Positions 1 to 64,000 of a DNA stretch of 64,000 bases are shown here, piece after piece. The translations under genes were made by a program, and so were the position numbers. The number at the start of each line of letters is the position of its first letter. Positions within the stretch are counted from its first letter, which is position 1. The notes below the pieces were generated by a model. That model saw nothing but the letters and a program-made list of their open reading frames with translations, was not told where the DNA came from and did not search any database. Source of the DNA: an uncultured Chloroflexia bacterium (GTDB taxonomy: Bacteria > Chloroflexota > Limnocylindria > QHBO01); assembly GCA_963777045.1 (NCBI GenBank), contig CAVZPD010000022.1, positions 79,591 to 143,590 of the forward strand, in the 5' to 3' direction.

Positions 1-336
1 CAGGACCGATGTCGCCCGCGCCAGGTCGCGGCCGGAGTCGGCCACCAGCCGGTGCGACATCGAGATGCTGCTGCGCCCGATCCAATCGACCTGCGATCCG
101 ACCTGCACGGCGTCGGCCAGGAAGATCGGGGACTCGTAGTCGATCCTGATCATGCCCAGGATCAGCGGCATGCGGTTCAGCGGCCCCACCGGGTCAAGGT
201 GCAGCACGTCGCGCAGGTAGCTGACCCGCGCCAGCTCCACGTAGGTGGAGACGACCGCGTTGTTCACGTGGCCGAACGCATCGATGTCGCGGAAGCGCAC
301 CTGGACGGGCGTGCTGTGGCGGAAGTCATCGCTCAC
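1..336 (-). CDS. acyl-CoA thioesterase, 4HBT/YbgC-like hotdog fold (partial; C-terminus lies beyond window start)
   Basis: Minus-strand frame from GTG at 334-336 (in-frame stop just upstream) translates VSDDFRHSTPVQVRFRDIDAFGHVNNAVVSTYVELARVSYLRDVLHLDPVGPLNRMPLILGMIRIDYESPIFLADAVQVGSQVDW... The D.D..GHVNN signature is typical of 4-hydroxybenzoyl-CoA-thioesterase-family proteins. The ORF runs off position 1. Confidence 0.55.
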   Translation of the reverse strand, partial: MSDDFRHSTPVQVRFRDIDAFGHVNNAVVSTYVELARVSYLRDVLHLDPVGPLNRMPLILGMIRIDYESPIFLADAVQVGSQVDWIGRSSISMSHRLVADSGRDLARATSVL

Positions 337-385
337 GGAGCAACGATTCTACACGGGGCCCCCGCGCCCCCTGATCTCGCCGCGG

Positions 386-1546
386 TCAGGCGAGCGCTCG
401 CTCGGCAGATGCGATCAGCGCGGCGAGCAGCGTGATGCGCGGAACGACGCTCGACAGGTCCAGCCACTCGTCCGCAGAGTGATCATCGCCCCCGATCGGC
501 CCCAGCCCGTCGAGCGTCGGCAGGCCGGCCGCCGCGGTGGTGTTCGCGTCCGACGCCCCGCCGGTGGCGCAATCGCGCAGGTCGAAGGCGAGCTCGGCGG
601 CGAGGCCGCGCGCGAGGTCGGACAGCCGCGCCGTCGCCGCCGATTTCTCCATGGGCGGGTGCGCGGCCAGCCGCCTCAGCTCGACGTGGACGCCGTCGAC
701 GGCGGGAGCGTGCAGCAGCCGCTCGACCTCCGCCATTGCCGCATCGAATTCGTCGGCGGCTGCAGCGCGCAGGTCCAGCGTCACCCGGCACTCGGCGGCA
801 ACCACGTTCGGCCGCGTCCCGCCCTGGATCACGCCGGCGTTCAGGGTGACGCTGGGCCAGCGCCCGTTCAGGGCGTCGAGCGCCACCACCTGGCGTGCCG
901 CGGCCAGGATCGCCGACCGCCCCTTTTCGGGCTCCACGCCCGCGTGCGCGGCGCGGCCGGTGAAGGTCGCCTCCAGGTCGGCGATCCCCTTGCGGGCGCT
1001 GACGATGTCGCCGTTGGCCCGTGCGCACTCGAGCACGAGAGCGGCGTCGTGCTGCGGCACCATCTGGCGGATGTACGGCGTGCTGAACGGCGAGCCGATC
1101 TCCTCGTCGGGGTTGGCGACGAAGGTGACATCCGGCTGGATGCCGATCTCCTGCAGCGACGCCACCGCGTGCAGTCCGGCCAGAAGGCCGCCCTTCATGT
1201 CGCTCGTTCCCGGACCGAGCGCCCGTTCGCCCTCGACCCGGAAGGGCCGCTCGGCCACCGTCCCGGGCTCGAAGACCGTGTCCATGTGGCCGATCAGCAG
1301 CAGGCGTGGCCCGTCGCCCGGGAGGCGGCCGATGACGAGATCACCCACGGGCTGGGATGGCCCCGGAGAGCGGCGCTCGACGCTCGCTCCGAGCTCTGCC
1401 AGCGAGGCCGCCACCGCATCGGCGATTCGATTCACGCCATCGGGTGTGTGCGAGCCGCAGTCGACGTTGACGAGGGCTTCGAGCTCCGCCAGGTAGCGCG
1501 CGTATCGGGCACTGACGGCCCGTGGCAGGCCCGGCGGGATCGGCAT
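386..1546 (-). CDS. M20 family metallopeptidase (carboxypeptidase G2 / ArgE-DapE-like)
   Basis: 386-aa ORF with M20 metal-binding and catalytic motifs: IGHMDTV, GTSDMKGG, NPDEEIGS, and HAG in the dimerisation-domain region. Divergent from the CphA-like gene at 1570. Confidence 0.8.
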   Translation of the reverse strand: MPIPPGLPRAVSARYARYLAELEALVNVDCGSHTPDGVNRIADAVAASLAELGASVERRSPGPSQPVGDLVIGRLPGDGPRLLLIGHMDTVFEPGTVAERPFRVEGERALGPGTSDMKGGLLAGLHAVASLQEIGIQPDVTFVANPDEEIGSPFSTPYIRQMVPQHDAALVLECARANGDIVSARKGIADLEATFTGRAAHAGVEPEKGRSAILAAARQVVALDALNGRWPSVTLNAGVIQGGTRPNVVAAECRVTLDLRAAAADEFDAAMAEVERLLHAPAVDGVHVELRRLAAHPPMEKSAATARLSDLARGLAAELAFDLRDCATGGASDANTTAAAGLPTLDGLGPIGGDDHSADEWLDLSSVVPRITLLAALIASAERALA

Positions 1547-1569
1547 GGCGCGTGAGTATACTGCCGGCC

Positions 1570-3183
1570 ATGCCGCAGGACGGGCGCTCGGACGGCGACG
1601 TGGAGCTCCTCGAACTGCGCGTCCTCGACGGCCCCAACCGATTCTTCAGGCGGCCGGCGATCAAGCTCGAGTTCGGAGCCACGGAGCCCGGTCTCGCCGA
1701 CGAGACGAGCGTCGTTGCCGGCGAGGCGGTCGAGCGCCTCCACGCGCTCCTGGACCTGCCCGTTCCGCGCCTCGCGCGACGCGGATCGGCAGACGGCCGG
1801 CGCGCACTGGTGGCCTATCCCTGGCACCGGCGAACGATCTCCCAGGCCGTCGGGGCATCCGCCGCCCGGATCGCCGTTGGTGCCAGCAGCGAACGCCGCG
1901 AGCTGCGGGGCCTGCGGGCGATGGCGCTCGGTCCCCTGCCGAGCCTTCCGGTGGCGCGCGTCCCGATCGTGGCGATCACCGGAACCAACGGCAAGAGCAC
2001 GACCACCCGACTCCTGGCCCACATCGCCACCACGGCGGGCAGGCGGGTGGGGATGACGAACTCCGACGGGATCTTCGTGGATGGGAAGCTGGTGGAGGCG
2101 GGGGACTGGACGGGCTTCGGCGGCGCCGGCCGCGTCCTTGCCGAGGACGGGATCGACCTCGCCGTCCTGGAGACGGCGCGCGGCGGGATCCTGCTGCGCG
2201 GCATCGGCTACAGCGCCAACGAGGTCGCCATCGTCACCAACGTGAGCGCCGACCACCTGGGCCTGCAGGGCATCGACACGCTCGATGAGCTCGCCGAGGT
2301 GAAGGGCGCCATCGTCCGCATCACGCGGCGGAGCGGATGGGCGGTCCTCAACGCGGAGGACGAACGGGTCTGGGCGATGCGCCGCTGGACGAGGGCCGCC
2401 CGCTACGCGTTCAGCCTCTCGCCCGACGCCGACGGCGTACGCCAGGCGCTCGAATCGGGCGGTCGCGCCGCCGTCGTGAAGGACGGCTGGCTGACGCTGC
2501 TGCGCGGGTCCCGGCGTGCCCTGCGGCTGACTCCGCTGGTCGAGGTACCCGTCACCTTCGCCGGGCTATCGACCTACAACGTGGCGAATGCGCTGGCTGC
2601 CGCTGCGGGGGCCGACGCCCTGGGCATTCGTCCGGCGCGCATCCGGCAGGGACTGCGCACCTTCACCCAGGACAGCGTCGTCAACCCGGGCAGGATGAAC
2701 CTCTTCGAGCGGAAGGGCCTGCTGGTGCTGGTTGACTTCGCCCACAACGAGGCGGGCCTGCGCGGGCTGCTGGAGGTCTGTCGCGGGCTGGCCGGCGATC
2801 GCGGGCGGGTGCGGCTTGCGCTCGGCACGGCCGGCGACAGGTCCGATGAGGTTCTGCGCAGCCTCGGCCGGCTGGCCGGCCAGGGCGCCGATGACATCGT
2901 GATCTGCGAGAAGCGTCACTACCTGCGGGGGCGGGACCTGGAGGCGATGAACAGGATCTTTCGCGACGGTGCCGCCGATGGGGGCTACCGCGACGAGATG
3001 GCTGCCCACCCCAGCGAGCTGGCCTCGCTGGAGGCGCTGCTCTCGCGCTCACGACCTGGGGACGTCGTGGCGGTCATGTCGCACGTCGAACGCAGCGAGA
3101 TCTTTTCCTGGCTCGGGGAGCAGGGGTTCGCCGCGGTCGGACCCGACCAGCTGCGCGAGCTCGTGGTGGCCGCGGGCAGCTAG
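1570..3183 (+). CDS. cyanophycin synthetase-like protein: CphA N domain fused directly to Mur-ligase-like M domain, no ATP-grasp domain
   Basis: Track ORF 1522..3183 starts at GTG and overlaps the divergent M20 start; ATG at 1570 (MPQDGRSDGDVELLELRVLDGPNRFF...) is the likelier start. The N-terminal ~130 aa align to the CphA N domain (LRVLDGPNRFFRRPAIKLE versus LRGPNYW.IRR.KLI in cyanobacterial CphA). The Mur-ligase P-loop VPIVAITGTNGKSTTTRLLAHI and the GDHLGLQGIDTLDELAEVK segment follow immediately. Paralogous to the C-terminal half of full-length cphA at 3180..6020, which has TGTNGKTTTARMIAHV and NVTGDHLGLGGITSL. There is no room for the ~320-aa ATP-grasp domain. Confidence 0.8.
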   Translation: MPQDGRSDGDVELLELRVLDGPNRFFRRPAIKLEFGATEPGLADETSVVAGEAVERLHALLDLPVPRLARRGSADGRRALVAYPWHRRTISQAVGASAARIAVGASSERRELRGLRAMALGPLPSLPVARVPIVAITGTNGKSTTTRLLAHIATTAGRRVGMTNSDGIFVDGKLVEAGDWTGFGGAGRVLAEDGIDLAVLETARGGILLRGIGYSANEVAIVTNVSADHLGLQGIDTLDELAEVKGAIVRITRRSGWAVLNAEDERVWAMRRWTRAARYAFSLSPDADGVRQALESGGRAAVVKDGWLTLLRGSRRALRLTPLVEVPVTFAGLSTYNVANALAAAAGADALGIRPARIRQGLRTFTQDSVVNPGRMNLFERKGLLVLVDFAHNEAGLRGLLEVCRGLAGDRGRVRLALGTAGDRSDEVLRSLGRLAGQGADDIVICEKRHYLRGRDLEAMNRIFRDGAADGGYRDEMAAHPSELASLEALLSRSRPGDVVAVMSHVERSEIFSWLGEQGFAAVGPDQLRELVVAAGS

Positions 3184-6020
3184 AGCTCGACCTCCGACTC
3201 GCCGATGCCGGTCACCGCTCGGAACCCCGGCGTGCCGGCGCTCGATCCGCCGTGCTGTCGATGCTGGAGCTCCTTCCAGACGTCGTTGGCGTGGTCGACG
3301 CAGACCACCACGATGTCGCCCTCCGACCCCATGTCCAGTGCCCGGCGGGTCGCCTCGAGCTCGTCGAGGATGGTCGTGATCTCTGCACAGCGCGCCCCAT
3401 CGCTCATCGCCTCGCGCCCACCCCGCTCGATCAGCGCGGCCGTCTCACCGGGCGCGCGACCGCGGTTGTTGGCGTCCTCGCGGACGATCATCGTGTCGAA
3501 GTAGCGGGCAGCCGTCCGGCCGAGCTCCACGATGTCCTCGTCCCGGCGGTCGCCCGCGGTGGCGATGACGCCGATGCGCCGGCCCGTCACCAGCGGCCGG
3601 CTGCCGCCGGGCGACGGCTTCGCCATCGAGTCCACGAACTCGCCCAGCGCCGCGACCGCGGGGGGATTGTGGGCGTAGTCGACGACGACGCGGTAGCCGT
3701 CCAGCTCGAACACGTTCAGGCGCCCGGGCGCCATGAAGTAGCTGGTCGTGAAGGTCCGCAGTCCCTGGCGGATGTCGTGCAGGTGGGAGCCAGCGGCCCA
3801 TGCCGCCGCCGTCGCCGCCAGTGCGTTCTGCACGTTCATGCGCGCCCTGCCCTCGAAGGTGGCCGGCAGGAGGTGCGTCCAGACCAGTGGCATCGACTTG
3901 CGGCCCTGGCGCAGGACGATCATCTCCCCGTTCCGACCGGGTTCCAGGGTGACGGCACGCCGGCCGCGCGACGCCTGGCGCCGCACCAGCTCGTTCTCGG
4001 CGTTCATGCTGAAGTAGATCACCGACCCGGAGCAGTGGCGCCCCATGGGCGCAACCAGCGGGTCGTCGGCGTTGAGCACCGCCACGCCGTCGCGCGGTAC
4101 GGCCTCCACCACGACCTGCTTCACGGCGGCGAGCTGCCGAAGGGAGGTGATGCCACCCAGCCCAAGGTGGTCGCCGGTCACGTTGAGGACGACCGCCACG
4201 TCGTTGCGCTGGTAGCCGAGGCCCTCGCGCAGGATGCCGCCGCGGGCCACCTCGAAGACCGCGAAGTCCACGTTCGGGTTCTGCAGCACGGTCGAGGCGG
4301 AGCGCGGCCCGGACATGTCGCCGCGTCGCACCGGCCGACCGTCAACGAAGATGCCGTCTGTCGAGGTCATGCCCACCTTGCGGCCCATGCCCTTCATGAC
4401 GTGGGCGATCATGCGTGCCGTCGTCGTCTTGCCGTTCGTGCCGGTGACCGCAACGATTGGAATCCGCGACGGCGAACCGGGCGGGAAGAGCATGTCGATG
4501 ACGGGCTTGGCCACGTACTGGGCCTCGCCCTCGGTGGGGTGGGTGTGCATCCGGAACCCGGGCGCCGCGTTGACCTCGACGATCCCGCCCCCGGTCTCCC
4601 GCACCGGGACGCTGATGTCCGGACAGACGAAGTCGATGCCGGCAATGTCGAGGCCGACCACGCGCGCCGCCAGCTCGGCGATCTCGGCGTTGTCGGGGTG
4701 GATCTCCTCGGTGCGGTCGATGCTGATCCCGCCGGTGCTCATGTTGCCCGTGCGCTTGAGGAAGACGCGCACGCCGCGCGGCGGGACGTCGCTCAGCTCG
4801 AATCCCTGCTCACGGGCGTAGGAGATCGATTCCTCGTCGACCTTGATCCGGGTGAGCACCTTCTCGTGGCCGATGCCGCGGCGCGGGTCGAGGTTCGTCT
4901 GCTCCACCAGTTGGGTCAGGGCGTGCTCCCCGTCCCCGACGACGTGCGCCGGCACCCGCTGCGCCACCGCGCGCAGCGTGCCGCCGATGACGAGGCAGCG
5001 GTAGTCGTTGCCGGCCAGGAACGTCTCGACCACCACGCCGCCGCGACGCGATTCGGAACGGGCGTGCGCGTAGCCGGCTCGCACGGCACCTTCGTCGGCG
5101 AGGTTCAGCATGACGCCACGCCCGTGGTTGCCGTCCAGGGGCTTGACCGCCACCGGGAAGCCGATGCTGATTGCCGCCGTGACCGCTTCGTCCTCGCTGC
5201 CCACAACCTCGGCGCGAGGGACCGGGGCGCCGGCGCCGCCCAGCAGCTTGTTCGTCAGCTTCTTGTCCGACGCGATGTCGACGCCGAGCGAGCCGGTCTG
5301 GCTGGTCATGGTGGCGCGGATACGGCGCTGGTGAACGCCGTGGCCGAGCTGCACCAGCGACTGCTCGTTGAGGCGGATCCAGGGAATGTCGCGCAGCGCG
5401 GCCTCGTCCAGGATCGACTGCGTCGATGGCCCGAATGCGGCGCGCTCGGCGAGCAGGACGAGCCGCTCGAACTCGGCGACGAAGTCGAAGTCCGGATCGG
5501 GCTCGACCAGGTGGTTGATCGTGCGCACGGCAAGTCGTCCGGCTGCGACGCCGACCGATTCCTCGGCGTACGAGTAGACGACGTGGTAGCGGCCCGGCTC
5601 GCCCGTGCTGCGCGTCTTGCCACGACCCACTTCGGTGCCGGCGTCCCGCTGCAGCTGCAGGGCGATGTGCTCGGCCACGTGCCCGGCCCACGTACCCTCC
5701 CGCAACCGCTGCTCGAAGCCCCCTACCTTGCCCGTGGAGCAGGAGTGCTGTCCGATGCCGGGGAGCATGTCGAGCAGCCCGTCCACGAAGCCCGGAATCG
5801 TGTTGGAGGGGAAGTCCTCGAGCACGCCAAGGTCGACGATGAGCTTGATCGCCGGCTCGTAGTTCCAGTAGTTCGGGCCGCGATAGACGCGCGTCTCGAG
5901 GATGCGCAGGGTCGCCGCCGGCGTGGAGCGCGCGCGCCGCGCCTTCCCGGCCTCGGCCTTGGCGACCGATGCACGCGAGATCGGCTTGGGCGCCTTCGGT
6001 CGCGTCCGGCCCGACGTCAC
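3180..6020 (-). CDS. cphA: cyanophycin synthetase CphA (N + ATP-grasp G + Mur-ligase-like M domains)
   Basis: 946-aa ORF with an N domain (LRILETRVYRGPNYWNYEPAIKLIVDL) and an ATP-grasp segment (FPVAVKPLDGNHGRGVMLNL, GGIVEVNAAPGFRMHT). A Mur-ligase P-loop (IVAVTGTNGKTTTARMIAHV), DHLGLGG, and the YAHNPPAVAALGEF C-terminal domain follow. The ATG at 6018-6020 overlaps the cphB stop (ATGA coupling). There is a basic AKP-rich N-terminal extension of ~35 aa. Confidence 0.92.
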   Translation of the reverse strand: MTSGRTRPKAPKPISRASVAKAEAGKARRARSTPAATLRILETRVYRGPNYWNYEPAIKLIVDLGVLEDFPSNTIPGFVDGLLDMLPGIGQHSCSTGKVGGFEQRLREGTWAGHVAEHIALQLQRDAGTEVGRGKTRSTGEPGRYHVVYSYAEESVGVAAGRLAVRTINHLVEPDPDFDFVAEFERLVLLAERAAFGPSTQSILDEAALRDIPWIRLNEQSLVQLGHGVHQRRIRATMTSQTGSLGVDIASDKKLTNKLLGGAGAPVPRAEVVGSEDEAVTAAISIGFPVAVKPLDGNHGRGVMLNLADEGAVRAGYAHARSESRRGGVVVETFLAGNDYRCLVIGGTLRAVAQRVPAHVVGDGEHALTQLVEQTNLDPRRGIGHEKVLTRIKVDEESISYAREQGFELSDVPPRGVRVFLKRTGNMSTGGISIDRTEEIHPDNAEIAELAARVVGLDIAGIDFVCPDISVPVRETGGGIVEVNAAPGFRMHTHPTEGEAQYVAKPVIDMLFPPGSPSRIPIVAVTGTNGKTTTARMIAHVMKGMGRKVGMTSTDGIFVDGRPVRRGDMSGPRSASTVLQNPNVDFAVFEVARGGILREGLGYQRNDVAVVLNVTGDHLGLGGITSLRQLAAVKQVVVEAVPRDGVAVLNADDPLVAPMGRHCSGSVIYFSMNAENELVRRQASRGRRAVTLEPGRNGEMIVLRQGRKSMPLVWTHLLPATFEGRARMNVQNALAATAAAWAAGSHLHDIRQGLRTFTTSYFMAPGRLNVFELDGYRVVVDYAHNPPAVAALGEFVDSMAKPSPGGSRPLVTGRRIGVIATAGDRRDEDIVELGRTAARYFDTMIVREDANNRGRAPGETAALIERGGREAMSDGARCAEITTILDELEATRRALDMGSEGDIVVVCVDHANDVWKELQHRQHGGSSAGTPGFRAVTGIGESEVEL

Positions 6021-7009
6021 TCGCTCGCCTCCTCTTCCTTGCGACGGGCGTACAGCTCCCGGCGCCGTGCGCGTTCGGGGGCCGTGTCGTCCGCGCCCTC
6101 GGCGGCGATGCGGCGGATCAGCCGTCGCGTGACCGCTCCGGCGCGCTCCAGCTGGGCGAGCTCGCGCTCGCTGGCCGAAACGGGGCGCAGCGGTGCCAGC
6201 AGGCGACGCTTGCGCAGGTCGAATCGGTAGCCCGAGGGGAGGGAGTGGAGGATGACCCCGCTGATCATCATCGGCCGGTGGCGCTTGACCTCGTAGGCGT
6301 CCGTCTGGATCCGGGCCGGGTCCAGGATCATGACCGACCCCTTGCCGATGACCTCAACGACATGCGCCGGTGAGACGAGGGCGGCGGTGTCCTCGTCGAT
6401 GCCGATCCCCAGCAGGGCGGGCGACTGGGCCACCAGCGCGAGCAGCCGTCCAAGGCGGTTGCGCTGCTCGAAGTGCTGGTCGATGATCACGCCCGGCAGG
6501 AGCCCCAGTCCGGCGCTCATCTGCGTCATGCGCTGCTTTGGGGTCGGGCCGCTGGTGCCGAACGCCACCATATGGCTGCTGATGGCCGAGGCGCCCGCGC
6601 TGGTGCCCGCCACGATGCAGCCGCGCCGGTGTCGTTCCACGATGGCACGCCCAAGCGCCGTGCCCCCGATCACGCTCGAGAGGCGCAGCTGGTTACCGCC
6701 GGTCATGAAGATCCCCGTCACGTCGTCGAGGGCATCGGACACCTCTCCGTTGTTGGCCTCCTCACGGGTCAGCGGGCGGAGGCCGCGGACGTCGGGAACG
6801 CCCATCTGGTGGAAGAGCGACTGGTAGAGATTGGTGGCCTCGTCGCCGAGCGAGGACGCCGTCGAGATCACCGCGACCCGCGCGTCGCCGCCGCCGGCGA
6901 GCGTGACGAAGCGGGAGAGGATCTGCCGCTGACGCAGCTTGTCCTCCGCGCCTCCGATGATCAGCAGGTGCCCGGCTCGGGCACGGCCGGGGCGAGATTG
7001 GGCGGCCAT
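6017..7009 (-). CDS. cphB: cyanophycinase (peptidase S51) CphB
   Basis: The track ORF 6017..8245 (742 aa) is a spurious 5' extension. The cyanophycinase domain starts at M413 of that ORF (MAAQSRPGRARAGHLLIIGGAEDK...), giving a start at 7009. S51 motifs are present: GGAEDK, FMTGGNQ, IVAGTSAGASAISSHMVAFG and GLGLLPGVIIDQHF. The upstream extension overlaps the J-domain gene on the opposite strand. Confidence 0.85.
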   Translation of the reverse strand: MAAQSRPGRARAGHLLIIGGAEDKLRQRQILSRFVTLAGGGDARVAVISTASSLGDEATNLYQSLFHQMGVPDVRGLRPLTREEANNGEVSDALDDVTGIFMTGGNQLRLSSVIGGTALGRAIVERHRRGCIVAGTSAGASAISSHMVAFGTSGPTPKQRMTQMSAGLGLLPGVIIDQHFEQRNRLGRLLALVAQSPALLGIGIDEDTAALVSPAHVVEVIGKGSVMILDPARIQTDAYEVKRHRPMMISGVILHSLPSGYRFDLRKRRLLAPLRPVSASERELAQLERAGAVTRRLIRRIAAEGADDTAPERARRRELYARRKEEEASE

Positions 7010-7075
7010 GTGTCCGGCAGCATACCCAATGGCGGTGGCGAGGCGAACGTGGAGCGGTCGTCGTATGCTCAGCGG

Positions 7076-8278
7076 ATGGTCAGCGGATCCGTGGGCGACG
7101 AGGGTCGGGACATCCAGCTCGAGCAGCGCGACTTCTACGCGGTGCTGGGCGCCGAGCCGTCCGCGACCGTCGACGAGCTGCGGAGCGCCTTCCGCGAGGC
7201 GGTCCTGAGGCACCACCCCGATCGCAGCGCCGCGGGTGGCCTCGCCACGCGGCGGACCTCGATCCTCAACCGCGCCTGGGCGGAGCTCCGCGACCCGCTG
7301 CGGCGGCTGCACTACGACCACGCGCTCGAACGTGGGCAGGCCGAGACGCTCTCCTGGCCGCTGGAGCCCGACGAGCCGTCGCGCGCGCGCGCCCGGCCGC
7401 GACGGATCCGGCCCGATCGGCCGAGCCGCTGGCACCAGCCGCAGTGGCGCAACGTGGCCGGCTTCCGCGTCCCGGCCGACGTCTTCATGGCAGGCCCCGT
7501 GCAGCAAAGGGCGTGGATCGTGGAGCACCACATCGCCGGCGAGGACTGGCGCGAGCACTCCGAGCACTACTGGCTGCGCTACGCGGCCGGGTACTACCGC
7601 GAACGTGGCCGTTACGACGACTGGCTGGGAACGCTCGAGCGCCTGATCCGCCTCGACGGCGGCTACGAGACGCTCGTACGTGCCGCCATGCGGCAGGCGT
7701 ACGTCTTTACCGGGTCGTACCTGCGCGGCGTCGGCTTCCTGCGCGAGATGGCACAGCGCTACATGCCCGAGAGTCCTCCGCGTCGCTGGGTCGACCGCGA
7801 GCTGCGCGCCCTGCTCGCCGAATTCCGCGACCAGCGGGTGCGACGTGGCCGGCCCGATGATCGGGCAGAGGCGGCCGAGCTGCTGCTGAACTTCCTCGAG
7901 GCGCTCGGTCTGGAGGCCAGCTTTCCGGACGTCCGGGCCGCGATCTCCGCCCACCGTCGTGCCGGCCACCCCGGCCGCGCCGCAGAGCTGGTCGAACGGG
8001 TCAGTCGTGAGCCGGTGCGCGATGCCGCGCGCTGGTTCAGCCTGGTGCAGCTGCTGACCGAGGCGGGGCAGCTCGACCGTGCCTCCGAGCTCCTGGCGGC
8101 CATCGCGCGCGGGGACCACCCGGAGGCGCTCGATCGGCGGCGTCTCGCGGGTGACCCGATCCGCCGCATTGGAGCCGCGCGGCAGCGGCTCGCACGGGCG
8201 CGCCTCCGGCAGCAGCGCGAGCGGCGCCTGCGGGACGGCAAGCAAGAGATGGCCGCGGTCGGGGCCGCTGCGTCGTGA
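7076..8278 (+). CDS. J-domain (DnaJ-like) protein with helical C-terminal region
   Basis: J domain with an HPD motif: DFYAVLGAEPSATVDELRSAFREAVLRHHPDRSAAGG...LNRAWAELRDPLRRLHYD. The first in-frame ATG giving a sensible N-terminus is at 7076 (M202 of track ORF 6473..8278); the earlier part is an Arg-rich overlap antisense to cphB. The C-terminal ~300 aa are Leu/Arg/Ala-rich and helical (TPR-like). Confidence 0.7.
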   Translation: MVSGSVGDEGRDIQLEQRDFYAVLGAEPSATVDELRSAFREAVLRHHPDRSAAGGLATRRTSILNRAWAELRDPLRRLHYDHALERGQAETLSWPLEPDEPSRARARPRRIRPDRPSRWHQPQWRNVAGFRVPADVFMAGPVQQRAWIVEHHIAGEDWREHSEHYWLRYAAGYYRERGRYDDWLGTLERLIRLDGGYETLVRAAMRQAYVFTGSYLRGVGFLREMAQRYMPESPPRRWVDRELRALLAEFRDQRVRRGRPDDRAEAAELLLNFLEALGLEASFPDVRAAISAHRRAGHPGRAAELVERVSREPVRDAARWFSLVQLLTEAGQLDRASELLAAIARGDHPEALDRRRLAGDPIRRIGAARQRLARARLRQQRERRLRDGKQEMAAVGAAAS

Positions 8279-9732
8279 GACTGGGCGGTGTCGGCGTCGG
8301 TCGGATCCTGACCGGCGTGGCGTTCGGCGCCCTCGCCGCCGCCGGCGGGGCGGTGCTCGGCGAGATCACCGGCGAGTCAACATTCGCCGTGCTCCCACTC
8401 CTCGCGGTCGCGCTGGTGGGTCTGACGCTGGGGCCCGCCGCCGCGATGACCACCTACGCCATCGCAGGCGGATCACTCATCGTCCAGGGCATCGTCGTCC
8501 AGCACGAGCTGGTGAGCGCCGCCAACCTGGCGCGCGTGACCCTCTTCGTCGTCGGCGCGCCGATCATCGTGCTCCTGGCGCTCCGGGTCGAGCGCCAGCA
8601 CAGCGAGAGCCGGCTGGCCCAGGACATGAGCGCCGCCGCCGAGCGCATGGCGAATCGCGAGCGGAGCGCGGCCGACGAGGCGCGACGTGACCTGCAGGTC
8701 GCGCTACAGCAGGTCGAGCGCGAGCGCACGCGGCTGGAGGAGGTGGCCGAGGCGATTCCCGAGCCGCTCATCGTGTACGACGCCGATGGACAGGGAACCT
8801 ACGCGAACCGTGCCGCGCTGCGCACCTTCGGCCGCAGCTTCTACGACCGGCCCCTGGACGAGTGGGGGCGTCTCGCGGAACCGCGCGACGATCGAGGACA
8901 GCCGCTGCCGATGCGCGACTGGCCGCAGGTGCGCGCCAGGGACGCCGTCACCAAGCGCCGGATGGTGATCCGCCTCCCCATGTCCGGCCGGGATCTGCTG
9001 GTCGACGTCGAGGGGACGCCGGTCCCGGACGGCGGTTGCGTCCTCCTCCTGCGGGACGTCGGCAAGGAGGTCGACGAGCGTCGCCGGCTGTCTCGCTTCG
9101 CGAGCTTCGTCGCGCACGAGCTGCGTAACCCGCTGGCGGTGGCCAAGGCCCGCATCGAGCTCGGCGCTCGCGCGAGCACCAGTGATGCCGGCACCCCCTC
9201 GCACGGACAGCGCGCGCTGGAGTCGGTCGATGCGGCAATCGCCATCCTCGATCGCCTCGAGCTCTTCTCCCGCGCCGAGGCCGGTCGCCTCGAGGCCGAG
9301 CTGCAGCCGTTCGACCTGCGGGAGGCGGCGAACGCGTCCGTGGAGCGGCTACGCGCCAGCGGCAGCGAGCGCCAGGTGGAGGTCAGCGTCAGCGGCGACC
9401 CGATGGTGGGTGGCGACCTGCAGCTGACCCAGCAGGCACTCACCAACCTGCTCACCAACGCCGATCGCTACTCCACCGACGGCGCACCGATCCGGGTCGA
9501 GATCAACGGCGGAGTCGCGCCCGAGCTGCGCGTGCGGGACGGCGGCCCGGGCGTCAGCGCCGACGTGGCCGAGCACCTCTTCATCGAGCGCGTCAGCTCC
9601 GGTCGCGGCCTCGGCCTCGGCCTCTACCTCGTCCGCGCCGCCATGGAGGCGCAGGGCGGCATCGTCAGGCTCGAGGAGCGAGCGCCTGCGGCGGTGTTCC
9701 TGTTGCGCTGGCCGCGACGCGAGGAGCCTTGA
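8275..9732 (+). CDS. sensor histidine kinase (membrane-anchored, PAS-like + HisKA + HATPase_c)
   Basis: The N-terminal region is hydrophobic (several TM helices), followed by a coiled coil. The PAS-like segment reads LIVYDADGQGTYANRAALRTFG. The H-box is FVAHELRNPLAVAKARIEL. The C-terminal ATP lid contains GGPGVSADVAEHLFIERVSSGRGLGLGLYLVRA. The GTG start at 8275 overlaps the J-domain gene stop (GTGA). No response regulator gene is adjacent. Confidence 0.8.
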   Translation: MRLGGVGVGRILTGVAFGALAAAGGAVLGEITGESTFAVLPLLAVALVGLTLGPAAAMTTYAIAGGSLIVQGIVVQHELVSAANLARVTLFVVGAPIIVLLALRVERQHSESRLAQDMSAAAERMANRERSAADEARRDLQVALQQVERERTRLEEVAEAIPEPLIVYDADGQGTYANRAALRTFGRSFYDRPLDEWGRLAEPRDDRGQPLPMRDWPQVRARDAVTKRRMVIRLPMSGRDLLVDVEGTPVPDGGCVLLLRDVGKEVDERRRLSRFASFVAHELRNPLAVAKARIELGARASTSDAGTPSHGQRALESVDAAIAILDRLELFSRAEAGRLEAELQPFDLREAANASVERLRASGSERQVEVSVSGDPMVGGDLQLTQQALTNLLTNADRYSTDGAPIRVEINGGVAPELRVRDGGPGVSADVAEHLFIERVSSGRGLGLGLYLVRAAMEAQGGIVRLEERAPAAVFLLRWPRREEP

Positions 9733-9744
9733 GGCGGTCTCGCC

Positions 9745-11100
9745 TCAGGCGCTGACCACCTCCACCTCCGCCAGCTGCGCCGCCTCGATCTCGTCGCGAA
9801 TGCGCGCAGCGTCGCCGGTCACCAGCATGAGCAGGTCGTCGGGGCGGATGAGGTCGCGCGCGGCCGACACGACGTCCTCCGGTCCGACCGCCTCGATCTG
9901 CTGCCGGTAGGTCTGCCAGTAGTCGTCGGGCAGGGCGTAGGTGGCGAGAGGCTCGATCGCCGTGGCGACACCCCCAGTCGTCTCGAAGCGGAGGGGGAAG
10001 ACGCCGACCAGGAAGTCGCGGACCTCCCGAAGCTCTCCGAGCTCGGGTGCCGCCGCCCTGACGTGCTCCAGCTGCGCCAGCATCTCGCGCATCGCATCGG
10101 CCGTGACCTCGGTCTGCACCGCGGCGGCGGCTGAGAATGGGCCGGCCGCGCGGCGCGCGTCGAATCCGGCGCGTGCTCCGTAGGTGTAGCCCAGCTCCTC
10201 GCGCAGCCGGAGGTTGAGCCGCGACCCGAAGACGCCGCCCAGCATGGCCGCCATGACCATGGCCGGGAAGTAGCGATCAGAGGTGCGCGAGATGCCGGGG
10301 TGTCCCATGCGCAGCTCGCTCTGCACCGATCCTGGACGATCGACGATGACCACGCGCCGACGGCCGGCCGGCCGGGTCTCGAAGGTGCGGTGACCCGCAC
10401 CGGTCCCCTCCCAGGCGCCGAGCTGCATCTGTGCCAGCCGCTCGATCGTCTCCGGATCGACGGCCCCGGCCACGACCAGGTGCGCCATCCCCGGGCGCCA
10501 GTGCGCCGCGTGGTGGGCACGCACGTCCTCGAGCGTGACGCCGCCAACGCTCTCCGGCGTGCCGGCCGAGAGGCGCCGGTAGGGCGTGGCGGCATCGAAG
10601 ACGTGGCGCAGGAACATCTCCTCGGCCAGCCGCCCGGGATCGGCGCGGGACTGGCGGATGTCGTTGAGCCGCTCCGCCTGCAGCCGCTTGAACTCGGCGG
10701 GGTCGAAACGAGGCTCCAGGATCATCTCCGCCAGCAGCCCGAAGCCCTCCTCCAGGTGTTCGGGGAGCGACTGGAAGGCGGCGCGCGCAGAATCCCAACT
10801 GGACTCGGAGCTGACCTCGATGCCCAGCCGCTCGGTCGCCTCGGCGAAGGCGGAGGCGTCCAGCCGCCGCGTTCCGGTGGTGAGCATCTGTGCAGTCAGG
10901 TAGGCGACGCCTGCGTGCTCTTCGTCCTCTGCCGCCGCGCCCGCATCGGCCAGCAGGTGAGCGTTCACCATGGTGGCGCCGGGCAGTGAGACCGCCCAGA
11001 TCGTCAGGCCGTTCGGCAGCCGGCGGCGGTCGAATTCGGGGAAGAGGTAGGGCCTTGGTGCACCTGGCGTCGGGCGCAGCGGGTTGGGGGCCGTGGTCAT
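9745..11100 (-). CDS. M16 family peptidase, non-catalytic (inactive) subunit
   Basis: The track ORF 9745..11466 is extended 5'. M123 ([10 protein letters not shown]...) at 11100 overlaps the stop of the upstream M16 gene (ATGA). The fold is insulinase-like, but the HxxEH zinc motif is replaced (AYLTAQML). Confidence 0.8.
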   Translation of the reverse strand: MTTAPNPLRPTPGAPRPYLFPEFDRRRLPNGLTIWAVSLPGATMVNAHLLADAGAAAEDEEHAGVAYLTAQMLTTGTRRLDASAFAEATERLGIEVSSESSWDSARAAFQSLPEHLEEGFGLLAEMILEPRFDPAEFKRLQAERLNDIRQSRADPGRLAEEMFLRHVFDAATPYRRLSAGTPESVGGVTLEDVRAHHAAHWRPGMAHLVVAGAVDPETIERLAQMQLGAWEGTGAGHRTFETRPAGRRRVVIVDRPGSVQSELRMGHPGISRTSDRYFPAMVMAAMLGGVFGSRLNLRLREELGYTYGARAGFDARRAAGPFSAAAAVQTEVTADAMREMLAQLEHVRAAAPELGELREVRDFLVGVFPLRFETTGGVATAIEPLATYALPDDYWQTYRQQIEAVGPEDVVSAARDLIRPDDLLMLVTGDAARIRDEIEAAQLAEVEVVSA

Positions 11101-12479
11101 CCGGCCACCCCCTCGGCAACCATCTCGGCCGATTCGGCGGGCACGGGCAGGTAGGTCAGGACCAGGCGGTTGTCTGGCCGAAGGGTGTCGCGCATGGCGT
11201 TCACGACCCGGTCTGCATCGACCGCCAGGTAGCGGCTCACCTCGCTGTTGATACGTTCGGGGTCGTCGAAGAGGCAGGTGTACATCGAGAGGCGATCGGC
11301 GCGCTCGGCGATTCGCTCCAGGCTGGACTCCACCGATGACGCGTGGAGGTTGCGCACGCGCTCCAGCTCCTCGTCGGACGGACCCTCGCCGGCCAGGCGA
11401 TCGATCTCGTCCAGCAGGGCGGCTTCGAGCGCATCGGCTTCGATGCCCTCGCGTGCCGTACCCCACAGCGTGAACATCGACGCCCCGCCGACGATCGGAA
11501 AGGGGAAGACACTGACGTCGCCGGCCAGCTGTCGCTCCCGGACGAGGCTGCGGTACATCCGCGACGCACGACCGGACCCCAGCAGGTCGGCGGCGACCAT
11601 GAGCGCCTCGAAGGCATCGGTGCCGAAGACCGGCATGCGATGGGCGAGGTAGACCCGCGGCAGCGGCACGCGATCTTGGACCACCTCCCGCACTTCGCGG
11701 CCGATGCGCGGCGCCACCTCCATGGGTGGAGCGGGCGGTAGCGAGGTGTTGGCGGGGATCGATCCGAAGTGTCGTTCGATCATGGCCAGCGCGGCAGCCG
11801 GCTCGAAATCGCCGGCCACGGTGAGCACTGCGTTGTTCGGGGCGTAGTACGTGGCGAAGAAGTCGGAGACGTCCTCGAGGCTCGCCGCGTCGAGATCATC
11901 CATGGACCCGATGGTCGAGTGGTGGTAGGGATGCCCGTCCGGGTAGACGAGCTCCTGGATCTTCTCGTCCCAGGTCCCGTACGGCTGGTTGTCGACCGAC
12001 CAGCGACGCTCGTTCTTGACCACCTCGCGCTGGTTGTCGAGCTTCTCCTGGGTCATCGCCGGCAGCAGGGAGGCGAGGCGATCTGCCTCGAGCCATAGTC
12101 CCAGCTCCAGCTCGTGACTCGGCAGCGTCTCGAAGTAGTTGGTCCGGTCCAGCCAGGTTGACGCGTTGAGCGTGCCTCCCGCAGCCTGCACCAGCGCGAA
12201 GTGCTCGCCCTTGGCGACGTGTTCGGAGCCCTGGAACATCATGTGCTCGAAGAGGTGGGCGAACCCCGTCTTGCCGGCCCTCTCGTGCTTGCTCCCGACG
12301 TCGTACCACAGGTTCACGGCCACGATCGGTGCGAGGTCGCCGCGGGACAGCACCACGCGCAGCCCGTTCGGCAGCTGGTGGCGTTCGATTGGGACGTGGG
12401 GCACGACAGTCTTCCTCGGCGTTCGGGGGTGAGATGAGCGCGGTCCGACGTCGGTGCGAGGCCGTGACGGGGCCGCCAT
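11097..12479 (-). CDS. M16 family zinc peptidase (pitrilysin/insulinase-like), catalytic subunit
   Basis: The inverted zinc-binding motif [11 protein letters not shown] (HxxEH) is present, plus insulinase-like N-terminal conservation (LPNGLRVVL). Tandem with, and translationally coupled to, the downstream inactive paralog. Confidence 0.85.
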
Positions 12480-12564
12480 CGAAGGCTACCACGGGCCGAT
12501 GTGGCGGCGCGATTCGGCTTCCGACGAGCTGGCTTGGCACGTTGGGTGCGAGGCGTATGAAGGC

Positions 12565-13281
12565 ATGTTGTCCGGTCGACAGGCTGCCGCGATGTTCGTG
12601 CCACTGCTGGCGTTGCTGCTCGTGGGCGTCATCGTGGTGCGCGGTCTCGCTGGCATCATCTCGCCGGGAGCGTCTTCCCCCGAGCCCGCGCCGACACTGC
12701 GCCCTGGGATGGCCGTGCCGCTGCCGACCGCCACACCGACGCCGCTCCCGTTCAGTCTGCCACCGATCACCGTGACCCCGCCGCCGACGCCCACCGCCGC
12801 GCCAACCTCCACGCCAACCCCGACCGCCGCCCCGACGCGTCGCCCGACGCCGCAACCGACACCACGACCCACCCCGGCGCCCACCCCCACGCCGACTCCT
12901 ACGCCTACGCCCACGCCCACGCCGACGCCTACGCCCACGCCCACGCCGAAGCCGACGCCCTCGCCGACACCTACGCCCACCCCCACCCCCACGCCGATGC
13001 CCACGCCGACACCTACGCCCACGCTGGCGCCCACCCCGCCGCCGACGCCCACGCCACCCGACGCCGACCCCCACCCCCACGCCGACGCCGACTGTTCCAC
13101 CGCCGCCGAGCCCGACGGCCACGCCAGTTCCTGCATCGTCTCCCACGCCTACGGTCCAGGCCTCAGCTACGCCCGCGGCCTGACGCGCACTGCCGGGCAC
13201 GAAAAAGCCCCGCGTGCCGAGGCTGCGGGGCCCATGACCGGGAGGTGGTTGTTGGTGAGCGGCCAGGGATTCGAACCCTGA
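12565..13281 (+). CDS. membrane-anchored Pro/Thr-rich repeat protein (hypothetical)
   Basis: ATG at 12565 is preceded by tgaagg. A short N-terminal segment is followed by a TM helix ([15 protein letters not shown]) and ~130 aa of (P-T)n low-complexity linker. GC3 bias favours this strand over the mirror GV-repeat ORF. The 3' end overlaps the antisense tRNA-Lys, so the C-terminus is uncertain. Confidence 0.45.
12700..13085 (+). repeat. coding hexanucleotide (ACGCCx)n Pro-Thr tandem repeat tract with a 24-nt higher-order unit
   Basis: Direct reading shows long runs of acgccgacgcctacgcccacgcccacgccg encoding TPTPTP. Confidence 0.8.
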
Positions 13282-13327
13282 ACCTAGTGATTAAGAGTCA
13301 CTTGCTCTGCCGTTGAGCTAGCCGCCC
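13253..13327 (-). tRNA. tRNA-Lys (anticodon CTT)
   Basis: Reverse complement of 13253-13327 gives GGGCGGC-TA-GCTC-AACGGCA-GAGC-A-AGTGA-CTCTTAA-TCACT-AGGTT-CAGGG-TTCGAAT-CCCTG-GCCGCTC-A-CCA. All four stems pair (one G-U in the acceptor). T-loop TTCGAAT and U33 are present. The anticodon is CTT and CCA is encoded. Confidence 0.85.
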
Positions 13328-13372
13328 GCGGAGATGATGCCGGAGGCCAGCGGGACGGTCAACCGGCGCCGG

Positions 13373-15490
13373 CTATCGCCTCAGGGCCCGGTGCAGGAAG
13401 GCCGCCATCTCGCCTCGGCTCACGGTGGAGGTCGGACAGAAGGTCTTCGCCCCGCAGCCCGCGGTGATCTTCGATGCGGCAAGCCGGTTGATGTCGCCTT
13501 CGAAGATGCTGGTCTCGTCATCGGTGAAGTAATCCACGGAGGTCGGAGCCAGCTTGAAGGCTCGCCCAAGGAACGCCGCCATCTGGCCGCGCGTCACCGT
13601 ACCGCCCGGGCAGAAGGTCTTGGTTCCGCAGCCACGGGTGACATTCGCCTCGGCGACGCGATTGATGGCGTCCTCGTACGGGCTCGTCTCGTCATCGGTG
13701 AAGTAGTCGGCACTGGCGGGCGGCAGCTTGAGCGCATTTGCCAGCCAGGCGGCCATCACCTCGCGGCTGATGCCGACCGACGGGCAGAAGTAGATGGGGC
13801 CGCAGCCGAAGGTGACGCCGGCCAGGAAGGTCGCCTCGATGTCTCCCCGGAATGCCGAGCCGATGCTGTCCCAGAAGAGGTAGTTGTCGATCACCGCGCC
13901 GTGGGCGCGCAGGGCGTTCTGCAGCACGCCGACGTCCAGCGACTGCACCGACGGAAGTGGGGTCGATCCAGCGCCCAGGCCGCGCGCCACGATGGCTGCG
14001 GCCGTTCCCGCAGCCTCGCCCATCATCATGTACTGCGGCTCCATGCGCAGCGACGCGAGGGCCACGTGGCTGGCCGAGACGGCGACGCTCACGAGCAGGT
14101 TGGTCGCCTCCTCCGGCCTCGGAGTCAGGCTGCGGTAGGGGACCGACCAGCGCGTCGCGGCTGCGCGTCCATACCAGAAGCCCCCCTCCACTCGCAGTCG
14201 CCGCAGGCCGTCGATCCAGCGCGAGACGTGGTGGCTGTCGAACGAGTACGAGGCAATGGCGATGCCATCCGCCTTCGTGCGCTGCACCTGCACGTCTGAC
14301 TGGGTGAGCACGTACGCGCCAACCATCCGACGGCTCTCTCGCAGGTAGAACATGCGTGGCCAGCCCCCGCTCTCGGTGAACTCGTCCGCGCACAGCCCGT
14401 ACCCAGCCATCTGGCTGCGGATCCGCTGCGGGACGCGGGCGTCGTGCGCCAGGAAGTGGAGGAAGCCTTTCGTATAGCCGGTCAGCCACGCCTCCGTCGT
14501 CGCGCGTTCCGCGTAGCTCGCCTCGACATACGTGCTGCCAAGGCCGTGGACGGCGATCGCCACCTGGCCGTTGTTGTTCACGTCGTACTTCTGGTGGGGA
14601 AGTCCGACGGGCCACAGGAACCAGGTGAGGTCGGGCGTCTGGCCGGCGCCTACCCGGCTGGCGATGTAGGCGGCGACGATGTCGTACGTGCGCGGGTCGT
14701 AGCCCGCGGGCGCGCTGAAGGGGATCTGGTTGGCGGGATCGGAGGAAAAGCAAAGGCGGTAGTTCGTGGTCTGCACTCGGTCATCGCCGCTCCCAATGGC
14801 GCCGGGTGCTGCGAGCGGGACGCCTGCGTCGATTCCGTCCGGGACGGTGAAGATCGTGGCCGGCGCCCGAACCCCGGCCTCCGCCTCCCCGTACTCGCTG
14901 GCGGCCTCGCGCCCGATGCGGTAGCTCACTCCTGAGCGAGCCATGAGGTCGCCCTCGTAGCTGGCATCCACGAAGACATCGGCCTCCAGGCGCAGGCCCG
15001 ACTCCATGCTGACCTGGCTGATCTTGCCGCCGGCGCTCGCAACCCCGTCCGACTCCGCCAGGCGCTCACCGGTGAAGACGCGCACCTGCGCTGCCGTCAG
15101 CATCTGGTCGAATGCGGCCTGGGCCGTGGAAGGCTGGAACCGCCATCGGCCCTGGCTCGTTCCCTCCGCCGCCTGCGTTCGATCGAAGAACTCGCCGGCG
15201 ATGCCGGCAATGGTCGCGGTGTGGCCGTAGTCGGTCGCGTCGAGTCCGCTGGTGATCATGCCGCCCACCCTGGCGGTGGGCTCGACGAGCGCAACCGTCG
15301 CCCCTTCGCGGGCAGCGCTGACCGCGGCGATCACCCCCGAAGGGGTTCCGCCGTAGACGACGACGTCAAAGGACTGCTCTCCGACCGCGCGCACCGGCGC
15401 GGCTTGCTGCGAGACATTGAGCGATGTCGTCAGCAGGCCCAGCGAGATCGCCAGGCCGAGCAGTCGCCGGCTCGGGAACTTGTTCTTCAG
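13373..15490 (-). CDS. secreted FAD-dependent oxidoreductase with three C-terminal SLH (S-layer homology) domains
   Basis: The N-terminal FAD dinucleotide-binding motif is VVVYGGTPSGVIAAVSAAREG...VGG. The C-terminus has three ~60-aa repeats of FTDDETS..E.DINRLA...T.GCG.KTFCP...VTRGQMAAFL, which is the SLH consensus. The track start (GTG 15394) truncates an in-frame signal peptide (LKNKFPSRRLLGLAISLGLLTTSLNVSQQAAP). This contains no ATG, GTG or TTG, so I place the start at CTG 15488-15490, preceded by GGGGGTGG (Shine-Dalgarno-like). Confidence 0.75.
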   Translation of the reverse strand: MKNKFPSRRLLGLAISLGLLTTSLNVSQQAAPVRAVGEQSFDVVVYGGTPSGVIAAVSAAREGATVALVEPTARVGGMITSGLDATDYGHTATIAGIAGEFFDRTQAAEGTSQGRWRFQPSTAQAAFDQMLTAAQVRVFTGERLAESDGVASAGGKISQVSMESGLRLEADVFVDASYEGDLMARSGVSYRIGREAASEYGEAEAGVRAPATIFTVPDGIDAGVPLAAPGAIGSGDDRVQTTNYRLCFSSDPANQIPFSAPAGYDPRTYDIVAAYIASRVGAGQTPDLTWFLWPVGLPHQKYDVNNNGQVAIAVHGLGSTYVEASYAERATTEAWLTGYTKGFLHFLAHDARVPQRIRSQMAGYGLCADEFTESGGWPRMFYLRESRRMVGAYVLTQSDVQVQRTKADGIAIASYSFDSHHVSRWIDGLRRLRVEGGFWYGRAAATRWSVPYRSLTPRPEEATNLLVSVAVSASHVALASLRMEPQYMMMGEAAGTAAAIVARGLGAGSTPLPSVQSLDVGVLQNALRAHGAVIDNYLFWDSIGSAFRGDIEATFLAGVTFGCGPIYFCPSVGISREVMAAWLANALKLPPASADYFTDDETSPYEDAINRVAEANVTRGCGTKTFCPGGTVTRGQMAAFLGRAFKLAPTSVDYFTDDETSIFEGDINRLAASKITAGCGAKTFCPTSTVSRGEMAAFLHRALRR

Positions 15491-15573
15491 TGTCCACCCC
15501 CCGCGCGCGGGTTTGCGAGTCGACCGTCGCGCGGCGCGGAGAGTCTACCCGACGCGGTCCAGCCCGGGTTCGC

Positions 15574-16221
15574 TCAGCCTGCGGGCTGTCCGGGGCCGCC
15601 GTAGGGCTCCGGCGAACGCTGGTAATGATCGTCGAGGAAGGCGCGGATCTGGTCGATGTCGGCGCTGTCCTGGTAGAGCAGCCAGTTCCAGGCGGTGACG
15701 GCGATCGGGTGCCCGAAGTCCTCGCCGGTCCACGGCGAGAGGATGACCTTGAACTTCGCAGCGCGCACCTGCTGCTGTGCGTAGCTGGTCAGGGCGGCGA
15801 CGTCCGATTCTGACGTCTGCCCCGGCTGGTACCAGATCACGATGCCGCCGTGCTCCAGGTTGTGGATGACCTGGGATTGGGCTGCCGGATTGGCGAGCGC
15901 GTAGACGCCCCAGTTGGCGGGGGTGTTCCAGTGCTGGCCGGACGTGGCGGGGGTGGAGCTGTACGGGCCGCCCGTGCTGCCATCCGCGATGTGGCCACCA
16001 CCCTGGTCGACCTGGCGCTCGCCGACCTCCCCGCTGCCACCGCCAGCGAAGAGCACCACGACCACCAGGATCACCGCGCCGATGACGAGCACGCCGCCGA
16101 TGAGCAGGACACGCGCATCGATGCCTGCCGGCCGCCCCCCGCCTTCGCCCACGCGGCGGTGCAGCGCCGCATCGCTGGCGCGTCCCCGTCGCTGGATCCC
16201 CGATGTCCTTCGTTTCGCCAT
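15574..16221 (-). CDS. DUF3105-like membrane-anchored protein
   Basis: The track ORF 15574..16668 is extended 5'. M150 (MAKRRTSG...) at 16221 gives a 216-aa protein. It has a TM helix (LLIGGVLVIGAVILVVVVLFAGG) and then a conserved IHNLEHGGIVIWYQPG core typical of DUF3105-family proteins. Confidence 0.55.
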   Translation of the reverse strand: MAKRRTSGIQRRGRASDAALHRRVGEGGGRPAGIDARVLLIGGVLVIGAVILVVVVLFAGGGSGEVGERQVDQGGGHIADGSTGGPYSSTPATSGQHWNTPANWGVYALANPAAQSQVIHNLEHGGIVIWYQPGQTSESDVAALTSYAQQQVRAAKFKVILSPWTGEDFGHPIAVTAWNWLLYQDSADIDQIRAFLDDHYQRSPEPYGGPGQPAG

Positions 16222-16330
16222 GAGGGCGCAGGATAGCCGAGGAACGCGCTGGACGGCTGGCGGGGGAGTCGGCCCGGGCCTTGCTAGACTTTCGGAAGCG
16301 TCCCAATGACGCTGCACCCATGGAGGAACG

Positions 16331-16888
16331 ATGACCCAAGCCGGAGAGCCGCGCCGGGAGAGCATCCCCGGGCTGGCGCGACGCCTCGTTGGTGGGCTGG
16401 TACAGCTCGCTCGCCTCGAGATTACCCGCGGCCGCCAGGAGATCGGGGAGATGCTGGCCGAGACGAAGAACGGGGCCATCATGTTCGGCATCGCGGCCGG
16501 GCTCGGCTTCCTGGCCCTGATCTCCCTGGACATGGCCATGATCCTGGCGGTGGCGGCCCTCTTCGACTCGCTGGCCGACATCGCCGTGGTCATCATCGTC
16601 GTGGCCAGCTTCGTGGCGGTGGCCATCGGCTTCGCCATCGCGGGGGTCGTCAACGCGTTCGTGATCATTGCCCTGCTGATCGCCGCCGCGATCGTCGCCG
16701 TGCCCGCCTACTTCGGCTTCACGGCGGCCTGGCTGACCGCCTTCTTCGTGCTCGAGCTGCAGCTCGGCCTGGTGGCAGCCTTCGTGATGCGGGGCATCAA
16801 GCAGATTCGTATCGGACCGCCGGAGGAGACCATCGCGGCGGTGAAGGAGGACGTCACATGGGCGAAACGCTTGCTGAAACGCGGGTAG
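16331..16888 (+). CDS. phage-holin-family / putative actinobacterial Holin-X small membrane protein
   Basis: 185 aa. The N-terminus has an amphipathic LARLEITRGRQEIGEM segment. There are three strongly hydrophobic TM helices and a basic C-terminus. Confidence 0.65.
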   Translation: MTQAGEPRRESIPGLARRLVGGLVQLARLEITRGRQEIGEMLAETKNGAIMFGIAAGLGFLALISLDMAMILAVAALFDSLADIAVVIIVVASFVAVAIGFAIAGVVNAFVIIALLIAAAIVAVPAYFGFTAAWLTAFFVLELQLGLVAAFVMRGIKQIRIGPPEETIAAVKEDVTWAKRLLKRG

Positions 16889-17478
16889 AGGTCGACGCCC
16901 AGCGCAGCGAGGTCGAGCAGACCGCCGACGAGCTGCAGTCCCGCGTCAAGCACGCCCTCGACATCAAGGCGCGCTTCCGGGAGAACCCGCTCCTCTTCAT
17001 CGGCGTTGGCGCCGGTGCCCTCTACCTCGTCACTGGCGGGCCCATCTGGACCTTCCGGATCCTGCGTCGGCGGCTCAGTCCGACGACGCCAGAGAAGGCC
17101 TACGACGCCCTTCCCAGGCCGATGCAGAAGTGGGTCGACTCGCTGGTCGACGACGTGGGGCCCCTGGCGCACGACGCGCGCAACACCCTCGCAGAGGAGG
17201 TCGCCAAGTGGCGGCTGGCGCCGCTCAAGAACAAGAAGGCGCGCAAGGAGCTGGCGAAGGCGATGGTCGAGGGCCCACCCGGCCCGTCCCGCGCGGGGTG
17301 GAAGGCCGCGGAGGCGGCGCTGATGCTGGTGACTGCCGCGCTGACGCGCCGGGCGGTCGACCAGTTCATCCTCGGTCGCAAGCCGGAGGGCGGCCTCGAC
17401 CTGCGCCAGGGCGCGCCCGACTCGGCCAAGGCAGCGGCGAAGGAGTACTCCGGAATGTCGGACCGCGGGCGGAAGTAG
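16858..17478 (+). CDS. DUF3618-like protein
   Basis: ATG at 16858 is in frame with track ORF 16306..17478, whose upstream part is Arg-rich junk overlapping the holin-X gene. The N-terminus MGETLAETRVEVDAQRSEVEQTADELQSRV is typical of DUF3618. There is one central TM helix (LLFIGVGAGALYLV). Confidence 0.6.
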   Translation: MGETLAETRVEVDAQRSEVEQTADELQSRVKHALDIKARFRENPLLFIGVGAGALYLVTGGPIWTFRILRRRLSPTTPEKAYDALPRPMQKWVDSLVDDVGPLAHDARNTLAEEVAKWRLAPLKNKKARKELAKAMVEGPPGPSRAGWKAAEAALMLVTAALTRRAVDQFILGRKPEGGLDLRQGAPDSAKAAAKEYSGMSDRGRK

Positions 17479-17516
17479 GCATCGAGTCGCCAGCACGTTC
17501 TCGTAGGATCTGAGCC

Positions 17517-17600
17517 GGGCGAGTGGCGGAACGGCAGACGCGCCGGCCTTAGGAGCCGGTGTCGCAAGACGTGCGAGTTCGAATCTCGCCTCGCCCACCA
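17517..17600 (+). tRNA. tRNA-Leu (anticodon TAG), type II with long variable arm
   Basis: GGGCGAG-TG-GCGGAACGGCAGACGC-G-CCGGC-CTTAGGA-GCCGG-TGTCGCAAGACGT-GCGAG-TTCGAAT-CTCGC-CTCGCCC-A-CCA. Acceptor, anticodon and T stems all pair. The TGGCGGAA...AGACGC D-arm is typical of Leu, and the long variable arm marks a type II tRNA. Confidence 0.85.
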
Positions 17601-17836
17601 GCACGCCGCTGACCGGCTATCGCCGTATGCAGATGAGGGCCACGCGGACGGGCCAAAGGATGTCTTCCATCGCCCCCCGGTCGGTTGAGCGCCGCAGGAG
17701 GCGCTAGGAGATCGGCTCTGGCGAATTCATGCGGCTGCCATCTGCACGGGCTGCCGGGCGAGGCGCCACGAGGCGCGACAGGTGAGCGCCCCGCCACTTC
17801 ACGTATGCTCTCCATCACCCCATCAACAGGAGCTCC

Positions 17837-19207
17837 ATGGTCAACGTATCCACCAGCCCGCAGCCCGGCTCACGGGTCCAGCTCGAGATCGAGGTCCCGC
17901 CCGACGAAGTCGGCCGCCACTTCGCCACCGCCTACCGCCACGTCGCCGAGCGGACGAAGGTGCCGGGCTTCCGTCCCGGGAAGGCGCCGCGCCACGTGAT
18001 CGACCGATTCGTCGGCCGTGGCTCGGTCATCGCCGAGGCGATCGAGCACCTCGTCGGGGAGAGCTACGACGCGGCGCTCGACCAGGTCACCATCCTGCCC
18101 ATCGACCAGCCGGAGGTCGACATCGACCCGGCGGCGGTGATCGAGGGCCAGACGGTGAAGTTCACCGCGACCGTCGCGGTCCGGCCCGAAGTGACCCTGG
18201 GTTCCTATACCGACTACCCGTTCACGCTGGAGACGCCGGAGGTCACCGACGAGCAGGTTGACGGCGTCATCGAGGAGCTGCGCGCCGAGCAGGCCACGCT
18301 GCGGCCGCTCGACGATCGCGGGGCGGCCAAGGACGACCTGGCCGCGGTGAAGTTCATCGGCACCATCGACGGGGAACCGTTCGAGGGCGGAAGTGCCGAC
18401 CGGCTGCCGCTGGTCGTGGGCGAGGATCGCATGATCCCCGGCTGGGAGGACCAGCTCATCGGCCTGAAGGTGGGGGAGGCGAAAGGGTTCGAGATCACCT
18501 TCCCCGACGACTACCGGGTCGAGGAGCTGCAGGGCAAGCAGGCGCACTTCGAGGTGGAGATGCTCGACCTGCGCGAGCGGATCCTGCCCGAGGTCGACGA
18601 CGAGTTCGCGAAGTCGACCGGCGACGTGGCGTCGGTGGACGAGCTGCGCACGGAGATTCGCGACGCGCTGCAGCGGCGGGCGGCGGACGAGGCGCGCCAT
18701 AGCTACGCCGACCGGATCATCGACTTCGCCGAGTCGAACGCAACGGTGGAGCTGCCGGAGGTCATGGTCGCCAACGAGGTCGAGATCATGCGCGACGAGC
18801 TGCGCAATCGACTCGCGCAGCAGCGCATCGGCCTCGACCAGTACCTGGCGCTCTCGAAGCAGTCGCCCGAGGAGCTGACGGCCGAGCTGCGCGAGCCCGC
18901 ATCCCGTCGCGTGAAGGTCCTGCTCGTCCTGTCGGCGATCGCCGAGAAGGAGGGGATCGACGCGTCCGACGAGGAGATCCAAACCGAGATCGACGAGCAG
19001 CTGGCGCGCTACGGCAATGACCCGAAGCTGGCCGAGTCGCTCAGCAGCCGGCGCGCCCGCAGCTACCTGCGAATGACGATCCGCAACCGTAAACTGGTCG
19101 ACACGCTCATGGATCGCGCGCTCGGGACCGATGCCTCCGCCGGGGAGGCGGCAGCATCGGCCTCCGAGGACGACGCAGCCTCCGAATCAGACGCCCCCCA
19201 GGAGTAA
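17837..19207 (+). CDS. tig: trigger factor (ribosome-associated chaperone)
   Basis: 456 aa with the tig N-terminal ribosome-binding domain and a PPIase-like middle domain ([20 protein letters not shown]). A conserved tig-clpP-clpX context follows. Confidence 0.92.
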
Positions 19208-19211
19208 TTGC

Positions 19212-19895
19212 ATGCTGGTCCCCATGGTCATCGAGTCGAGCGCCCGCGGCGAGCGGGCCTTCGACATCTACTCGCGCCTCCTCAAGGAGCGCATCATCTT
19301 CCTGGGCGACGCGATCGAGGATCACATCGCCAACCTGGTGATCGCCCAGCTGCTCTTCCTGGAGAGCGAGGATCCCGAGAAGGACATCAGCCTCTACATC
19401 AACTCGCCCGGCGGGGTGGTGACCTCCGGCCTCGCCATCTACGACACGATGCAGTACCTGAAGGCGCCGGTCAGCACCATCTGCATCGGTCAGGCAGCCT
19501 CGATGGGGGCGGTCCTGCTGGCGGCCGGCGCCACCGGCAAGCGTTACGCGCTGCCGAACAGCCGGATCATGATCCACCAGGGATCGGGCGGCTTCCGCGG
19601 TAACACCCCGGACGTGGAGATCCAGGTCAAGGAGATGCTCCACCTCACCGACCGGCTGATGCACATCCTGGCCAGCCACACCGGCCAGACCTACGAGAAG
19701 GTCAAGCGCGACTCCGAGCGCGACTACTTCATGAGCGGCGAGGAGGCGAAGGCCTACGGCCTCGTCGACGAGGTCTTCTCCGGCAACGCGGAGTCGCTGA
19801 TCAGCATGGCCCAGGAGGCGCAGGGCACCGTGCCGACCGCCGACAAGGTCGAGGATGCCGGTCCGTCCGCTGCGCCCGAGCCCAAGAAGAAGTAG
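19212..19895 (+). CDS. clpP: ATP-dependent Clp protease proteolytic subunit ClpP
   Basis: Real start is M28 of track ORF 19131..19895 ([10 protein letters not shown]...). The catalytic triad context is present ([36 protein letters not shown]). It lies 5 nt after the tig stop. Confidence 0.92.
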
Positions 19896-19907
19896 CCTCC
19901 CGCGCAG

Positions 19908-20264
19908 CTACCGGCGGCCGCGTTCCAGGTCCATCAGCCAGCGCTTGACCCATTCCTCGCCGCCCCAGCCGCCGATGCTCCCGTCGGCGTGGATGACCCG
20001 GTGGCAGGGCACGATCGGGAAGAGGCGGCAGCGGGCCATGGAGCCACCAGCGGCGCGAGCGGCGCCGGGATGGCCCGCCATCAACGCGAGCTCGCCGTAG
20101 GAGACCGTCTCGCCGTAGGGGATCCGGCGGGCCGCCTGCCACACCGTGCGATCGAACGGGCCGACGCGGGCGAGGTCGAGCGCCACGTCGAACGCTTCCG
20201 ACGCCCCGGTGAAGTAGTCCAGCAGCTGGTCGGCGACGCGGGCGACGGCCCGCGCGTCGGGCAC
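19908..20264 (-). CDS. ogt: methylated-DNA--protein-cysteine methyltransferase, C-terminal DNA-binding/active-site domain only (Ogt/Ada-C like)
   Basis: 118 aa containing the helix-turn-helix and active-site PCHRV motif (RLFPIVPCHRVIHADGSIGGWGG). The ~80-aa N-terminal domain of canonical Ogt is absent. Confidence 0.7.
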   Translation of the reverse strand: MPDARAVARVADQLLDYFTGASEAFDVALDLARVGPFDRTVWQAARRIPYGETVSYGELALMAGHPGAARAAGGSMARCRLFPIVPCHRVIHADGSIGGWGGEEWVKRWLMDLERGRR

Positions 20265-20599
20265 TCCTGCCGATTCGGCTGGGGCATGGCGCGAGATCTG
20301 GTACAGACCCCGCTCCGTGACGCAGATCCAGAGGTCACCGATGGGCGTCTCGAGCGGGGAGCAGCGCAGGCGGGACGGGTGTGCGCGTTACCCGGTGCAG
20401 ATGAGGGCCGCATGGTTGACGGAAACCTACCCCAATCACCGCCTCCTGCGGTTGTGATGCGGCACGGTGGCGGCGGGAGCCGGCAGTTGGGAGGTTCGTG
20501 CGGCCCTTGTCTGCAGCGGGCGACCAGCCCTTCGGATCGGCGGCCGGGACGATCGGGCGATGGCGGGTGGCGACCCGAGCGCGTGATATCCTCGAAGCG

Positions 20600-21915
<1,316 letters not shown>

Positions 21916-21919
<4 letters not shown>

Positions 21920-22854
21920 CCCTCGCTGTCGGGCCTGTCTCCGGGCTGCGCTGCCGCACGCGTCCCGCCGCCGTCGGAGGTCCGGCTGATGAGCACCTGG
22001 TGCGGGAACGGGATCTCGATGCTCTCGCGCGCGAAGGCTGTGAGGATCCGCTTGCGAAGCTCCCCGGCCACGGCCCACTGCTGAGCCGGCAGCACCTGTC
22101 CCAGAACCTTGAGGGCCACAGCCGAGTCGCCGAGCGCGTTGACGCGCATCACCTTCGGCGGCTCCAGGATCTTGTCCGCCCATGCCGGGTCGGCCTGCAT
22201 CTCCTCGCCGACCCGGTTGATGACCCCTGAGGCCTTCTCGATGTCCGTGTCATAGGCGACCGAGACGTCCATGTTCACCCGCGCCCAGCCACGTGTCATG
22301 TTCGACGCCACCACGATCTGGCCGTTTGGAACGGTGTGGACGGTGCCGTCAAGATTGCGGAGCACCGTCCGGCGAAGGCTGAAGGCCTCGACCACGCCGT
22401 CCACGCCGGCGATCGAGACCACGTCGCCGACGCTGTACTGGTTCTCGATGACGATGAAGATGCCCGACAGCCAGTCGCGTACCAGGGTCTGGGCGCCGAA
22501 GCCGACCGCGATGCCGATCACGCCGAAGCCGGCGATGGCCGGACCGATGTCGACCTGGAAGCGCGACAGGATCATCAGCAGCGCGATGAGCGCGATGACG
22601 ACCGTCACCAGCCGGCTAGCCAGCGTCTGGAGCGTCTTCATCCGGCGCTCGAGATCCGCGGTGGTCATGAGCGACTCGTCCTCGTCGAGACGCTGCGCGA
22701 TCAACGACTTCGTCGCCAGGCCCACCGCGCGACGAGCCAGCCAGATACCCACCAGTGCCGCGACGAGGATCATGCTGACCACCAGCACGTCGTCCCACGC
22801 CACGGCTGCCCGGATCGACTCCCAATCGACGCTCATGCCCGCGCATGGTAGCAA
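21916..22854 (-). CDS. mscS: small-conductance mechanosensitive channel (MscS family)
   Basis: Three N-terminal TM helices are followed by the conserved MscS beta-domain ([37 protein letters not shown]). Convergent with clpX. Confidence 0.85.
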
Positions 22855-22979
22855 GCAAGCGCCGTGGTACGACCGGTGCAGGGCCCACGGTACTTGCGGT
22901 TGCTGCTTTCCGCGGTCGAGCCGCTAGCATGCTCGGCACGGACAGGGCGTCCGTGTGGGTCAAGGAGGCGATTCAACAG

Positions 22980-24221
22980 ATGGGCGAAACTCCACGGCGA
23001 TCTGCCTTTCGGCTCCCCTGGAGCGACGGCAGTGAGGCGAAGCAGGGAGCGACAGTTCCCGACGCGCAGGACGCGACGGCTACCTCTGCCGACACCGCGG
23101 CGGACGAGGCTATGACGCCCTCGGATGAGGGTGGGGCGGCCCAGGTCCGTTCCCAGGATTCGACGCCGGAACCGGCCTCACCACCGCACGCCGAAACCGA
23201 GCCCACCCCGTTCCTGCGCGAGCTGGTCGATGCCATGCGCGGCGTCGCCGAGGCCTCGCGCGACACGAGCCTTGCCGAGCTGCGCACCTCAGTCGACGAG
23301 CGTGTCGAGGAGCTGCGAGCCGCGGCCGCCGAGCGCGCCGAGGAGCTCCGCCGGCGATCGGACCATGACGTGACGGCCATCGGCGAGTGGGAGCGCAGCG
23401 AAATCGAGCGCGTCCGGGCCGAGGCCGAGCAGCGCAGGGATGCGCGCCGCACCAAGCTCGAACTCGACCTCACCGACCACCAGGCCGCCTCCGACCGGAA
23501 CGCCGAAGCAACCCGCCGCCGGCTGGCCGACTACGAGCGCGAGCTGGCGGCCTTCTTCGCCCAGCTGGCCGAGATCGAGGACCCGGCTGCCTTCGTGGCG
23601 GCCGCCAAGCGCCTGCCGCCGCCACCGGATCTCGACAGGGCCGTTGGTGGCGCCAACGGTCCATCGACGGCCGCGGCCGCCGCAACAGCGGGGGCGACCG
23701 GCTCCGTCAACGGCCAGCGCTCGGAGACGACGCTCTCTGAGCGGCTGGCGCAGCTCGACCGGCAGCTCGCGGCTCCGAAGACGGCGAGTGCGCCGGCACC
23801 CACGACCGATGCCGAGCCGGCTCCACCCGGCCCGGACTCGGCGCCGGTGGACGAGCCAGCGCCTGCACCTGCGCCCGTCGCGCCGAGCGACCCCGCCGTC
23901 GCGCCGAGCGACCCCGCCGTCGCGCCGAGCGACCCCGCCGTCGCGCCGAGCGCCGCCGCGCAGACCGACGCCCTCACCCCCATCGTCGTGAAGGGGCTCG
24001 GCAGCTTCGGCGCGATCACCTCCTTCAAGCAGGCCCTGGAGCGCGTCGACGGCGTGCACGGCGTGACCCTCTCGCTCGGCCCCACCGGCGAGTTCGTCTA
24101 CCGCGCCACGCATGGGCCGCAGTTCGACATCGTGGCTGCCATTCGCCAGATCGAGGGGGCGGGCGCCGGCATCGAGCGCGCCGAGGGCCAGGTTCTCGTC
24201 ACCATCGAGCGTCAGCGCTGA
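22980..24221 (+). CDS. hypothetical coiled-coil protein with Pro/Ala-rich repeats and a conserved ~80-aa C-terminal domain
   Basis: The track start at 22845 overlaps the divergent mscS start. ATG 22980 has AAGGAGG 11 nt upstream. Features are a long Arg/Glu-rich coiled coil, three copies of APSDPAV, and a C-terminal IVVKGLGSFGAITSFKQALERVDGVHGVTLSLGPTGEFVYRATHG domain. No family assigned. Confidence 0.5.
   Translation: MGETPRRSAFRLPWSDGSEAKQGATVPDAQDATATSADTAADEAMTPSDEGGAAQVRSQDSTPEPASPPHAETEPTPFLRELVDAMRGVAEASRDTSLAELRTSVDERVEELRAAAAERAEELRRRSDHDVTAIGEWERSEIERVRAEAEQRRDARRTKLELDLTDHQAASDRNAEATRRRLADYERELAAFFAQLAEIEDPAAFVAAAKRLPPPPDLDRAVGGANGPSTAAAAATAGATGSVNGQRSETTLSERLAQLDRQLAAPKTASAPAPTTDAEPAPPGPDSAPVDEPAPAPAPVAPSDPAVAPSDPAVAPSDPAVAPSAAAQTDALTPIVVKGLGSFGAITSFKQALERVDGVHGVTLSLGPTGEFVYRATHGPQFDIVAAIRQIEGAGAGIERAEGQVLVTIERQR
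23875..23950 (+). repeat. perfect 21-bp tandem repeat x3.5 (gcgccgagcgaccccgccgtc) inside CDS
   Basis: Read directly from the sequence; encodes APSDPAV x3. Confidence 0.85.
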
Positions 24222-24480
24222 CGGTGCTAGACTGCCCGACACGGCGCTGACCGTGAGGAGTACCCCTCCATCGGCCCCAAGAGAGGACCAGGCCACAGGC
24301 TGAGAGCTGGTCCGGGAACGAGAGGGAGAAGGTCGCACGCGAGCCGGACGGGTCCGCCCGATATCGCGGGAGACGAGGGCGCATCGGCCCAGCAGCCGGT
24401 TCGCCGAACGAAGGTGGTACCACGAACCCGTTCGTCCTTCGACGAGCGGGTTTTTGCATGCGCGAAGGAGAGATGGAGCG

Positions 24481-27153
24481 ATGACGACGACGAGACGCGC
24501 CCTGCCGCCGCGCTACGACGCCGCATCGGTGGAGCCCGCCATCTACGAGCGCTGGCTGGAGAGCGGCGCGTTCACGCCGGCGGCCGATCCGCCGAAGGAC
24601 GCCGAACGCTTCGTCATCATCCAGCCGCCGCCGAACGTCACCGGCTCACTGCACGTCGGCCACGCCTTGACGGCCACCATCGAGGACGTCCTGGTGCGGT
24701 ACCACCGCATGCGGGGCGACGACACGCTCTGGCTGCCGGGAGTGGACCACGCCAGCATTGCCGCCCAGTTCGTCCTGGATCGACTCATCGCCGAGGAAGG
24801 GGAGACGCGCGAGTCGCTCGGGCGCGAGCGGTACCTGGAGCGGATGTGGCGATTCATGGACGAGACGCGCCCGATCATCGGCAACCAGCACCGGCGCCTT
24901 GGCGCCAGCCTGGACTGGACGCGGCTGCGCTTCACGATGGACGAGTTCAGTGCACGCGCGGTGCGCGTGGCGTTCAAGCGGCTCCACGATGCGGACCTCG
25001 CCTACCGCGGTGAAGCGCTCGTCAATTGGTGCCCGCGCTGCCGGACCACGATCAGCGACCTGGAGAACGTGCACCGCGACGAGACGGGAACCCTGTGGAC
25101 CGTCCGCTACCACCTGCTCGACGCGGAAGGGCGCGCCATGCCTGACGAGTGGATCAGCGTCGCCACCACCAGGCCTGAGACGATCCTGGGCGATACGGCG
25201 GTCGCGGTCCATCCCGACGACGATCGCTACGCCAAGCTGGTCGGCCGCGAGGCGCTGATCCCCTTCGTGGACCGCCGCGTGCCGATCATCGCGGACGATG
25301 CCGTCGAGCGTGAGTTCGGGACCGGCGCGGTCAAGATCACGCCGGCCCACGACTTCGACGACTACGAGATGGGCAAGCGCCATCGGCTGATTCCGATGAC
25401 GGTGCTCGATGAGGATGCTCGCATCAACGAGGTCGGCGGTGACCTGGCGGGTCTCGACCGGCAGGAGGCACGGCGCGAGATCGTTGCCCGCCTGCAAGCA
25501 GCAGGCGACCTGGTTGAGACCCGCGAGCACCAGATGGTGGTCGGACACTGCGACCGCTGCGGCACAGTGGTCGAGCCGCGCCTGTCGGTGCAGTGGTTCG
25601 TTCGAACGAAGCCGCTGGCCGAGCGTGCGCTCGCTTCGGTGCGGGAGGGCCGGACCCGGATCGTGCCGGAGCACTTCGAGAAGGTCTACGCGCACTGGAT
25701 GGAGAACATCCACGACTGGGCGGTCGGTCGCCAGCTGTGGTGGGGCCACCGCATCCCGGCCTGGTACTGCCCCGACGGGCACGTAACGGTGTCGGACGCA
25801 GCCGATGGGCCCGATGCCTGCGCCGCCTGCGGGCGGCCCGCCGCGGAGCTGCACCAGGAGACCGATATCTTCGACACCTGGTTCAGCAGCGGCCTCTGGC
25901 CGTTCTCCACTTTGGGCTGGCCCGATGAGACGCCGGACTACCGCCGCTTCTACCCGACCTCGGTGATGGAGACGGGCTACGACATCATCTTCTTCTGGGT
26001 GGCGCGGATGATGATGCTGGGCCTCTTCTGCACGGGTACTGAGCCGTTCCACACCGTCTACCTGCACGGGATGATCCGGGCCGAGGGCGGCGTGAAGATG
26101 AGCAAGACCAAGGGCAACGTCATCGATCCGCTGGAGATGGTCGGCGAGATCGGGGCCGATGCATTGCGCTTCGCACTCGTCACCGGCACGGCTCCCGGCA
26201 GCGACCAGCGCATGACCGCGTCCAAGCTCGACGGCGCCCGGAACTTCACCAACAAGCTGTGGAACGCCACGCGCTTCGTGATCGGTGCGCGCCCCGATCC
26301 GTGGGCGATCCCCGAGGGCGAGCCTGGCCTCGCCGAACGCTGGATCGTGGCGCGCCTGGACGAAGCCGAAGAGCGCGCGACCCGACTGCTGGAGGCCCTC
26401 GACATCGCCGCGTACGCCGGGTCGGCGTACGAGGTCGCCTGGAGCGACTACTGCGACTGGTTCATCGAGATGGCGAAGGTGGAGCTGCGTCGCGATGGCG
26501 CGACCGCCGGCGAACGGGCGCGGATCTGGCTATGCGCCGCGGGCACGCTGGCGAGCACCCTGCGCATCCTGCACCCGATCATGCCCTTCGTCACCGAACA
26601 GGCGTGGAGCTACCTGCACGAGCTCGACCCGCAGGTCACCGATCACCAGCCGCTCCTGGTGACCGCCCAGTGGCAGGCGGGTGCGCCTCCGGATGGGGCG
26701 GTGCTGGCCGAGATGGCCGACCTGGTCGACCTGGTCCGCGCGTTGCGCAACCAGCGAACGGAGTCCGGCGTCGCCGCCGGCGAGTGGCTGCCGCTGACCG
26801 TCGTCGCGGCGGACGCGCCCGCCGGGCACGTGCTGCGATCCGGGCGCGCGTACCTCGAGTCACTCGCCCGGGCACGACCTCTGCAGATCCTGGCCGCGGG
26901 GGAGGGGGACCGTCCTCCGGCGGTCGTCGCGAGCCGGCTGGGAGCTGCCTGGTTCGGACGTGACGAGATCCAGGCGGAGGATGCGGCGGCCCGGCGCGAG
27001 GCGCAGGCCGAGCACCTGCGGCGTGGAATCGAGCGCCTTCGGAACCTCGTGGACAACGAGAGCTTCGTGCAACGGGCGCCCGCCGAGGTCGTTGACCGCG
27101 AGCGGGCGCGGCTCGCGGAGCTGGAGGCGCAGCTCGCCCAGCTGGGGGCCTGA
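24481..27153 (+). CDS. valS: valine--tRNA ligase
   Basis: HIGH motif region (PPPNVTGSLHVGHAL), KMSKS (KMSKTKGNVIDP), editing domain and C-terminal coiled coil are present. ATG 24481 (M10 of the track ORF) is preceded by gaaggagag. Confidence 0.95.
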   Translation: MTTTRRALPPRYDAASVEPAIYERWLESGAFTPAADPPKDAERFVIIQPPPNVTGSLHVGHALTATIEDVLVRYHRMRGDDTLWLPGVDHASIAAQFVLDRLIAEEGETRESLGRERYLERMWRFMDETRPIIGNQHRRLGASLDWTRLRFTMDEFSARAVRVAFKRLHDADLAYRGEALVNWCPRCRTTISDLENVHRDETGTLWTVRYHLLDAEGRAMPDEWISVATTRPETILGDTAVAVHPDDDRYAKLVGREALIPFVDRRVPIIADDAVEREFGTGAVKITPAHDFDDYEMGKRHRLIPMTVLDEDARINEVGGDLAGLDRQEARREIVARLQAAGDLVETREHQMVVGHCDRCGTVVEPRLSVQWFVRTKPLAERALASVREGRTRIVPEHFEKVYAHWMENIHDWAVGRQLWWGHRIPAWYCPDGHVTVSDAADGPDACAACGRPAAELHQETDIFDTWFSSGLWPFSTLGWPDETPDYRRFYPTSVMETGYDIIFFWVARMMMLGLFCTGTEPFHTVYLHGMIRAEGGVKMSKTKGNVIDPLEMVGEIGADALRFALVTGTAPGSDQRMTASKLDGARNFTNKLWNATRFVIGARPDPWAIPEGEPGLAERWIVARLDEAEERATRLLEALDIAAYAGSAYEVAWSDYCDWFIEMAKVELRRDGATAGERARIWLCAAGTLASTLRILHPIMPFVTEQAWSYLHELDPQVTDHQPLLVTAQWQAGAPPDGAVLAEMADLVDLVRALRNQRTESGVAAGEWLPLTVVAADAPAGHVLRSGRAYLESLARARPLQILAAGEGDRPPAVVASRLGAAWFGRDEIQAEDAAARREAQAEHLRRGIERLRNLVDNESFVQRAPAEVVDRERARLAELEAQLAQLGA

Positions 27154-27213
27154 TCGGGAGGCCGCGGCGTCGCTGCTAGAATCGCGGCGCTGACCCGTTA
27201 CCGTGAATGCCCG

Positions 27214-27942
27214 ATGTCGTTCCTGAGGCGCAACAAGAAGCAGGAGCCTCCTCCTCCGCCGCCCTCCCCGATGCAGGAGGACGTATCGGCCCAGCAGTAC
27301 TCGCTGAAGCTTGCCTTCCTGGCGCGTTCAAGCGATGGCCTGCGCATGCAGCCCGATCCGCAGCTGCGAGCGATCCTGGTGAGCATCGTGGAGCCGCTCA
27401 CGGAGACGCCCGTCGACGTGGTGGAGCCCCTCCCCATCGAGTTCACGGATGCTGCGCCCCAGGTCGAGCGCTTCACCGAGATGCAGCAGTGGGTGCTGGC
27501 GCGCCGCGAGCTGGGTCCCATTGCGCGCCATGCCCTCTACGTCCTCGAGCAGACCGACGCGCTCGACATGACCGTCGACACGTTCTACTGCGCTCTTCTG
27601 CACGGCGAGACGGACACGAGCGGCTACCCGGAGTACAACGCCATCGTCGGTGGCCTGGCGACGCACTGGGACGAGCTCTCGGGCGAGCTCATCGTGCGGG
27701 CGGTGGTCGGGTGGGGCGGCAAGGGGCAGCGCGGCGACACGGAGCGTATCGGGCAGCGCATCCTGAGCTCGCTATACCAGCAGGTGCTCGCCTCCGGTTA
27801 CAGCCTGGGAGCCGCCGATGCGGCCCGCGCGGCGCCCGCCGTACGCCACGGCGGGGCCGTCTGCCAGCACTGTGGGTTCGAAGCGGGCACCGCAGGTGCG
27901 TTCTACTGCCCGAAGTGCGGCATGCGCATGACGCGGGGCTAG
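27214..27942 (+). CDS. hypothetical protein with poly-Pro N-terminus and C-terminal CxxC...CxxC zinc ribbon
   Basis: 242 aa beginning MSFLRRNKKQEPPPPPPSP, with a central conserved-looking region. The C-terminus is CQHCGFEAGTAGAFYCPKCG. Confidence 0.5.
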   Translation: MSFLRRNKKQEPPPPPPSPMQEDVSAQQYSLKLAFLARSSDGLRMQPDPQLRAILVSIVEPLTETPVDVVEPLPIEFTDAAPQVERFTEMQQWVLARRELGPIARHALYVLEQTDALDMTVDTFYCALLHGETDTSGYPEYNAIVGGLATHWDELSGELIVRAVVGWGGKGQRGDTERIGQRILSSLYQQVLASGYSLGAADAARAAPAVRHGGAVCQHCGFEAGTAGAFYCPKCGMRMTRG

Positions 27943-28054
27943 GGCCAGTACCTTCGGGCCGTCGGGTACTGGGCGGCAGTCCCATTGTCGTCGTGGTGGG
28001 TGCGCTCGATAGTGGTGCGGTCTGGCACTACCGATCCACACTGGAAGGGACCGC

Positions 28055-29254
28055 ATGCAGCGACCTACCGTTATCCTGGCGCTGGCCGATGACCCCGGCG
28101 CTCACCGTCACGCGCTCACAGCGGCCGGCTTCGACGTCCTCGACGAACTGCCCGAGGATCGCACCCTGGTCGATCTCGCCGTGCTCGATTGCGACCTTCC
28201 GGCCACCGAAGCGGAGGCGCTCTTCGCGCAGCTGCACGACGGCACCGCCATTCCCACGCTGCTCCTGTTCGGCGAGTCGATCCCCGAATTCGCGACGTCG
28301 CACAGCCACCCCAAGGACGAGTTTGCGGTCAAGCCGGTCGCCGGCGAGAGCCTCGTCTACCGCGTCCAGGCGCTGTTGATCCGAGGCGGCAAGCACATGC
28401 CCGGGGAGGCCGGAGCCTGGACGAGCCCGAGCGAGTCCGATGGGTCGCCCATCGGGGAGGGGCATGTCGTTTCCGTCTTCGCGCCGAAGGGCGGGGTCGG
28501 CAAGACCACCGTTGCGGTGAACGTCGCGGTCGCCCTCCGCGACCAGACCCGCTCGAGCGTCCTGCTCTTCGATGCGGATGTCGGCGTGGGTAACGTCACA
28601 TCGGTGCTTGCGGCCCCCTATCGCATGGGCCTGGCCGACCTGGCCGATTCGTCGCCCGACGAGTGGACGGACGCGGCCTTCGAACATGCGACGGCCGAGC
28701 ATGCAGAGAGCGGCGTCCGCGTCCTGACCTGGGGGACCGATCCCGGCGAGTCCGAGCGGGTCACGGTGGACCTCCTCCTGGCGGCGCTCCGCTGGGCTCG
28801 AACCCACCACTCCTACGTGGTGATTGACAACCATCCCGGCTACGACGATCGCACGATGGCCATGCTGACGGTGTCAAACGAGATCTTCCTGGTGGTCACG
28901 CCCGAGGTCGGCCCGCTCCGCAACAGCGCCCAGTTCCTCGATCTCGCGCGCGAAGTCGGCCTCGGGGACTCGGTGAAGGTGGTCGTCAATCGCGCCAACC
29001 ACGGCGTGCGCCTGGCGGACATCGAGCAGGCGCTCAAGCTGCCCGTGAGCGCCACGATCGTGTCGAATGGCCCCAAGGCCGTGATCGCCGCGAACGAGGG
29101 GTCGCCCATCGTGCGGCGCTTCCCGAAGGAGCGGATGGCCACGGATCTTCACGGCGTGGCCCGGCTGGTCACGAACCGTGCGAGCGAAACCGCGCCGGAG
29201 CCGGCGCGACGCTCCTGGATCTCGGCGCTCGTTTCCCGGGCTTCGAGCGCCTGA
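28055..29254 (+). CDS. CpaE/TadZ-like protein: N-terminal receiver-like domain + ParA/MinD-family ATPase
   Basis: A REC-like N-terminus (VILALADDP...LAVLDCDLP) is followed by the deviant Walker A VSVFAPKGGVGKTTVAVNVAVAL and ParA-fold motifs (LLFDADVG, VVIDNHPG). Confidence 0.75.
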   Translation: MQRPTVILALADDPGAHRHALTAAGFDVLDELPEDRTLVDLAVLDCDLPATEAEALFAQLHDGTAIPTLLLFGESIPEFATSHSHPKDEFAVKPVAGESLVYRVQALLIRGGKHMPGEAGAWTSPSESDGSPIGEGHVVSVFAPKGGVGKTTVAVNVAVALRDQTRSSVLLFDADVGVGNVTSVLAAPYRMGLADLADSSPDEWTDAAFEHATAEHAESGVRVLTWGTDPGESERVTVDLLLAALRWARTHHSYVVIDNHPGYDDRTMAMLTVSNEIFLVVTPEVGPLRNSAQFLDLAREVGLGDSVKVVVNRANHGVRLADIEQALKLPVSATIVSNGPKAVIAANEGSPIVRRFPKERMATDLHGVARLVTNRASETAPEPARRSWISALVSRASSA

Positions 29255-29384
29255 CCTGCCGTCCCGGCGGCGTTGCGTGGCGGGCAGCGGCCTGCGATGA
29301 TGCGGCCCGCGGCCCGACTGCCGGCTGATCGTCTCGTCGACGGTCGCTGAAGCGTCGGCAGGGGCTGCTCCCACCGGACGGACC

Positions 29385-29732
29385 GTGCCGACCTACGACT
29401 ACCAGTGCCGCAGCTGCGGCCACACCATCGAGGTGATCCACCCCATGAGGGAGGATGGCCCGAAGACCTGCGAGGTCTGTGGTGGTGATCTGCGCCGTGT
29501 CCTCCACCCGGCCGGGATCATCTTCCGCGGCAGCGGTTTCTACAAGACCGACTCGCGTTCGTCCAGCTCGGCGTCGGTTTCATCCGCATCGTCCAAGCCG
29601 GCAGCCAAGGCCAGCGATGCGGGAGCGACCGGCACCACCGACCGCGGCTCCTCCGGCAAGCCCACAGACAGCGGATCTTCCAGCACGCCACCCAGCGGCT
29701 CGGGCACCGGGGGAGCATCCTCCGCAGACTGA
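29385..29732 (+). CDS. FmdB-family zinc-ribbon protein (CxxC-x17-CxxC) with Ser/Gly-rich tail
   Basis: N-terminal MPTYDYQCRSCGHTIEV...CEVCGG, then an FRGSGFYKTDSR motif characteristic of the FmdB family. Confidence 0.75.
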   Translation: MPTYDYQCRSCGHTIEVIHPMREDGPKTCEVCGGDLRRVLHPAGIIFRGSGFYKTDSRSSSSASVSSASSKPAAKASDAGATGTTDRGSSGKPTDSGSSSTPPSGSGTGGASSAD

Positions 29733-29754
29733 CGCCGGCCCCCCGGACCGGGGG

Positions 29755-31104
29755 CTAGGCGGACTTCGCCTGGCGGGTGCCGCAGCGGCGGCAGAAGCGC
29801 GCCGACGCCGAGAGCGACAGGCCGCAGTGGCCACAGGACTGCACCCCGACCACCGTCATCACACCTGCCACTTCGCGCGCAGAGGCCTCCCAGAACGTCC
29901 CCGCGCCCGCCGCTCCTCCGGCCGCATCGGCCCGCGCCGCCATCTCGGCAGGATGGACGGATGCACCGCTCGAGCGGTAGGGCAGAACGTTGTCACGTGA
30001 CCCGGCGACGGGCCCCTCTCCGGGATCGCCGAGCCCGAGCAGGTCGAGCTGTGCGCGGCGCGCGGCGAGCGCCGGGTCGTCCGCTTCGGCCGCCTGCGGT
30101 TGCTCTTCCGCGGGCGCAGGAGCGGCGAGCGGGATCCGCAGGAACGTCTCGCTGATCGGAGCGATGGGGCGGATCGCCGGCGGCTCAGGTGGCACCTCGG
30201 CCACCGGCTCGGGGATCGGCTCGGGCTCGGGCTCGAATGCCACCTCGGCCACCGGCTCGGGCTCGGGCTCGAATGCCACCTCGGCCACTACCTCGGCCAC
30301 CGGCTCGGGGACCGGCTCGGGAATCGGCTCGGGCTCCAGGGAGAAGGCCGCGTCGTCCTCCCAGCGGGTAGCGGTGTCGCCCTCGAGTGCAGGCAGCATG
30401 GGGGCGACCTCGTCGGCGGCGGCAGGCGCCTGGCCCCACAGGTCGGCTTCGGCGATCGACTCGAGCCCAGCCGAAGCATCGGCGGCGGAGGCCGCCGCGG
30501 CCGGCTCCGGCGCGACCACGGGCTCGGGCACGACCATGGGCTCCGGTGCGACCAGCGCATCGGGTTCGACTTCGGCTTGGCTCTCGACCCTCTCGGGCTC
30601 ACCCGTCAGGGCCTCCGACGGCCAGTCGACGGCAGCATGGCCATTGGTCGCCGCTGCAGCGCCGAGGTCTTCGGTCGGCCAGGCGTCCACGCCCAGGCGG
30701 CGGTTCAGGTCGTCGGAGCCCAACTCAGGCTCTGGCGCGGGATGCTGAGCGTGGAACGAGGCTTCGAAGCGCTCGATCAGGTCGTCGGTTCCGGCGATGG
30801 GGACGCACGTGCGGCAGCGGCCTTCCGGCTCGTTCCAGCAGTTCGTGCACGCGTACTGGCGGCACTGGATGCAGAAGTTGAACGACTGGTGGAAGGCGTC
30901 CAGCTGGGCCGCCGCAAGCGCCTCCTCCTCCGTGCGCATCGCGTCGCCGACGGCATCACCCAGCGCGTCCTGGCTCATGATGTAGTTGCGGAGGCCGGAG
31001 ATCAGCCCGCGCGTCTTGCGCAGGGGATTCAGACGCGTCGGGGCGGCGAACTCGTATCGAGTGCCGCACCGTTCGCAGAATGACTCTGTCAGCGCATCGA
31101 GCAT
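29755..31104 (-). CDS. hypothetical acidic protein with N- and C-terminal zinc ribbons and central (E/P/V/A) repeats
   Basis: The N-terminus reads CERCGTRY...CIQCRQYACTNCWNEPEGRCRTC and the C-terminus reads CGHCG...CRRCG. The middle is (EPEPVAEVAFEP)n-type low complexity. Convergent with fmdB. Confidence 0.5.
   Translation of the reverse strand: MLDALTESFCERCGTRYEFAAPTRLNPLRKTRGLISGLRNYIMSQDALGDAVGDAMRTEEEALAAAQLDAFHQSFNFCIQCRQYACTNCWNEPEGRCRTCVPIAGTDDLIERFEASFHAQHPAPEPELGSDDLNRRLGVDAWPTEDLGAAAATNGHAAVDWPSEALTGEPERVESQAEVEPDALVAPEPMVVPEPVVAPEPAAAASAADASAGLESIAEADLWGQAPAAADEVAPMLPALEGDTATRWEDDAAFSLEPEPIPEPVPEPVAEVVAEVAFEPEPEPVAEVAFEPEPEPIPEPVAEVPPEPPAIRPIAPISETFLRIPLAAPAPAEEQPQAAEADDPALAARRAQLDLLGLGDPGEGPVAGSRDNVLPYRSSGASVHPAEMAARADAAGGAAGAGTFWEASAREVAGVMTVVGVQSCGHCGLSLSASARFCRRCGTRQAKSA
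30180..30320 (-). repeat. imperfect ~36-bp coding tandem repeats (EPEPxPEPVAEV units)
   Basis: ggctcgggctcgggctcgaatgccacctcggccac is duplicated with variants at 30225-30300. Confidence 0.7.
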
Positions 31105-31268
31105 GAAAGCAACCAGGTTCCCGTTCGGGCAGCGTTTTTCAGGGAGCGACAGTATAACGACGAGTCCCGGTCGCTCCCAAAAGCGCTTTGGTACTCCCCC
31201 CTGCGGCGCAGGTACCGCATCCTGGGTGCGCAGCGACCACGCTCAGATCCCGTGCTAGCATCGGCCGG

Positions 31269-32027
31269 ATGGGGATTCTCGCCCGGCTGGAAGCCTTCCT
31301 CGAACGCCTCTTCCAGGCACCGGCAGGCAGGCTGGGAGCCTCGCTGCAGCCGGTGTCGCTGGCGAAGCGCATCGAGCGCGCGATGGACACCAACAAGTCC
31401 TTCCGCGAGAGCGGCGTCATCGTGCCGAACCACTACGACCTGCACCTGCACCCCCGCGACTTCGCAACGTTCGACTCCTACCGTGGATCTCTGGAGGACG
31501 ACCTGTCGCACGGCGTGCTGACCCGTGCCCGCCATGAGCGGTACACCCTGGTGGCGCGACCGCGCGTTCGAATCACCGCCGATCCATCGGTCCATCGCGG
31601 GGACGTCCGCGTGGCGGCCAACGTCGTCGACGAGGAGGGCGGCGACCTGCAGGCACAGCAGCCCATCCCGGCGTCGCCCGACACCGTCATCTTCTCGCGG
31701 CCCCGGATCGAGACAGCCCCGCCCCAATCGGCGCAGCGCGCCTACCTGCTGGTCGAGACCGATGGGGCGCCGCCGGTCCAGTTCGACCTCGGGGCGCCGC
31801 TCATCAGCATCGGTCGCGCGAGCGACAACGACGTCATCGTCGACGACCCGCTGGTCAGCCGGCACCACTGCCAGCTGAAGCTGCAGCACGGCGCCTACGG
31901 CCTGGCCGACCTCGGCAGCCGCAACGGGTCATTCGTGAATGGCCAGCCGGTGAGCGAGATCGCGCTGGGACCGGGAGATCGGATCCGCATCGGCGCCACG
32001 CAGATCGAGTTCCAGGTGCGCGCTTGA
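31269..32027 (+). CDS. fhaA: FhaA-like protein (DUF3662 N-terminal domain + C-terminal FHA domain)
   Basis: M28 of the track ORF (MGILARLEAFLERLFQ...). The DUF3662 region (VIVPNHYDLHLHPRDF) and the FHA domain (ISIGRASDNDVIVDDPLVSRHHCQL...GSRNGSFVNG) are both present. Confidence 0.8.
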   Translation: MGILARLEAFLERLFQAPAGRLGASLQPVSLAKRIERAMDTNKSFRESGVIVPNHYDLHLHPRDFATFDSYRGSLEDDLSHGVLTRARHERYTLVARPRVRITADPSVHRGDVRVAANVVDEEGGDLQAQQPIPASPDTVIFSRPRIETAPPQSAQRAYLLVETDGAPPVQFDLGAPLISIGRASDNDVIVDDPLVSRHHCQLKLQHGAYGLADLGSRNGSFVNGQPVSEIALGPGDRIRIGATQIEFQVRA

Positions 32028-32467
32028 CCGGCGAGATCCTGCGCATCCTGCTGCTGGTCCTGCAGCTGGGCTTCCTCGCCCTGCTCTACCTGATCCTGCT
32101 CGGCTTCGCTCGCTCCCTCCTGCGCGACCTGCGTTCGGCCGAGCGGACGCAGCTCGCCAACGAGGCGGGGCTCGGCAGGCTCACCGTCCTGGAGTCCCCG
32201 GAGGACCAGCCGCCGGTGGGTCGCAGCATCTCGTTGGGTCCGATCAACTCGATCGGACGGAACGTGAACAACACGATCTTCGTGGAGGACGACTTCGTCA
32301 GCGCCAACCACGCCATGCTCACCTTCCGCGGGCGAAGCTGGTTCGTCGAGGACCAGGGCAGCACCAACGGGACGTACGTCAACGGCCATCGGATCGACCG
32401 CCCGGTGGCGCTCTCCTACGGAGACGAGCTGACCATTGGCCGGGTGAGGATGCGAATTGAGCGCTAG
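32024..32467 (+). CDS. fhaB: FhaB/FipA-like membrane-anchored FHA-domain protein
   Basis: TTG start overlapping the fhaA stop (TTGA). An N-terminal TM helix and a C-terminal FHA domain (SIGRNVNNTIFVEDDFVSANHAMLTF...GSTNGTYVNG) are present. Confidence 0.75.
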   Translation: MTGEILRILLLVLQLGFLALLYLILLGFARSLLRDLRSAERTQLANEAGLGRLTVLESPEDQPPVGRSISLGPINSIGRNVNNTIFVEDDFVSANHAMLTFRGRSWFVEDQGSTNGTYVNGHRIDRPVALSYGDELTIGRVRMRIER

Positions 32468-33797
32468 GCCCCGTGCGCCGCGCGTAGCCTGGCGGGGAAC
32501 GGAGCTGCGGCTGCTGCTCCCGCTGCTGCTGCTGGTGCCGCTCGGCTTCGTGGTCACCCACATCGCAGCGTTCGGCCTGGCGGAGCCGGGACCGCTCGAG
32601 CTGGCACTCGGCTACGTGGCGCTGATGCTGGCGGCGCACGTCGTCCTCATGCTGGCCGGGTACCGTGGCGACCAGCTGATCCTGCCGCTGACGGCGACCA
32701 TCGGCGGCATCGGCCTCATCATGCTCAACCGGCTGGCGCCCGACCTCGCCGACACTCGCGCCTTCGGACTGGACCTGGACGTCGCCCAGACGCAGTTCCT
32801 GTGGTTCGTCATGGGGGTGGCGGCGATGCTGGCGGCGGCGCTCCTCCTGCGCGAGGACCGATGGCTGCGGCACTACAAGTACACGTGGGCGCTGGCAGGC
32901 ATCGCCCTCCTGGTCTTCACCTTCCTCTTCGGCACCGAGGTCAATGGAGCCCGCCTCTGGATCTACCTGGGTCCGATCGGCTTCCAGCCGGGGGAGTTCA
33001 TCAAGATCGTGCTGGTGGTCTTCATCGCCGGCTACCTGGCCGAGAACCGGGCGCTCCTGCGCGACGCTGTCTTCCGGATCGGACCGATCCGGGTGCCGCC
33101 CCTTCCCTACCTGCTGCCGATGCTCGCCATCTTCGTGATCGTGATGCTGGTCGTGGTCTTCGGCAAGGACCTCGGCACTGCCCTGCTCTTCTTCGGCATC
33201 TTCCTGACGATGCTCTTCGTGGCCACCGGGCGGCGCAGCTACGTGCTGATCGGGCTGATCCTGTTCGTCGCCGGATCGGTGGTTGCGTACCAGCTCTTCG
33301 GCCACGTCGCGCGGCGGGTCGACGTCTGGCTCGATCCGTGGGCCGATCCATCCGGGGCGGGGTTCCAGGTCATCCGCGCGCTCTACGCCTTCGGTCGCGG
33401 CGGCCTCTTCGGTGAGGGATTGGGGCAGGGCCTGCCGACGTCGATCCCGTACGTCAGCACCGACTTCATGTTCGCCGCCGTTGCCGAGGAGCTGGGGCTG
33501 GTCGGCGCCTTCGCCCTGCTGGCGCTGACCCTCGCGCTCGTCTTCCGCGGCCTGCGCATCGCCATGCTCGCGCGCGACGACTTCAGCGCCATGCTGGCGG
33601 TCGGGCTGACGGTCTCGGTCGGCCTGCAGACGCTCATCATCGTCAGCGGCAACCTGAAGCTGATCCCCCTCACCGGCATCACCTTCCCATTCGTGAGCTA
33701 CGGCGGATCCAGCCTGCTGGCCAGCTTCCTGGTGGTGGGGATGCTGCTTTCGATCAGCCACCGGTCCGCCGTCGGTGCCGGGGAGGGGCCGCCGTGA
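32457..33797 (+). CDS. rodA: SEDS-family peptidoglycan glycosyltransferase (RodA/FtsW)
   Basis: ~10 TM segments and a conserved C-terminal SEDS block (PYVSTDFMFAAVAEELGLVGAF...PLTGITFPFVSYGGSS). TTG start overlaps the fhaB stop. Confidence 0.85.
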   Translation: MSARPRAPRVAWRGTELRLLLPLLLLVPLGFVVTHIAAFGLAEPGPLELALGYVALMLAAHVVLMLAGYRGDQLILPLTATIGGIGLIMLNRLAPDLADTRAFGLDLDVAQTQFLWFVMGVAAMLAAALLLREDRWLRHYKYTWALAGIALLVFTFLFGTEVNGARLWIYLGPIGFQPGEFIKIVLVVFIAGYLAENRALLRDAVFRIGPIRVPPLPYLLPMLAIFVIVMLVVVFGKDLGTALLFFGIFLTMLFVATGRRSYVLIGLILFVAGSVVAYQLFGHVARRVDVWLDPWADPSGAGFQVIRALYAFGRGGLFGEGLGQGLPTSIPYVSTDFMFAAVAEELGLVGAFALLALTLALVFRGLRIAMLARDDFSAMLAVGLTVSVGLQTLIIVSGNLKLIPLTGITFPFVSYGGSSLLASFLVVGMLLSISHRSAVGAGEGPP

Positions 33798-35341
33798 TCG
33801 GGACGAACGTCCGACGCCTGGCCGTCTACCTCGTCCTCTCCTTCGCCATCGTCTCCGCCGGGCTCTCATGGTGGCAGGTGGTCGACGCGCCCCAGCTCGC
33901 CAACCAGCCGGAGAATCCGCAGGTCATCGCCGCGCGGCGCAGCGCCCTGCGTGGTTCCATCTTCGACGCCCAGGGTCAGCTGCTCGCGTCGAGCCGGGTC
34001 GTCGACGGCATCAGTCGTCGGACCTACACCGATCCGGCCTTCAGCCACGTCATCGGCTACGCCAGCCTCCGCTACGGCACGACGGGCGTGGAGCGAGAGT
34101 GGGACGATCTGCTCACCGGCAGGACCGATCCGAACCCGCTCAAAGACCTCGTGGACGAGATCCTCGACCGTCCGACCCCGCCCCGGGACCTGACCCTCAC
34201 CATCAACAAGCAGCTGCAGGACTTCGCGGCCGCGCAGCTCGGGTCGGATCCGGGAGCGGTCGTCGCGATCGATCCCGCCACGGGGGCGGTGCTGGCGATG
34301 GTTTCGACGCCCACCTTCGACCCGACGCCCATCTCCGGTGATCCCGCCACCGCCGGCGAGGCCATGGCCGCCATCACCGCGCAGCCCAACAACCCGCTCG
34401 TCTCTCGGGCCCGACAGGGCCAGTACACGCCGGGTTCGATCATGAAGGTCCTGACCGCGGCCGCCGCGCTGGACGCGAACGCGATCACGCCCGACACCAC
34501 CTTCCCCGATCAGCCGCAGCAGGAGCGCGACGGCTTCGTGGTGGAGGGCTTCCGAGTGGTGGAGCACGACCTCGGCAACGTGCAGCCCGGTCTCTGGCCG
34601 CTCTCCCCGGCGCTCCAGGTATCGAGCAACATCTTCTTCGCCCACGTGGGTCTGGAGCTGGGGCCGGAAGCGTACCTGGACTACGCACGGCGCTTCGGCT
34701 TCTGCGATCCGCTCCTGGTGGGGACCCGGTCGCGCGGCCTGCAGGTATCCGCCTCGTACGCCACCACCGAGGTCAACGGCGACTGCGCGCCGTTCCAGGA
34801 CCGTGCCGAGCTTGCCCAGGCGGCCTTCGGGCAGGGCAGGGTCGAGGTGACGCCGGTGCAGATGGCCCTGGTTGCGGCCACCGTTGCCAACGGCGGCGTC
34901 ATGCCGCAGCCCTTCGTCGTACGCGACGTGCGGCTGCACGCAGATGATCCCGCCGCCGGGCCGGCCGATGCGGTCCTCGACACCTACGGTGCCGGCGGTG
35001 GACGGCAGGTGGTCGGCGGAGAGGCAGCACGCGCCGTCCGCAGCGCCATGATCGATGCGGTCCAGGGCGAGCTCGGGCGGCTCTACGCGGGCGGCGCCGC
35101 GGTGAGCAACTTCGGCATGAGCGGCGTCGACACCGCCGGCAAGACGGGCACCGCCGAGCTGGGGCAAGGCGTGGCGCCGCATTCCTGGTTCATCGGCTTC
35201 GCGCCAGCCCAGGAGGCTGCATCGCCCTCAATCGCCGTCGCCGTCATCGTCGAGAGCGGCGGCAGCGGCTCAGGACGGGCCGCCCCGATCGGCGGTGCGG
35301 TCATGGCCGAGTGGCTCAAGCTCAGCGGCGCAGGGAGCTGA
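33794..35341 (+). CDS. pbpA: class B penicillin-binding protein (PbpA/PBP2-like transpeptidase)
   Basis: The SxxK motif falls in PGSIMKVLTAAAAL. A conserved block near the C-terminus reads GKTGTAE. GTG start overlaps the rodA stop (GTGA). Confidence 0.85.
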   Translation: MIGTNVRRLAVYLVLSFAIVSAGLSWWQVVDAPQLANQPENPQVIAARRSALRGSIFDAQGQLLASSRVVDGISRRTYTDPAFSHVIGYASLRYGTTGVEREWDDLLTGRTDPNPLKDLVDEILDRPTPPRDLTLTINKQLQDFAAAQLGSDPGAVVAIDPATGAVLAMVSTPTFDPTPISGDPATAGEAMAAITAQPNNPLVSRARQGQYTPGSIMKVLTAAAALDANAITPDTTFPDQPQQERDGFVVEGFRVVEHDLGNVQPGLWPLSPALQVSSNIFFAHVGLELGPEAYLDYARRFGFCDPLLVGTRSRGLQVSASYATTEVNGDCAPFQDRAELAQAAFGQGRVEVTPVQMALVAATVANGGVMPQPFVVRDVRLHADDPAAGPADAVLDTYGAGGGRQVVGGEAARAVRSAMIDAVQGELGRLYAGGAAVSNFGMSGVDTAGKTGTAELGQGVAPHSWFIGFAPAQEAASPSIAVAVIVESGGSGSGRAAPIGGAVMAEWLKLSGAGS

Positions 35342-35430
35342 TCCGGGCGCAGATGAACCGTTTCGTAACCGCCTGGGGTATTGTGATCAAGCAGTGAGGT
35401 CGTCGGGCGCTCGCCCGGCCGGACATTGGG

Positions 35431-36402
35431 GTGCACATGGTCAAGAACGTCCAGGAACCGGCGGAGCGAGTCATCGCCAACGTCGAGCGCGTAATCGTCG
35501 GCAAGCATGCCGAGGTCCGGATGGCGCTCGTCGCGCTGCTGTGCGAGGGCCACATCCTGATCGAGGACGTCCCCGGCGTCGGCAAGACGATGCTGGCGAA
35601 GGCTCTCTCCAAGAGCATCGGCTGCAGCTTCAGGCGCATCCAGTTCACGCCGGACCTGCTGCCGTCCGACGTCACCGGCCTCTCGATCTTCAACCAGAAG
35701 ACCCAGGAGTTCGAGTTCCGTCCCGGGCCGATCCATGCGCAGGTCGTCCTCGCCGACGAGATCAATCGCGCCACCCCGAAGACCCAGAGCTCCCTGCTCG
35801 AGTGCATGGAGGAGCGACAGGCGACCATCGATGGCACGACCTATGCCATGCCGCAGCCTTTCCTCGTCATCGCCACCCAGAATCCGATCGAGTACGAAGG
35901 CACCTTCGCGCTGCCGGAGGCGCAGCTCGACCGCTTCATGCTCCGCCTGCGGCTGGGCTATCCCAAGGCGACCGAGGAGATCGTCATCCTCGACGAGCAG
36001 AAGCGGATGCACCCGATCAGCGACATCCGCCAGGTGCTCTCACTGGAGGAGCTGCGCCAGATGCAGTCGGCGATCAAGGAGATCTACGTCGACCAGGCCG
36101 TGGCCGAGTACATCGTGCGGCTCTCGACCGCCACCCGCGAGCATCCCGACGTGTACCTGGGCGCCTCCCCGCGCGGTTCCATCAACCTGTATCGGTCAAC
36201 GCAGGCCCTCGCGGCACTCGAGGGACGCGACTACGTGATCCCCGACGACGTGAAGCAGCTGGCCGTCGCGATCCTGGCGCACCGACTCATCGTCAAGAGC
36301 CAGGCATCGCTGCGCGAGGTCGATCCCGATGGCATCGTGCGGGAGATCCTCAGCCAGGTGCCGATCGGCGAGCCGGCCAACACCACCGCCGGACCGCGCT
36401 AG
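35431..36402 (+). CDS. MoxR-family AAA+ ATPase
   Basis: Walker A ([19 protein letters not shown]), Walker B ([16 protein letters not shown]) and the MoxR sensor/lid region are present. Confidence 0.88.
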
Positions 36403-36415
36403 CGGCATTCGCGTC

Positions 36416-37645
36416 ATGGGCAGCCTGGCTCGCCAGCTCCGCTTCGTGTTCCTCGGCACGGTGCTGGTCGTCGCCGCGTTCAGCACGGGGATCAATTTCC
36501 TCTTCTTCCTCGTCTACCTGCTGGGGGCGTTGCTGGTAGCGGCCTGGTTCTTCGCCCGCCGTGGGCTGCAGGGCCTGCGGGCTGGCTACCACGTGCTCAA
36601 CCCCAGGGCGCAGGTGGGAGACGTGCTGCAGGCGGTGTATCGGCTGGACAATGACACGCGGTGGGGGAAGCCGTGGGTCGAGCTCTGGAACGACTCGACG
36701 TTGCCCGCGCCGCTGCCTGGACGCGTGATCGGCGTGAAGCCCAGCGCCAGCCGCCAGTGGCTGGCGAAGGTGACGCTCCTGCGACGCGGCTCGTACCGTC
36801 TGGGGTCGTTACGCGTGCGCACCGGTGACCCGTTCGGCCTGTTCACGACCGAGATGGTGGTGGGTCAGCCGACCTGGCTGGTCGTCTTCCCCAAGATCCA
36901 TCCGCTGCCGCACTGGCGCCTGCCCCCGTCGCCGATCGACGGGACGAGATCGTCACGACAGCGATGGGAGTCGAGCAGCCCGCTGGTGCGCAGCGTTCGT
37001 CCGTACGTGCATGGCGACGCGATCAACCGGATCCACTGGCTCTCGAGCGTCCGGCACAGCGAGCTGCACGTGAAGGAGTTCGACCTGGAGCAGACCGCTG
37101 ACCTGTGGATGCTGCTCGACCTCGACGCCGCGGCGCACGGAGGCACCGGCGACGACTCTTCGGTCGAACTGGCCGTCTCAGCGGCGGCCTCGATCGCAGT
37201 CCAGACGCTCGCGGAGAACCGGGCGGTCGGGCTCACCGTTTCGTCGCGGCGCCAGCAGGTCCTGACGCCCGACCGCGGCACCCGCGTCGAGCAGAAGATC
37301 CTGCACCTGCTGGCCAACGTCCAGCCCGATGGCGCTCGTCCCGTGGCCGAGGTGCTGCTCAACACGCTCCCGCTGCTGCGCCGGGGGATGACCATCTGCA
37401 TCATCACCGCTTCCACCGACCGCGACTGGGTCCGCGCCCTGGCCTCGCTGCGCCGGCGAGGGGTCGGCACAGTCGTCGTCCTGCTCGACCGGGCGAGCTT
37501 CGAGGACGAGGTTCCTGAGGCGTGGGGCGCGGAGCTGGCTGCCCTGCACCACGCGCTGGCCGAGTACGACATCGGCTACTACCAGCTGTCCAGTGGCGAC
37601 AACCTTGGTGAGGCCCTGGGCGTCCGGGAGCGTGTCCGTGCCTGA
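36416..37645 (+). CDS. DUF58 (vWA-like) protein, MoxR partner
   Basis: M30 of the track ORF, 14 nt after the moxR stop. Two N-terminal TM helices are followed by the DUF58 core (VRPYVHGDAINRIHWLSSVRHSELHVKEFDLE). Confidence 0.8.
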   Translation: MGSLARQLRFVFLGTVLVVAAFSTGINFLFFLVYLLGALLVAAWFFARRGLQGLRAGYHVLNPRAQVGDVLQAVYRLDNDTRWGKPWVELWNDSTLPAPLPGRVIGVKPSASRQWLAKVTLLRRGSYRLGSLRVRTGDPFGLFTTEMVVGQPTWLVVFPKIHPLPHWRLPPSPIDGTRSSRQRWESSSPLVRSVRPYVHGDAINRIHWLSSVRHSELHVKEFDLEQTADLWMLLDLDAAAHGGTGDDSSVELAVSAAASIAVQTLAENRAVGLTVSSRRQQVLTPDRGTRVEQKILHLLANVQPDGARPVAEVLLNTLPLLRRGMTICIITASTDRDWVRALASLRRRGVGTVVVLLDRASFEDEVPEAWGAELAALHHALAEYDIGYYQLSSGDNLGEALGVRERVRA

Positions 37646-39950
37646 TGCCCTGCGGCCCTACCTCCGGCCACGCGAGGGATGGCTCTCGCTGGGCCTCCTC
37701 ATGGTGATGCTCCTCTGCCTCGGCTGGTCTGTGCAGCGAGCGGGCTGGATCCCCGAGCTCGAATTCCTGATCCCCGTTGCCTTCTACGCCGTGGTGCTGG
37801 GGGCCATCCTCGGCCTGACCAGGCTCTCCGTGGTCGGGGTCCTCCCCATCAGCGCATTCGCCGGGACCGCGATCGTCCTGTGGGCGGTCGGCGGCGAGTA
37901 CTTCCCGGAGCTGGGCCAGCTGGGCAGGCAGCTCGCGCTGCGCTCAGAGGTGATCGAGTGGGTGCGGATCATCATCGATCGCGGGTACGGCCCCCAGCTG
38001 GTCCCGTACGCCATCGGTCTCGGCGGCATCATGTGGGTCACGGCCTTCATCGCCGGCTACACCATCTACCGTCACCACCGGGTCCTCGACGCCATCCTGC
38101 TGGTGGGCGCCGCCCTGATCGCCAACATGTCGGCGACTTTCACGGACCTCTTCTTCTACCTCGTGCTGTTCATGCTCGCCGCGCTGCTGCTGTGGCTGCG
38201 CGCCGCGCTCATCGGTCGCGAGGAGGGCTGGCAACGGCGCCGCGTCAACGAGAACGCGGAGGTGCCCGCGGCCGTCATGCGCTCCGGCGTGCTCTTCATC
38301 GCGGGGAGCATGGTGCTCGCCTGGGTGCTGACCAGCGTCGCGGTGGCTGCGCCCCTGACCGCGGTCTGGAACAACCTGGACGGCGTGTGGAGCGACGTTC
38401 GCGACCGACTCGACGGCCTGGTGGGCGGCCTGGCGAACCCCGATGCGCGGATCAGCGGCGCAACGTTCGGTCCGGGCTTTCGCATCAGCGGCAGCTGGGT
38501 GAGCAGCGATACGCCGGTGCTGACGATCGCCTCGTCGCGGGCCTACTACCTGCGCACGGCAACCTACGAGACCTACACCGGTCACGGCTTCGTACGTGGC
38601 TCGACGCAGGAGCGTCGCGTCGACGGCGGCCAGCTCGTCTTCCCCGACTACTCCCCGGAGCAGCCGGAGAAGCTGGATGCCTTCGACCTGGTGACGGTCA
38701 ACATCCAGTACCAGAAGAGCCAGGCCGCCATCTTCACGCCTGGCTATCCGACGACCATCCTGGCGCCGGCCATCGTGCTGGAGACGGGTGGCGCTCCGGT
38801 GCTGGGCGGCATCGAGTCACCGAACTCCATCTCCTCCGGCGAGGGCTACTACGTGGTGGCGCTGGTCAGCAAGGCCACGCAGGCGCAGCTGGATGCCGCC
38901 GGCACCGACTACCCCGCGGTGATCAGCGAGAACTACCTGGGGACCGAGGGCGTCACCGAGCGCACGCGGGATGAGGCCCGGCGCATCGTGACCGAAGCCG
39001 GCGCCAGCACCCCGTTCCAGATGGCCCAGGCGCTGGCTCGCTACCTGAACACTGGTGAGCGCTTCCGGTACTCAACGAGCGCGCCCCTGCCGGCGACCGC
39101 CGACCAGGACATCGTCGACTTCTTCCTCTTCGACCCGAACGGGCAGATCGGCTACTGCGAGTACTACGCGACCACCATGGCCGTCCTGGCCCGGACGCTC
39201 GGCATGCCGTCGCGCGTGGCGGTCGGCTATGCGCCGGGCTCCCCGGTCACCACGCAGGGCGGCACCGGCGACCGCATCTACCAGGTCCGCGAGGAGAACG
39301 CGCACGCGTGGGCTGAGATCTACTTCCCGGGCTACGGTTGGGAGCGCTTCGAGGCCACCAAAACGATCACGCCCGTGGTCCGGCCGCGCGGCGAGCCGGT
39401 CGAGCCTGCCCCGTCCGGCAGCGGCGGGCCTGTCCCCGGCCAGAGTCTCTCACCAGACGACCGCGGCAACATCAGCACGCTGCCGTCGGTACAGCCCGTA
39501 CCCGGCGGCTTCGGCCCGGACGATGAGGGACCGGCCATCGAGACCCGTGGCGTGAACCTGCTCCTCATCGCGACGATCCTCGTCGGTGCAGGCGTGCTCG
39601 CGTTCTGGCGGCTGCGCCGCTCGCGTCGTCGCATGCGCTTCCTGGCGCCCGGAGAACGCCAGTGGTTCCGGCTGGCGCTGGCGGCGGACCGCGCCGGCGT
39701 GGCCCAGCGTCCCAGCGAGACGATCTACGAGTACGCCGGGTGGCTGGAAGAGCAGATTCCGCGCCATAGGCCGGAGATCCGCGCCATCGCCGACGGCAAG
39801 GTCTGGGAGAGCTACTCCGGTCGCGGCGTCTCGGGTGAGGCGCTGGCTCGAATCGAGGCGGCGTGGCGGCGACTGCAGCTGCCCATGGTCTGGCTCGGCT
39901 TCCGCAGGCGGCTCTCCTCGCTGCTGCCGCGGCTGAGGCGTCGCGGCTGA
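37593..39950 (+). CDS. transglutaminase-like domain membrane protein (TgpA-like)
   Basis: An N-terminal multi-TM region is followed by the transglutaminase core with a Cys-His-Asp context (GQIGYCEYYATTMAVLARTLG...ENAHAWAEIYFPGYGWERFE) and a C-terminal TM segment. A GTG at 37638 (8-nt overlap with the DUF58 stop) is the likelier start. Confidence 0.8.
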   Translation: MATTLVRPWASGSVSVPDALRPYLRPREGWLSLGLLMVMLLCLGWSVQRAGWIPELEFLIPVAFYAVVLGAILGLTRLSVVGVLPISAFAGTAIVLWAVGGEYFPELGQLGRQLALRSEVIEWVRIIIDRGYGPQLVPYAIGLGGIMWVTAFIAGYTIYRHHRVLDAILLVGAALIANMSATFTDLFFYLVLFMLAALLLWLRAALIGREEGWQRRRVNENAEVPAAVMRSGVLFIAGSMVLAWVLTSVAVAAPLTAVWNNLDGVWSDVRDRLDGLVGGLANPDARISGATFGPGFRISGSWVSSDTPVLTIASSRAYYLRTATYETYTGHGFVRGSTQERRVDGGQLVFPDYSPEQPEKLDAFDLVTVNIQYQKSQAAIFTPGYPTTILAPAIVLETGGAPVLGGIESPNSISSGEGYYVVALVSKATQAQLDAAGTDYPAVISENYLGTEGVTERTRDEARRIVTEAGASTPFQMAQALARYLNTGERFRYSTSAPLPATADQDIVDFFLFDPNGQIGYCEYYATTMAVLARTLGMPSRVAVGYAPGSPVTTQGGTGDRIYQVREENAHAWAEIYFPGYGWERFEATKTITPVVRPRGEPVEPAPSGSGGPVPGQSLSPDDRGNISTLPSVQPVPGGFGPDDEGPAIETRGVNLLLIATILVGAGVLAFWRLRRSRRRMRFLAPGERQWFRLALAADRAGVAQRPSETIYEYAGWLEEQIPRHRPEIRAIADGKVWESYSGRGVSGEALARIEAAWRRLQLPMVWLGFRRRLSSLLPRLRRRG

Positions 39951-39955
39951 TTGCT

Positions 39956-40633
39956 TCAGAGCGCCAGCGGCTCTCCGTCCGACTCGTCGACGTGCTGCGG
40001 CGTCCGTCCCAGCAGGTGTCCGGTGTCATTCCAGCGCTCGACCCGCCAGCCCCCGAAGTTCGGAAGGCGACACAGGACCGATAGCGAGGCGTTGTCGACG
40101 TCCATCGCCCACGCGCGCCGGCCCTCCAGGCCGAGCAAGTGCCGGGCGAAGAGGCGCAGGATTCCACCGTGGCTCACCAGGCAGAGCGGCAGCGAGCTCT
40201 CGGTGAGGAGATCGTCGACGGCCGCCACCACGCGTGCCAGTGCCGCGTCGATCGTCTCTGCTCCCGGCGGTTGATCCATGCCGGCCCTCGCACGCCAGGC
40301 TGCATAGCGAGCGGCATCCTCGACCGCCAGCTCCGCGTGCGTGCGCCCCTCCCACTCGCCCTGCCCGATCTCCATCAGGCGCGCGTCGAGACGGACCGCC
40401 GGTCGCCGCGAAGGCGGGAACGCCTCGGCGACGAGTGAGGCGGTTTCGGCCGCCCGCGACAACGGCGACGCCACGATGGCCAGCTCGTCGACCTCGTCCA
40501 GCATGCGTCGAGCGAGCAGCTGCGCTTCGAGCCGTCCGTCTTCGGACAGTCGTGCATCGAGATGCCCCTGGAAGCGCCCCTGACGGTTCCAGTGGGTCAC
40601 GCCATGCCGGACGAGCAGGAGGCGATCGGTCAA
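39956..40633 (-). CDS. histidine phosphatase family protein (phosphoglycerate-mutase-like)
   Basis: The track ORF 39956..41461 is largely an Arg-rich extension. The catalytic core begins LLLVRHGVTHWN (RHG motif) and includes SHGGILR. A TTG at 40631-40633 overlaps the upstream aminotransferase stop (TTGA). Confidence 0.7.
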   Translation of the reverse strand: MTDRLLLVRHGVTHWNRQGRFQGHLDARLSEDGRLEAQLLARRMLDEVDELAIVASPLSRAAETASLVAEAFPPSRRPAVRLDARLMEIGQGEWEGRTHAELAVEDAARYAAWRARAGMDQPPGAETIDAALARVVAAVDDLLTESSLPLCLVSHGGILRLFARHLLGLEGRRAWAMDVDNASLSVLCRLPNFGGWRVERWNDTGHLLGRTPQHVDESDGEPLAL

Positions 40634-41796
40634 CGCGCCGCGACTGTCCGTCCGGCCGCCGCCAGCGTCGCCTCGACGGCCGCGGCCGGATCGACCCCGC
40701 AGCCGCTCTCCACCATCGTCTCGGCCATGACCCGGACGGCTTCGGCGAGCTCGCCGCTCTCCACCATCCCCATGTGGCCGAGGCGCAGGACGCGTCCCGC
40801 CAGCTTGCCCTGTCCGCCAGCCACCACCAGTCCGCGCGCGCGCATCCGGGCGTTGAACGTCGCCCAGTCGAGGCCGTCCGGCAGCCAGGCCGCCGTGACG
40901 GTGGCGGAGCGGCGGCCTGGCGCGGCCAGCAGGGAAAGATCCAGCGCTTCGAGGCCGGACCGGGCGCCCGCCGCCACTGAGGCGTGCCGCGCCCAGGTGT
41001 GCTCGCGTCCCTCGGCCTGCAGCCGCCTGACGCCCTCGCGGAGGCCGAAGAGGACCGCCACCGCCGGTGTCCACGGCGTCTGGCCCTTCGCCGCCCAGCG
41101 GCGTGCCTCGGCGAAGTCCCAGTAGAAGCGGGGCATGCGCGCCTCGGCGCCGGCCGCCTCCGCCCGCTCGCTCAGAGCCGCGAGCGCGATGCCCGGCGAG
41201 GCCATCCAGGCCTTCTGGCTGGCACTGACCACCACGTCCACGCCCCACGCATCCATCTCGAACGGCATGGCCCCCAGTCCGCTGATGCCGTCCACCAGGG
41301 TGAGCGGCTGCCCGGGCGCGGCATGCACCACCTCCAGCAGCTCGCGCAGCGGGTTCGTGACACCGGTCGACGTCTCGTTGTGGGTGAGGAGAACGGCTCG
41401 ATACGGCTCGGCCTCCGCGAGGCGTGCGCGGAGCTGCGCGGGGTCCGCCGCCTGGCCCCACTCGACCTCGAGGCGGTCAACGTCGGCGCCGAAGGCGGAT
41501 GCGATGGCCGCGAACCGGTCGCCGAAGGAGCCGATGCTGACCGCCAGCACCCGGTCGCCCGGCGAGAGCGTGTTGACCACGGCCGCCTCCATGGCACCGC
41601 TTCCCGACCCGGTCAGCACCAGGACCTCGCGCGACGTGCCGATCAGGGCGGCGATGCCCGAGCTGACCTCGCGCAGCATCTCGGCGAACTCGGTGCCACG
41701 GTGGTCGACCATCGGTGCCGACTGCGCCGCGCGCACATCGTCGGGGATGGGCGTGGGACCGGGGATGCGCAGGTTCTGGTGCATGGCGGGCATCAT
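40630..41796 (-). CDS. class V aminotransferase (serine--glyoxylate / alanine--glyoxylate aminotransferase-like), PLP-dependent
   Basis: N-terminal LRIPGPTPIPDDV, the PLP lysine in SASQKAWM, and fold-type I conservation. The start is M38 of the track ORF (MMPAM...); ATGs at 41793 or 41784 are also possible. Confidence 0.8.
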   Translation of the reverse strand: MMPAMHQNLRIPGPTPIPDDVRAAQSAPMVDHRGTEFAEMLREVSSGIAALIGTSREVLVLTGSGSGAMEAAVVNTLSPGDRVLAVSIGSFGDRFAAIASAFGADVDRLEVEWGQAADPAQLRARLAEAEPYRAVLLTHNETSTGVTNPLRELLEVVHAAPGQPLTLVDGISGLGAMPFEMDAWGVDVVVSASQKAWMASPGIALAALSERAEAAGAEARMPRFYWDFAEARRWAAKGQTPWTPAVAVLFGLREGVRRLQAEGREHTWARHASVAAGARSGLEALDLSLLAAPGRRSATVTAAWLPDGLDWATFNARMRARGLVVAGGQGKLAGRVLRLGHMGMVESGELAEAVRVMAETMVESGCGVDPAAAVEATLAAAGRTVAAR

Positions 41797-41810
41797 AATC
41801 GGCCAATGGG

Positions 41811-43163
41811 ATGGACCGAATGCCACGCAAGCCACCGAACCTGACTGAGCCGCTCTTCGACCGGCAGCCAGCGGCCGACGCGCCGCTGGCCGCTCGCATG
41901 CGCCCATCGACGCTCGAGGCGTTCGCGGGCCAGCGGCACCTCGTCGGCGAGGAGGGTGCGCTGAGCCGCGTGGTGCGTCCCGGCTACCTGCCGAGCATGG
42001 TCCTGTGGGGGCCGCCGGGATCGGGGAAGACCACGCTGGCCCGGCTGCTCGCGGAGCGCGCCGGAGGGACGTGGCGGCCGCTCTCCGCTGTCAGCAGTGG
42101 CGTCGCCGACGTTCGCCAGCTCGTCGCCGATGCGCGCGCCCTGCGAGAGGCGGGCGGCAGGACGGTCGCCTTCATCGACGAGCTGCATCGGTTCAACAAG
42201 GCCCAGCAGGATGCGCTGCTGCCGCACGTCGAGGACGGGACCATCACGCTCATCGGCGCCACCACCGAGAACCCGTACTACGAGATCAACTCGCCGCTCC
42301 TGTCGCGGCTGCGCGTCTACCGCCTCGAGCCGCTCTCGGAGGAGGAGCTGCGGTCGATCGTGGAGCGTGCGCTCGCCGACGAACGCGGCCTGGCCGGTCG
42401 AGTGACGCTCAGCGAGGCGGCGGAGAGCTCGCTGCTCGACCTCTCGGGCGGCGATGCGCGGCAGGCCCTCAACATCCTGGAGGCGGCGGCCTCGGTGGCG
42501 GACGAGGGGGCATCGCTGGCGCCGGAGGCGATCGCCGAGGCGGCACAGCAGCGGCTGCTGGCCTACGACCGGGTGGGCGACCAGCACTACGAGGCGGCGT
42601 CGGCCTTCATCAAGAGCATGCGCGGCAACGACCCGGACGCCGCGCTCTACTGGTGCGCCAGCATGGTGGCGGCGGGTGAGGATCCGACCTTCATCGCGCG
42701 ACGCATCGTGATCGCGGCGAGCGAGGACGTCGGCAACGCCGATCCGCGTGCGTTGCAGGTCGCCGTGGCGGCCATGCAGGCGGTGGAGATGATCGGGTTG
42801 CCGGAGGCGCAGTACGCGCTGGCGCAGGCGGCGGCCTACGTCGCATCGGCCCCCAAGTCGAACCGCGCCGGATCAGGCTACTTCGCAGCCCTCGCCGACG
42901 TGGAGGAGCATGGCCGGCTGCCGGTGCCGCTGCACCTGCGACCATCGGCCCACCGGAGGCTGTCGCGCGAGCACGGCTACGGCAAGGGCTACCTGTACCC
43001 GCACGACCACGCCAATGCCGATGTCGACCAGCAGTACCTGCCGGACGCGCTGGCGGGGAAGGTCTACTACGAGCCGTCCGACCAGGGGCTCGAGGGGCAG
43101 ATCGGGGATCGCCTGCAGCGCCTGCGGCGCGCCAGGCTCGAGGCGAAGCGCTCCCGCGGTTAG
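41811..43163 (+). CDS. rarA: replication-associated recombination protein A (RarA/MgsA AAA+ ATPase)
   Basis: LFDRQP...PLAARMRPSTLEAFAGQRHLVG, Walker A LWGPPGSGKTTLARLLA, Walker B FIDELHRFNKAQQDALLP and the C-terminal MgsA domain are present. Confidence 0.88.
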   Translation: MDRMPRKPPNLTEPLFDRQPAADAPLAARMRPSTLEAFAGQRHLVGEEGALSRVVRPGYLPSMVLWGPPGSGKTTLARLLAERAGGTWRPLSAVSSGVADVRQLVADARALREAGGRTVAFIDELHRFNKAQQDALLPHVEDGTITLIGATTENPYYEINSPLLSRLRVYRLEPLSEEELRSIVERALADERGLAGRVTLSEAAESSLLDLSGGDARQALNILEAAASVADEGASLAPEAIAEAAQQRLLAYDRVGDQHYEAASAFIKSMRGNDPDAALYWCASMVAAGEDPTFIARRIVIAASEDVGNADPRALQVAVAAMQAVEMIGLPEAQYALAQAAAYVASAPKSNRAGSGYFAALADVEEHGRLPVPLHLRPSAHRRLSREHGYGKGYLYPHDHANADVDQQYLPDALAGKVYYEPSDQGLEGQIGDRLQRLRRARLEAKRSRG

Positions 43164-43176
43164 GTGTCCGGGGGCG

Positions 43177-43620
43177 CTAGGCGCCGATGCCCAGCAGGTT
43201 GACGACGACGGCCGAGATGGCGAGCAGGACGACCATCACCACCAGCAGGACGCCGATGTTGCGCAGGTCACGCCCGACGTAGTGGTACTCGCTGGCCGCG
43301 CGTTCGCTGAGCCGCGACGATCCGCCGGCCAGGTTGAAATCGCTGGTGCGCGCGCGGACGCTCCGATTCGGGGCCGAACGGCGCGCGTCGGCTCGAGTCC
43401 CGGGTGGGGGCGTGGTGGCCCGGAGCTCGGCGTCTGCCGTCTCGAACGCGTCGACGCGCCCGCCGGTTGCCTCGGCCGGCCGGTCCTCCCCGGTTTCGGC
43501 GCCTTCCGGCGCCTGGGCGGGTTGAGCCGGGGCTGACTGCGTCGGCTTCGCCGGGCTGCGCTGTGCGCGACGCTGCTGTCGTGAACGGCGGGTTGCCGCC
43601 TTGCCTCCTCGTCGGGCCAT
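43177..43620 (-). CDS. hypothetical small protein, basic N-terminal region + single C-terminal TM helix
   Basis: 147 aa. The C-terminus is YHYVGRDLRNIGVLLVVMVVLLAISAVVVNLLGIGA. No family assigned. Confidence 0.4.
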   Translation of the reverse strand: MARRGGKAATRRSRQQRRAQRSPAKPTQSAPAQPAQAPEGAETGEDRPAEATGGRVDAFETADAELRATTPPPGTRADARRSAPNRSVRARTSDFNLAGGSSRLSERAASEYHYVGRDLRNIGVLLVVMVVLLAISAVVVNLLGIGA

Positions 43621-43759
43621 GGAATCCTCGTGATGTGTTGCCGCACGCGAACGCGCCGGGGTGGCCGCGTGGGGACGCTATGATACCAGCCGGCCTGGGT
43701 TTGGCCGCAGCGGCGCCCGGGATCCCGATTCTTGCCGCCCGCATCCGGAGCGCCCGCCG

Positions 43760-44281
43760 ATGGATGAGCTCAACCGTCTCGTCGCCGACAATCTTGCCGC
43801 AGTGACCATCGCCTTCGGCGTCGTGCTGCTGCTGCTCCTGCTGCTGCTCGTCGTCCTCTCGCTGCGGTTGAGCGCCACCAGGCGCGCCTACCGCGAGCTC
43901 GTCGGCAACGGCGATCCCGGCTCCCTCCAGGAGCTGATCGAGTCGCAGTTCGGGCGGGTCGACGAGGTTGCGCACCGCCTCGGCCAGATGGACGCCGTGC
44001 ATGCCTCGCTCGAGCGTCGTACCCAGAACAGCATCCAGCACATCGGCCTCGTCAGGTTCAACCCCTTCGAGGACACCGGGTCGGACCAGAGCTTCGCCAT
44101 CGCCCTGCTCGACGGGGAGCGCGACGGCGTGGTCGTCTCGAGCCTGCACGGCCGGGCAAACACCCGGGTCTTCGCGAAGCCGGTGCAGCACGCCGCCTCG
44201 AGCCATCAGCTCTCCGACGAGGAGGAGCGGGCGATCCGCATCGCTCTCGCCGGCACCGGCCAGGAGCCACGCGACGCCTGA
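43760..44281 (+). CDS. DUF4446-like protein (N-terminal TM helix)
   Basis: M34 of the track ORF (MDELNRLVADN...). A TM helix (LLLLLLLLVVLSL) is followed by a conserved FNPFEDTGSDQSFAIALLDGERDGVVVSSLHGR block resembling DUF4446. Confidence 0.5.
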   Translation: MDELNRLVADNLAAVTIAFGVVLLLLLLLLVVLSLRLSATRRAYRELVGNGDPGSLQELIESQFGRVDEVAHRLGQMDAVHASLERRTQNSIQHIGLVRFNPFEDTGSDQSFAIALLDGERDGVVVSSLHGRANTRVFAKPVQHAASSHQLSDEEERAIRIALAGTGQEPRDA

Positions 44282-44357
44282 GGAGCGGGGCCCGGCGAAC
44301 GGCGAGCTGCGCCACGAGCGTCAACGCCACCTTGCTGAACAGCGGCTGCTGACCGCA

Positions 44358-44936
44358 TTGCACCGCGCCCACCGCCGCGAACCCCTGCGTCCCGACTTCC
44401 GGGTCGACTCGCTGATCGAGGCCGCCAGGGCCGTCCCCGCCGGCCGCTCTCCGAGGCACCGTGGAGCGGAACGCCTGCTGCTCGACGACCGCCAGATGCT
44501 GGAGGTGGTCGAGGCGTTGGCGAGGGCCGGGCGTGTCGTCCAGGAGGGACGCCGCATCCGGCTGGCCGAGCGCGCGCCGTCGCTCGACGGCGAGATGCGG
44601 GAGCGGGTGGATCGGCTGGTGGTGGGGCTGACGGCGGCGCGCGCCGAGCCGCCACGGGTCGATTCGCTTGCCGCCCGGCTGGGCATCCCGCCGCCGGTCA
44701 TCGACCAGCTGCGGACGGCTGGGGAGCTGCTGCAGGCCGCGCCGGGGATCGACTATCCCCGCGAGTCGTGGGAAGCGCTGCGGGCACGCCTGGAGCGGGT
44801 GTCGGCGACCGGTCCGCTGACCGTGGCCCGCGTGCGCGACGCGCTGCATACCAGCCGGCGCCATGCGGAGGCGCTGCTCTCCCTGCGCCGGGCCGAGGCG
44901 GATCGGGCCAAGAAGTCTCGTCGCCGAGGCGGCTGA
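44358..44936 (+). CDS. hypothetical protein with tandem winged-helix-like segments (start uncertain)
   Basis: This is the C-terminal part of track ORF 43968..44936. The Arg/Leu-rich helical repeats (MLEVVEALARAGRVVQEGRRIRL...LTVARVRDALHTSRRHAEALL) resemble the winged-helix modules of SelB/transcription-factor C-termini. The only in-frame ATG after the DUF4446 stop is at 44495, and the TTG at 44358 is a guess. Confidence 0.3.
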   Translation: MHRAHRREPLRPDFRVDSLIEAARAVPAGRSPRHRGAERLLLDDRQMLEVVEALARAGRVVQEGRRIRLAERAPSLDGEMRERVDRLVVGLTAARAEPPRVDSLAARLGIPPPVIDQLRTAGELLQAAPGIDYPRESWEALRARLERVSATGPLTVARVRDALHTSRRHAEALLSLRRAEADRAKKSRRRGG

Positions 44937-44991
44937 GCTGCATCGCTGGCGCGACAGCCGAGCTGTCCGATAAGCGTGTGATAACGGTCCG

Positions 44992-47900
44992 GTGAATGCC
45001 TCCTGGGCTACCATCGAGGACGTGCCAGCCGTGGTGCCGTCACCGGACCAGCTCCCGATCTTCGAGGAGCTGTCCGCCCCACCGCCGAAACGGCGCGCCG
45101 GCCACCTCCGGATCCAGCCACCGCTGCTCGCCGACCTGACGTCCCGCCAGCGGAAGGCGGTCACCCACGGCGAGGGGCCGCTGCTCATCGTCGCCGGCGC
45201 CGGTACCGGCAAGACCACCGTCATCAGCAGGCGCATCGCCTGGCTGATCGCCGAGAAGAAGGCTCGCCCGTCGGAGATCCTGGCGCTCACCTTCACGGAT
45301 CGAGCGGCCCTCGAGATGACCGAGCGCGTGGATCGCCTGGTGCCGTATGGCTACACCGATACGGTCATCAGCACCTTCCACGCCTTCGGTGATCGGCTCC
45401 TCCGCGAGCACGCGCTGGAGGCCGGCCTCTCTGATCGGTCGACCGTTCTTTCGCGCGCCGAGCAGGTGATCTTCCTGCGCGAGCACCTCTTCGACCTGCC
45501 GCTGCAGCGGTTCAGGCCGCTCGGCGATCCGACCCGCTTCCTGCATGCGCTGGTGACGCTCATCAGCCGCGCCAGGGACGAAGACGTCTCACCCGGTGAG
45601 TACCGCGCGGCCGTGGCGCAACTCGTGGCTCGCTCCGCCGCGGAACCGGACGATGCGGCACTCGCCGAGGAGGCGGCGCGACAGATCGAGCTCGCCGGGC
45701 TGTACGAGGCGTACGAGGGGCTGATGCGTTCGCGCGATCGCCTCGACTTCGGCGACCAGGTCAGCCTGGCGCTGCGGCTGCTCCGCGAGCACCCCGCCGT
45801 CCTGGAGCAGGAACGGAAGCGCTTCCGCTACATCCTGGTCGACGAGTTCCAGGACACGAACCACGCCCAGTTCGAGCTGGTGAAGCTGCTGGCCGGCTCC
45901 CCGCGGGCCAGCGTGACGGTGGTCGGGGATGACGACCAGAGCATCTACCGCTTCCGGGGCGCGGCCCTCTCGAACATCCTGGGATTCCGCGCTGCCTATC
46001 CTCGCAGCGCGAGCGTGGTCCTCAACGACAACTTCCGCAGTCGTCAGCCCATCCTCGATGCCGCCTATCGCCTGATCCGCCACAACGACCCCGATCGGCT
46101 CGAGGCGCGAGAAGGCCTCGACAAGCGCCTGGCCGCCCGGGCCGCCTTCTCGCGTCCGGCACGCGCCCATGGCCCGATCGAGATGCTCGCGTTTGGTACC
46201 GGGTCGGATGAGGCGGACGCGACCGCCGAGCGGATATCCGCCGCCGTGCGAGAGGGCAGACCTGCGGGGGACCACGCCATCTTGGTGCGGACCAACCGCG
46301 ACGCCGAGCCGATCCTGCGGTCGCTCAACATGGTGGGCCTCCCGTGGCGGTTCTCAGGCACTGCCGGCCTCTACCGGCAGCCCGAGGTCAGGCTGCTGGT
46401 GAGCTTCCTGCGGGCGGTCAACGACGCGCAGGACTCGGTCAGCTGCTACGACCTCGCCACCTGCGAGATCTTCGGCCTGGACGCGGCGGACGTCACCGCG
46501 GCCCTGAATGCGGCGACCCGCCGCCGCACCAGCCTGGAAACGGCCCTGCGCAGCGTGGTCGACCGGGGAGACGGCGCGGCGTTCGGTGAGCGCCCGGTCC
46601 AGGTCGTGCGGAAGCTTCTCGAGACCATCGACAGTCATCGCGCAATGAGCGCGGATCGAACCACCGGCGAGGTGCTCTACCACTTCGTCTCGTCGAGTGG
46701 GTGGCTGGGACGGCTGGCGCGCGAGGCAAGGGAGGCTGGCGAGGAGCGGCTGGCGAACGTGGCTCGGTTCTTCGAGATCGTGCGCCGCCAATCGGCCCTC
46801 CTGCGCGACGACCGGCTGCCGTTCCTGGTCGCGCAGCTCGACACCCTGATCGAGGTCGGGGACGACCCGTCGACCGCGGAGGTCGAGCCGGACGAGGGCG
46901 ATGCCGTTCACGTGCTCACCTACCACAAGGCGAAGGGCCTGGAGTTTCCGGTGGTCTTCATGGTCGGACTGGTGGACGACCGCTTCCCCACGCGCAGCCG
47001 CGGCGACCAGCTGCCGCTCCCCGAGGCGCTGGTCCGCGACTCACTGCCCGCCGGCGACCACCACGAGGCGGAGGAGCGGCGGCTCTTCTACGTTGGCATG
47101 ACGCGGGCACGCGAGGAGCTCGTGATGAGCTGGGCGCGAGACTACGGCGGCCGCCAGGCGCGGCGCATGAGCCCCTTCGTCCAGGAGGCGCTCGACCTTG
47201 CCCCCGCGACGCCATCCGAGTCGCTGCGTCCATCCATCGAGCAGCGGCTGGCGCGCCACGACCGTCGGGCGGCGGCCAGCCGCCCGGAGCGGGCAACGCC
47301 GAGGTTGGGCGAGAAGCAGCTGAACCTCAGCTACGGGCAGGTCAGCGACTACCTCGACTGCCCGGCCCGCTACCGCTACGCGCACCTCATCCGCATCCCG
47401 ACGCCGGCGTCGCATCAGATGGCCTACGGAAGGGCGCTGCATGCCGCCGTGCAGGCGTTCCACCGCCGCCAGATGGCCGGCGGCAGCATGAGCCGTGCGG
47501 AGCTGCGCGCGGAGCTGGACGCAACGTGGGAATCGGTCGGTTTCCTGACACGGGAGCACGAGGAGGCCCGGCTGCGCGCGGCGCGGGAGGTCCTGGATCG
47601 CTTCTGGGACGAGCAGCAGCGGGACCCCGCGCGGCCGACGGCCATCGAGCAGGACTTCGCGGCCGTGCTCGGGCGAGATCGCGTGCGCGGGCGCTACGAC
47701 AGGGTCGATCGCGAGGACGACGGCCGGGTAACGATCACCGACTACAAGTCCTCCGACGTCCGGGATCCCGCGACCGCCAACCGACGCGCGAGGGAGTCGC
47801 TGCAGCTCTCCATCTACGCCCTCGCCTACGAGTCCCAGCACGGCAAGCCGCCGGACGAGCTCGCCCTGCACTTCCTGGAGTCCGGCATCGTTGGTCGGGT

Positions 47901-48051
47901 TCAACCCACGGCCCGCCGCCTCGAACGCGCATCGGAGCAGATCTCCGCCGTGGGCGAGGGTATCCGCGAGGGCCGGTTCGAGGCGAACCCGTCGCCCATG
48001 CGCTGCGGGTTCTGTCCCTTCAGGGAGATCTGCCCGGACTCCGCGCGGTGA
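44992..48051 (+). CDS. UvrD/PcrA-family helicase fused to C-terminal PD-(D/E)xK (RecB/Cas4-like) nuclease with Cys4 cluster
   Basis: Helicase motifs I (LIVAGAGTGKTTV) and II (YILVDEFQDTNHAQ), and the 2B/3A regions, are present. The C-terminus has GQVSDYLDCPARYRYAHL, ITDYKSS and CGFCPFREIC, i.e. a RecB-fold nuclease with an Fe-S-type cysteine set. Confidence 0.8.
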   Translation: MNASWATIEDVPAVVPSPDQLPIFEELSAPPPKRRAGHLRIQPPLLADLTSRQRKAVTHGEGPLLIVAGAGTGKTTVISRRIAWLIAEKKARPSEILALTFTDRAALEMTERVDRLVPYGYTDTVISTFHAFGDRLLREHALEAGLSDRSTVLSRAEQVIFLREHLFDLPLQRFRPLGDPTRFLHALVTLISRARDEDVSPGEYRAAVAQLVARSAAEPDDAALAEEAARQIELAGLYEAYEGLMRSRDRLDFGDQVSLALRLLREHPAVLEQERKRFRYILVDEFQDTNHAQFELVKLLAGSPRASVTVVGDDDQSIYRFRGAALSNILGFRAAYPRSASVVLNDNFRSRQPILDAAYRLIRHNDPDRLEAREGLDKRLAARAAFSRPARAHGPIEMLAFGTGSDEADATAERISAAVREGRPAGDHAILVRTNRDAEPILRSLNMVGLPWRFSGTAGLYRQPEVRLLVSFLRAVNDAQDSVSCYDLATCEIFGLDAADVTAALNAATRRRTSLETALRSVVDRGDGAAFGERPVQVVRKLLETIDSHRAMSADRTTGEVLYHFVSSSGWLGRLAREAREAGEERLANVARFFEIVRRQSALLRDDRLPFLVAQLDTLIEVGDDPSTAEVEPDEGDAVHVLTYHKAKGLEFPVVFMVGLVDDRFPTRSRGDQLPLPEALVRDSLPAGDHHEAEERRLFYVGMTRAREELVMSWARDYGGRQARRMSPFVQEALDLAPATPSESLRPSIEQRLARHDRRAAASRPERATPRLGEKQLNLSYGQVSDYLDCPARYRYAHLIRIPTPASHQMAYGRALHAAVQAFHRRQMAGGSMSRAELRAELDATWESVGFLTREHEEARLRAAREVLDRFWDEQQRDPARPTAIEQDFAAVLGRDRVRGRYDRVDREDDGRVTITDYKSSDVRDPATANRRARESLQLSIYALAYESQHGKPPDELALHFLESGIVGRVQPTARRLERASEQISAVGEGIREGRFEANPSPMRCGFCPFREICPDSAR

Positions 48052-48055
48052 TCCC

Positions 48056-48463
48056 GTGAGCGGTCGACTGCGCCTGGCCCTCGCCTTCGTGTTCCTGCTC
48101 GGCGTCCTGTGCGTGGTGGTGCTGCTCGCCTACGCGGGTGCCGCCTGCGCCACCGACCTGCCGGGAGCACCGTGCCCGGAAGCCGGTCAGCACCGGGCCA
48201 CCGTCGTCGCGCTGGCCGCGGTCGGCGCCACGCTGCTGGTGGTGCCGTTCGCCTTTCTCGCCGAGTTCGCCTCGCGCCGGCGGATCGTCTACCGCGGCAT
48301 GTGGGGACGGGCACTGCGACGCGGCCTGTTGGCCGGCCTGGCGGTGGGCGCCCTCGCCGGACTGCGGCTCGGGGGTGCGCTGTCCGTTCCGTCGGCGCTC
48401 TTCGTGGTGCTGATGCTTGGCCTGCTCGAGTGGTTCACCATGCGGCGCTTCGACCTGCCGTGA
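48056..48463 (+). CDS. hypothetical membrane protein (4 predicted TM helices)
   Basis: A GTG 5 nt after the helicase stop lies in frame with track ORF 47891..48463. The product is hydrophobic. Its stop overlaps the next start (GTGA). Confidence 0.4.
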   Translation: MSGRLRLALAFVFLLGVLCVVVLLAYAGAACATDLPGAPCPEAGQHRATVVALAAVGATLLVVPFAFLAEFASRRRIVYRGMWGRALRRGLLAGLAVGALAGLRLGGALSVPSALFVVLMLGLLEWFTMRRFDLP

Positions 48464-49287
48464 GCGCCGACATCTTCGGCGGCCAGCCGGGTGACCCGGA
48501 CCTGCTCGCGGCGATCTACGACCTGGAGCACGACGAGGTCGTCGAGGATCTCGCCTTCTACCGCGAGCTGGCGAGTCGGGCGGGCGGCGCCGTGCTCGAT
48601 CTCGGGTGTGGATCCGGACGGCTCTTCGCCAGCCTCCTCCAGCGGTCGGTGGAGCGCGTGGTCGGCGTTGACGGCAGCCCGGCGCTGCTGCGGCGCGCGC
48701 AGGAGCGGATCAAGGGGTTGCCGGAGCTGGAGGAGGCCGAGCACGCGGGGCGTCTGGGCCTGTGGCAGGGAGACGTGCGCCACCTCGAGCGTGAACGCCT
48801 GCGCGAGGCGCTCGGCGCCAGGGCGTCGCTGGTGGTGCTCGCCGGTGTCCTGCCGCACCTCGACGGGCCGGAAGAGGCGCTCGCGCTGTTCACCGGCCTG
48901 CGACCGCTCCTCGCTCCGAAGGGGGTCGCGGTCCTCGACGACATCGGGCCCGGACAGCTGCCGGAGCGGGACCTGCCGCTCTCCGTCGACTGGCGGCGCA
49001 CGGTGGACGGCAGGCAGGTGGTGCGGCGCAGCGAGCTCCTGATCCGCAAGGCGCCCGAGGGACTTCGGGTCGCCTTCTCGACCCTGGTCGATGTAGGACA
49101 ACCCGATGGTACGATAGCGCGGCTTCCGGCCAGCCATCGGCTCTGGTATCCATCTGATGACGCGCTCACCGCACTCGTCGGGAAGGCCGGCCTGGCGGTG
49201 GAGCTGACCTACGGCTCGCACGACCTCGAGGCACTGGTCACTGACAGTGACCGCCGCATCTTCCTCGTCCGTCGCGCTGCGGGATGA
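48460..49287 (+). CDS. class I SAM-dependent methyltransferase
   Basis: GTG start in frame with track ORF 48109..49287. Motif I is VLDLGCGSGRL, post-I is VVGVDGS, and the Rossmann fold is present. No DNA-MTase DPPY/NPPY motif. Confidence 0.7.
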   Translation: MSADIFGGQPGDPDLLAAIYDLEHDEVVEDLAFYRELASRAGGAVLDLGCGSGRLFASLLQRSVERVVGVDGSPALLRRAQERIKGLPELEEAEHAGRLGLWQGDVRHLERERLREALGARASLVVLAGVLPHLDGPEEALALFTGLRPLLAPKGVAVLDDIGPGQLPERDLPLSVDWRRTVDGRQVVRRSELLIRKAPEGLRVAFSTLVDVGQPDGTIARLPASHRLWYPSDDALTALVGKAGLAVELTYGSHDLEALVTDSDRRIFLVRRAAG

Positions 49288-49329
49288 TGGGGAGAAGCGT
49301 CCGCAGCGGCGGGCGGAGCAAGGTGAGGA

Positions 49330-50481
49330 ATGGCAGCAGAGCAGATTCGGCTCCTGGTCGTGGAAGACGTGCCGCAGGTGGCGTCGCACATGCGCTCCCT
49401 GCTCCAGGCGCAGTCCCAGATCAAGATGCTCGACGTCGTACATGCCGGTGAGCAGGCCCTGGCCGCTGTCAACGAGCTGAAGCCGGACATCGTGATCGTC
49501 GACGCGCTGCTCCAGGGCCGCACCTCGGGACAGCAGGTGGCCCACTCCATCCGCGAGGCGCAGCCGCAGGTGGGCGTCGTCATGGTGACGGTCCCGCAGA
49601 ATCCCGTGCGCGAGGACCCGAGCCGGGGCGTCGACGCCATCCTGAAGATGCCGTTCAGCGGCTTCGACCTCACAACCATCGTGCGCAGGACCTACGAGGA
49701 GCGTACCGCCGAGGCGTCGCGCACCGGCTGCATGATGGTCAGCCTCTTCTCCCCGAAGGGCGGCGTGGGCCGGACCACGATCGCCTACAACCTGTCCGTC
49801 GCGCTCGGCGCGGCGGGGCACAAGGTGTGCCTGGTTGACGGCTCCCTGCAGTTCAGCGATCTGCGTGGCCTCCTGCGCGTTCCGGCCACCGCGCCATCGC
49901 TCGTCAACCTTCCGACGGATCGCATCCGCGGGTCCGACGTGGACGAGGTCGCGTGGAAGGACCCGACCGGGATCGACATCCTGCTGGCACCACCGCGCGT
50001 CGAGATGGCCGAGATGGTGACCGTACGCGACATCGAGAAGGTCCTGAGCATCCTGCGCCAGCTGTACGACTTCGTCATCGTCGATACCCGCGCCGCGCTC
50101 TCCGACGATGTCCTCGTCTTCCTGGATGCCTCCGACCTGATCCTGCAGGTTCTGACCTACGACTCCATGGCCATCCGCAGCCTGGCCATGGCGGCCGAGG
50201 CGTTCGACGCCATCGGCTATCCGCCCTCCAAGCTGGCCACCGTGGTGAACCGCGCCGACTCGGCAGGCGGGTTCGCCAGGGCCGATGTCGAGGCGGCCAT
50301 CGGTCGCGCCATCGACTACGAGGTCGTCTCCGATGGAAAGCTGGTCGTTGCTGCCAACAACGAGGGCGTTCCCTTCGTCGCCGGCAGCCCGGACGCGCCG
50401 ATCTCGCAGAGCATCGTGCGCTTGGCCGATTCGCTCGGCGCGCACCTCCGCGAGCGCTTGCCGGCGCTCGCCCACCACTGA
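49330..50481 (+). CDS. CpaE/TadZ-like protein: canonical receiver domain + ParA/MinD-family ATPase (second paralog)
   Basis: The REC domain has the acidic pocket (LLVVEDV...IVIVDALL...K). The deviant Walker A is SLFSPKGGVGRTTIAYNLSVAL, with ParA-fold motifs (LVDGSLQF, VIVDTRA). Good RBS (ggagcaaggtgagg). Confidence 0.75.
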   Translation: MAAEQIRLLVVEDVPQVASHMRSLLQAQSQIKMLDVVHAGEQALAAVNELKPDIVIVDALLQGRTSGQQVAHSIREAQPQVGVVMVTVPQNPVREDPSRGVDAILKMPFSGFDLTTIVRRTYEERTAEASRTGCMMVSLFSPKGGVGRTTIAYNLSVALGAAGHKVCLVDGSLQFSDLRGLLRVPATAPSLVNLPTDRIRGSDVDEVAWKDPTGIDILLAPPRVEMAEMVTVRDIEKVLSILRQLYDFVIVDTRAALSDDVLVFLDASDLILQVLTYDSMAIRSLAMAAEAFDAIGYPPSKLATVVNRADSAGGFARADVEAAIGRAIDYEVVSDGKLVVAANNEGVPFVAGSPDAPISQSIVRLADSLGAHLRERLPALAHH

Positions 50482-50489
50482 CCGAGTTC

Positions 50490-51317
50490 GTGGCGGCGTC
50501 TGGCGACTCGCGGCCCATCGGAGTCTTCGATTCCGGCGTCGGCGGCCTGACGGTCCTCTCGGAGCTCCACCGCCGGCTGCCAGCAGAGGCCACCGTCTAC
50601 CTCGGCGACAACGCCAGGGCCCCATACGGCCCTCGTGGCGCCGAGGAGGTCCGGCGCTTCACGCAGGAGGGCGTGGGCTGGCTGCTCGGCCAGGACGTGA
50701 AGCTGCTCGTCCTCGCCTGCAACACGGCCACGGCGCGAGCCCTTCCCGACGTCCGCGACCTCTCGCCGGTTCCCGTCCTGGGGGTCGTCCGGCCGGGGGC
50801 GGTCGCCGCGGCAGCTTCGACCCGCGTTGGTCACGTCGGCGTGATCGCGACCGCGGGCACGGTGGCGTCGGGAGCGTATCCCGCGGCCATCGGGGAGGCC
50901 GATGCCCGCATCCACGTCGCACAGCAGGCCTGTCCTGAGCTCGTCCCGCTGGTCGAATCCGGCCTCCTCGAGGGCGCGGCCACCGACGGTGCGGTGCAAA
51001 GCTACCTGGCCGAGCTCATGGAACGCGACGAACGGATCGATACCCTGCTGCTCGGCTGCACGCACTACCCGCTGCTGCGCCCCGCCATCGAGCGGGCGGT
51101 CGGGGAGGGCGTCGCCGTCGTGGATTCAGCCTTCACCACCGCGCTCGCCACCGAGGACCTGCTCGACGCCCTCGGGGCGCGGGCCCCGGCCTCGAACGAT
51201 GCTCGACGGCACCGCGTCGCCACGACCGGTGACGTGGCTGCCTTCCGCGCGGTCGCCGAGCGTCTCTTCGGCGATGCCCTTCCCGAGGTCGAGGCGGTCG
51301 AGCTCACGCGCGTCTAG
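50490..51317 (+). CDS. murI: glutamate racemase
   Basis: GTG in frame with track ORF 49953..51317. Conserved motifs are IGVFDSGVGGLTV, the first catalytic Cys block VLACNTA and the second catalytic Cys block LLGCTHYP. Confidence 0.82.
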   Translation: MAASGDSRPIGVFDSGVGGLTVLSELHRRLPAEATVYLGDNARAPYGPRGAEEVRRFTQEGVGWLLGQDVKLLVLACNTATARALPDVRDLSPVPVLGVVRPGAVAAAASTRVGHVGVIATAGTVASGAYPAAIGEADARIHVAQQACPELVPLVESGLLEGAATDGAVQSYLAELMERDERIDTLLLGCTHYPLLRPAIERAVGEGVAVVDSAFTTALATEDLLDALGARAPASNDARRHRVATTGDVAAFRAVAERLFGDALPEVEAVELTRV

Positions 51318-51326
51318 ACTCGACGC

Positions 51327-52499
51327 ATGACACGTTACGGGAGCCGGCTCGGCGTCGGCATCATGGTCGGCGGAGCACTGGCCCTTGGCGCCAGCGTGGC
51401 GCAGCGCGAGCTGCTGCGTCGTGCCGGGACGCAGCTCATCGACTGGCAGTCCGTGCAGCAGATCGCCCGGCGTCGCCTGGGCCGAGATGCCGCGCCGCTC
51501 TCGGCCGCGTCGCGCGCCGCGGCCGAGGCGTTCTATCGCAAGGTCCTGCTGCAGATCGAGCCCGTCGTCGCCGAGGAGATCGGCGCCAGCCTGCCGGACG
51601 CCCTGGAGACACCGGCGGTCGTCGACCGTGCCGCGTGGATCGACCTCAACCTGGCGACCTTCGAGACCCTCTTCGACCGGCTGGAAGCGATCATCGTGGC
51701 CCAGCAGTCGGGCGAGGACACTCCGGGCCGAGCACTGACCAGGATCGTGAACCGGAAGCTCGGGAACCAGCAGCTTGGCTTCCTGATGGCCTTCCTCGCG
51801 CGGAAGGTCCTGGGTCAGTACGACATCAGCCTCCTCGCCGCAGGGCCGGACGTGCGCGGCCGCCTCTACTTCGTGGAGCCGAACATCACCGCCACGGCCA
51901 ACGCCATGCGCCTGCCACACGACGAGTTCCGGACCTTCATCGCCCTCCACGAGGCCACGCACGCCTTCGAGTTCGAGGCATATCCCTGGCTGCGGGCGCA
52001 CTTCACCGGGCTCGTCGCCGAGTCGATCGAGCAGCTCGCGACTGACTCGAGCGGGCTCGTCGGGCGCCTGCAGAAGGTGCTGGCGCGGCGGGGGAGCGGT
52101 CACTGGCTCGAGCGGCTCATGTCGCCGCAGCAGCTCTCCACGTTCCGGCAGACGCAGGCGATCATGTCGCTGCTGGAGGGGTATTCGAACCACGTCATGA
52201 ATGCGGCCGGCGAGCGGCTGCTGCCCGGTTTCCGGCAGATTCATGAGCGCTTCGAGCGTCGAAACAGCGGTCGCAGCGCCATGGAGCGCGCCATCATGCG
52301 CCTGACCGGCCTCGACCTGAAGATGGAGCAGTACGAAGCCGGCGAGCGCTTCGTGGCGCACGTGATCGGAACGCGAGATCGAGCCTTCCTGAACCGGATC
52401 TGGGAGGGCGCCGATCGGCTGCCATCGCTCGACGAGATTCGCGAGCCGGAGCGATGGATCGGTCGCATGGAGAGCGGGATGAACGGAGGCTCGAGCTGA
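51327..52499 (+). CDS. DUF2342-family zinc-dependent metalloprotease
   Basis: The HExxH motif is in FIALHEATHAFEF. Family-typical N-terminal and C-terminal conservation is present (...EGYSNHVMN). Confidence 0.75.
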   Translation: MTRYGSRLGVGIMVGGALALGASVAQRELLRRAGTQLIDWQSVQQIARRRLGRDAAPLSAASRAAAEAFYRKVLLQIEPVVAEEIGASLPDALETPAVVDRAAWIDLNLATFETLFDRLEAIIVAQQSGEDTPGRALTRIVNRKLGNQQLGFLMAFLARKVLGQYDISLLAAGPDVRGRLYFVEPNITATANAMRLPHDEFRTFIALHEATHAFEFEAYPWLRAHFTGLVAESIEQLATDSSGLVGRLQKVLARRGSGHWLERLMSPQQLSTFRQTQAIMSLLEGYSNHVMNAAGERLLPGFRQIHERFERRNSGRSAMERAIMRLTGLDLKMEQYEAGERFVAHVIGTRDRAFLNRIWEGADRLPSLDEIREPERWIGRMESGMNGGSS

Positions 52500-53485
52500 A
52501 CGACGAGCTGGTTGTCCTGACCACGCCCATCTTCGGAGCGCCACTCAGCGGCGAACAGGTGGACCGCGTCGAGTCGGTGCCTGGCGTGCGGGTCGTCCAG
52601 ATGTCCCGAGAAGGTCTCGTTCACGAGGATGGCGGTGCAGCGCTCGCGGACGCCCGCGTCCTGCTGCGCGGGGGAATCCCGGCGGGCGCCCTCGACCACG
52701 TCGTGAACCACGCGCCGCAGCTGGCCTGGATCCACTCCTTCTCGGCTGGCATCGACCGCGTGGCGACGCCGGTCGTCCGCTCGCGGGGACTGACGGTGAC
52801 CAACGCGCGTGGGGTCTTCAGCCGGCCGATCGCCGAGTACGTCGTCCTGATGTGCCTGGCCATCGCCCGAAAGCTGACCCAGCTGATGGAGCTCCAGCGC
52901 GAGCGGACATGGCAGCCGCTCCGTGGGCGCGAGCTCGGCAGCCTGACGGTCGGCATCGTCGGCTTCGGGAGCATCGGCCAGGAGGTCGCGCGACTGCTCG
53001 CGCCATTCGAGACCCCCATCATCGCGACCCGGCGCAACGTCGGTCGGGAGCCGGCTCCCGCCAACGTGGAGCTGCTGCCCCACGACCGCCTGGACGAGCT
53101 GCTGCATCGCAGCGACGTGGTGGTCGTGGCGGCCCCCCTCACCGACGAGACAGCCGGTCTCATCGGCGCGCCGCAGCTCCAGGCGATGCGTCAGGACGCG
53201 TGGCTCATCAACATCTCGCGCGGGCGGCTGGTCGACGAGGTCGCGCTGCGCCGCGCGCTCGAGGCGGGGGCAATCGGCGGGGCGGTGCTCGATGTCTTCA
53301 ACGAGGAGCCGCTGCCGCCGGACTCGCCACTCTATGCGACGCCGAACCTCATCGTCACGCCGCACACCTCGTGGTCAAGCGATCGCGTCGCCGAGCGATC
53401 GCTGGACCTCTTCGTCCAGAACCTGCAGCGGTTTGCGAACGGCGAGCCGCTCGACAACGTGGTCGACCTCGAGGTCGGTTACTAG
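52454..53485 (+). CDS. D-isomer-specific 2-hydroxyacid dehydrogenase (PGDH/GHPR-like), NAD-binding
   Basis: The GxGxxG motif (VGIVGFGSIGQEVARLL), catalytic R/E/H context (NISRGRLVDE...HTSW) and a substrate-binding domain are present. The track start overlaps the previous gene by 46 nt, so the start is uncertain. Confidence 0.8.
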   Translation: MDRSHGERDERRLELNDELVVLTTPIFGAPLSGEQVDRVESVPGVRVVQMSREGLVHEDGGAALADARVLLRGGIPAGALDHVVNHAPQLAWIHSFSAGIDRVATPVVRSRGLTVTNARGVFSRPIAEYVVLMCLAIARKLTQLMELQRERTWQPLRGRELGSLTVGIVGFGSIGQEVARLLAPFETPIIATRRNVGREPAPANVELLPHDRLDELLHRSDVVVVAAPLTDETAGLIGAPQLQAMRQDAWLINISRGRLVDEVALRRALEAGAIGGAVLDVFNEEPLPPDSPLYATPNLIVTPHTSWSSDRVAERSLDLFVQNLQRFANGEPLDNVVDLEVGY

Positions 53486-53488
53486 CCG

Positions 53489-54583
53489 ATGCAGGTCACC
53501 ATCGTCGGCCTGCCGGCATCGGGCAAGACCACCGTCTTCAACGCACTCACCGGCGGCCACGCCGAGGTCGGCGGCTACTCGGGCGGGCGGGCGGCGCCCA
53601 ACCTGGGCGTGGTCAAGGTTCCGGACGAGCGCCTGGACCGGCTCTCGGAGCTCTTCAAGCCGAAGAAGACGACGCCGGCGGACGTGACCTACGTCGACGT
53701 CGCGCTCCCGGCCGGTGCTGCCCGAGAGGGAACGATCCAGGCCGATGTCCTGGCCCAGATCCGTAACGCCGATGCCCTCCTGCACGTGGTGCGCGCGTAC
53801 GACGACGCGACGGCAGACCGGCCCGCGGACCCGTGGCGCGACGTGGACGAGATGGACCTGGAGTTCACGGTGGCCGACCTGACCGTGATCGAGAAGCGCC
53901 TCGAGAAGCTGCGAACCTCCGGCCGCCACGGATCGGCCAGCGAGCGCGAGCAGAACGCCATGGAGGAGGAGCTCCTCGCCCGGCTGGAGCCCCACCTCTC
54001 GGACGGAAAGCCGCTGCGCGAGCTCGAGCTGTCGGACGACGACGAGCGCCGGCTCCGCGGCTTTCGCTTCCTGACCCAGAAGCCGGTGCTCGTGGTTCTG
54101 AACATCGACGAGGCGCAGCTCGGCGAGGCGGAAGCGCTCGAAGCGCAGGGCCGCGCACGATACGGGCAGCCGCTCTCCGACGTGGCGGCGCTGGCCGGCA
54201 AGATCGAGGCGGAGATCGCCGAGCTTGCTGCGGAGGATGCGGCACCCTTCATGGAGGATCTCGGCATCGCCGAGCCGAGCCGCGGCCGGGTCATCCGCCT
54301 GACCTACGGGCTGCTTGGCCTCTTCAGCTTCTTCACCGCCGGCGAGGACGAGTGCCGGGCCTGGACGCTGCGCAGTGGCGCGACGGCCGTGGATGCGGCC
54401 GGTGCCATCCACTCCGACCTGGCGCGCGGCTTCATCCGCGCCGAGGTGGTGACCTACGAGGACCTCATGGCCTGCGGCTCCATGGCGGAGGCACGCAAGC
54501 GCGGCGTGCTGCGCTCGGAGGGCAAGGCCTACCTGGTGCAGGACGGCGACGTCATCCAGGTCCTCTTCAACGTCGCACGCTGA
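53489..54583 (+). CDS. ychF: redox-regulated ribosome-binding ATPase YchF/Ola1
   Basis: The G1 motif is VGLPASGKTTVFNALT. A coiled-coil insertion and the C-terminal TGS domain (EGKAYLVQDGDVIQVLFNV) are present. Confidence 0.9.
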   Translation: MQVTIVGLPASGKTTVFNALTGGHAEVGGYSGGRAAPNLGVVKVPDERLDRLSELFKPKKTTPADVTYVDVALPAGAAREGTIQADVLAQIRNADALLHVVRAYDDATADRPADPWRDVDEMDLEFTVADLTVIEKRLEKLRTSGRHGSASEREQNAMEEELLARLEPHLSDGKPLRELELSDDDERRLRGFRFLTQKPVLVVLNIDEAQLGEAEALEAQGRARYGQPLSDVAALAGKIEAEIAELAAEDAAPFMEDLGIAEPSRGRVIRLTYGLLGLFSFFTAGEDECRAWTLRSGATAVDAAGAIHSDLARGFIRAEVVTYEDLMACGSMAEARKRGVLRSEGKAYLVQDGDVIQVLFNVAR

Positions 54584-54595
54584 CCGTTGCCGTCG

Positions 54596-54919
54596 TCAGC
54601 TGGAGTGGTCGAGCTCCACCACCACGCTGCGGAACTCATCCGACTGCTCGACCAGGAACGTGTCCTCGGCACCGGCCCCGACGCTCATGCTGGCGCTGAG
54701 CTTCTCGTCACCGATGTAGGTGAAGGCGCCGCTGCGTTCCAGCTCGCGCGCGATCGCCTCGACCAGCGTGTCCTCCTCGTACGTGTCGATCACCGCCTGC
54801 CGCGCCTGCTCCACCACGGCGGCGAACGCCTCGCGGCTCAGCTCGCGTTCGGTGACCAGCAGGGCGTCGGTCATCAGGTCCGTCGCACCCTCGTGCAGCT
54901 CGTAGAAGAAGACTCGCAT
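54596..54919 (-). CDS. hypothetical small acidic protein
   Basis: 107 aa, convergent with ychF. The GC3 pattern is consistent with coding. No family assigned. Confidence 0.4.
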   Translation of the reverse strand: MRVFFYELHEGATDLMTDALLVTERELSREAFAAVVEQARQAVIDTYEEDTLVEAIARELERSGAFTYIGDEKLSASMSVGAGAEDTFLVEQSDEFRSVVVELDHSS

Positions 54920-54939
54920 GGTGCGCCGATGATAGCCCG

Positions 54940-56550
54940 ATGTTGACCCCGTCGCCCCCCGACCTCCTGGTCGTGGGCGGGCTGACCGTCGACCGCTTTG
55001 CCGATGGATCGATGGCCGCCGGCGGTTCGGTGCTGCACGCCACCCAGGCGATGCATTTGGACGGACGACGCACGACGGTGGTCACCCTTGCCGGCCCGGA
55101 GGAGGTGGCGCAGCGCGGTCTCGACGCGCTGCGTGCCGTCGCGGAGGTGCATGCCCAGCGGGCGAGCCGGACCATCGGCTTCGACCACGTCGAGGGGTCG
55201 GATGGGCGGCAGCTCACCCTCAGCGCCGCGGGCGGCATCCTCACGCTGCCGGCGCTGACGGTGCACCCTCGGGCGGTGCTCTACGCCCCGATTGCCGACG
55301 AGCTGGACGCGAGCCTCGCTGGGCAGCGCTACCAGGGAGCGACCGCCGGGGCGATCCTGCAGGGGTGGCTGCGGGAGCTGCAGCCGGGGTCCGGCGTCAG
55401 GCAGCTGCCGCTCGCCCGCCTCGATGTGGCGCTGGTCGGCAGACTGTCCGCCTGCGACCTGCTGGTGGCCAGCTCCGACGATCTGTCGGCCGAGGGCACG
55501 GACCCGCCGGCGCAGCTGGAGGCGCTGCGCCGCACCTTCGGTCCGGGACCAACCCTGGTGGTGACGGCCGGGCTGGACGGCGCCTGGGTGAGCCGCGCAC
55601 CGCACGGCAGCGAGCACGTGGCGGTGGCTCGACGGATCGAGGGAGTCGCGACCGTCGGGGCAGGCGATGCATTCGCGGCCGCCATGCTGAGCGCAATCTC
55701 GCGCGGCATCGAGCCGCGCGATGCCGCGGTCGAGGCGAGCTCCCTGGTCGCCGAGCTCCTCGCCGAGCGTACCGGGCGCCAGATCCACATCGTCGGCGAC
55801 ATCCACGGCATGCGCGACGAACTGGCGACCACGCTGCGAGCTGCCGGGCTGATCGATCGGAATGATGCCTGGGTCGGCGGTCGCGACGAGTTGTGGATGG
55901 CGGGCGACCTGACCGACCGTGGGCCCGACGGCATCGGCGTGATCGAGCTGATCATGCGGCTCGAGGAGGAAGCCGGTGCGGTCGGGGGCCGGGTGGGATC
56001 CGTCCTGGGCAACCACGAGATCCTGATCCTGGGCGCTCGCGAGATGCCCGAGCAGCCAACGCGCGGACGCGGCGGCACGTTCGAGGGCGACTGGCTGGCG
56101 AACGGCGGCCGGCGCGAGGACCTGGCTCGGCTCGAGGCGCACCACGCCGACTGGCTGCGCTGCCGCCCGGTCGCCGCCCGCGTTGGGCAGGCACTCCTCG
56201 TTCATGCCGATGCCTCCTTCTACGGCCGCCTCGGACGATCGGTGACGGAGGCGAACCGCAGGGTGGCGGAGATGCTGGCGCGCCCGCAGCCGCTGCTCTG
56301 GGATCAGCTGCTCGCCGACTTCAGCGAGCGACGCGCCTTCCTGCACGACGATCGGGCGGCCGTCGAACTGCTTTCGCGTTGGGGTGGTCGCGAGGTGGTG
56401 CACGGCCACACCCCGGTGCCGCGCCTCTTCGGTGCGACCGCGGAGCAGGCGCAAGCTCCGGTTCGGTACACCGTCGGGCGTGCAGTGGCGGTCGACGGTG
56501 GCGTCTACAGCGGAGGGTCGGTCATCGTGCACAGGGTTCCCCGCGACTGA
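54940..56550 (+). CDS. fusion protein: pfkB/ribokinase-family carbohydrate kinase (N) + calcineurin-like metallophosphoesterase (C)
   Basis: The N-terminal ~290 aa have LLVVGGLTVD and the ribokinase-family anion-hole motif in ATVGAGDAFAAAML. The C-terminal ~240 aa have metallophosphoesterase motifs IHIVGDIHG, MAGDLTDRGPDG, GNHE and GHTP (PrpE/ApaH-like). Confidence 0.75.
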   Translation: MLTPSPPDLLVVGGLTVDRFADGSMAAGGSVLHATQAMHLDGRRTTVVTLAGPEEVAQRGLDALRAVAEVHAQRASRTIGFDHVEGSDGRQLTLSAAGGILTLPALTVHPRAVLYAPIADELDASLAGQRYQGATAGAILQGWLRELQPGSGVRQLPLARLDVALVGRLSACDLLVASSDDLSAEGTDPPAQLEALRRTFGPGPTLVVTAGLDGAWVSRAPHGSEHVAVARRIEGVATVGAGDAFAAAMLSAISRGIEPRDAAVEASSLVAELLAERTGRQIHIVGDIHGMRDELATTLRAAGLIDRNDAWVGGRDELWMAGDLTDRGPDGIGVIELIMRLEEEAGAVGGRVGSVLGNHEILILGAREMPEQPTRGRGGTFEGDWLANGGRREDLARLEAHHADWLRCRPVAARVGQALLVHADASFYGRLGRSVTEANRRVAEMLARPQPLLWDQLLADFSERRAFLHDDRAAVELLSRWGGREVVHGHTPVPRLFGATAEQAQAPVRYTVGRAVAVDGGVYSGGSVIVHRVPRD

Positions 56551-56563
56551 ACCGTGGTGTCGC

Positions 56564-57799
56564 TCATGCGACGGCGCGGCGCTCCTTCGCGGCCCGCCGC
56601 TCCGCCGCCGCGGTCCAGCGCTGCAGCCGCCGCAACCGGGAGTCGACGCGCAGGCGAACCTTCGCCAGGTTGCCGATGTCGCCGCCGCGCCCGAGCGCGA
56701 AGGCCAGGTCGAGCACGCGTGCCGCGGCGACGGCAGCCTCGAGCGCGCCGCGCAGGTCCCCACGGTGCCGCTCGCGAATCCTCGCCACCTCGATCCAGGC
56801 CGCCGCGGCATCGGCCGATGCGCGTCGGGTGCCGCATGCCCAGATCGCCTCGGCCCGCTCCACGCGGCCGGTTGCGATCAGCAGGCGCGAGGCGACACGG
56901 CGCAGCGCATTGGCCTCGCTTGGATCGTTGGCGAGGTGCTGGGCCGACTCCACCAGTTCCAACGCATCGTCCACGGCCCCTGCGCGGAGCAGCTCGAGGG
57001 CCATGCCACGCGGATCGAGGACCCGTGCCTCGCGCCAGGCACCGGCTCGTAGCCGGAAGAGCTCGGCCTCGAGCAACGCCAGGCTGACGACATCCTGGAA
57101 GTTGTGGTCGAGAACCTCCGCCAGGATGTCGGGCGATCCACCGCGCAGGTAGCCGAAGTAGCGCAGCGGCACTTCACTGCCGGGACAATCGGAGGTGCGC
57201 CGGACGCCGAGCACGCCGGATTCAACGTCCGACAGGCGTGCGCCGCCGAGCGGGCGCCGGAAGAGGCGCCGCGCATCGGGGAGCAGGTCGTCGTGCTGTT
57301 CGGGAAGACTCGCCTGCTCGCGGAAGAGGCCATGGAACGTCAGTCGAGCGGCGAGCATCGGCATATCGAAGGTCCGGCCGTTGTAGGTCACCAGGCGGGA
57401 GAACCTCGCCAGGTCGGCTACCAGGGCCCGCAGCAGCGCCGGCTCGTGTGGGTAGTCGGGCAGCAGGAACTGGCGAACGATGACCTGGGCGCCCTCCATC
57501 CTCGCCACGCCGGCGAGGAAGATGACCGTACCCGCGCCGGTGGAGAGCCCGGTCGTCTCCGTGTCGAAGTAGGCGGCGCCCGGACGGCTGGCGAGGGCCC
57601 GGCCAACGGCTTCGGGCAGGCGGGTACGCCGCTCGACCACCAGGGCGGTCCCGCCCTCGACCACCTCGGTCCGGGCGTCGAACCAGCGTGCGAGCGTGCC
57701 GAGCCGGTCGGGCTCGACCGGTGAACGCGGCGCGAGCACGGCGTTCTGCGCAGCGCGGACCGCGGCAAGGCGATCGGCGAGCGTGCGCTGTCCGAGCAC
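56564..57799 (-). CDS. RNase-H-like (DEDD) exonuclease domain protein with C-terminal helical/TPR-like region (YprB/MrfB-like)
   Basis: Exo motif I is in AYFDTETTGLS, with RNase-H-like fold conservation (LVTYNGRTFDMPML). The C-terminal Ala/Leu/Arg-rich helical repeats follow. Immediately downstream of, and separated by 1 nt from, the DUF1998 helicase. Confidence 0.6.
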   Translation of the reverse strand: MLGQRTLADRLAAVRAAQNAVLAPRSPVEPDRLGTLARWFDARTEVVEGGTALVVERRTRLPEAVGRALASRPGAAYFDTETTGLSTGAGTVIFLAGVARMEGAQVIVRQFLLPDYPHEPALLRALVADLARFSRLVTYNGRTFDMPMLAARLTFHGLFREQASLPEQHDDLLPDARRLFRRPLGGARLSDVESGVLGVRRTSDCPGSEVPLRYFGYLRGGSPDILAEVLDHNFQDVVSLALLEAELFRLRAGAWREARVLDPRGMALELLRAGAVDDALELVESAQHLANDPSEANALRRVASRLLIATGRVERAEAIWACGTRRASADAAAAWIEVARIRERHRGDLRGALEAAVAAARVLDLAFALGRGGDIGNLAKVRLRVDSRLRRLQRWTAAAERRAAKERRAVA

Positions 57800-57800
57800 C

Positions 57801-60083
57801 TCAGCTCATCCCCGCCAGCAGCTCGGCCACGGTCTGCTTGCCGCGCCGGCCGACCTCGATGGCGGGACCGACGCAGGCGGGGCAACCGTCGACGCAGGGG
57901 CAGGAAGCGATCGCCTTGCGGCAGGCGTCGAGGAGGTCGTCGACCAGGCCGAAGAGGCGTTCGGTCAGGCCCACCCCGCCGGGGACTGTGTCGTACAGGT
58001 AGAGGGTCGGGCGGCCGGTGAACGGTGCCTGGACCTGGGCCAGCACGCCGATATCGCGTGGATCCGACATGAGCAGCAGCGCGGCGGTGGTCTGGGCGAT
58101 GCGGGCCAGGCCGATCAGCGCGCCATCCAGCGTGTCGCGGTCGTAGCGGTTCACCAGGTCGGCCGGTGGCACGAGCCAGGTGGCGGTGGTGTGCATCTCC
58201 TGCTCGGGCAGGCTGATCGAGCCCCAGCCCACGTTCTCGTGGGTGTGGTACTTGAGCTTCTTGAACATGGTCACCTTCCAGGCGACCATCACCTCGCCGC
58301 GCTGGCGCAGCCCGGCGGGCTGCGCATCGGCCTCGTCGAAGACCTCGAGCACCTTCAGCGTCACGCCGAGGTCGGCATCGGTGTAGTAGTCGACGTCGGT
58401 CCGCGTGACGTAGGCCTTGCGCTCCTCCCAGTCGAGCCGGTCGACGTGGTGCTGGACGCCCTGGTGGATGTAGATCGCCTTCTCGTGGACGAGCAGCGGA
58501 GCGGCGAACAGGTCGACCTCGCCGAGCACTCGGTGCCGATCCCCGGAGGTGTCGATGATGACCACGTTCTCGGGAGCGCCGGTTCGGAGGCTGAAGCTGC
58601 TGGCCGGGAAGTTCTCGTGGCTCCAGTAGTAGCGGTCGTCCTCGGCGCGCCGGAGGTAGCCGTCCTCCTGGAGGACGTCGAGCAGCATGGGCGTCTCCTC
58701 GACCCCGAAGCGCTGGCTCCCCGGCACCGGCAGCTCGAAGCTGGTGGCGCGGAGGTGGTTCATCAGCACGTAGAGGTTGTCGGGATTGATGAGCCCGTGC
58801 TCCGGCGAGCTGTCGAACAGGTAGTCGGGATGTGCCGCCAGGAACTGGTCCACCGGCGCCGATGAGCAGACGAGGGCGGAGATGCTCGTTCCGTTGCGGC
58901 GGCCGGCCCGTCCCATCTGCTGCCAGGTCGAGGCGATGGTGCCCGGGTAACCGATGCTGATGGCCGCATCGAGGCTGCCGATGTCGATGCCGAGCTCGAG
59001 CGCGTTGGTGGCGACCACGCCTCGCACCCGCCCGTCCCGCAGTCCGGCCTCGATCGCGTGTCGCTCGTTGGGCAGGTAGCCGCCGCGATAGCCGCGGATG
59101 GTGTGCGGTTGACCGGGCGCGGGAGCGAACGTTTCGCGCAGGTAGCTGGTCAGCACCTCCACCGAGGTACGCGAGCGCGCGAAGGCGATTGTCTGCACGC
59201 CGCCGCCGATGAGCCGCTCCGCGAGACGCTGCCCGGTGAGCAGCGCAGAGCCGCGGATGCCGAGCTCCTCGTTCGCGACTGGCGGGTTGATGACCAGGAC
59301 GTGCCGACGGCCGGAGGGTGCACCGTTGTCGTCGACCAGCTCGACCGGGGCTTCCACGATGCGCTCGGCGAGCTCCCGAGGGTTGGCGATGGTGGCGCTG
59401 GCGCAGATGAAGACCGGACTGGCGCCGTAGTGCTCGCAGATGCGGCGCAGTCGCCGGATGACGTTGGCGACGTGGCTGCCGAAGAGACCGCGGTAGGTGT
59501 GGAGCTCGTCGATCACCACGTAGCGCAGGTTCTCGAAGAGCTTGAACCACTTGGTGTGGTGGGGGAGGATGGCCGAGTGGAGCATGTCCGGGTTGGTGAT
59601 GACCACCTGCCCCGCGGCTCGAACCACGCTGCGGATGTTCGCCGGCGTGTCGCCGTCGTAGGTGTGGGTCTTGAGCCCGAGCTCGGCTGCCTCTGCCAGG
59701 GCGCGCAGCTCCACCAGCTGGTCGGCGGCGAGCGCCTTGGTGGGGAAGAGGTAGAGGGCCCGGGCTGCCTCGTCCTTCGCGATCGCATCCAGGACCGGCA
59801 GGTTGTAGCAGAGCGTCTTGCCGGAGGCGGTTGGCGTCACGACGACCGCGTTGCGGCCTCCCGCGATCGCCTCGTAGGCGGCGGCCTGGTGCGTGTAGGG
59901 AGCTTCGATCCCACGTCGTCGGAGCGCATCGACCAGCCGGGCATCCACCGGACCGGGCCAGGGGACGTGGCGCGGAGGCCGCGGCTCGATCTGGCGGTGC
60001 GCTCGGATGAGCGGGCTGAACTCGCCGCTGGCGAGCAGGGCTGCAATCGCCTCTTCGGCGCTGCCTGGCGGGGCGCTCAGCAT
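57801..60083 (-). CDS. DEAD/DEAH-box helicase with C-terminal DUF1998 Cys4 zinc module (YprA/MrfA-like)
   Basis: Motif I is VVTPTASGKTLCY, motif II is VVIDELHTY, and the helicase C domain is present (RGYRGGYLPNERHAIE). The C-terminal CPCVDGCPACVG tetra-Cys motif is typical of DUF1998. Confidence 0.8.
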   Translation of the reverse strand: MLSAPPGSAEEAIAALLASGEFSPLIRAHRQIEPRPPRHVPWPGPVDARLVDALRRRGIEAPYTHQAAAYEAIAGGRNAVVVTPTASGKTLCYNLPVLDAIAKDEAARALYLFPTKALAADQLVELRALAEAAELGLKTHTYDGDTPANIRSVVRAAGQVVITNPDMLHSAILPHHTKWFKLFENLRYVVIDELHTYRGLFGSHVANVIRRLRRICEHYGASPVFICASATIANPRELAERIVEAPVELVDDNGAPSGRRHVLVINPPVANEELGIRGSALLTGQRLAERLIGGGVQTIAFARSRTSVEVLTSYLRETFAPAPGQPHTIRGYRGGYLPNERHAIEAGLRDGRVRGVVATNALELGIDIGSLDAAISIGYPGTIASTWQQMGRAGRRNGTSISALVCSSAPVDQFLAAHPDYLFDSSPEHGLINPDNLYVLMNHLRATSFELPVPGSQRFGVEETPMLLDVLQEDGYLRRAEDDRYYWSHENFPASSFSLRTGAPENVVIIDTSGDRHRVLGEVDLFAAPLLVHEKAIYIHQGVQHHVDRLDWEERKAYVTRTDVDYYTDADLGVTLKVLEVFDEADAQPAGLRQRGEVMVAWKVTMFKKLKYHTHENVGWGSISLPEQEMHTTATWLVPPADLVNRYDRDTLDGALIGLARIAQTTAALLLMSDPRDIGVLAQVQAPFTGRPTLYLYDTVPGGVGLTERLFGLVDDLLDACRKAIASCPCVDGCPACVGPAIEVGRRGKQTVAELLAGMS

Positions 60084-60281
60084 CGGCTCCTCCTGGGTCG
60101 CTTGGAATTAGAACAACCGTTCGATAGTGGAGGTGGACGGTAGCACACCAGGCGCCATCGTTACTGCGTGGCGCGACAGCTCGAGTGTCGCGGCCGCCGG
60201 CCGTGGGAAGGGTCCGAGAGGCCCGCCGGAGGAGGGCGATTGGCCCTAGGGTATTGCCACGCGCACCGGGAGGATGGGCCG

Positions 60282-61055
60282 ATGGAGGCGCCACGCGGCA
60301 ACGTCGCCCCCGCGCCCGCGCGCCGGGGCCTCTTCGGGTTCCTGCGCCCTCGGGAGCTGCCGGATCCCCGTGCGCCGCACGAAACCCGCGTCAACACGAT
60401 TCTCCGTCCGGTGGTCTTCGGGGCCAACGACGGCCTCGTGTCGAACCTGGCGCTGGTGATGGGCGTCGCCGGCGCGGCCGCGGAGCCCGGCGTCATCGTG
60501 CTGGCCGGCATTGCCGGACTCCTCGCCGGAGCCTTCAGCATGGGCGTGGGCGAGTACATCTCGGTACAGAGCCAACGCGAGCTGCTCGAGTACCAGCTGC
60601 GCTTCCAGCGCCACCAGCTGGAGACCGTTCCGGACCAGGAGCGGCGCATCCTGGCCGACATCTATCGCGAGCGCGGCCTCAGCCAGCCGGAGGCGGAGCA
60701 CTTCGCGGAGTCGATCTTCGAAGACTTCGAGTCGGCCACGCGGCTGCTCATCTTCGAGGAGGTCGGACTCGACGAGCGGTCGATCGGGTCCGCGTGGTCG
60801 GCCGCCTTCGGCTCGTTTGGCGCCTTCACCGTCGGTGCGGCCATCCCCCTGGTCCCGTACCTGCTGGCCAGCGGTGCACCGGCCTTCTTCAGCAGCCTCG
60901 CCTTCAGCCTCCTCGCGCTGTTTGCGCTGGGCCTGGGGATCAGCCAGCTCACCCGCCGGGCACCGCTGCCGACGGCGGTGCGCCAGCTGCTGCTTGGCGG
61001 CGTTGCCGCCGCCGTGACGTACGCGGTCGGCTCGGCCATCGGCATCGGCGCCTGA
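60282..61055 (+). CDS. VIT1/CCC1-family iron/manganese transporter
   Basis: M39 of the track ORF, with gggagg 8 nt upstream. The signature FGANDGLVSNLALVMGVAGA and the ferritin-like cytoplasmic helix region are present. It has 5 TM helices. Confidence 0.8.
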   Translation: MEAPRGNVAPAPARRGLFGFLRPRELPDPRAPHETRVNTILRPVVFGANDGLVSNLALVMGVAGAAAEPGVIVLAGIAGLLAGAFSMGVGEYISVQSQRELLEYQLRFQRHQLETVPDQERRILADIYRERGLSQPEAEHFAESIFEDFESATRLLIFEEVGLDERSIGSAWSAAFGSFGAFTVGAAIPLVPYLLASGAPAFFSSLAFSLLALFALGLGISQLTRRAPLPTAVRQLLLGGVAAAVTYAVGSAIGIGA

Positions 61056-61125
61056 CGCGGTGCTGTGGACAAACCGCCGCTTTGGCTTGCGGTGTGGAAA
61101 ACTCGGCGACTAGACTGGCCGGCAG

Positions 61126-61557
61126 ATGACGAGCGCCCGCGCTTCCACCTCCCGATCACGCCCGCCTGACCCAGGGTTGCGCGTTTCGCTGCCGACATCG
61201 CGCGGCGGATTGGCGTGGCTGCTGGTGTTGCTGGTGGTGGGGACCTTCCTGGCCTTCCAGGTCGGGCGCCAGGTGTACGCGTCCTGGTCGATCAACCAGC
61301 AGGCTGATGCGTATCGAGCCCAGATCCTGGCGCTCGAGGACGAGAACGCCGCCTACCAGCGCGAGCTGGCCTACCTGCAGTCGGACGCGTTCGTCTCCGC
61401 CGAGGCCCGCCGCATCAAGAACATCGGCCTGCCCGGTGAGCAGGTGCTCATCATCCCGCCCGGCAGCGCGGTTGAGCCGCCGCCGGCCCAGACCGAGTCG
61501 CCCCAGGCACCTCCGCCCCCCGTCTTCCAGTGGCTGGAGCTCTTCTTCGGTCGCTGA
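61126..61557 (+). CDS. septum formation initiator family protein (FtsB/DivIC-like)
   Basis: N-terminal TM helix (LAWLLVLLVVGTFLAFQV), then a coiled coil (QQADAYRAQILALEDENAAYQRELAYLQ) and a Pro-rich tail. Confidence 0.6.
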   Translation: MTSARASTSRSRPPDPGLRVSLPTSRGGLAWLLVLLVVGTFLAFQVGRQVYASWSINQQADAYRAQILALEDENAAYQRELAYLQSDAFVSAEARRIKNIGLPGEQVLIIPPGSAVEPPPAQTESPQAPPPPVFQWLELFFGR

Positions 61558-61611
61558 CCTGGTGGGGAGGGACCGAGTGACGCTGGCCCGCCGCTTGCCT
61601 GCCGTCCCGGC

Positions 61612-62349
61612 ATGGAACGCGGAGAGGTGCACATCGGCTGTTCAGGCTGGCAGTATCGACACTGGCGCGGTGACTTCTACCCGCGCGACCTGCCACAGGA
61701 TCGGTGGCTCGAGTACTACGCGGCGCGCTTCGAGACGGTCGAGGTCAACAACAGCTTCTACCGGCTGCCCGAATCCGATGTCTTCGCGGGGTGGGCTCGC
61801 CGCTCCCCGAGCGGCTTCATCGTGGCCGTCAAGGCGAGCCGCTACCTGACACACCTGAAGCGGCTGCGTGACCCTGCAGAGCCGTTGGCTCGCCTCTGGT
61901 CACGGGCAGTCCGGCTCGGCGCGCACCTGGGTCCGATGCTCTACCAGCTGCCGCCACGATGGCACCGCGATGCGGAGCGGCTGGCCGACTTCGCCCGCGC
62001 GGCACCGGCCGGTCGCCGGCAGGCGATCGAGTTCCGCGACGCCTCCTGGTATGACCCGGCCACCTACACGATCCTCGAACGTCACGGGCTGGCGCTCTGC
62101 CTGCACGACATGGCCGGCTCCGCCAGTTCGCGGCACCCGATGGGCCCCTTCGTCTACCTGCGCTTCCACGGCTCGGGGCCGCGGTACAGCGGCGGCTACT
62201 CGCCGCAGCTGCTGACCGCCTGGGCCGAACGACTGGCCGGATGGGCGCACGAGGGACGGGATTGCTACGCCTACTTCAACAACGACGTTGGCGGCCACGC
62301 CGTGCGCGACGCGGATCGCCTGCGCCGCTTCGTCGAGCGGCGCCTCTGA
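61612..62349 (+). CDS. DUF72 family protein
   Basis: N-terminal HIGCSGWQYRHWRGDFYP, then FETVEVNNSFYR and RLPHGLALCLHD-type blocks characteristic of DUF72. Confidence 0.82.
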   Translation: MERGEVHIGCSGWQYRHWRGDFYPRDLPQDRWLEYYAARFETVEVNNSFYRLPESDVFAGWARRSPSGFIVAVKASRYLTHLKRLRDPAEPLARLWSRAVRLGAHLGPMLYQLPPRWHRDAERLADFARAAPAGRRQAIEFRDASWYDPATYTILERHGLALCLHDMAGSASSRHPMGPFVYLRFHGSGPRYSGGYSPQLLTAWAERLAGWAHEGRDCYAYFNNDVGGHAVRDADRLRRFVERRL

Positions 62350-62409
62350 GCGCCGGCGCGACGTGCGATCCTTCGCCTCCATTCCAGTGCCACAGGAGGC
62401 GTCCACCTC

Positions 62410-62904
62410 GTGCCCGAGCTCTATCCCTGGATCCTGTTCCTCCACGTCATGGCCGCGATCGTCGCGTTCGGCCCGACCTTCGCGTTCTCGATCATCGGGG
62501 CCATGGGGGGCAAGGAGCGGGAGCATGCCCACTTCGCGAATCGCGTCAGCCAGCGCATCGGCCACATCCTGGTCGAGCCGTTCGCGGTCAGCATGCTGGT
62601 CACCGGCGCGCTGCTGATCTGGCTGGGTGAGATCCCGCTCTTCGAGGCGGATGCTCGCTGGCTGCTGCTGGCGATCGTCCTCTACGTCGTCGCGCTGCTG
62701 CTCTCGTTCCTCGTCTCACAGCCGAACGTGCGCCGCATCATCGCCCTGCAATCGGCCGCCGGATCGGGCGGGAATCCCGGTGGACCGCCTCCAGGGGAGA
62801 TGCTGCGGGCGATCGGCATCGTCCAGCGCACGGGCATGGCGCTGACGCTGCTGATCGTGATCATCGTCTTCCTGATGGTCGTGAAGCCGCACCTGGGCTT
62901 CTAG
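62410..62904 (+). CDS. DUF2269-like integral membrane protein
   Basis: 164 aa with 4 TM helices. The N-terminus is LYPWILFLHVMAAIVAFGP. Confidence 0.5.
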   Translation: MPELYPWILFLHVMAAIVAFGPTFAFSIIGAMGGKEREHAHFANRVSQRIGHILVEPFAVSMLVTGALLIWLGEIPLFEADARWLLLAIVLYVVALLLSFLVSQPNVRRIIALQSAAGSGGNPGGPPPGEMLRAIGIVQRTGMALTLLIVIIVFLMVVKPHLGF

Positions 62905-62905
62905 G

Positions 62906-64000
62906 TCACCCGGCCGCCGTCTCGCGCCCGGTGGCCGGTGCCGCCGCTTCGCGCCACGCGGTCCTGGCGAAGGCAACCCAGCCGATGCCGGCGATCACGA
63001 CCAGCAGGACCATGGTCCAGACGGCCGCGGCGGGCGCGACCGCGTCGGCGAGGAAGCCGGCTGCCAGCGTGGATACGGTGATCGCCAGGGTCACGAGGCC
63101 GTAGTCGAAGCTGAAGAGGCGGCCCCGGATCGCGTCCGGCGTCGCACGCTGCAGCCCGAGGGTGGAGAGCGTCCACTGCGCGCCGCCGCCGCAGTGCGCG
63201 CCGAAGACGAGCAGCGCCGCGACCCACAGCGCCGGCGAGAGCGGGAAGAGCGCATAGCACGCGGCCACCGCCGCCAGGGAGACGCCGATTCCCTTCAGCA
63301 GGCCGCGATCGTGCGTGCCCATCAGTCCTCGCGCCACGAAGGGTCCGGCCAGCGCCCCGGCTCCCCGCGCCGCGAAGAGGAGGCCGATACCGGCGTCGCC
63401 GGCGTGGAAGACGCGAGTGCCGAAGACGGCGAGCAGTGCCACGACGCCGGTGCCGACGCCGAACGTCGTCTTCGAGAGCAGGAACGAGGCGACGAGTCGG
63501 CTGTTGCGCGCGAAGCGCAGTGCCACCCGGACCGACTCCAGGATGCCGGTGTGATGGCCTGCTGTGCCGCCGCGCACCTCCTGCAACGGACGCCGGATCC
63601 CGTACACGAGCGCCGCCGATCCGGCGAAGGAGACCGCGTTCAGCACGAACGCCATGTCCCTGCCCAGCGTCACCGCCACCAGGCCCCCGAGGCCAGCGCC
63701 GACCGCCAGCATGGTTCCCCACGCCGAGCCGATGAGGACGTTGGCCTCCGGCAGGCGGTGGCGCTCGACCAGGTTCGGCAGGGCGGCGCTCGACGTCGGC
63801 TCGAAGACCGCGGCACCCACCGCCAGCAGCGCCACGCAGGCGAGGGCGATCCAGAGCGTATCGGCGTCCCTGGCCAGCAGGAAGCCCAGCGCGACCGGGA
63901 CGCGCGCCACATCGGCCGCGATGAGGAGGCGTCGGCGGTCCACCCGGTCGGCGAGGATGCCGGCAATCGGTGAGGCAATGGCGAAGCCGCCGGTCTGCAG
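62906..64000 (-). CDS. MFS transporter (partial; N-terminus beyond window end)
   Basis: Minus-strand frame with MFS topology (>=10 TM) and typical loops (GRLADRVDRRRLLI...). The reading frame is still open at the window edge. Stop at 62906-62908. Confidence 0.7.
   Translation of the reverse strand: MQTGGFAIASPIAGILADRVDRRRLLIAADVARVPVALGFLLARDADTLWIALACVALLAVGAAVFEPTSSAALPNLVERHRLPEANVLIGSAWGTMLAVGAGLGGLVAVTLGRDMAFVLNAVSFAGSAALVYGIRRPLQEVRGGTAGHHTGILESVRVALRFARNSRLVASFLLSKTTFGVGTGVVALLAVFGTRVFHAGDAGIGLLFAARGAGALAGPFVARGLMGTHDRGLLKGIGVSLAAVAACYALFPLSPALWVAALLVFGAHCGGGAQWTLSTLGLQRATPDAIRGRLFSFDYGLVTLAITVSTLAAGFLADAVAPAAAVWTMVLLVVIAGIGWVAFARTAWREAAAPATGRETAAG

Follow-up and report, generated by a model that had tools for sequence, protein, structure and literature searches.

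The window, a 64,000-nucleotide stretch of Chloroflexota DNA, contains a complete cyanophycin locus, with genes for both synthesis and breakdown of this nitrogen-storage polymer. Its most interesting and most novel element is not the M20 metallopeptidase gene but the gene for a CphA1 paralogue without a G domain, N-M, which the earlier note underweighted. Our main explanation, to which we give a probability of roughly 50%, is that this is a vertically inherited cyanophycin-metabolism region of Limnocylindria-type Chloroflexota in which N-M would act as an auxiliary side-chain ligase and M20 as a β-Asp-Arg hydrolase, the J-domain protein and the sensor kinase being lineage-specific neighbors of the cyanophycin genes.

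The host is a high-GC (∼72%) soil member of the Chloroflexota, neither an actinobacterium nor a cyanobacterium; the proteins closest to its own carry the names Candidatus Limnocylindria/Limnocylindrales. All six genes previously placed between positions 386 and 9732 are present, as judged by Pfam and NCBIfam domain matches (Table 1), and the view that a non-cyanobacterium carries a complete cphB-cphA locus with conserved accessory genes is borne out. Public gene calls match the M20, N-M, CphA, and kinase products exactly. A longer N-M reading frame from a GTG at 1522 was unsupported, and the ATG at 1570 was taken. cphB lies upstream of cphA, and N-M is convergent with cphA. The genes would form four transcription units: cphB-cphA, N-M, M20, and J-kinase.

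Table 1. Genes and divergent intergenic regions of the cyanophycin locus, in window coordinates
Feature	Position	Strand	Description
M20	386-1546	-	386 aa; PF01546 and PF07687
N-M	1570-3183	+	537 aa; ATG start; Mur_ligase_M and Mur_ligase_C, without ATP-grasp
cphA	3180-6020	-	946 aa; TIGR02068, 1151.7 bits (cutoff, 850); PF18921, ATP-grasp, Mur_ligase_M/C
cphB	6017-7010	-	330 aa; S51; TIGR02069, 253.2 bits (cutoff, 126.6); PF03575
J-domain protein	7076-8278	+	400 aa; PF00226, E = 2.8e-12; weak TPR_19 match
PAS-HisKA-HATPase_c sensor histidine kinase	8275-9732	+	485 aa; membrane
M20/N-M divergent intergenic region	1547-1569		23 bp
cphB/J divergent intergenic region	7011-7075		65 bp

CphA of the window is a genuine CphA1 (as in SuCphA1, 7LG5, and TeCphA1, 7WAE) with all three domains, N, G, and M. 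It keeps the Cx19HxxEH primer-generating motif (C94 and H114-E117-H118), which in CphA1 is associated with primer-independent synthesis (PMC9262961). The basic N-terminal extension of ∼35 aa that had been singled out as unusual is real (38 residues, rich in Ala, Lys, Pro, and Arg, precede the TIGR02068 match), but its length varies from 14 to 48 aa among relatives. CphB has a GTSAG nucleophile motif and ends in a charged tail of ∼55 aa. Its stop codon overlaps the cphA start at 6017-6020, where the sequence reads GTGA and not ATGA as first reported, with AGGAGG upstream of the GTG start. The coupled pair encodes an intracellular cyanophycinase and a full CphA1.

N-M consists of a reduced N domain (residues ∼1 to 125) and a complete Mur-ligase-like M domain. 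The latter is 41% identical to the M domain of the neighboring CphA, and the protein scores 380 bits against TIGR02068, below the cutoff of 850. Its AlphaFold model (pLDDT, 91.8; pTM, 0.89) found TeCphA1 (7wae_A) as the best Foldseek match (query-normalized TM, 0.83), spanning N and M with the G domain looped out. N-M has the N-domain fold of CphA1, its N/Mcore arrangement, and every catalytic motif of the M domain (conserved sites: P-loop G138-T144, E201, D228-H229, R375, H392, and G422-D423-R424) but has neither the ∼330-aa ATP-grasp G domain nor the Cx19HxxEH metallopeptidase insert. Of 57 M-domain columns with ≥93% conservation in CphA1s that lack a linked N-M gene, N-M keeps 39 at ≥90% and has the same majority residue in nearly all the others. 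N-M departs from CphA1 near the active site, with GGILLRG in place of GGILR(E/A)G and Gly in place of Ser574. As both altered sites are conserved in CphA1 and close to the active site, the substrate of N-M may differ from that of CphA1, a point against our main explanation.

The retention of all ATP/Mg and ligase motifs argues against a pseudoenzyme, and the absence of the ATP-grasp G domain means that N-M cannot extend the Asp backbone. From sequence and model, we predict that N-M is a side-chain (Arg-type) ligase on cyanophycin or poly-Asp. It keeps the N-domain/Mcore arrangement by which CphA1 holds the polymer. Most likely, it would work in trans alongside CphA1 as an ATP-dependent enzyme that joins arginine, or an amino acid related to it, to free Asp β-carboxyls of either polymer. 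As a comparison of conserved columns shows, the partner CphA1 already has an intact M domain and would not obviously require a second Arg ligase, which counts against our main explanation.

M20 is a cytosolic, CPG2-like zinc amidohydrolase of the M20A family, with a dinuclear metal site and no signal peptide at its N-terminus. Among known systems, it is nearest to carboxypeptidase G2 (CPG2; 1cg2), its best PDB match, aligned end to end (E = 1e-47), and to the ArgE/DapE-type M20A deacylases. It has the catalytic and dimerization domains of CPG2 and conserved metal ligands, and the stretches around the expected metal and catalytic residues (H87, D116, E148/E149, E173, and H356) align with their CPG2 counterparts. 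Unlike M20, CPG2 is periplasmic, and the best NCBIfam match of M20, the glutamate carboxypeptidase model PRK06133, reached 289.9 bits, below its 349-bit cutoff. Enzymes of the CPG2-like class cleave N-acyl amino acids and free an amino acid bearing a free carboxylate. A weak match (E = 1.4e-11; 47.5 bits) was to the poly(aspartic acid) hydrolase 7ljh, which, going by the name of the deposited structure, we take to be PahZ2. PahZ2, which has an M20-type fold, cleaves both α and β amide bonds of oligo-aspartate (PMC13017698) and offers a precedent for M20-type enzymes acting on β-aspartyl linkages. It is only distantly similar to M20, however, and is a periplasmic enzyme whose substrate is synthetic poly-Asp.

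M20 is a plausible candidate for a β-Asp-Arg (N-β-aspartyl-arginine) dipeptidase, which most likely would hydrolyze the β-Asp-Arg produced by CphB as the third degradation step, in place of IadA, IaaA, or CphZ. M20 resembles these enzymes in the proposed reaction and in having its gene beside cph genes but belongs to an unrelated family, with no Amidohydro_1, Asparaginase_2, or AstE_AspA domain. The same domains, diagnostic here of IadA, IaaA, and CphZ, respectively, were not found in 30 further window ORFs between 13.4 and 60.1 kb, a scan that left out a few short ORFs and the final ∼4 kb of the window. CphZ, an AstE/AspA-like enzyme that carries an M14 annotation, is itself a metallohydrolase of the N-acyl-amino-acid type specific for β-Asp-Arg (PMC9974463, PMC10206079) and is therefore a precedent for such specificity in enzymes of this type. 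The candidates described next to cph clusters are S9, M14, and cocaine-esterase-like proteins, with no M20 among them (PMC10206079).

Synteny supports this role. M20 clades A and C, which are divergent clades of Chloroflexota, both have the four-gene core M20|N-M><cphA<cphB, although their M20 is only 54 to 59% and their N-M only 44 to 49% identical to the window proteins and the flanking genes are entirely different between them. A divergent N-M gene lies upstream of M20 in 43 of 58 assessable related loci. The conservation of M20 next to cph genes, put forward for checking by the earlier note, therefore holds far beyond close relatives. It is nonetheless confined to these two clades, which weighs against our main explanation: M20 is absent from the N-M/cphA/cphB loci of five other phyla (Actinomycetota, Proteobacteria, Myxococcota, Planctomycetota, and Acidobacteriota) and of a Thermomicrobiales-like lineage. 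A Lysobacterales cluster of like kind, iadA-cphB-cphA-N-M, carries iadA rather than M20, which fits nonorthologous replacement.

It is possible, if less probable, that M20 is a general housekeeping hydrolase of N-acyl amino acids or peptides that lies by N-M only through inherited gene order, while an unlinked IadA, IaaA, or other peptidase splits β-Asp-Arg. Besides the absence of M20 from the other phyla, a general role is suggested by the sister M20 clade B (54 to 62% identical to the window M20), whose genes have ADH, acyltransferase, and PAS-kinase genes but no cph genes as neighbors and whose sequences offer little to tell them apart: clade B differs at just five of the positions that both cph-linked clades conserve. 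Since its best NCBIfam match is below the cutoff, M20 is assigned no specific function. Isoaspartyl dipeptidase genes are usually apart from cphA1, being clustered with it in just 7% of genomes that have both (PMC10206079), and an iadA or iaaA gene could lie away from the locus in this genome, which would count against the M20 role. Inertia alone, however, hardly explains a core that is kept in two clades with wholly different flanks, nor the 22 to 107 bp between the M20 and N-M start codons throughout clade A, with conserved promoter-like elements. The proposal that M20 replaces an isoaspartyl dipeptidase thus gains from the clade A and C synteny and from the lack of iadA and iaaA domains in the scanned ORFs and loses from the other phyla and from clade B.

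No canonical −35/−10 promoter and no terminator-like site was found in positions 1 to 12600. The M20/N-M intergenic region has the palindrome AGTATACT at 1555-1562. A −10-like TATACT precedes the N-M ATG by 7 nt and, on the opposite strand, the M20 ATG by 8 nt. In all 17 clade A sequences compared, a TATACT-like hexamer (CATACT in L001) is separated by 7 nt from the N-M ATG, and most of these sequences also have, on the opposite strand, a TATAyT hexamer that precedes the M20 ATG by 7 to 8 nt. The two clade A hexamers share 4 bp in the AGTATACT/AATATACT core. From the positions of these elements we infer transcription start sites that would make the M20 and N-M promoters overlapping and leaderless.

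Such an arrangement could serve a pair of enzymes that load and unload arginine on the polymer, M20 stripping side-chain Arg and N-M adding it back to the poly-Asp backbone, with the divergent promoters picking the direction. Side-chain arginines carry a free α-carboxylate and so resemble a C-terminal residue, M20 belongs to a carboxypeptidase-type family in which the freed residue has a free α-carboxylate, and N-M retains the polymer-binding N/Mcore architecture without backbone extension. As the M domain of CphA1 requires an unmodified C-terminal Asp (PMC9427784), an enzyme acting on internal bare Asp would fill a gap. We nevertheless think this unlikely. The idea is inferential throughout, M20 does not accompany N-M in most phyla, and the clade C promoters are separate (∼25 to 130 bp apart). 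Moreover, we know of no de-arginylated cyanophycin from nature.

On the far side of cphB, the J-domain protein has its HPD motif at residues 47 to 49 and a helical/TPR-like C-terminal part of ∼300 aa, and the kinase has H281 within HELRNP, with no response regulator adjacent to its gene. The two genes overlap by GTGA at 8275-8278, as reported earlier, indicating translational coupling; they are divergent from cphB, at a distance of 65 bp and not the 66 bp first given. A −10-like TATGCT precedes the J ATG by 6 nt and, on the opposite strand, another precedes the cphB ATG by 9 nt; the relatives L001, L002, L087, and L090 have TAGACT-N7-ATG at the J gene and TATGCT/TATCCT 6 to 10 nt before the cphB ATG.

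The earlier suggestion that the J-domain protein and the orphan kinase link polymer turnover to a stress signal, for instance by recruiting DnaK to CphA or the granule or by phosphorylating an unlinked regulator, is improbable. The coupling of the two genes and the position of the J gene next to cphB in the window, L001, L002, and L166 (divergent, 42 to 65 bp apart) as well as in L087 and L090 speak for it. All of these loci, however, belong to clade A, where the entire 20-kb region is syntenic; L090 has no kinase, its J gene abutting an M16 gene; in clade C, a GT87 glycosyltransferase gene replaces the J gene; and the cph loci of other phyla yielded neither a J-domain nor a kinase gene.

The 22 G-less proteins all grouped in a single clade, separate from 34 CphA1 M domains; the branching order of their partner CphA1s is similar. 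N-M adjoins cphA-cphB in Chloroflexota, Actinomycetota, Gammaproteobacteria, Myxococcota, Planctomycetota, and Acidobacteriota, being convergent with or directly 3′ of these genes in 12 of the 15 Chloroflexota/Actinomycetota loci that could be assessed. It stands last in the operon (cphB-cphA-N-M) in Luteimonas, Lysobacterales, an unclassified gammaproteobacterium, and Plesiocystis. Loci of Steroidobacteraceae, Planctomycetaceae, and Thermoanaerobaculia also have N-M-like genes next to cphA or in its vicinity. Three N-M genes of the Thermomicrobiales/Sphaerobacter type lack a cphA within 10 kb, which counts against our main explanation; together with the fabG/inhA-like SDR genes that precede N-M in Actinomycetota, the fusion to a TPR domain in Terrabacter, and an N domain that has no HxxEH site and is missed by the Pfam Cyanophycin_syn model, they would suit an N-M that is no cyanophycin enzyme but a noncatalytic CphA1 partner or scaffold or a ligase for some other carboxylate (a cell-wall or small-molecule precursor), but we consider this very unlikely given the conserved ATP/Mg and ligase motifs, the closeness of N-M in sequence and fold to CphA1 M domains and not to MurE, its location next to cphA or in one operon with it in six phyla, and a branching order similar to that of the partner CphA1s.

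Reduced CphA-like proteins are known from other cyanophycin loci. The tandem cphA/cphA′ genes of β-Proteobacteria (L053, L059, L062, L074, and others) likewise place a second CphA-like gene by cphA1 but, unlike N-M, keep N and G, with a shortened M in the first gene, and are not G-less. CphA2 keeps N and G, has a truncated and inactive M, and polymerizes β-Asp-Arg dipeptides (PMC10273328). Like N-M, it is a reduced CphA1 derivative that occurs alongside cyanophycin genes and retains one of the two ligase activities; N-M is its reverse, the M domain being complete and the G domain missing. We found no publication and no curated family model for N-M proteins, which are a widespread, previously uncharacterized relative of cyanophycin synthetase.

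This locus is a true cyanophycin cluster with two further enzymes, both uncharacterised. Pfam and NCBIfam matches bear out all six genes named in the earlier note as real, and four of the six products are identical to public gene predictions. The GC content of the window is ∼72%, and spurious ORFs are therefore abundant. The homologues nearest to the window proteins are named Candidatus Limnocylindria or Limnocylindrales (Chloroflexota), which places the organism there. As thresholds we used the curated cutoffs of TIGR02068 (850 bits), TIGR02069 (126.6), TIGR01975 (331) and PRK06133 (349). At the cphB/cphA junction, for which an ATGA overlap had been claimed, the sequence reads GTGA with AGGAGG upstream; the GTGA overlap described for the J-domain and kinase genes is present. 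N-M, the CphA1 paralogue without an ATP-grasp G domain, is convergent with cphA, and their stop codons overlap. The same 4-nt overlap occurs in two related loci (L001 and L166), and in a third (L002) it spans 6 nt. No terminator-like hairpin was found at the point of convergence, and the N-M and cphA transcripts would read into one another as antisense.

Features of the cyanophycin locus, the rest of the window and related loci (window coordinates unless another locus is named)
Feature	Positions	Strand	Observations
M20 peptidase	386-1546	-	PF01546 and PF07687
Interval between M20 and N-M start codons	1547-1569		23 bp
Palindrome AGTATACT	1555-1562		
N-M ("Mur ligase family")	1570-3183	+	TIGR02068 match confined to model positions 477-848
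N-M/cphA stop codon overlap	3180-3183		CTAG
cphA (CphA1)	3180-6020	-	946 aa; TIGR02068 1151.7 bits; N, ATP-grasp and Mur-ligase domains
cphB (cyanophycinase)	6017-7010	-	TIGR02069 253.2 bits; PF03575
Charged C-terminal extension of CphB	6017-6190		∼55 aa (...AERARRRELYARRKEEEASE), past the end of the cyanophycinase model
J-domain protein	7076-8278	+	PF00226; HPD at residues 47-49
PAS-HisKA-HATPase kinase	8275-9732	+	H281 in HELRNP
Two tandem M16 peptidase genes	9745-12479	-	Insulinase-type, HxxEH
Interval from M16 gene to tRNA-Lys	12480-13250		No convincing ORF by codon-position GC
tRNA-Lys(CTT)	13253-13327	-	
tRNA-Leu(TAG)	17517-17600	+	
Housekeeping genes	17837-27153 and beyond		Unrelated to cyanophycin
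ParA-like protein	49330-50481		Sole receiver domain seen in the window
iadA-cphB-cphA-N-M operon, Lysobacterales MAG (L021)	6496-13177		Tight gene spacing
Locus lacking cphA-cphB (L085)	11667-13160		IS66-family transposase directly after N-M
N-M fused in frame to C-terminal TPR_5, Terrabacter (L009)	2372-4633		753 aa
N-M fused in frame to C-terminal TPR_5, Terrabacter (L010)	9914-12190		758 aa

The window CphA has the CphA1 architecture, with PF18921 (N), RimK/ATP-grasp_5 (G) and Mur_ligase_M/C (M) domains, and its TIGR02068 alignment covers model positions 1-861 with a score above the equivalog cutoff. The active site of the CphA1 N domain bears a likeness to inverzincins. The N-domain signature of primer-independent enzymes, Cx19HxxEH (PMC9262961), is intact here (C94, 19 residues, H114-V-A-E117-H118). 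The basic N-terminal tail that had been pointed out in CphA is upheld by the GTG/Shine-Dalgarno junction and by identical public gene calls. Relatives have Ala/Pro/Lys/Arg-rich tails of 14-48 aa with little sequence conservation, and the tail looks like a lineage-typical disordered one. CphB scores above the TIGR02069 cutoff and has the GTSAG serine nucleophile motif of S51 cyanophycinases. Among the loci compared, several from beta-proteobacteria (L053, L054, L059, L062, L063, L068, L074 and L075) carry tandem cphA genes, the first with a shortened M domain, and no cphB nearby, which is consistent with the low frequency of cyanophycinase in this group (PMC10206079).

N-M is related to CphA1 over both of its domains. 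Its M domain is 41% identical to that of the adjoining CphA, and its first ∼25 residues (LLELRVLDGPNRFF) are similar to the start of the CphA1 N domain. A family profile of 28 members aligned to solved CphA1 structures with E=1e-138 across the M domain. The N-terminal part of the profile aligned only weakly to CphA1 residues 1-183, with N-M gapped by 41 residues against a stretch of the N domain to which the C59 region of Cx19HxxEH belongs; N-M contains no HxxEH sequence. An AlphaFold model of N-M (37 diverse sequences; pLDDT, 91.8; pTM, 0.89) had TeCphA1 as its best PDB match in Foldseek (7wae_A; query-normalised TM, 0.83; 881-column alignment). In the model, the N and M domains thus overlie those of TeCphA1 with their native relative orientation preserved; an ATP-grasp G domain has neither a counterpart in this fold match nor a Pfam match in N-M. 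Against TIGR02068, N-M scores 380 bits, below the cutoff. It is a Mur ligase family protein by PF08245 (E=4.7e-19) and PF02875 (E=5e-12), with a P-loop of the GxxGKT/S type (GTNGKS, residues 138-143).

The M domain of N-M appears equipped for catalysis. The published ATP/Mg residues of the CphA1 M domain are the P-loop Lys and Thr, Thr522, Glu558, Arg731 and His748, and the P-loop, Glu, Arg and His residues have invariant counterparts in N-M (K142, T144, E201, R375 and H392). We defined 57 columns as at least 93% conserved on CphA1 M domains without a linked N-M gene; of these, N-M retains 39 at a level of 90% or higher, and in nearly all of the remaining 18 the majority residue is the same as in CphA1. 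Two changes lie near the M active site: the CphA1 motif GGILR(E/A)G (CphA 595-600) becomes GGILLRG (N-M 207-211), displacing the Arg by one position, and CphA1 Ser574 is replaced by Gly185 in 100% of N-M proteins. Both may be specificity determinants. In CphA2, the N and G domains remain and the M domain is truncated and inactive (PMC10273328), whereas N-M lacks G and has a full-length M domain in which the P-loop, E201, DH228-229, R375 and H392 are intact. N-M is thus no CphA2: it amounts to CphA1 minus the backbone-extending G domain, the reverse of the CphA2 arrangement.

An exact look-up of the window N-M protein gave no record, and the comparisons drew on its relatives. Among 1.84 billion cluster representatives searched exhaustively with HMMER, many G-less proteins (500-600 aa; 32-65% identity) matched, and these outrank every full CphA1; among the best 150 matches, more than 90 representatives of 50%-identity clusters were G-less. 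This number, the family-wide conservation and the high-confidence fold rule out a decaying cphA fragment. That N-M makes up for a partner CphA1 with a dead M domain is likewise ruled out, since the partner's M domain is intact.

Using the family alignment, we scanned one genome per species and found full-length N-M in Actinomycetota (Kribbella, Terrabacter, Nocardioides and several MAGs) and in Chloroflexota (Sphaerobacteraceae, a MAG labelled Chloroflexia and Limnocylindrales). In these two phyla, N-M is almost always convergent with cphA-cphB, at distances of 0.4-8 kb. In three Thermomicrobiales/Sphaerobacter-type loci, no cphA was found near N-M. At one of them (L085), the IS66 transposase occupies the site of cphA-cphB in the related locus L084, which suggests that the synthetase was recently lost while N-M was retained. 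The same scan revealed further G-less genes at CphA1 loci, their products starting with M-x-L-x-D-S-R-R-L-T-G-P-N. Such a gene lies directly 3′ of cphB-cphA in Luteimonas, Lysobacterales, an unclassified gammaproteobacterium and Plesiocystis (Myxococcota), ∼1.6 kb downstream of cphA with two genes between in a Planctomycetaceae locus, and convergent with cphA in a Thermoanaerobaculia (Acidobacteriota) locus. A Steroidobacteraceae locus has a second M-domain match right after cphA, with gene boundaries that could not be resolved. The fabG/inhA-like SDR genes upstream of actinobacterial N-M were judged to be housekeeping neighbours rather than partners.

In a neighbour-joining tree of 56 M domains, the 22 G-less proteins grouped in a single clade to the exclusion of every CphA1. 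Their partner CphA1s made up a separate subclade that branches in a similar order. This makes N-M an old paralogue, co-inherited with a particular CphA1 lineage, and this joint inheritance with a specific subclade extends over six phyla. The family has no dedicated NCBIfam or Pfam model. We put the probability that N-M belongs to cyanophycin metabolism at about three in four. For the specific reaction, the best-supported reading, at about even odds, is that of an auxiliary side-chain ligase that depends on ATP and has cyanophycin or poly-Asp as its substrate.

The divergent neighbour of N-M, M20, is an M20A/CPG2-like enzyme. Its best PDB match is CPG2 (1cg2; E=1e-47; end-to-end alignment), and it has the catalytic and dimerisation domains, the five metal ligands and the catalytic Glu; motifs with H87, D116, E148/E149, E173 and H356 match CPG2 residues in the alignment. 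It falls short of a glutamate carboxypeptidase assignment, at 289.9 bits against PRK06133. No signal peptide was found at its N terminus. Its family matches included no TIGR01975/Amidohydro_1, Asparaginase_2 or AstE_AspA, the models for IadA, IaaA and CphZ, and no domains of these three dipeptidases were found in 30 further ORFs of the window. β-Asp-Arg is an N-acyl arginine, and by family chemistry its hydrolysis by a CPG2/ArgE/DapE-type enzyme is plausible. CphZ comes from another family of N-acyl-amino-acid hydrolases (PMC9974463). An M20-like poly(aspartic acid) hydrolase was a weak PDB match of M20, and PahZ2 cleaves β-aspartyl bonds (PMC13017698). In the L021 operon, the iadA product scores 379 bits against TIGR01975, above the cutoff; complete clusters with N-M can therefore hold a canonical dipeptidase where Chloroflexota hold M20. 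Cryptic isoaspartyl dipeptidases are considered still undiscovered in several clades (PMC10206079).

A metagenome scan with the M20 protein yielded 80 loci, and a divergent N-M lay upstream of M20 in 43 of the 58 with enough flanking sequence. A neighbour-joining tree separated the M20 proteins into three clades. Clade A, which includes the window (67-75% identity to its M20), has N-M at every assessable locus, and clade C (54-59%) nearly always has N-M (44-57% identical), then cphA and cphB. Clade B, the sister of A (54-62%), has no cph genes; its neighbours are ADH, acyltransferase and PAS-HisKA_3 kinase genes. The flanks of clade A (a thioesterase and a 2-oxoacid dehydrogenase complex on one side; the J-domain, kinase and M16 genes on the other) and those of clade C (AzlCD on one side; GT87 and transporter genes on the other) are unrelated. 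M20, N-M, cphA and cphB thus stay together as a conserved core, a point in favour of selection.

By gene context and family chemistry, the favoured reading, at somewhat less than even odds, is that M20 would be the β-Asp-Arg hydrolase of the Limnocylindria-type lineage. The main rival reading makes M20 a general hydrolase that adjoins N-M through ancestry. The synteny of M20 with cph genes holds in clades A and C and breaks down at all other N-M/cph loci, from which M20 is absent. Clade B, in non-cph contexts, differs from A and C at only five positions, all conservative and unremarkable, so M20 need not be specific to cyanophycin. For the same reason, specificity-determining residues distinguishing the cph-linked clades from B were dropped as uninformative. 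Retention of the four-gene core despite unrelated flanks speaks against the rival, which we consider somewhat less likely than the favoured reading.

The start sites have a conserved organisation. The N-M ATG is preceded by TATACT at a distance of 7 nt, and the M20 ATG by TATACT on the opposite strand at 8 nt; both hexamers, −10-like, come from one AT-rich palindrome that the two divergent genes share and that is conserved across clade A loci. All 17 clade A sequences compared have the N-M hexamer with its spacing of 7 nt (one reads CATACT), and most of the 17 have TATAyT 7-8 nt before the M20 ATG on the other strand. Clade C has −10-like hexamers 7-9 nt before both starts, but the hexamers are separated. 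The J-domain gene has TATGCT-N6-ATG in the window and TAGACT-N7-ATG in relatives, and cphB has TATGCT or TATCCT 6-10 nt before its ATG. This pattern suggests four putative leaderless or near-leaderless units (M20, N-M, cphB-cphA and J-kinase) and, in clade A, overlapping and possibly mutually exclusive M20 and N-M promoters. The argument is from conservation of the −10-like hexamers across loci, not from enrichment: TANNNT-N7-ATG occurs 4 times in the window versus 1.6 expected, a count reached in 9 of 100 shuffles and not significant. A scan of positions 1-12600 found no canonical sigma-70 promoters or terminators.

A link of the J-domain protein and kinase to cyanophycin turnover, raised in the earlier note, found no support. 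The J domain is sound (PF00226, E=2.8e-12, residues 19-81, HPD present), and the kinase has PAS, HisKA and HATPase_c domains and H281, with no response regulator adjacent. The pair lies beside cphB within clade A only, and there synteny extends over the entire region; one related locus (L090) has no kinase gene, and in clade C and the other phyla the neighbouring genes are not the same. The two genes could still be regulatory. In its TPR-like region, the J-domain protein shows no detectable similarity to the TPR_5 of the Terrabacter fusions, and homology between them was dropped. The M16 pair was also set aside as a system component, being syntenic in L001 and L166 yet not in L002 or clade C. 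The two tRNA genes were the sole matches of the Rfam and tRNA scans, both outside the locus. Housekeeping genes in the rest of the window encode trigger factor, ClpP, ClpX, MscS, ValRS, FhaA/FtsW/PBP, MoxR-DUF58-transglutaminase, an AddA-like helicase-nuclease, YchF and a DEAD/MrfA-type helicase.

One mechanism would join the two enzymes. N-M would be a stand-alone, trans-acting side-chain ligase that attaches arginine or some other amino acid to bare aspartates of the polymer, paired with M20 in Limnocylindria-type Chloroflexota through the overlapping divergent leaderless promoters. M20 would remove the bond that N-M makes, in the dipeptide or on the polymer, so that arginine could be charged and discharged without making or destroying the backbone. 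This reading as a whole is a speculative and rather improbable proposal.

CphA1 (or CphA2), cyanophycinase and isoaspartyl dipeptidase are thought sufficient for cyanophycin metabolism. In a literature search that left most subscription-journal papers outside, we found no paper on cyanophycin together with Limnocylindria and no published description of N-M or of M20 with cyanophycin. The locus documents cyanophycin metabolism in Limnocylindria, an abundant uncultured group of soil and freshwater, and in M20 this lineage, without linked IadA, IaaA or CphZ, has a concrete candidate for its missing dipeptidase that would be cheap to test. The N-M family is the part of the locus that deserves experimental follow-up. 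As an enzyme of cyanophycin metabolism, N-M would be previously unrecognised, a possible fourth enzyme for a missing step, which might be priming, the use of alternative amino acids in the side chains, or the completion or repair of side chains. Such a step could alter the control of polymer composition and solubility, both of which matter for biotechnological cyanophycin production.

Follow-up and report, generated by a model that had tools for sequence, protein, structure and literature searches.

A G-domain-less cyanophycin synthetase paralog with an N-M architecture, encoded beside cphA1 in Chloroflexota and several other phyla

The stretch of DNA analysed here (the window, 64,000 nucleotides from an uncultured Chloroflexia bacterium) encodes a paralog of cyanophycin synthetase that carries an N domain and an M domain without the intervening G domain, hereafter the N-M protein. 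Its gene and cphA1 are convergent, cphB lies just beyond cphA1, and an M20 metallopeptidase gene is transcribed divergently, with 23 bp between its start codon and that of the N-M gene (Table 1). The initial annotation had described the convergent neighbour as a full-length cphA, and this is indeed the case, given that its product exceeds the TIGR02068 cut-off; it also contains the Cyanophycin_syn, ATP-grasp, Mur_ligase_M and Mur_ligase_C families of Pfam, and the catalytic residues of its M domain are intact. The stop codons of the two genes overlap within four nucleotides, and an identical overlap is found in the orthologous loci L001 and L002.

The longest reading of the N-M frame begins with a GTG and gives 553 residues (1522..3183); the start was placed at the ATG listed in Table 1 because the orthologs agree on an ‘MP...’ start, which is the consensus of their alignment. 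Immediately upstream, a -10-like hexamer forms part of the palindrome AGTATACT (1555-1562), the latter being also located 8 nt from the ATG of the divergent M20 gene, and TATACT or CATACT occurs 6-7 nt 5’ of the start in L001, L002 and L003. The position of this hexamer suggests a leaderless N-M mRNA, although its role is only inferred from the DNA.

Table 1. Features of the N-M locus, in window coordinates.
Feature	Coordinates	Strand	Basis
M20 metallopeptidase gene	386..1546	-	Pfam, NCBIfam, synteny
-10-like hexamer TATACT	1557..1562	+	Sequence; 7 nt 5’ of the N-M ATG
N-M gene (537-aa G-less cyanophycin synthetase paralog)	1570..3183	+	ORF list, orthologs, domain content
Reduced CphA-type N domain, ~residues 10-120 (beta-beta-alpha-beta-beta-alpha-alpha, pI ~10.9, no HxxEH)	1597..1929	+	
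LRVLDGPN (R-x-L-x-G-P-N motif), residues 16-23, opening the N domain	1615..1638	+	Sequence/alignment
Mcore, Mur ligase central ATPase domain, ~residues 128-365	1951..2664	+	Pfam PF08245, residue mapping
P-loop GTNGKSTT, residues 138-145, inside Mcore	1981..2004	+	Sequence
Mlid, Mur ligase C-terminal domain, ~residues 374-504 (R375, H392/N393 kept)	2689..3081	+	Pfam PF02875, residue mapping
CTAG, overlapping stop codons of the convergent N-M and cphA1 genes	3180..3183	.	Sequence
cphA1, full-length cyanophycin synthetase 1 (N + G + M)	3180..6020	-	TIGR02068 1151.7 bits vs 850
Cx19HxxEH metallopeptidase motif in the N domain of the partner CphA1	5667..5741	-	Motif search
cphB, cyanophycinase, 330 aa from MAAQSRPG	6017..7009	-	TIGR02069 252.8 bits, Peptidase_S51, ortholog lengths

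The N-M protein is confirmed to be a reduced CphA-type N domain fused straight to a complete Mur-ligase-like M domain. In Pfam, Mur_ligase_M (PF08245, 69.6 bits) and Mur_ligase_C (PF02875, 47.2 bits) both score above their cut-offs, and no ATP-grasp family is found at E<=0.1. The TIGR02068 model matches the protein only at positions 477-848, which represent the M domain (E 1.4e-113), and leaves positions 1-476 without a match, the resulting 380.6 bits standing below the CphA1 equivalog level, for which the cut-off is 850. In the AlphaFold (AF2) model, with a pLDDT of 84.2 for the full protein and 90.5 for the N terminus, the N-domain elements occupy residues 11-119 and are followed directly by the P-loop strand (residues 133-137), so that no space is left for a G domain. 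The missing G domain postulated in the initial annotation is thus borne out by domain scan and model alike, and the two motifs that it quoted, LRVLDGPN and the GTNGKSTT P-loop, are found at the residues listed in Table 1. Its forecast for the domain scan came true for the Mur_ligase_M/C matches and the absent ATP-grasp, but not for the CphA N domain, which a routine HMM scan does not see. The motif opening the N domain has a counterpart in CphA1, RVYRGPN, and its R, L, G and N are invariant throughout the N-M family.

The CphA N domain, which had been called recognisable, is so by profile-profile and structure tests and not by plain HMM or Pfam searches. By hhalign, the N-M N domain aligns with the CphA N domain at 97.1% probability (E 5.5e-11, 142 columns), and the 14 best Foldseek matches of the isolated N-terminal model in the PDB are all CphA1 or CphA2 structures, with no Mur ligase among the listed fold matches; a MurE-type N-terminal domain is ruled out by these fold searches. 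In addition, the N domain of the window CphA1 matches the N terminus of the N-M gene of locus L053 by tblastn (28% identity, 170 aa). Pfam PF18921, on the other hand, gives no N-domain match in the window protein or in eight distant members, and an HMM of 30 Limnocylindria N-M N termini finds nothing at E<=10 among all PDB sequences. The Limnocylindria N-terminus profile has 104 matches among 1.84 billion representatives, none of CphA1 length, and for this reason plain HMM searches cannot prove the homology of the domain. That search served only for locating distant N-M members, and a broad N-terminal profile run against a set of 5.8 billion proteins returned chiefly short metagenomic fragments, which supplied taxon names and no usable counts.

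The N-M N domain is a minimal, divergent CphA N domain. It goes unrecognised by Pfam and has no Cx19HxxEH peptidase site, HxxEH being absent from all 31 N-M N domains inspected. The GPN motif and the P-loop are 121 residues apart in the window protein and 121-208 across 19 loci, and the first proposed criterion for the family is a CphA-type N domain without HxxEH that is joined straight to the M domain, with the P-loop 120-210 residues past the GPN motif. The other two are an M domain within the clade apart from CphA1 and a gene near cphA1 and cphB, and the window protein fulfils all three. Net charge differs strongly between types: it is +2 to +15 in N domains of the Chloroflexota/Actinomycetota type and -13 to -16 in those of the proteobacterial/acidobacterial type and of the Sphaerobacteraceae locus L015. 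In the lineage of the window the domain has a pI of 10.9-11.8, and its counterpart in the partner CphA1 one of 5.3-6.1. N-M proteins of the proteobacterial type have not lost the G domain entirely: a vestige of its N-terminal segment is still present, with 89% probability and E 2.2e-6 by hhalign.

The M domain appears fully equipped. The 13 ATP, Mg and catalytic residues checked, namely K142 and S/T143 of the P-loop, E201, D228, H229 and K245, also in Mcore, and R375, H392, N393, D423, R424, R453 and R455, are all kept in 27 of 27 N-M proteins across phyla; among their counterparts in TeCphA1, Lys499, Thr500, Glu558, Arg731 and His748 bind ATP/Mg (PMC9427784). This conservation indicates an intact ATP/Mg site, while catalytic activity itself is only inferred. 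Identity with the M domain of the neighbouring CphA1 is 41%. Four Mlid positions that are at least 90% conserved in CphA1 (R826, D829, D849 and D909, in window CphA1 numbering, as below) are unconserved in N-M proteins, and two Mcore positions are changed family-wide, S574 to G and V641 to T, and the amine pocket or the partner contacts of the N-M protein may on this basis differ from those of CphA1. R250 of the N-M protein aligns with E607 of SuCphA1, which is a polymer-contacting residue according to the CphA1 literature.

In a neighbour-joining tree of M domains (72 sequences, 392 columns), those of N-M proteins form a clade of their own, apart from CphA1 M domains including that of the neighbour, in 99 of 100 bootstraps. 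The phylogeny proposed as a check in the initial annotation is thereby decided for a separate clade, and a recent duplication of the neighbouring cphA1 is ruled out by the same tree. The dN/dS of the N-M gene is 0.27-0.61 and stays below 1 in both domains, which means that the gene is under purifying selection. With the intact reading frame, more than 100 full-length orthologs and the separate M clade, these values uphold the view of a paralog rather than a fragment. The N-M protein is, as far as can be read from sequence comparison, an old paralog of CphA descended from a CphA-like ancestor through loss of the G domain.

The orthologs fall into at least 118 clusters (531-568 aa, 66-82% identity), and relatives are found in Chloroflexota, Actinomycetota, Gammaproteobacteria (Lysobacterales), Acidobacteriota and Myxococcota. 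The taxonomic search for the same architecture beside cphA, also suggested beforehand, was positive in several phyla: in about 20 loci with enough flank, cphA1 is 0-8 kb from the N-M gene, and cphB was detected as well in most of them. Carriers with this linkage are Kribbella, Terrabacter, Actinomycetota MAGs, Thermomicrobiales, Chloroflexia, Limnocylindria, Acidobacteria, Lysobacterales, Plesiocystis and a Gammaproteobacteria MAG. In the Lysobacterales locus L030 the genes are co-directional in the order amidohydrolase, cphB, cphA1, N-M, with a gap of 9 bp before the N-M gene, and at locus L015 there is no cphA1 within 3.4 kb upstream or 10 kb downstream of it. Wherever this could be checked, the M domain of the partner CphA1 is intact and the protein carries the Cx19HxxEH motif, the mark of primer-independent CphA1 (PMC9262961), and complementation of a defective partner is ruled out because all partners checked are intact.

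Other neighbours are less constant. The divergent M20 gene is specific to certain lineages, namely Limnocylindria and the Chloroflexia locus L026, and both M20 and DnaJ-TPR neighbours were rejected as general partners of the family since both are lineage-specific. In Kribbella, genes for an ECF sigma factor, a Dyp peroxidase and PCuAC lie between the N-M gene and cphA1 and look like unrelated insertions. A C-terminal TPR_5 protein-interaction domain is found on the N-M protein in Terrabacter and in one Actinomycetales MAG.

Databases name these proteins “Mur ligase family protein”, “UDP-N-acetylmuramyl tripeptide synthase” or, wrongly, “cyanophycin synthetase”, and the family is mis-annotated at scale. 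The initial annotation was aware of no earlier description of the architecture, and none emerged from a full-text literature search or from a 2023 bioinformatic survey of cyanophycin genes, several papers in subscription journals being outside the scope of the search. Nor did the literature searched contain biochemical or genetic data for any member.

Among known systems, CphA1 (N + G + M; PDB 7LG5 and 7WAE) is similar to the N-M protein in the fold of its N domain, the R-x-L/Y-x-G-P-N start motif and the complete Mcore and Mlid, and the two are encoded in the same clusters, together with cphB. They differ in that the N-M protein has no ATP-grasp G domain, an N domain of only ~110 aa without Cx19HxxEH, and an M domain that belongs to a separate clade and does not keep several Mlid residues conserved in CphA1; moreover, the window N-M N domain is basic, whereas the CphA1 N domain is mildly acidic. 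Mur ligases (MurC-F/MurE) share with it the central ATPase and C-terminal domains, the same catalytic motifs and the overall order of a substrate-binding N-terminal domain, an ATPase domain and a C-terminal domain. The N terminus of the N-M protein, however, is of the CphA type and not the UDP-MurNAc-binding domain 1, its scores are far under all MurE, MurF, MurC and MurD cut-offs (the best MurE model reaches 108 bits against a cut-off of 373, and TIGR01085 107.3 against 257.3), and its genomic context is cyanophycin metabolism instead of the dcw cluster. A reduced second paralog beside a full cyanophycin synthetase is also seen in the tandem cphA/cphA’ pairs of Betaproteobacteria, which have reportedly been described before and which occur here in loci L062, L065, L068, L069, L076, L077, L080 and L082; cphA’, however, keeps N and G and loses part of M, while the N-M protein lost G and has a complete M. 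The same opposition holds for CphA2 (N + G + vestigial M; PDB 7TA5 and 8FXH), which retains the G domain that the N-M protein lost and has a truncated, inactive form of the M domain that the N-M protein retains, and which polymerises beta-Asp-Arg dipeptides (PMC10273328).

Without a G domain, extension of the Asp backbone by the N-M protein is implausible, and with it polymerisation of Asp and Arg into cyanophycin. The M domain of CphA1 uses ATP to phosphorylate the free beta-carboxylate of the C-terminal Asp, to which Arg is then joined, and since that domain carries out this step, the N-M protein retains exactly the parts for the Arg-adding half-reaction. In CphA1, Mcore touches the N domain of the same chain, and a (beta-Asp-Arg)n-Asn analogue lies between N and Mcore (PMC9427784). 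In the N-M protein, N and Mcore would hold a cyanophycin or poly-Asp chain ending in Asp, and an amino acid, most simply Arg, would be added to the Asp side chain, leaving the length of the backbone unchanged and acting in trans beside the CphA1 of the neighbouring gene. A stand-alone ATP-dependent isopeptide (side-chain) ligase that works on cyanophycin or poly-Asp in trans is accordingly the most likely reading, which we regard as probable by a narrow measure. Each checkable part of the initial interpretation is supported. The function remains an inference, and so does catalysis itself, along with what serves as acyl substrate, which amine is used and what the protein does physiologically. 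Some observations weigh against this ligase: the intact partner CphA1 leaves no obvious missing activity to complement, the Mlid and Mcore changes may mean a different amine pocket or different partner contacts, and L015 has no cphA1 in the flank examined. The charge of the N domain, basic in some types and acidic in others, is also left unexplained by a single shared mode of polymer binding.

Several more specific or competing explanations can be considered. The protein might be a modifying or capping ligase that does not duplicate the M domain of CphA1 and instead places a non-Arg amine (Lys, Orn, citrulline, Glu or another) on Asp, or re-loads Arg on stripped poly-Asp; in both cases a variant or rechargeable polymer would result. 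The loss of conservation at the four Mlid positions and the two Mcore switches speak for it, as does the intact partner M domain, next to which a redundant Arg ligase adds little; the very basic N domain, together with an Arg (R250) where SuCphA1 has E607, points to a more acidic substrate, e.g. un-arginylated poly-Asp, and the M20 peptidase gene is a divergent neighbour in two Chloroflexota classes. Nevertheless, there is no direct evidence on specificity, the unconserved Mlid residues could be G-domain or tetramer contacts that have become dispensable, the acidic N domains of proteobacterial-type members oppose a general preference for poly-anions, and the M20 neighbour is confined to certain lineages. 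This proposal is considered unlikely, though worth keeping. A role as a non-catalytic partner or regulator, in which the protein, with ATP, Arg or cyanophycin as its ligand, would influence CphA1, CphB or granule formation, for instance through hetero-oligomers or scaffolding, is compatible with the Mcore contacts that build the CphA1 tetramer (PMC9427784), with the tight linkage and overlapping stop codons and with the TPR_5 domains of some members. It is given only a slim chance, as the full set of checked residues in all 27 members is unexpected for a pseudo-enzyme. Slimmer still are the prospects of a primer or dipeptide synthetase that takes free Asp or very short peptides, joins Arg to their beta-carboxyl and so feeds CphA1. 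M-type chemistry without a polymerase domain would be the converse of CphA2 (PMC10273328), and the minimal N domain does lack the long-cyanophycin groove residues of the CphA1 N site (C59-E90 region); yet every checked partner CphA1 has Cx19HxxEH and primers are thus already supplied, the partner gene is that of CphA1 and not of CphA2, and the N domain kept in every member suggests a polymeric substrate.

The remaining explanations deny a link with cyanophycin synthesis or a function altogether. That the protein is an ordinary peptidoglycan-type, MurE-like ligase, or an unrelated Mur-family enzyme merely near cphA1, could be argued from Pfam, which reports only Mur_ligase_M and Mur_ligase_C, from the Mur-type database names and from MurE structures, which align over ~440 columns, but this is very improbable in view of the much better fit of the M domain to the cyanophycin synthetase model than to MurE (E 1.4e-113 vs 4e-31), an N-terminal domain akin to that of CphA and unlike the UDP-binding domain 1, and a linkage to cphA1, and usually cphB, that is repeated across phyla. 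A decaying fragment of a duplicated cphA or an assembly artefact can for practical purposes be dismissed: the gene does stem from a CphA-like ancestor by G loss, and a G remnant remains in the proteobacterial type, but the ORF is intact, hundreds of orthologs have kept its length, both domains have a dN/dS below 1, the N-M clade is separate and branches deeply, and the same gene order recurs in independent assemblies, conservation and dN/dS being what rules out a pseudogene.

Returning to the side-chain ligase acting in trans, a broader and distinctly tentative extension, which may well be wrong, is that N-M proteins constitute, after CphA1 and CphA2, a third functional class of cyanophycin-synthetase-type enzymes, free-standing ligases by which side chains are loaded independently of backbone synthesis. 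Poly-Asp would then be rechargeable, with Arg or another residue stripped and re-loaded while the polymer is kept, or variants other than Arg would be installed, and the divergent M20 gene of Chloroflexota might encode the peptidase that does the stripping there. Culturable carriers such as Kribbella and Terrabacter exist, and published CphA1 assays and synthetic (beta-Asp-Arg)n-Asp are applicable to these proteins. Cyanophycin metabolism has so far been described with CphA1, CphA2, cyanophycinases and dipeptidases, and a large, conserved, multi-phylum family that is encoded in cyanophycin clusters and has an apparently active ligase module points to an enzymatic step in the synthesis or upkeep of the polymer that has gone unrecognised. 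If the trans-acting side-chain ligase proves true, mechanistic work would gain an M module that occurs on its own in nature, the enzyme could serve as a tool for tailored poly-Asp-based polymers, and polymer composition and turnover in non-cyanobacterial producers would be seen in a new way.

The 537-aa protein considered here, termed the N-M protein, is a paralog of cyanophycin synthetase 1 (CphA1); the initial annotation had described the protein as an N domain joined to a Mur-ligase-like M domain, without the ATP-grasp G domain and encoded convergent to a full-length cphA. The last three points are borne out, since Pfam recognizes Mur_ligase_M and Mur_ligase_C in the protein and no ATP-grasp family at E<=0.1, and the convergent neighbour is a full-length cphA1 (see the table). 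The cyanophycin synthetase equivalog model aligns through its M part only (positions 477-848, E 1.4e-113) and scores 380.6 bits, far under the cut-off of 850, while MurE models reach about 108 bits. In a single BLASTP comparison with the neighbouring CphA1, identity is 41% across the M domain and the N terminus yields only an 18/45 match (E 0.003). CphA1 structures rank first for the M domain in both sequence and fold searches of the PDB. The motifs LRVLDGPN and GTNGKSTT occupy residues 16-23 and 138-145, respectively.

Features of the N-M locus and of related loci (window positions unless a locus is named)
Feature	Position	Strand	Remarks
M20 metallopeptidase gene	386..1546	-	divergent from N-M gene
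N-M ORF	ends 3183	+	longest reading from GTG at 1522, 553 aa
-10-like element AGTATACT	1555-1562		palindromic; TATACT 7 nt from N-M ATG, 8 nt from M20 ATG, upstream of both
Palindrome CTAG	3180-3183		overlapping stop codons of convergent N-M gene and cphA1
cphA1, full-length	3180..6020	-	TIGR02068, 1151.7 bits (cut-off 850)
Cx19HxxEH motif of CphA1	5667-5741		complete
Cyanophycinase gene (cphB)	6017..7009	-	TIGR02069, 252.8 bits
DnaJ/TPR gene	7073-8278	+	~400-aa protein, DnaJ domain, weak TPR match; divergent, beside cphB
HisKA sensor kinase gene	8275..9732		after DnaJ/TPR gene
tRNA-Lys(CTT)	13253-13327	-	
tRNA-Leu(TAG)	17517-17600	+	
Stop-codon overlap, L001	9605-9608		orthologous locus
Stop-codon overlap, L002	7365-7368		orthologous locus
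M20 gene, L026	8721-9825		Chloroflexia MAG; divergent to N-M gene
Four-gene cluster, L030	6496-13177		Lysobacterales MAG; co-directional amidohydrolase (IadA-like) - cphB - cphA1 - N-M; 9-bp cphA1/N-M gap
N-M/TPR_5 ORF, L011	9914-12190		
N-M/TPR_5 ORF, L010	~2444-4630		
N-M/TPR_5 ORF, L009	~10001-12247		

The proposed CphA N domain escapes routine searches but is upheld by hhalign, Foldseek and tblastn, which agree with one another. Pfam PF18921 matched neither the N-M protein nor eight distant relatives, an HMM built from 30 N-M N termini found nothing among PDB sequences at E<=10, and an exhaustive search of 1.84 billion representatives with the N-terminal HMM returned 104 proteins, none of CphA1 length. 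An hhalign comparison of 31 N-M N termini with 45 CphA1 N domains, all taken from the retrieved loci, aligned 142 columns at 97.1% probability (E 5.5e-11). The AlphaFold2 model of the N terminus (pLDDT 90.5, beta-beta-alpha-beta-beta-alpha-alpha) has CphA1 or CphA2 as all of its best 14 Foldseek matches in the PDB (E 1.5e-5 to 5.9e-3, query TM-score 0.45-0.63), and the window CphA1 N domain matches by tblastn the N terminus of a distant N-M gene in locus L053 (28% identity, 170 aa).

The Limnocylindria version of this domain is minimal: the profile alignment shows a gap of some 35-50 residues where strand 2 is followed by helix 1. The corresponding segment of CphA1 carries the Cx19HxxEH metallopeptidase site that makes primers (PMC9262961); HxxEH occurs in 0/31 N-M N domains. 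N-M N domains of the Limnocylindria lineage are very basic (net +4 to +9, pI 10.9-11.8), and those of the CphA1 encoded nearby in the same genomes carry net -3 to -6 (pI 5.3-6.1). Across loci L001-L070, strongly basic N-M N domains (net +2 to +15, pI ~10-12) are found in Limnocylindria, Chloroflexia and Actinomycetota, and strongly acidic ones (net -13 to -16, pI ~4.4) in Acidobacteria, Lysobacterales, Plesiocystis, Gammaproteobacteria and the Sphaerobacteraceae locus L015; the N domains of the partner CphA1 do not divide into these two electrostatic classes and are all mildly acidic.

Full-length orthologs, whose closest examples come mainly from "Candidatus Limnocylindria" MAGs, form at least 118 clusters at 90% identity (531-568 aa, 66-82% identical). 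Two apparent length variants were rejected: P0004 (644 aa) has an internal duplication of ~100 Mcore residues, probably an assembly artefact, and P0077 (918 aa) a mis-called start, its extra upstream part being read from the strand antisense to the M20 gene. Values of dN/dS, rough because dS is high, are 0.32-0.39 (N domain) and 0.28-0.32 (M domain) between the window gene and two orthologs, and 0.61 and 0.27 between these orthologs themselves. With so many full-length orthologs and dN/dS below 1, a pseudogene is effectively excluded and the reading as a paralog, not a fragment, stands. More distant members (37-54% identity) occur in Kribbella, Terrabacter, Nocardioides, several Actinomycetota MAGs, Thermomicrobiales, Sphaerobacteraceae and Chloroflexia, and a subtype beginning "RRLTGPN" (at least 120 clusters, ~570 aa) in Acidobacteria, Lysobacterales, Plesiocystis pacifica and one Gammaproteobacteria MAG. 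Fragments assigned by name to Planctomycetota, Gemmatimonadota, Thermoanaerobaculia, Xanthomonadales and further taxa were also recovered.

In a neighbour-joining tree built from the M domains of 27 N-M and 45 CphA1 proteins, N-M and CphA1 split apart in 99/100 bootstraps, with mean identities of 45% inside N-M, 48% inside CphA1 and 36% between them. Judged from these sequences, N-M is an old family of paralogs, and the window gene is no duplicate of the cphA1 beside it. The proteobacterial subtype can still be matched to the opening segment of the CphA1 G domain (hhalign 89% probability, E 2.2e-6; "nP.LLALq.AA..gVpFLwDDd.vSvG.G" against "GPSTgsIV.eA..R.IP.iRLn..SLVQlG.G"), a remnant consistent with a putative descent from a CphA1-like ancestor that lost the ATP-grasp core by deletion.

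The N-M gene is linked to cyanophycin genes across distant phyla. The order M20 peptidase / N-M / cphA1 / cphB conserved in Limnocylindria has little weight because the genomes are closely related, but the association holds in distant taxa. N-M and cphA1 are convergent neighbours in an Actinomycetota MAG (L005), Thermomicrobiales (L013), Chloroflexia (L026) and another MAG (L016); a distance of 1-2 kb separates them in Terrabacter (L010, L011) and L053, and one of 5-8 kb in Kribbella, L007 and L009; the intervening Kribbella genes (ECF sigma factor, Dyp peroxidase, PCuAC) look like insertions. In proteobacterial-type loci, N-M lies immediately downstream of cphA1 on the same strand, and the amidohydrolase of L030 is possibly an IadA-type isoaspartyl dipeptidase. 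Among loci with usable flanks, only L015 has no cphA1 near N-M. Conversely, only 5 of ~60 cphA1-centred loci in the same scan contain N-M, which is thus an accessory gene of cph clusters and not a universal one.

In the window, where G+C is ~72% in this region, the ATG at 1570 is the start common to 24 aligned orthologs (consensus "MP...", 537 aa). The overlapping N-M and cphA1 stops, also kept in orthologous loci, leave no intergenic room for terminators. At the other end (1546-1570), the N-M and M20 start codons are 23 bp apart without a Shine-Dalgarno-like sequence, and TATACT or CATACT 6-7 nt before the N-M start is kept in three related loci (L001, L002, L003) despite a diverged spacer. 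A -10-like element so near both ATGs and the absence of a Shine-Dalgarno-like sequence suggest two back-to-back leaderless transcripts; the upstream peptide 'SILPAMP'/'NILTPMP' of some gene calls is translated -10-like DNA, not a real peptide. The M20 product is carboxypeptidase-G2-like (top NCBIfam match PRK06133, 289.9 bits, under the 349 cut-off). Its gene adjoins N-M in Limnocylindria and a Chloroflexia MAG and in no Actinomycetota or Proteobacteria locus; a possible, purely inferred role is that of a lineage-specific beta-Asp-Arg dipeptidase or side-chain-removing enzyme. The DnaJ/TPR gene is conserved beside cphB in Limnocylindria loci only (window, L001-L003), and the two tRNAs are the sole Rfam/ARAGORN matches in the 64-kb window.

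In TeCphA1, ATP is bound by Lys499 and Thr500 (P-loop), by Thr522 and Glu558 (both Mg2+), and by Arg731 and His748 (Mlid) (PMC9427784). The equivalents K142, S143, S165, E201, R375 and H392 are conserved apart from an S/T exchange at two of them, and 13 checked positions, including D228/H229 and K245, are kept in 27/27 N-M proteins. K245 falls at the position of the carbamylated lysine of Mur ligases. CphA1 M domains have 87 columns with conservation of at least 90%, and N-M proteins conserve the identical residue in 49 of these, which argues against a pseudo-enzyme and for a putative working ATP-dependent ligase. Within a CphA1 chain, Mcore and the N domain are in contact (PMC9427784), so a protein retaining N and M keeps exactly the module for the second half-reaction. 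The architecture, the homology, the conserved residues and the linkage of the genes are established, and the activity, its substrates and its role are inference; on balance, N-M is probably a stand-alone side-chain ligase, which would use ATP to activate the free beta-carboxylate of Asp, couple it through an isopeptide bond to an amino acid (Arg by default) and work in trans on cyanophycin ending in Asp or on poly-Asp, without being able to elongate the backbone.

Several features fit this side-chain ligase imperfectly. In all partner CphA1 proteins checked, the M domain is intact and the primer-making site present, leaving no obvious missing function to fill; the CphA1-invariant Mlid residues R826, D829, D849 and D909 (window CphA1 numbering) are not conserved in N-M; S574 -> G185 and V641 -> T252 are family-wide switches; and R250 stands at the position of the polymer-contacting E607 of SuCphA1. 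Together with an N domain that is very basic in the window lineage and strongly acidic in the proteobacterial/acidobacterial subtype and L015, they leave room for loading of a different amine, or a preference for un-arginylated acidic poly-Asp, which we regard as unlikely but worth retaining. The same misfits keep open a non-catalytic partner, as does a C-terminal TPR_5 domain of ~165 aa (PF12688, E 7.9e-24) into which the ORF runs on in Terrabacter and a related Actinomycetales MAG, all Intrasporangiaceae-type members, and which hints at protein-protein interaction; the invariance of the ATP, Mg and catalytic-type positions makes such a partner improbable. A primer or dipeptide synthetase is possible, at a lower likelihood still, and an ordinary Mur ligase is effectively excluded.

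N-M fails membership of CphA1 (no G domain, under the equivalog cut-off), of CphA2 (opposite domain lost) and of the MurC-F ligases (wrong N-terminal domain, under all cut-offs), and is most aptly called a novel architectural variant inside the cyanophycin synthetase lineage. Tandem cphA genes in betaproteobacterial and Polyangiaceae loci (L062, L064, L065, L068, L069, L076, L077, L080, L082), with a shortened M domain in the upstream copy and, in most, no Cx19HxxEH found in the copy checked, represent a reduced paralog of a different kind. No NCBIfam model is specific for N-M, and its members are called "Mur ligase family protein", "UDP-N-acetylmuramyl tripeptide synthase" or "cyanophycin synthetase", names that are generic or wrong. 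The full-text literature searched, a 2023 survey of cyanophycin genes by bioinformatics and the CphA structural papers contain no mention of an N-M or G-less form, in keeping with the initial annotation's impression of novelty, although most subscription literature lay outside this scope and a prior mention is possible. The finding is real and the original interpretation supported, with no function demonstrated: N-M is a widespread, mis-annotated and apparently active enzyme family inside a well-studied pathway.
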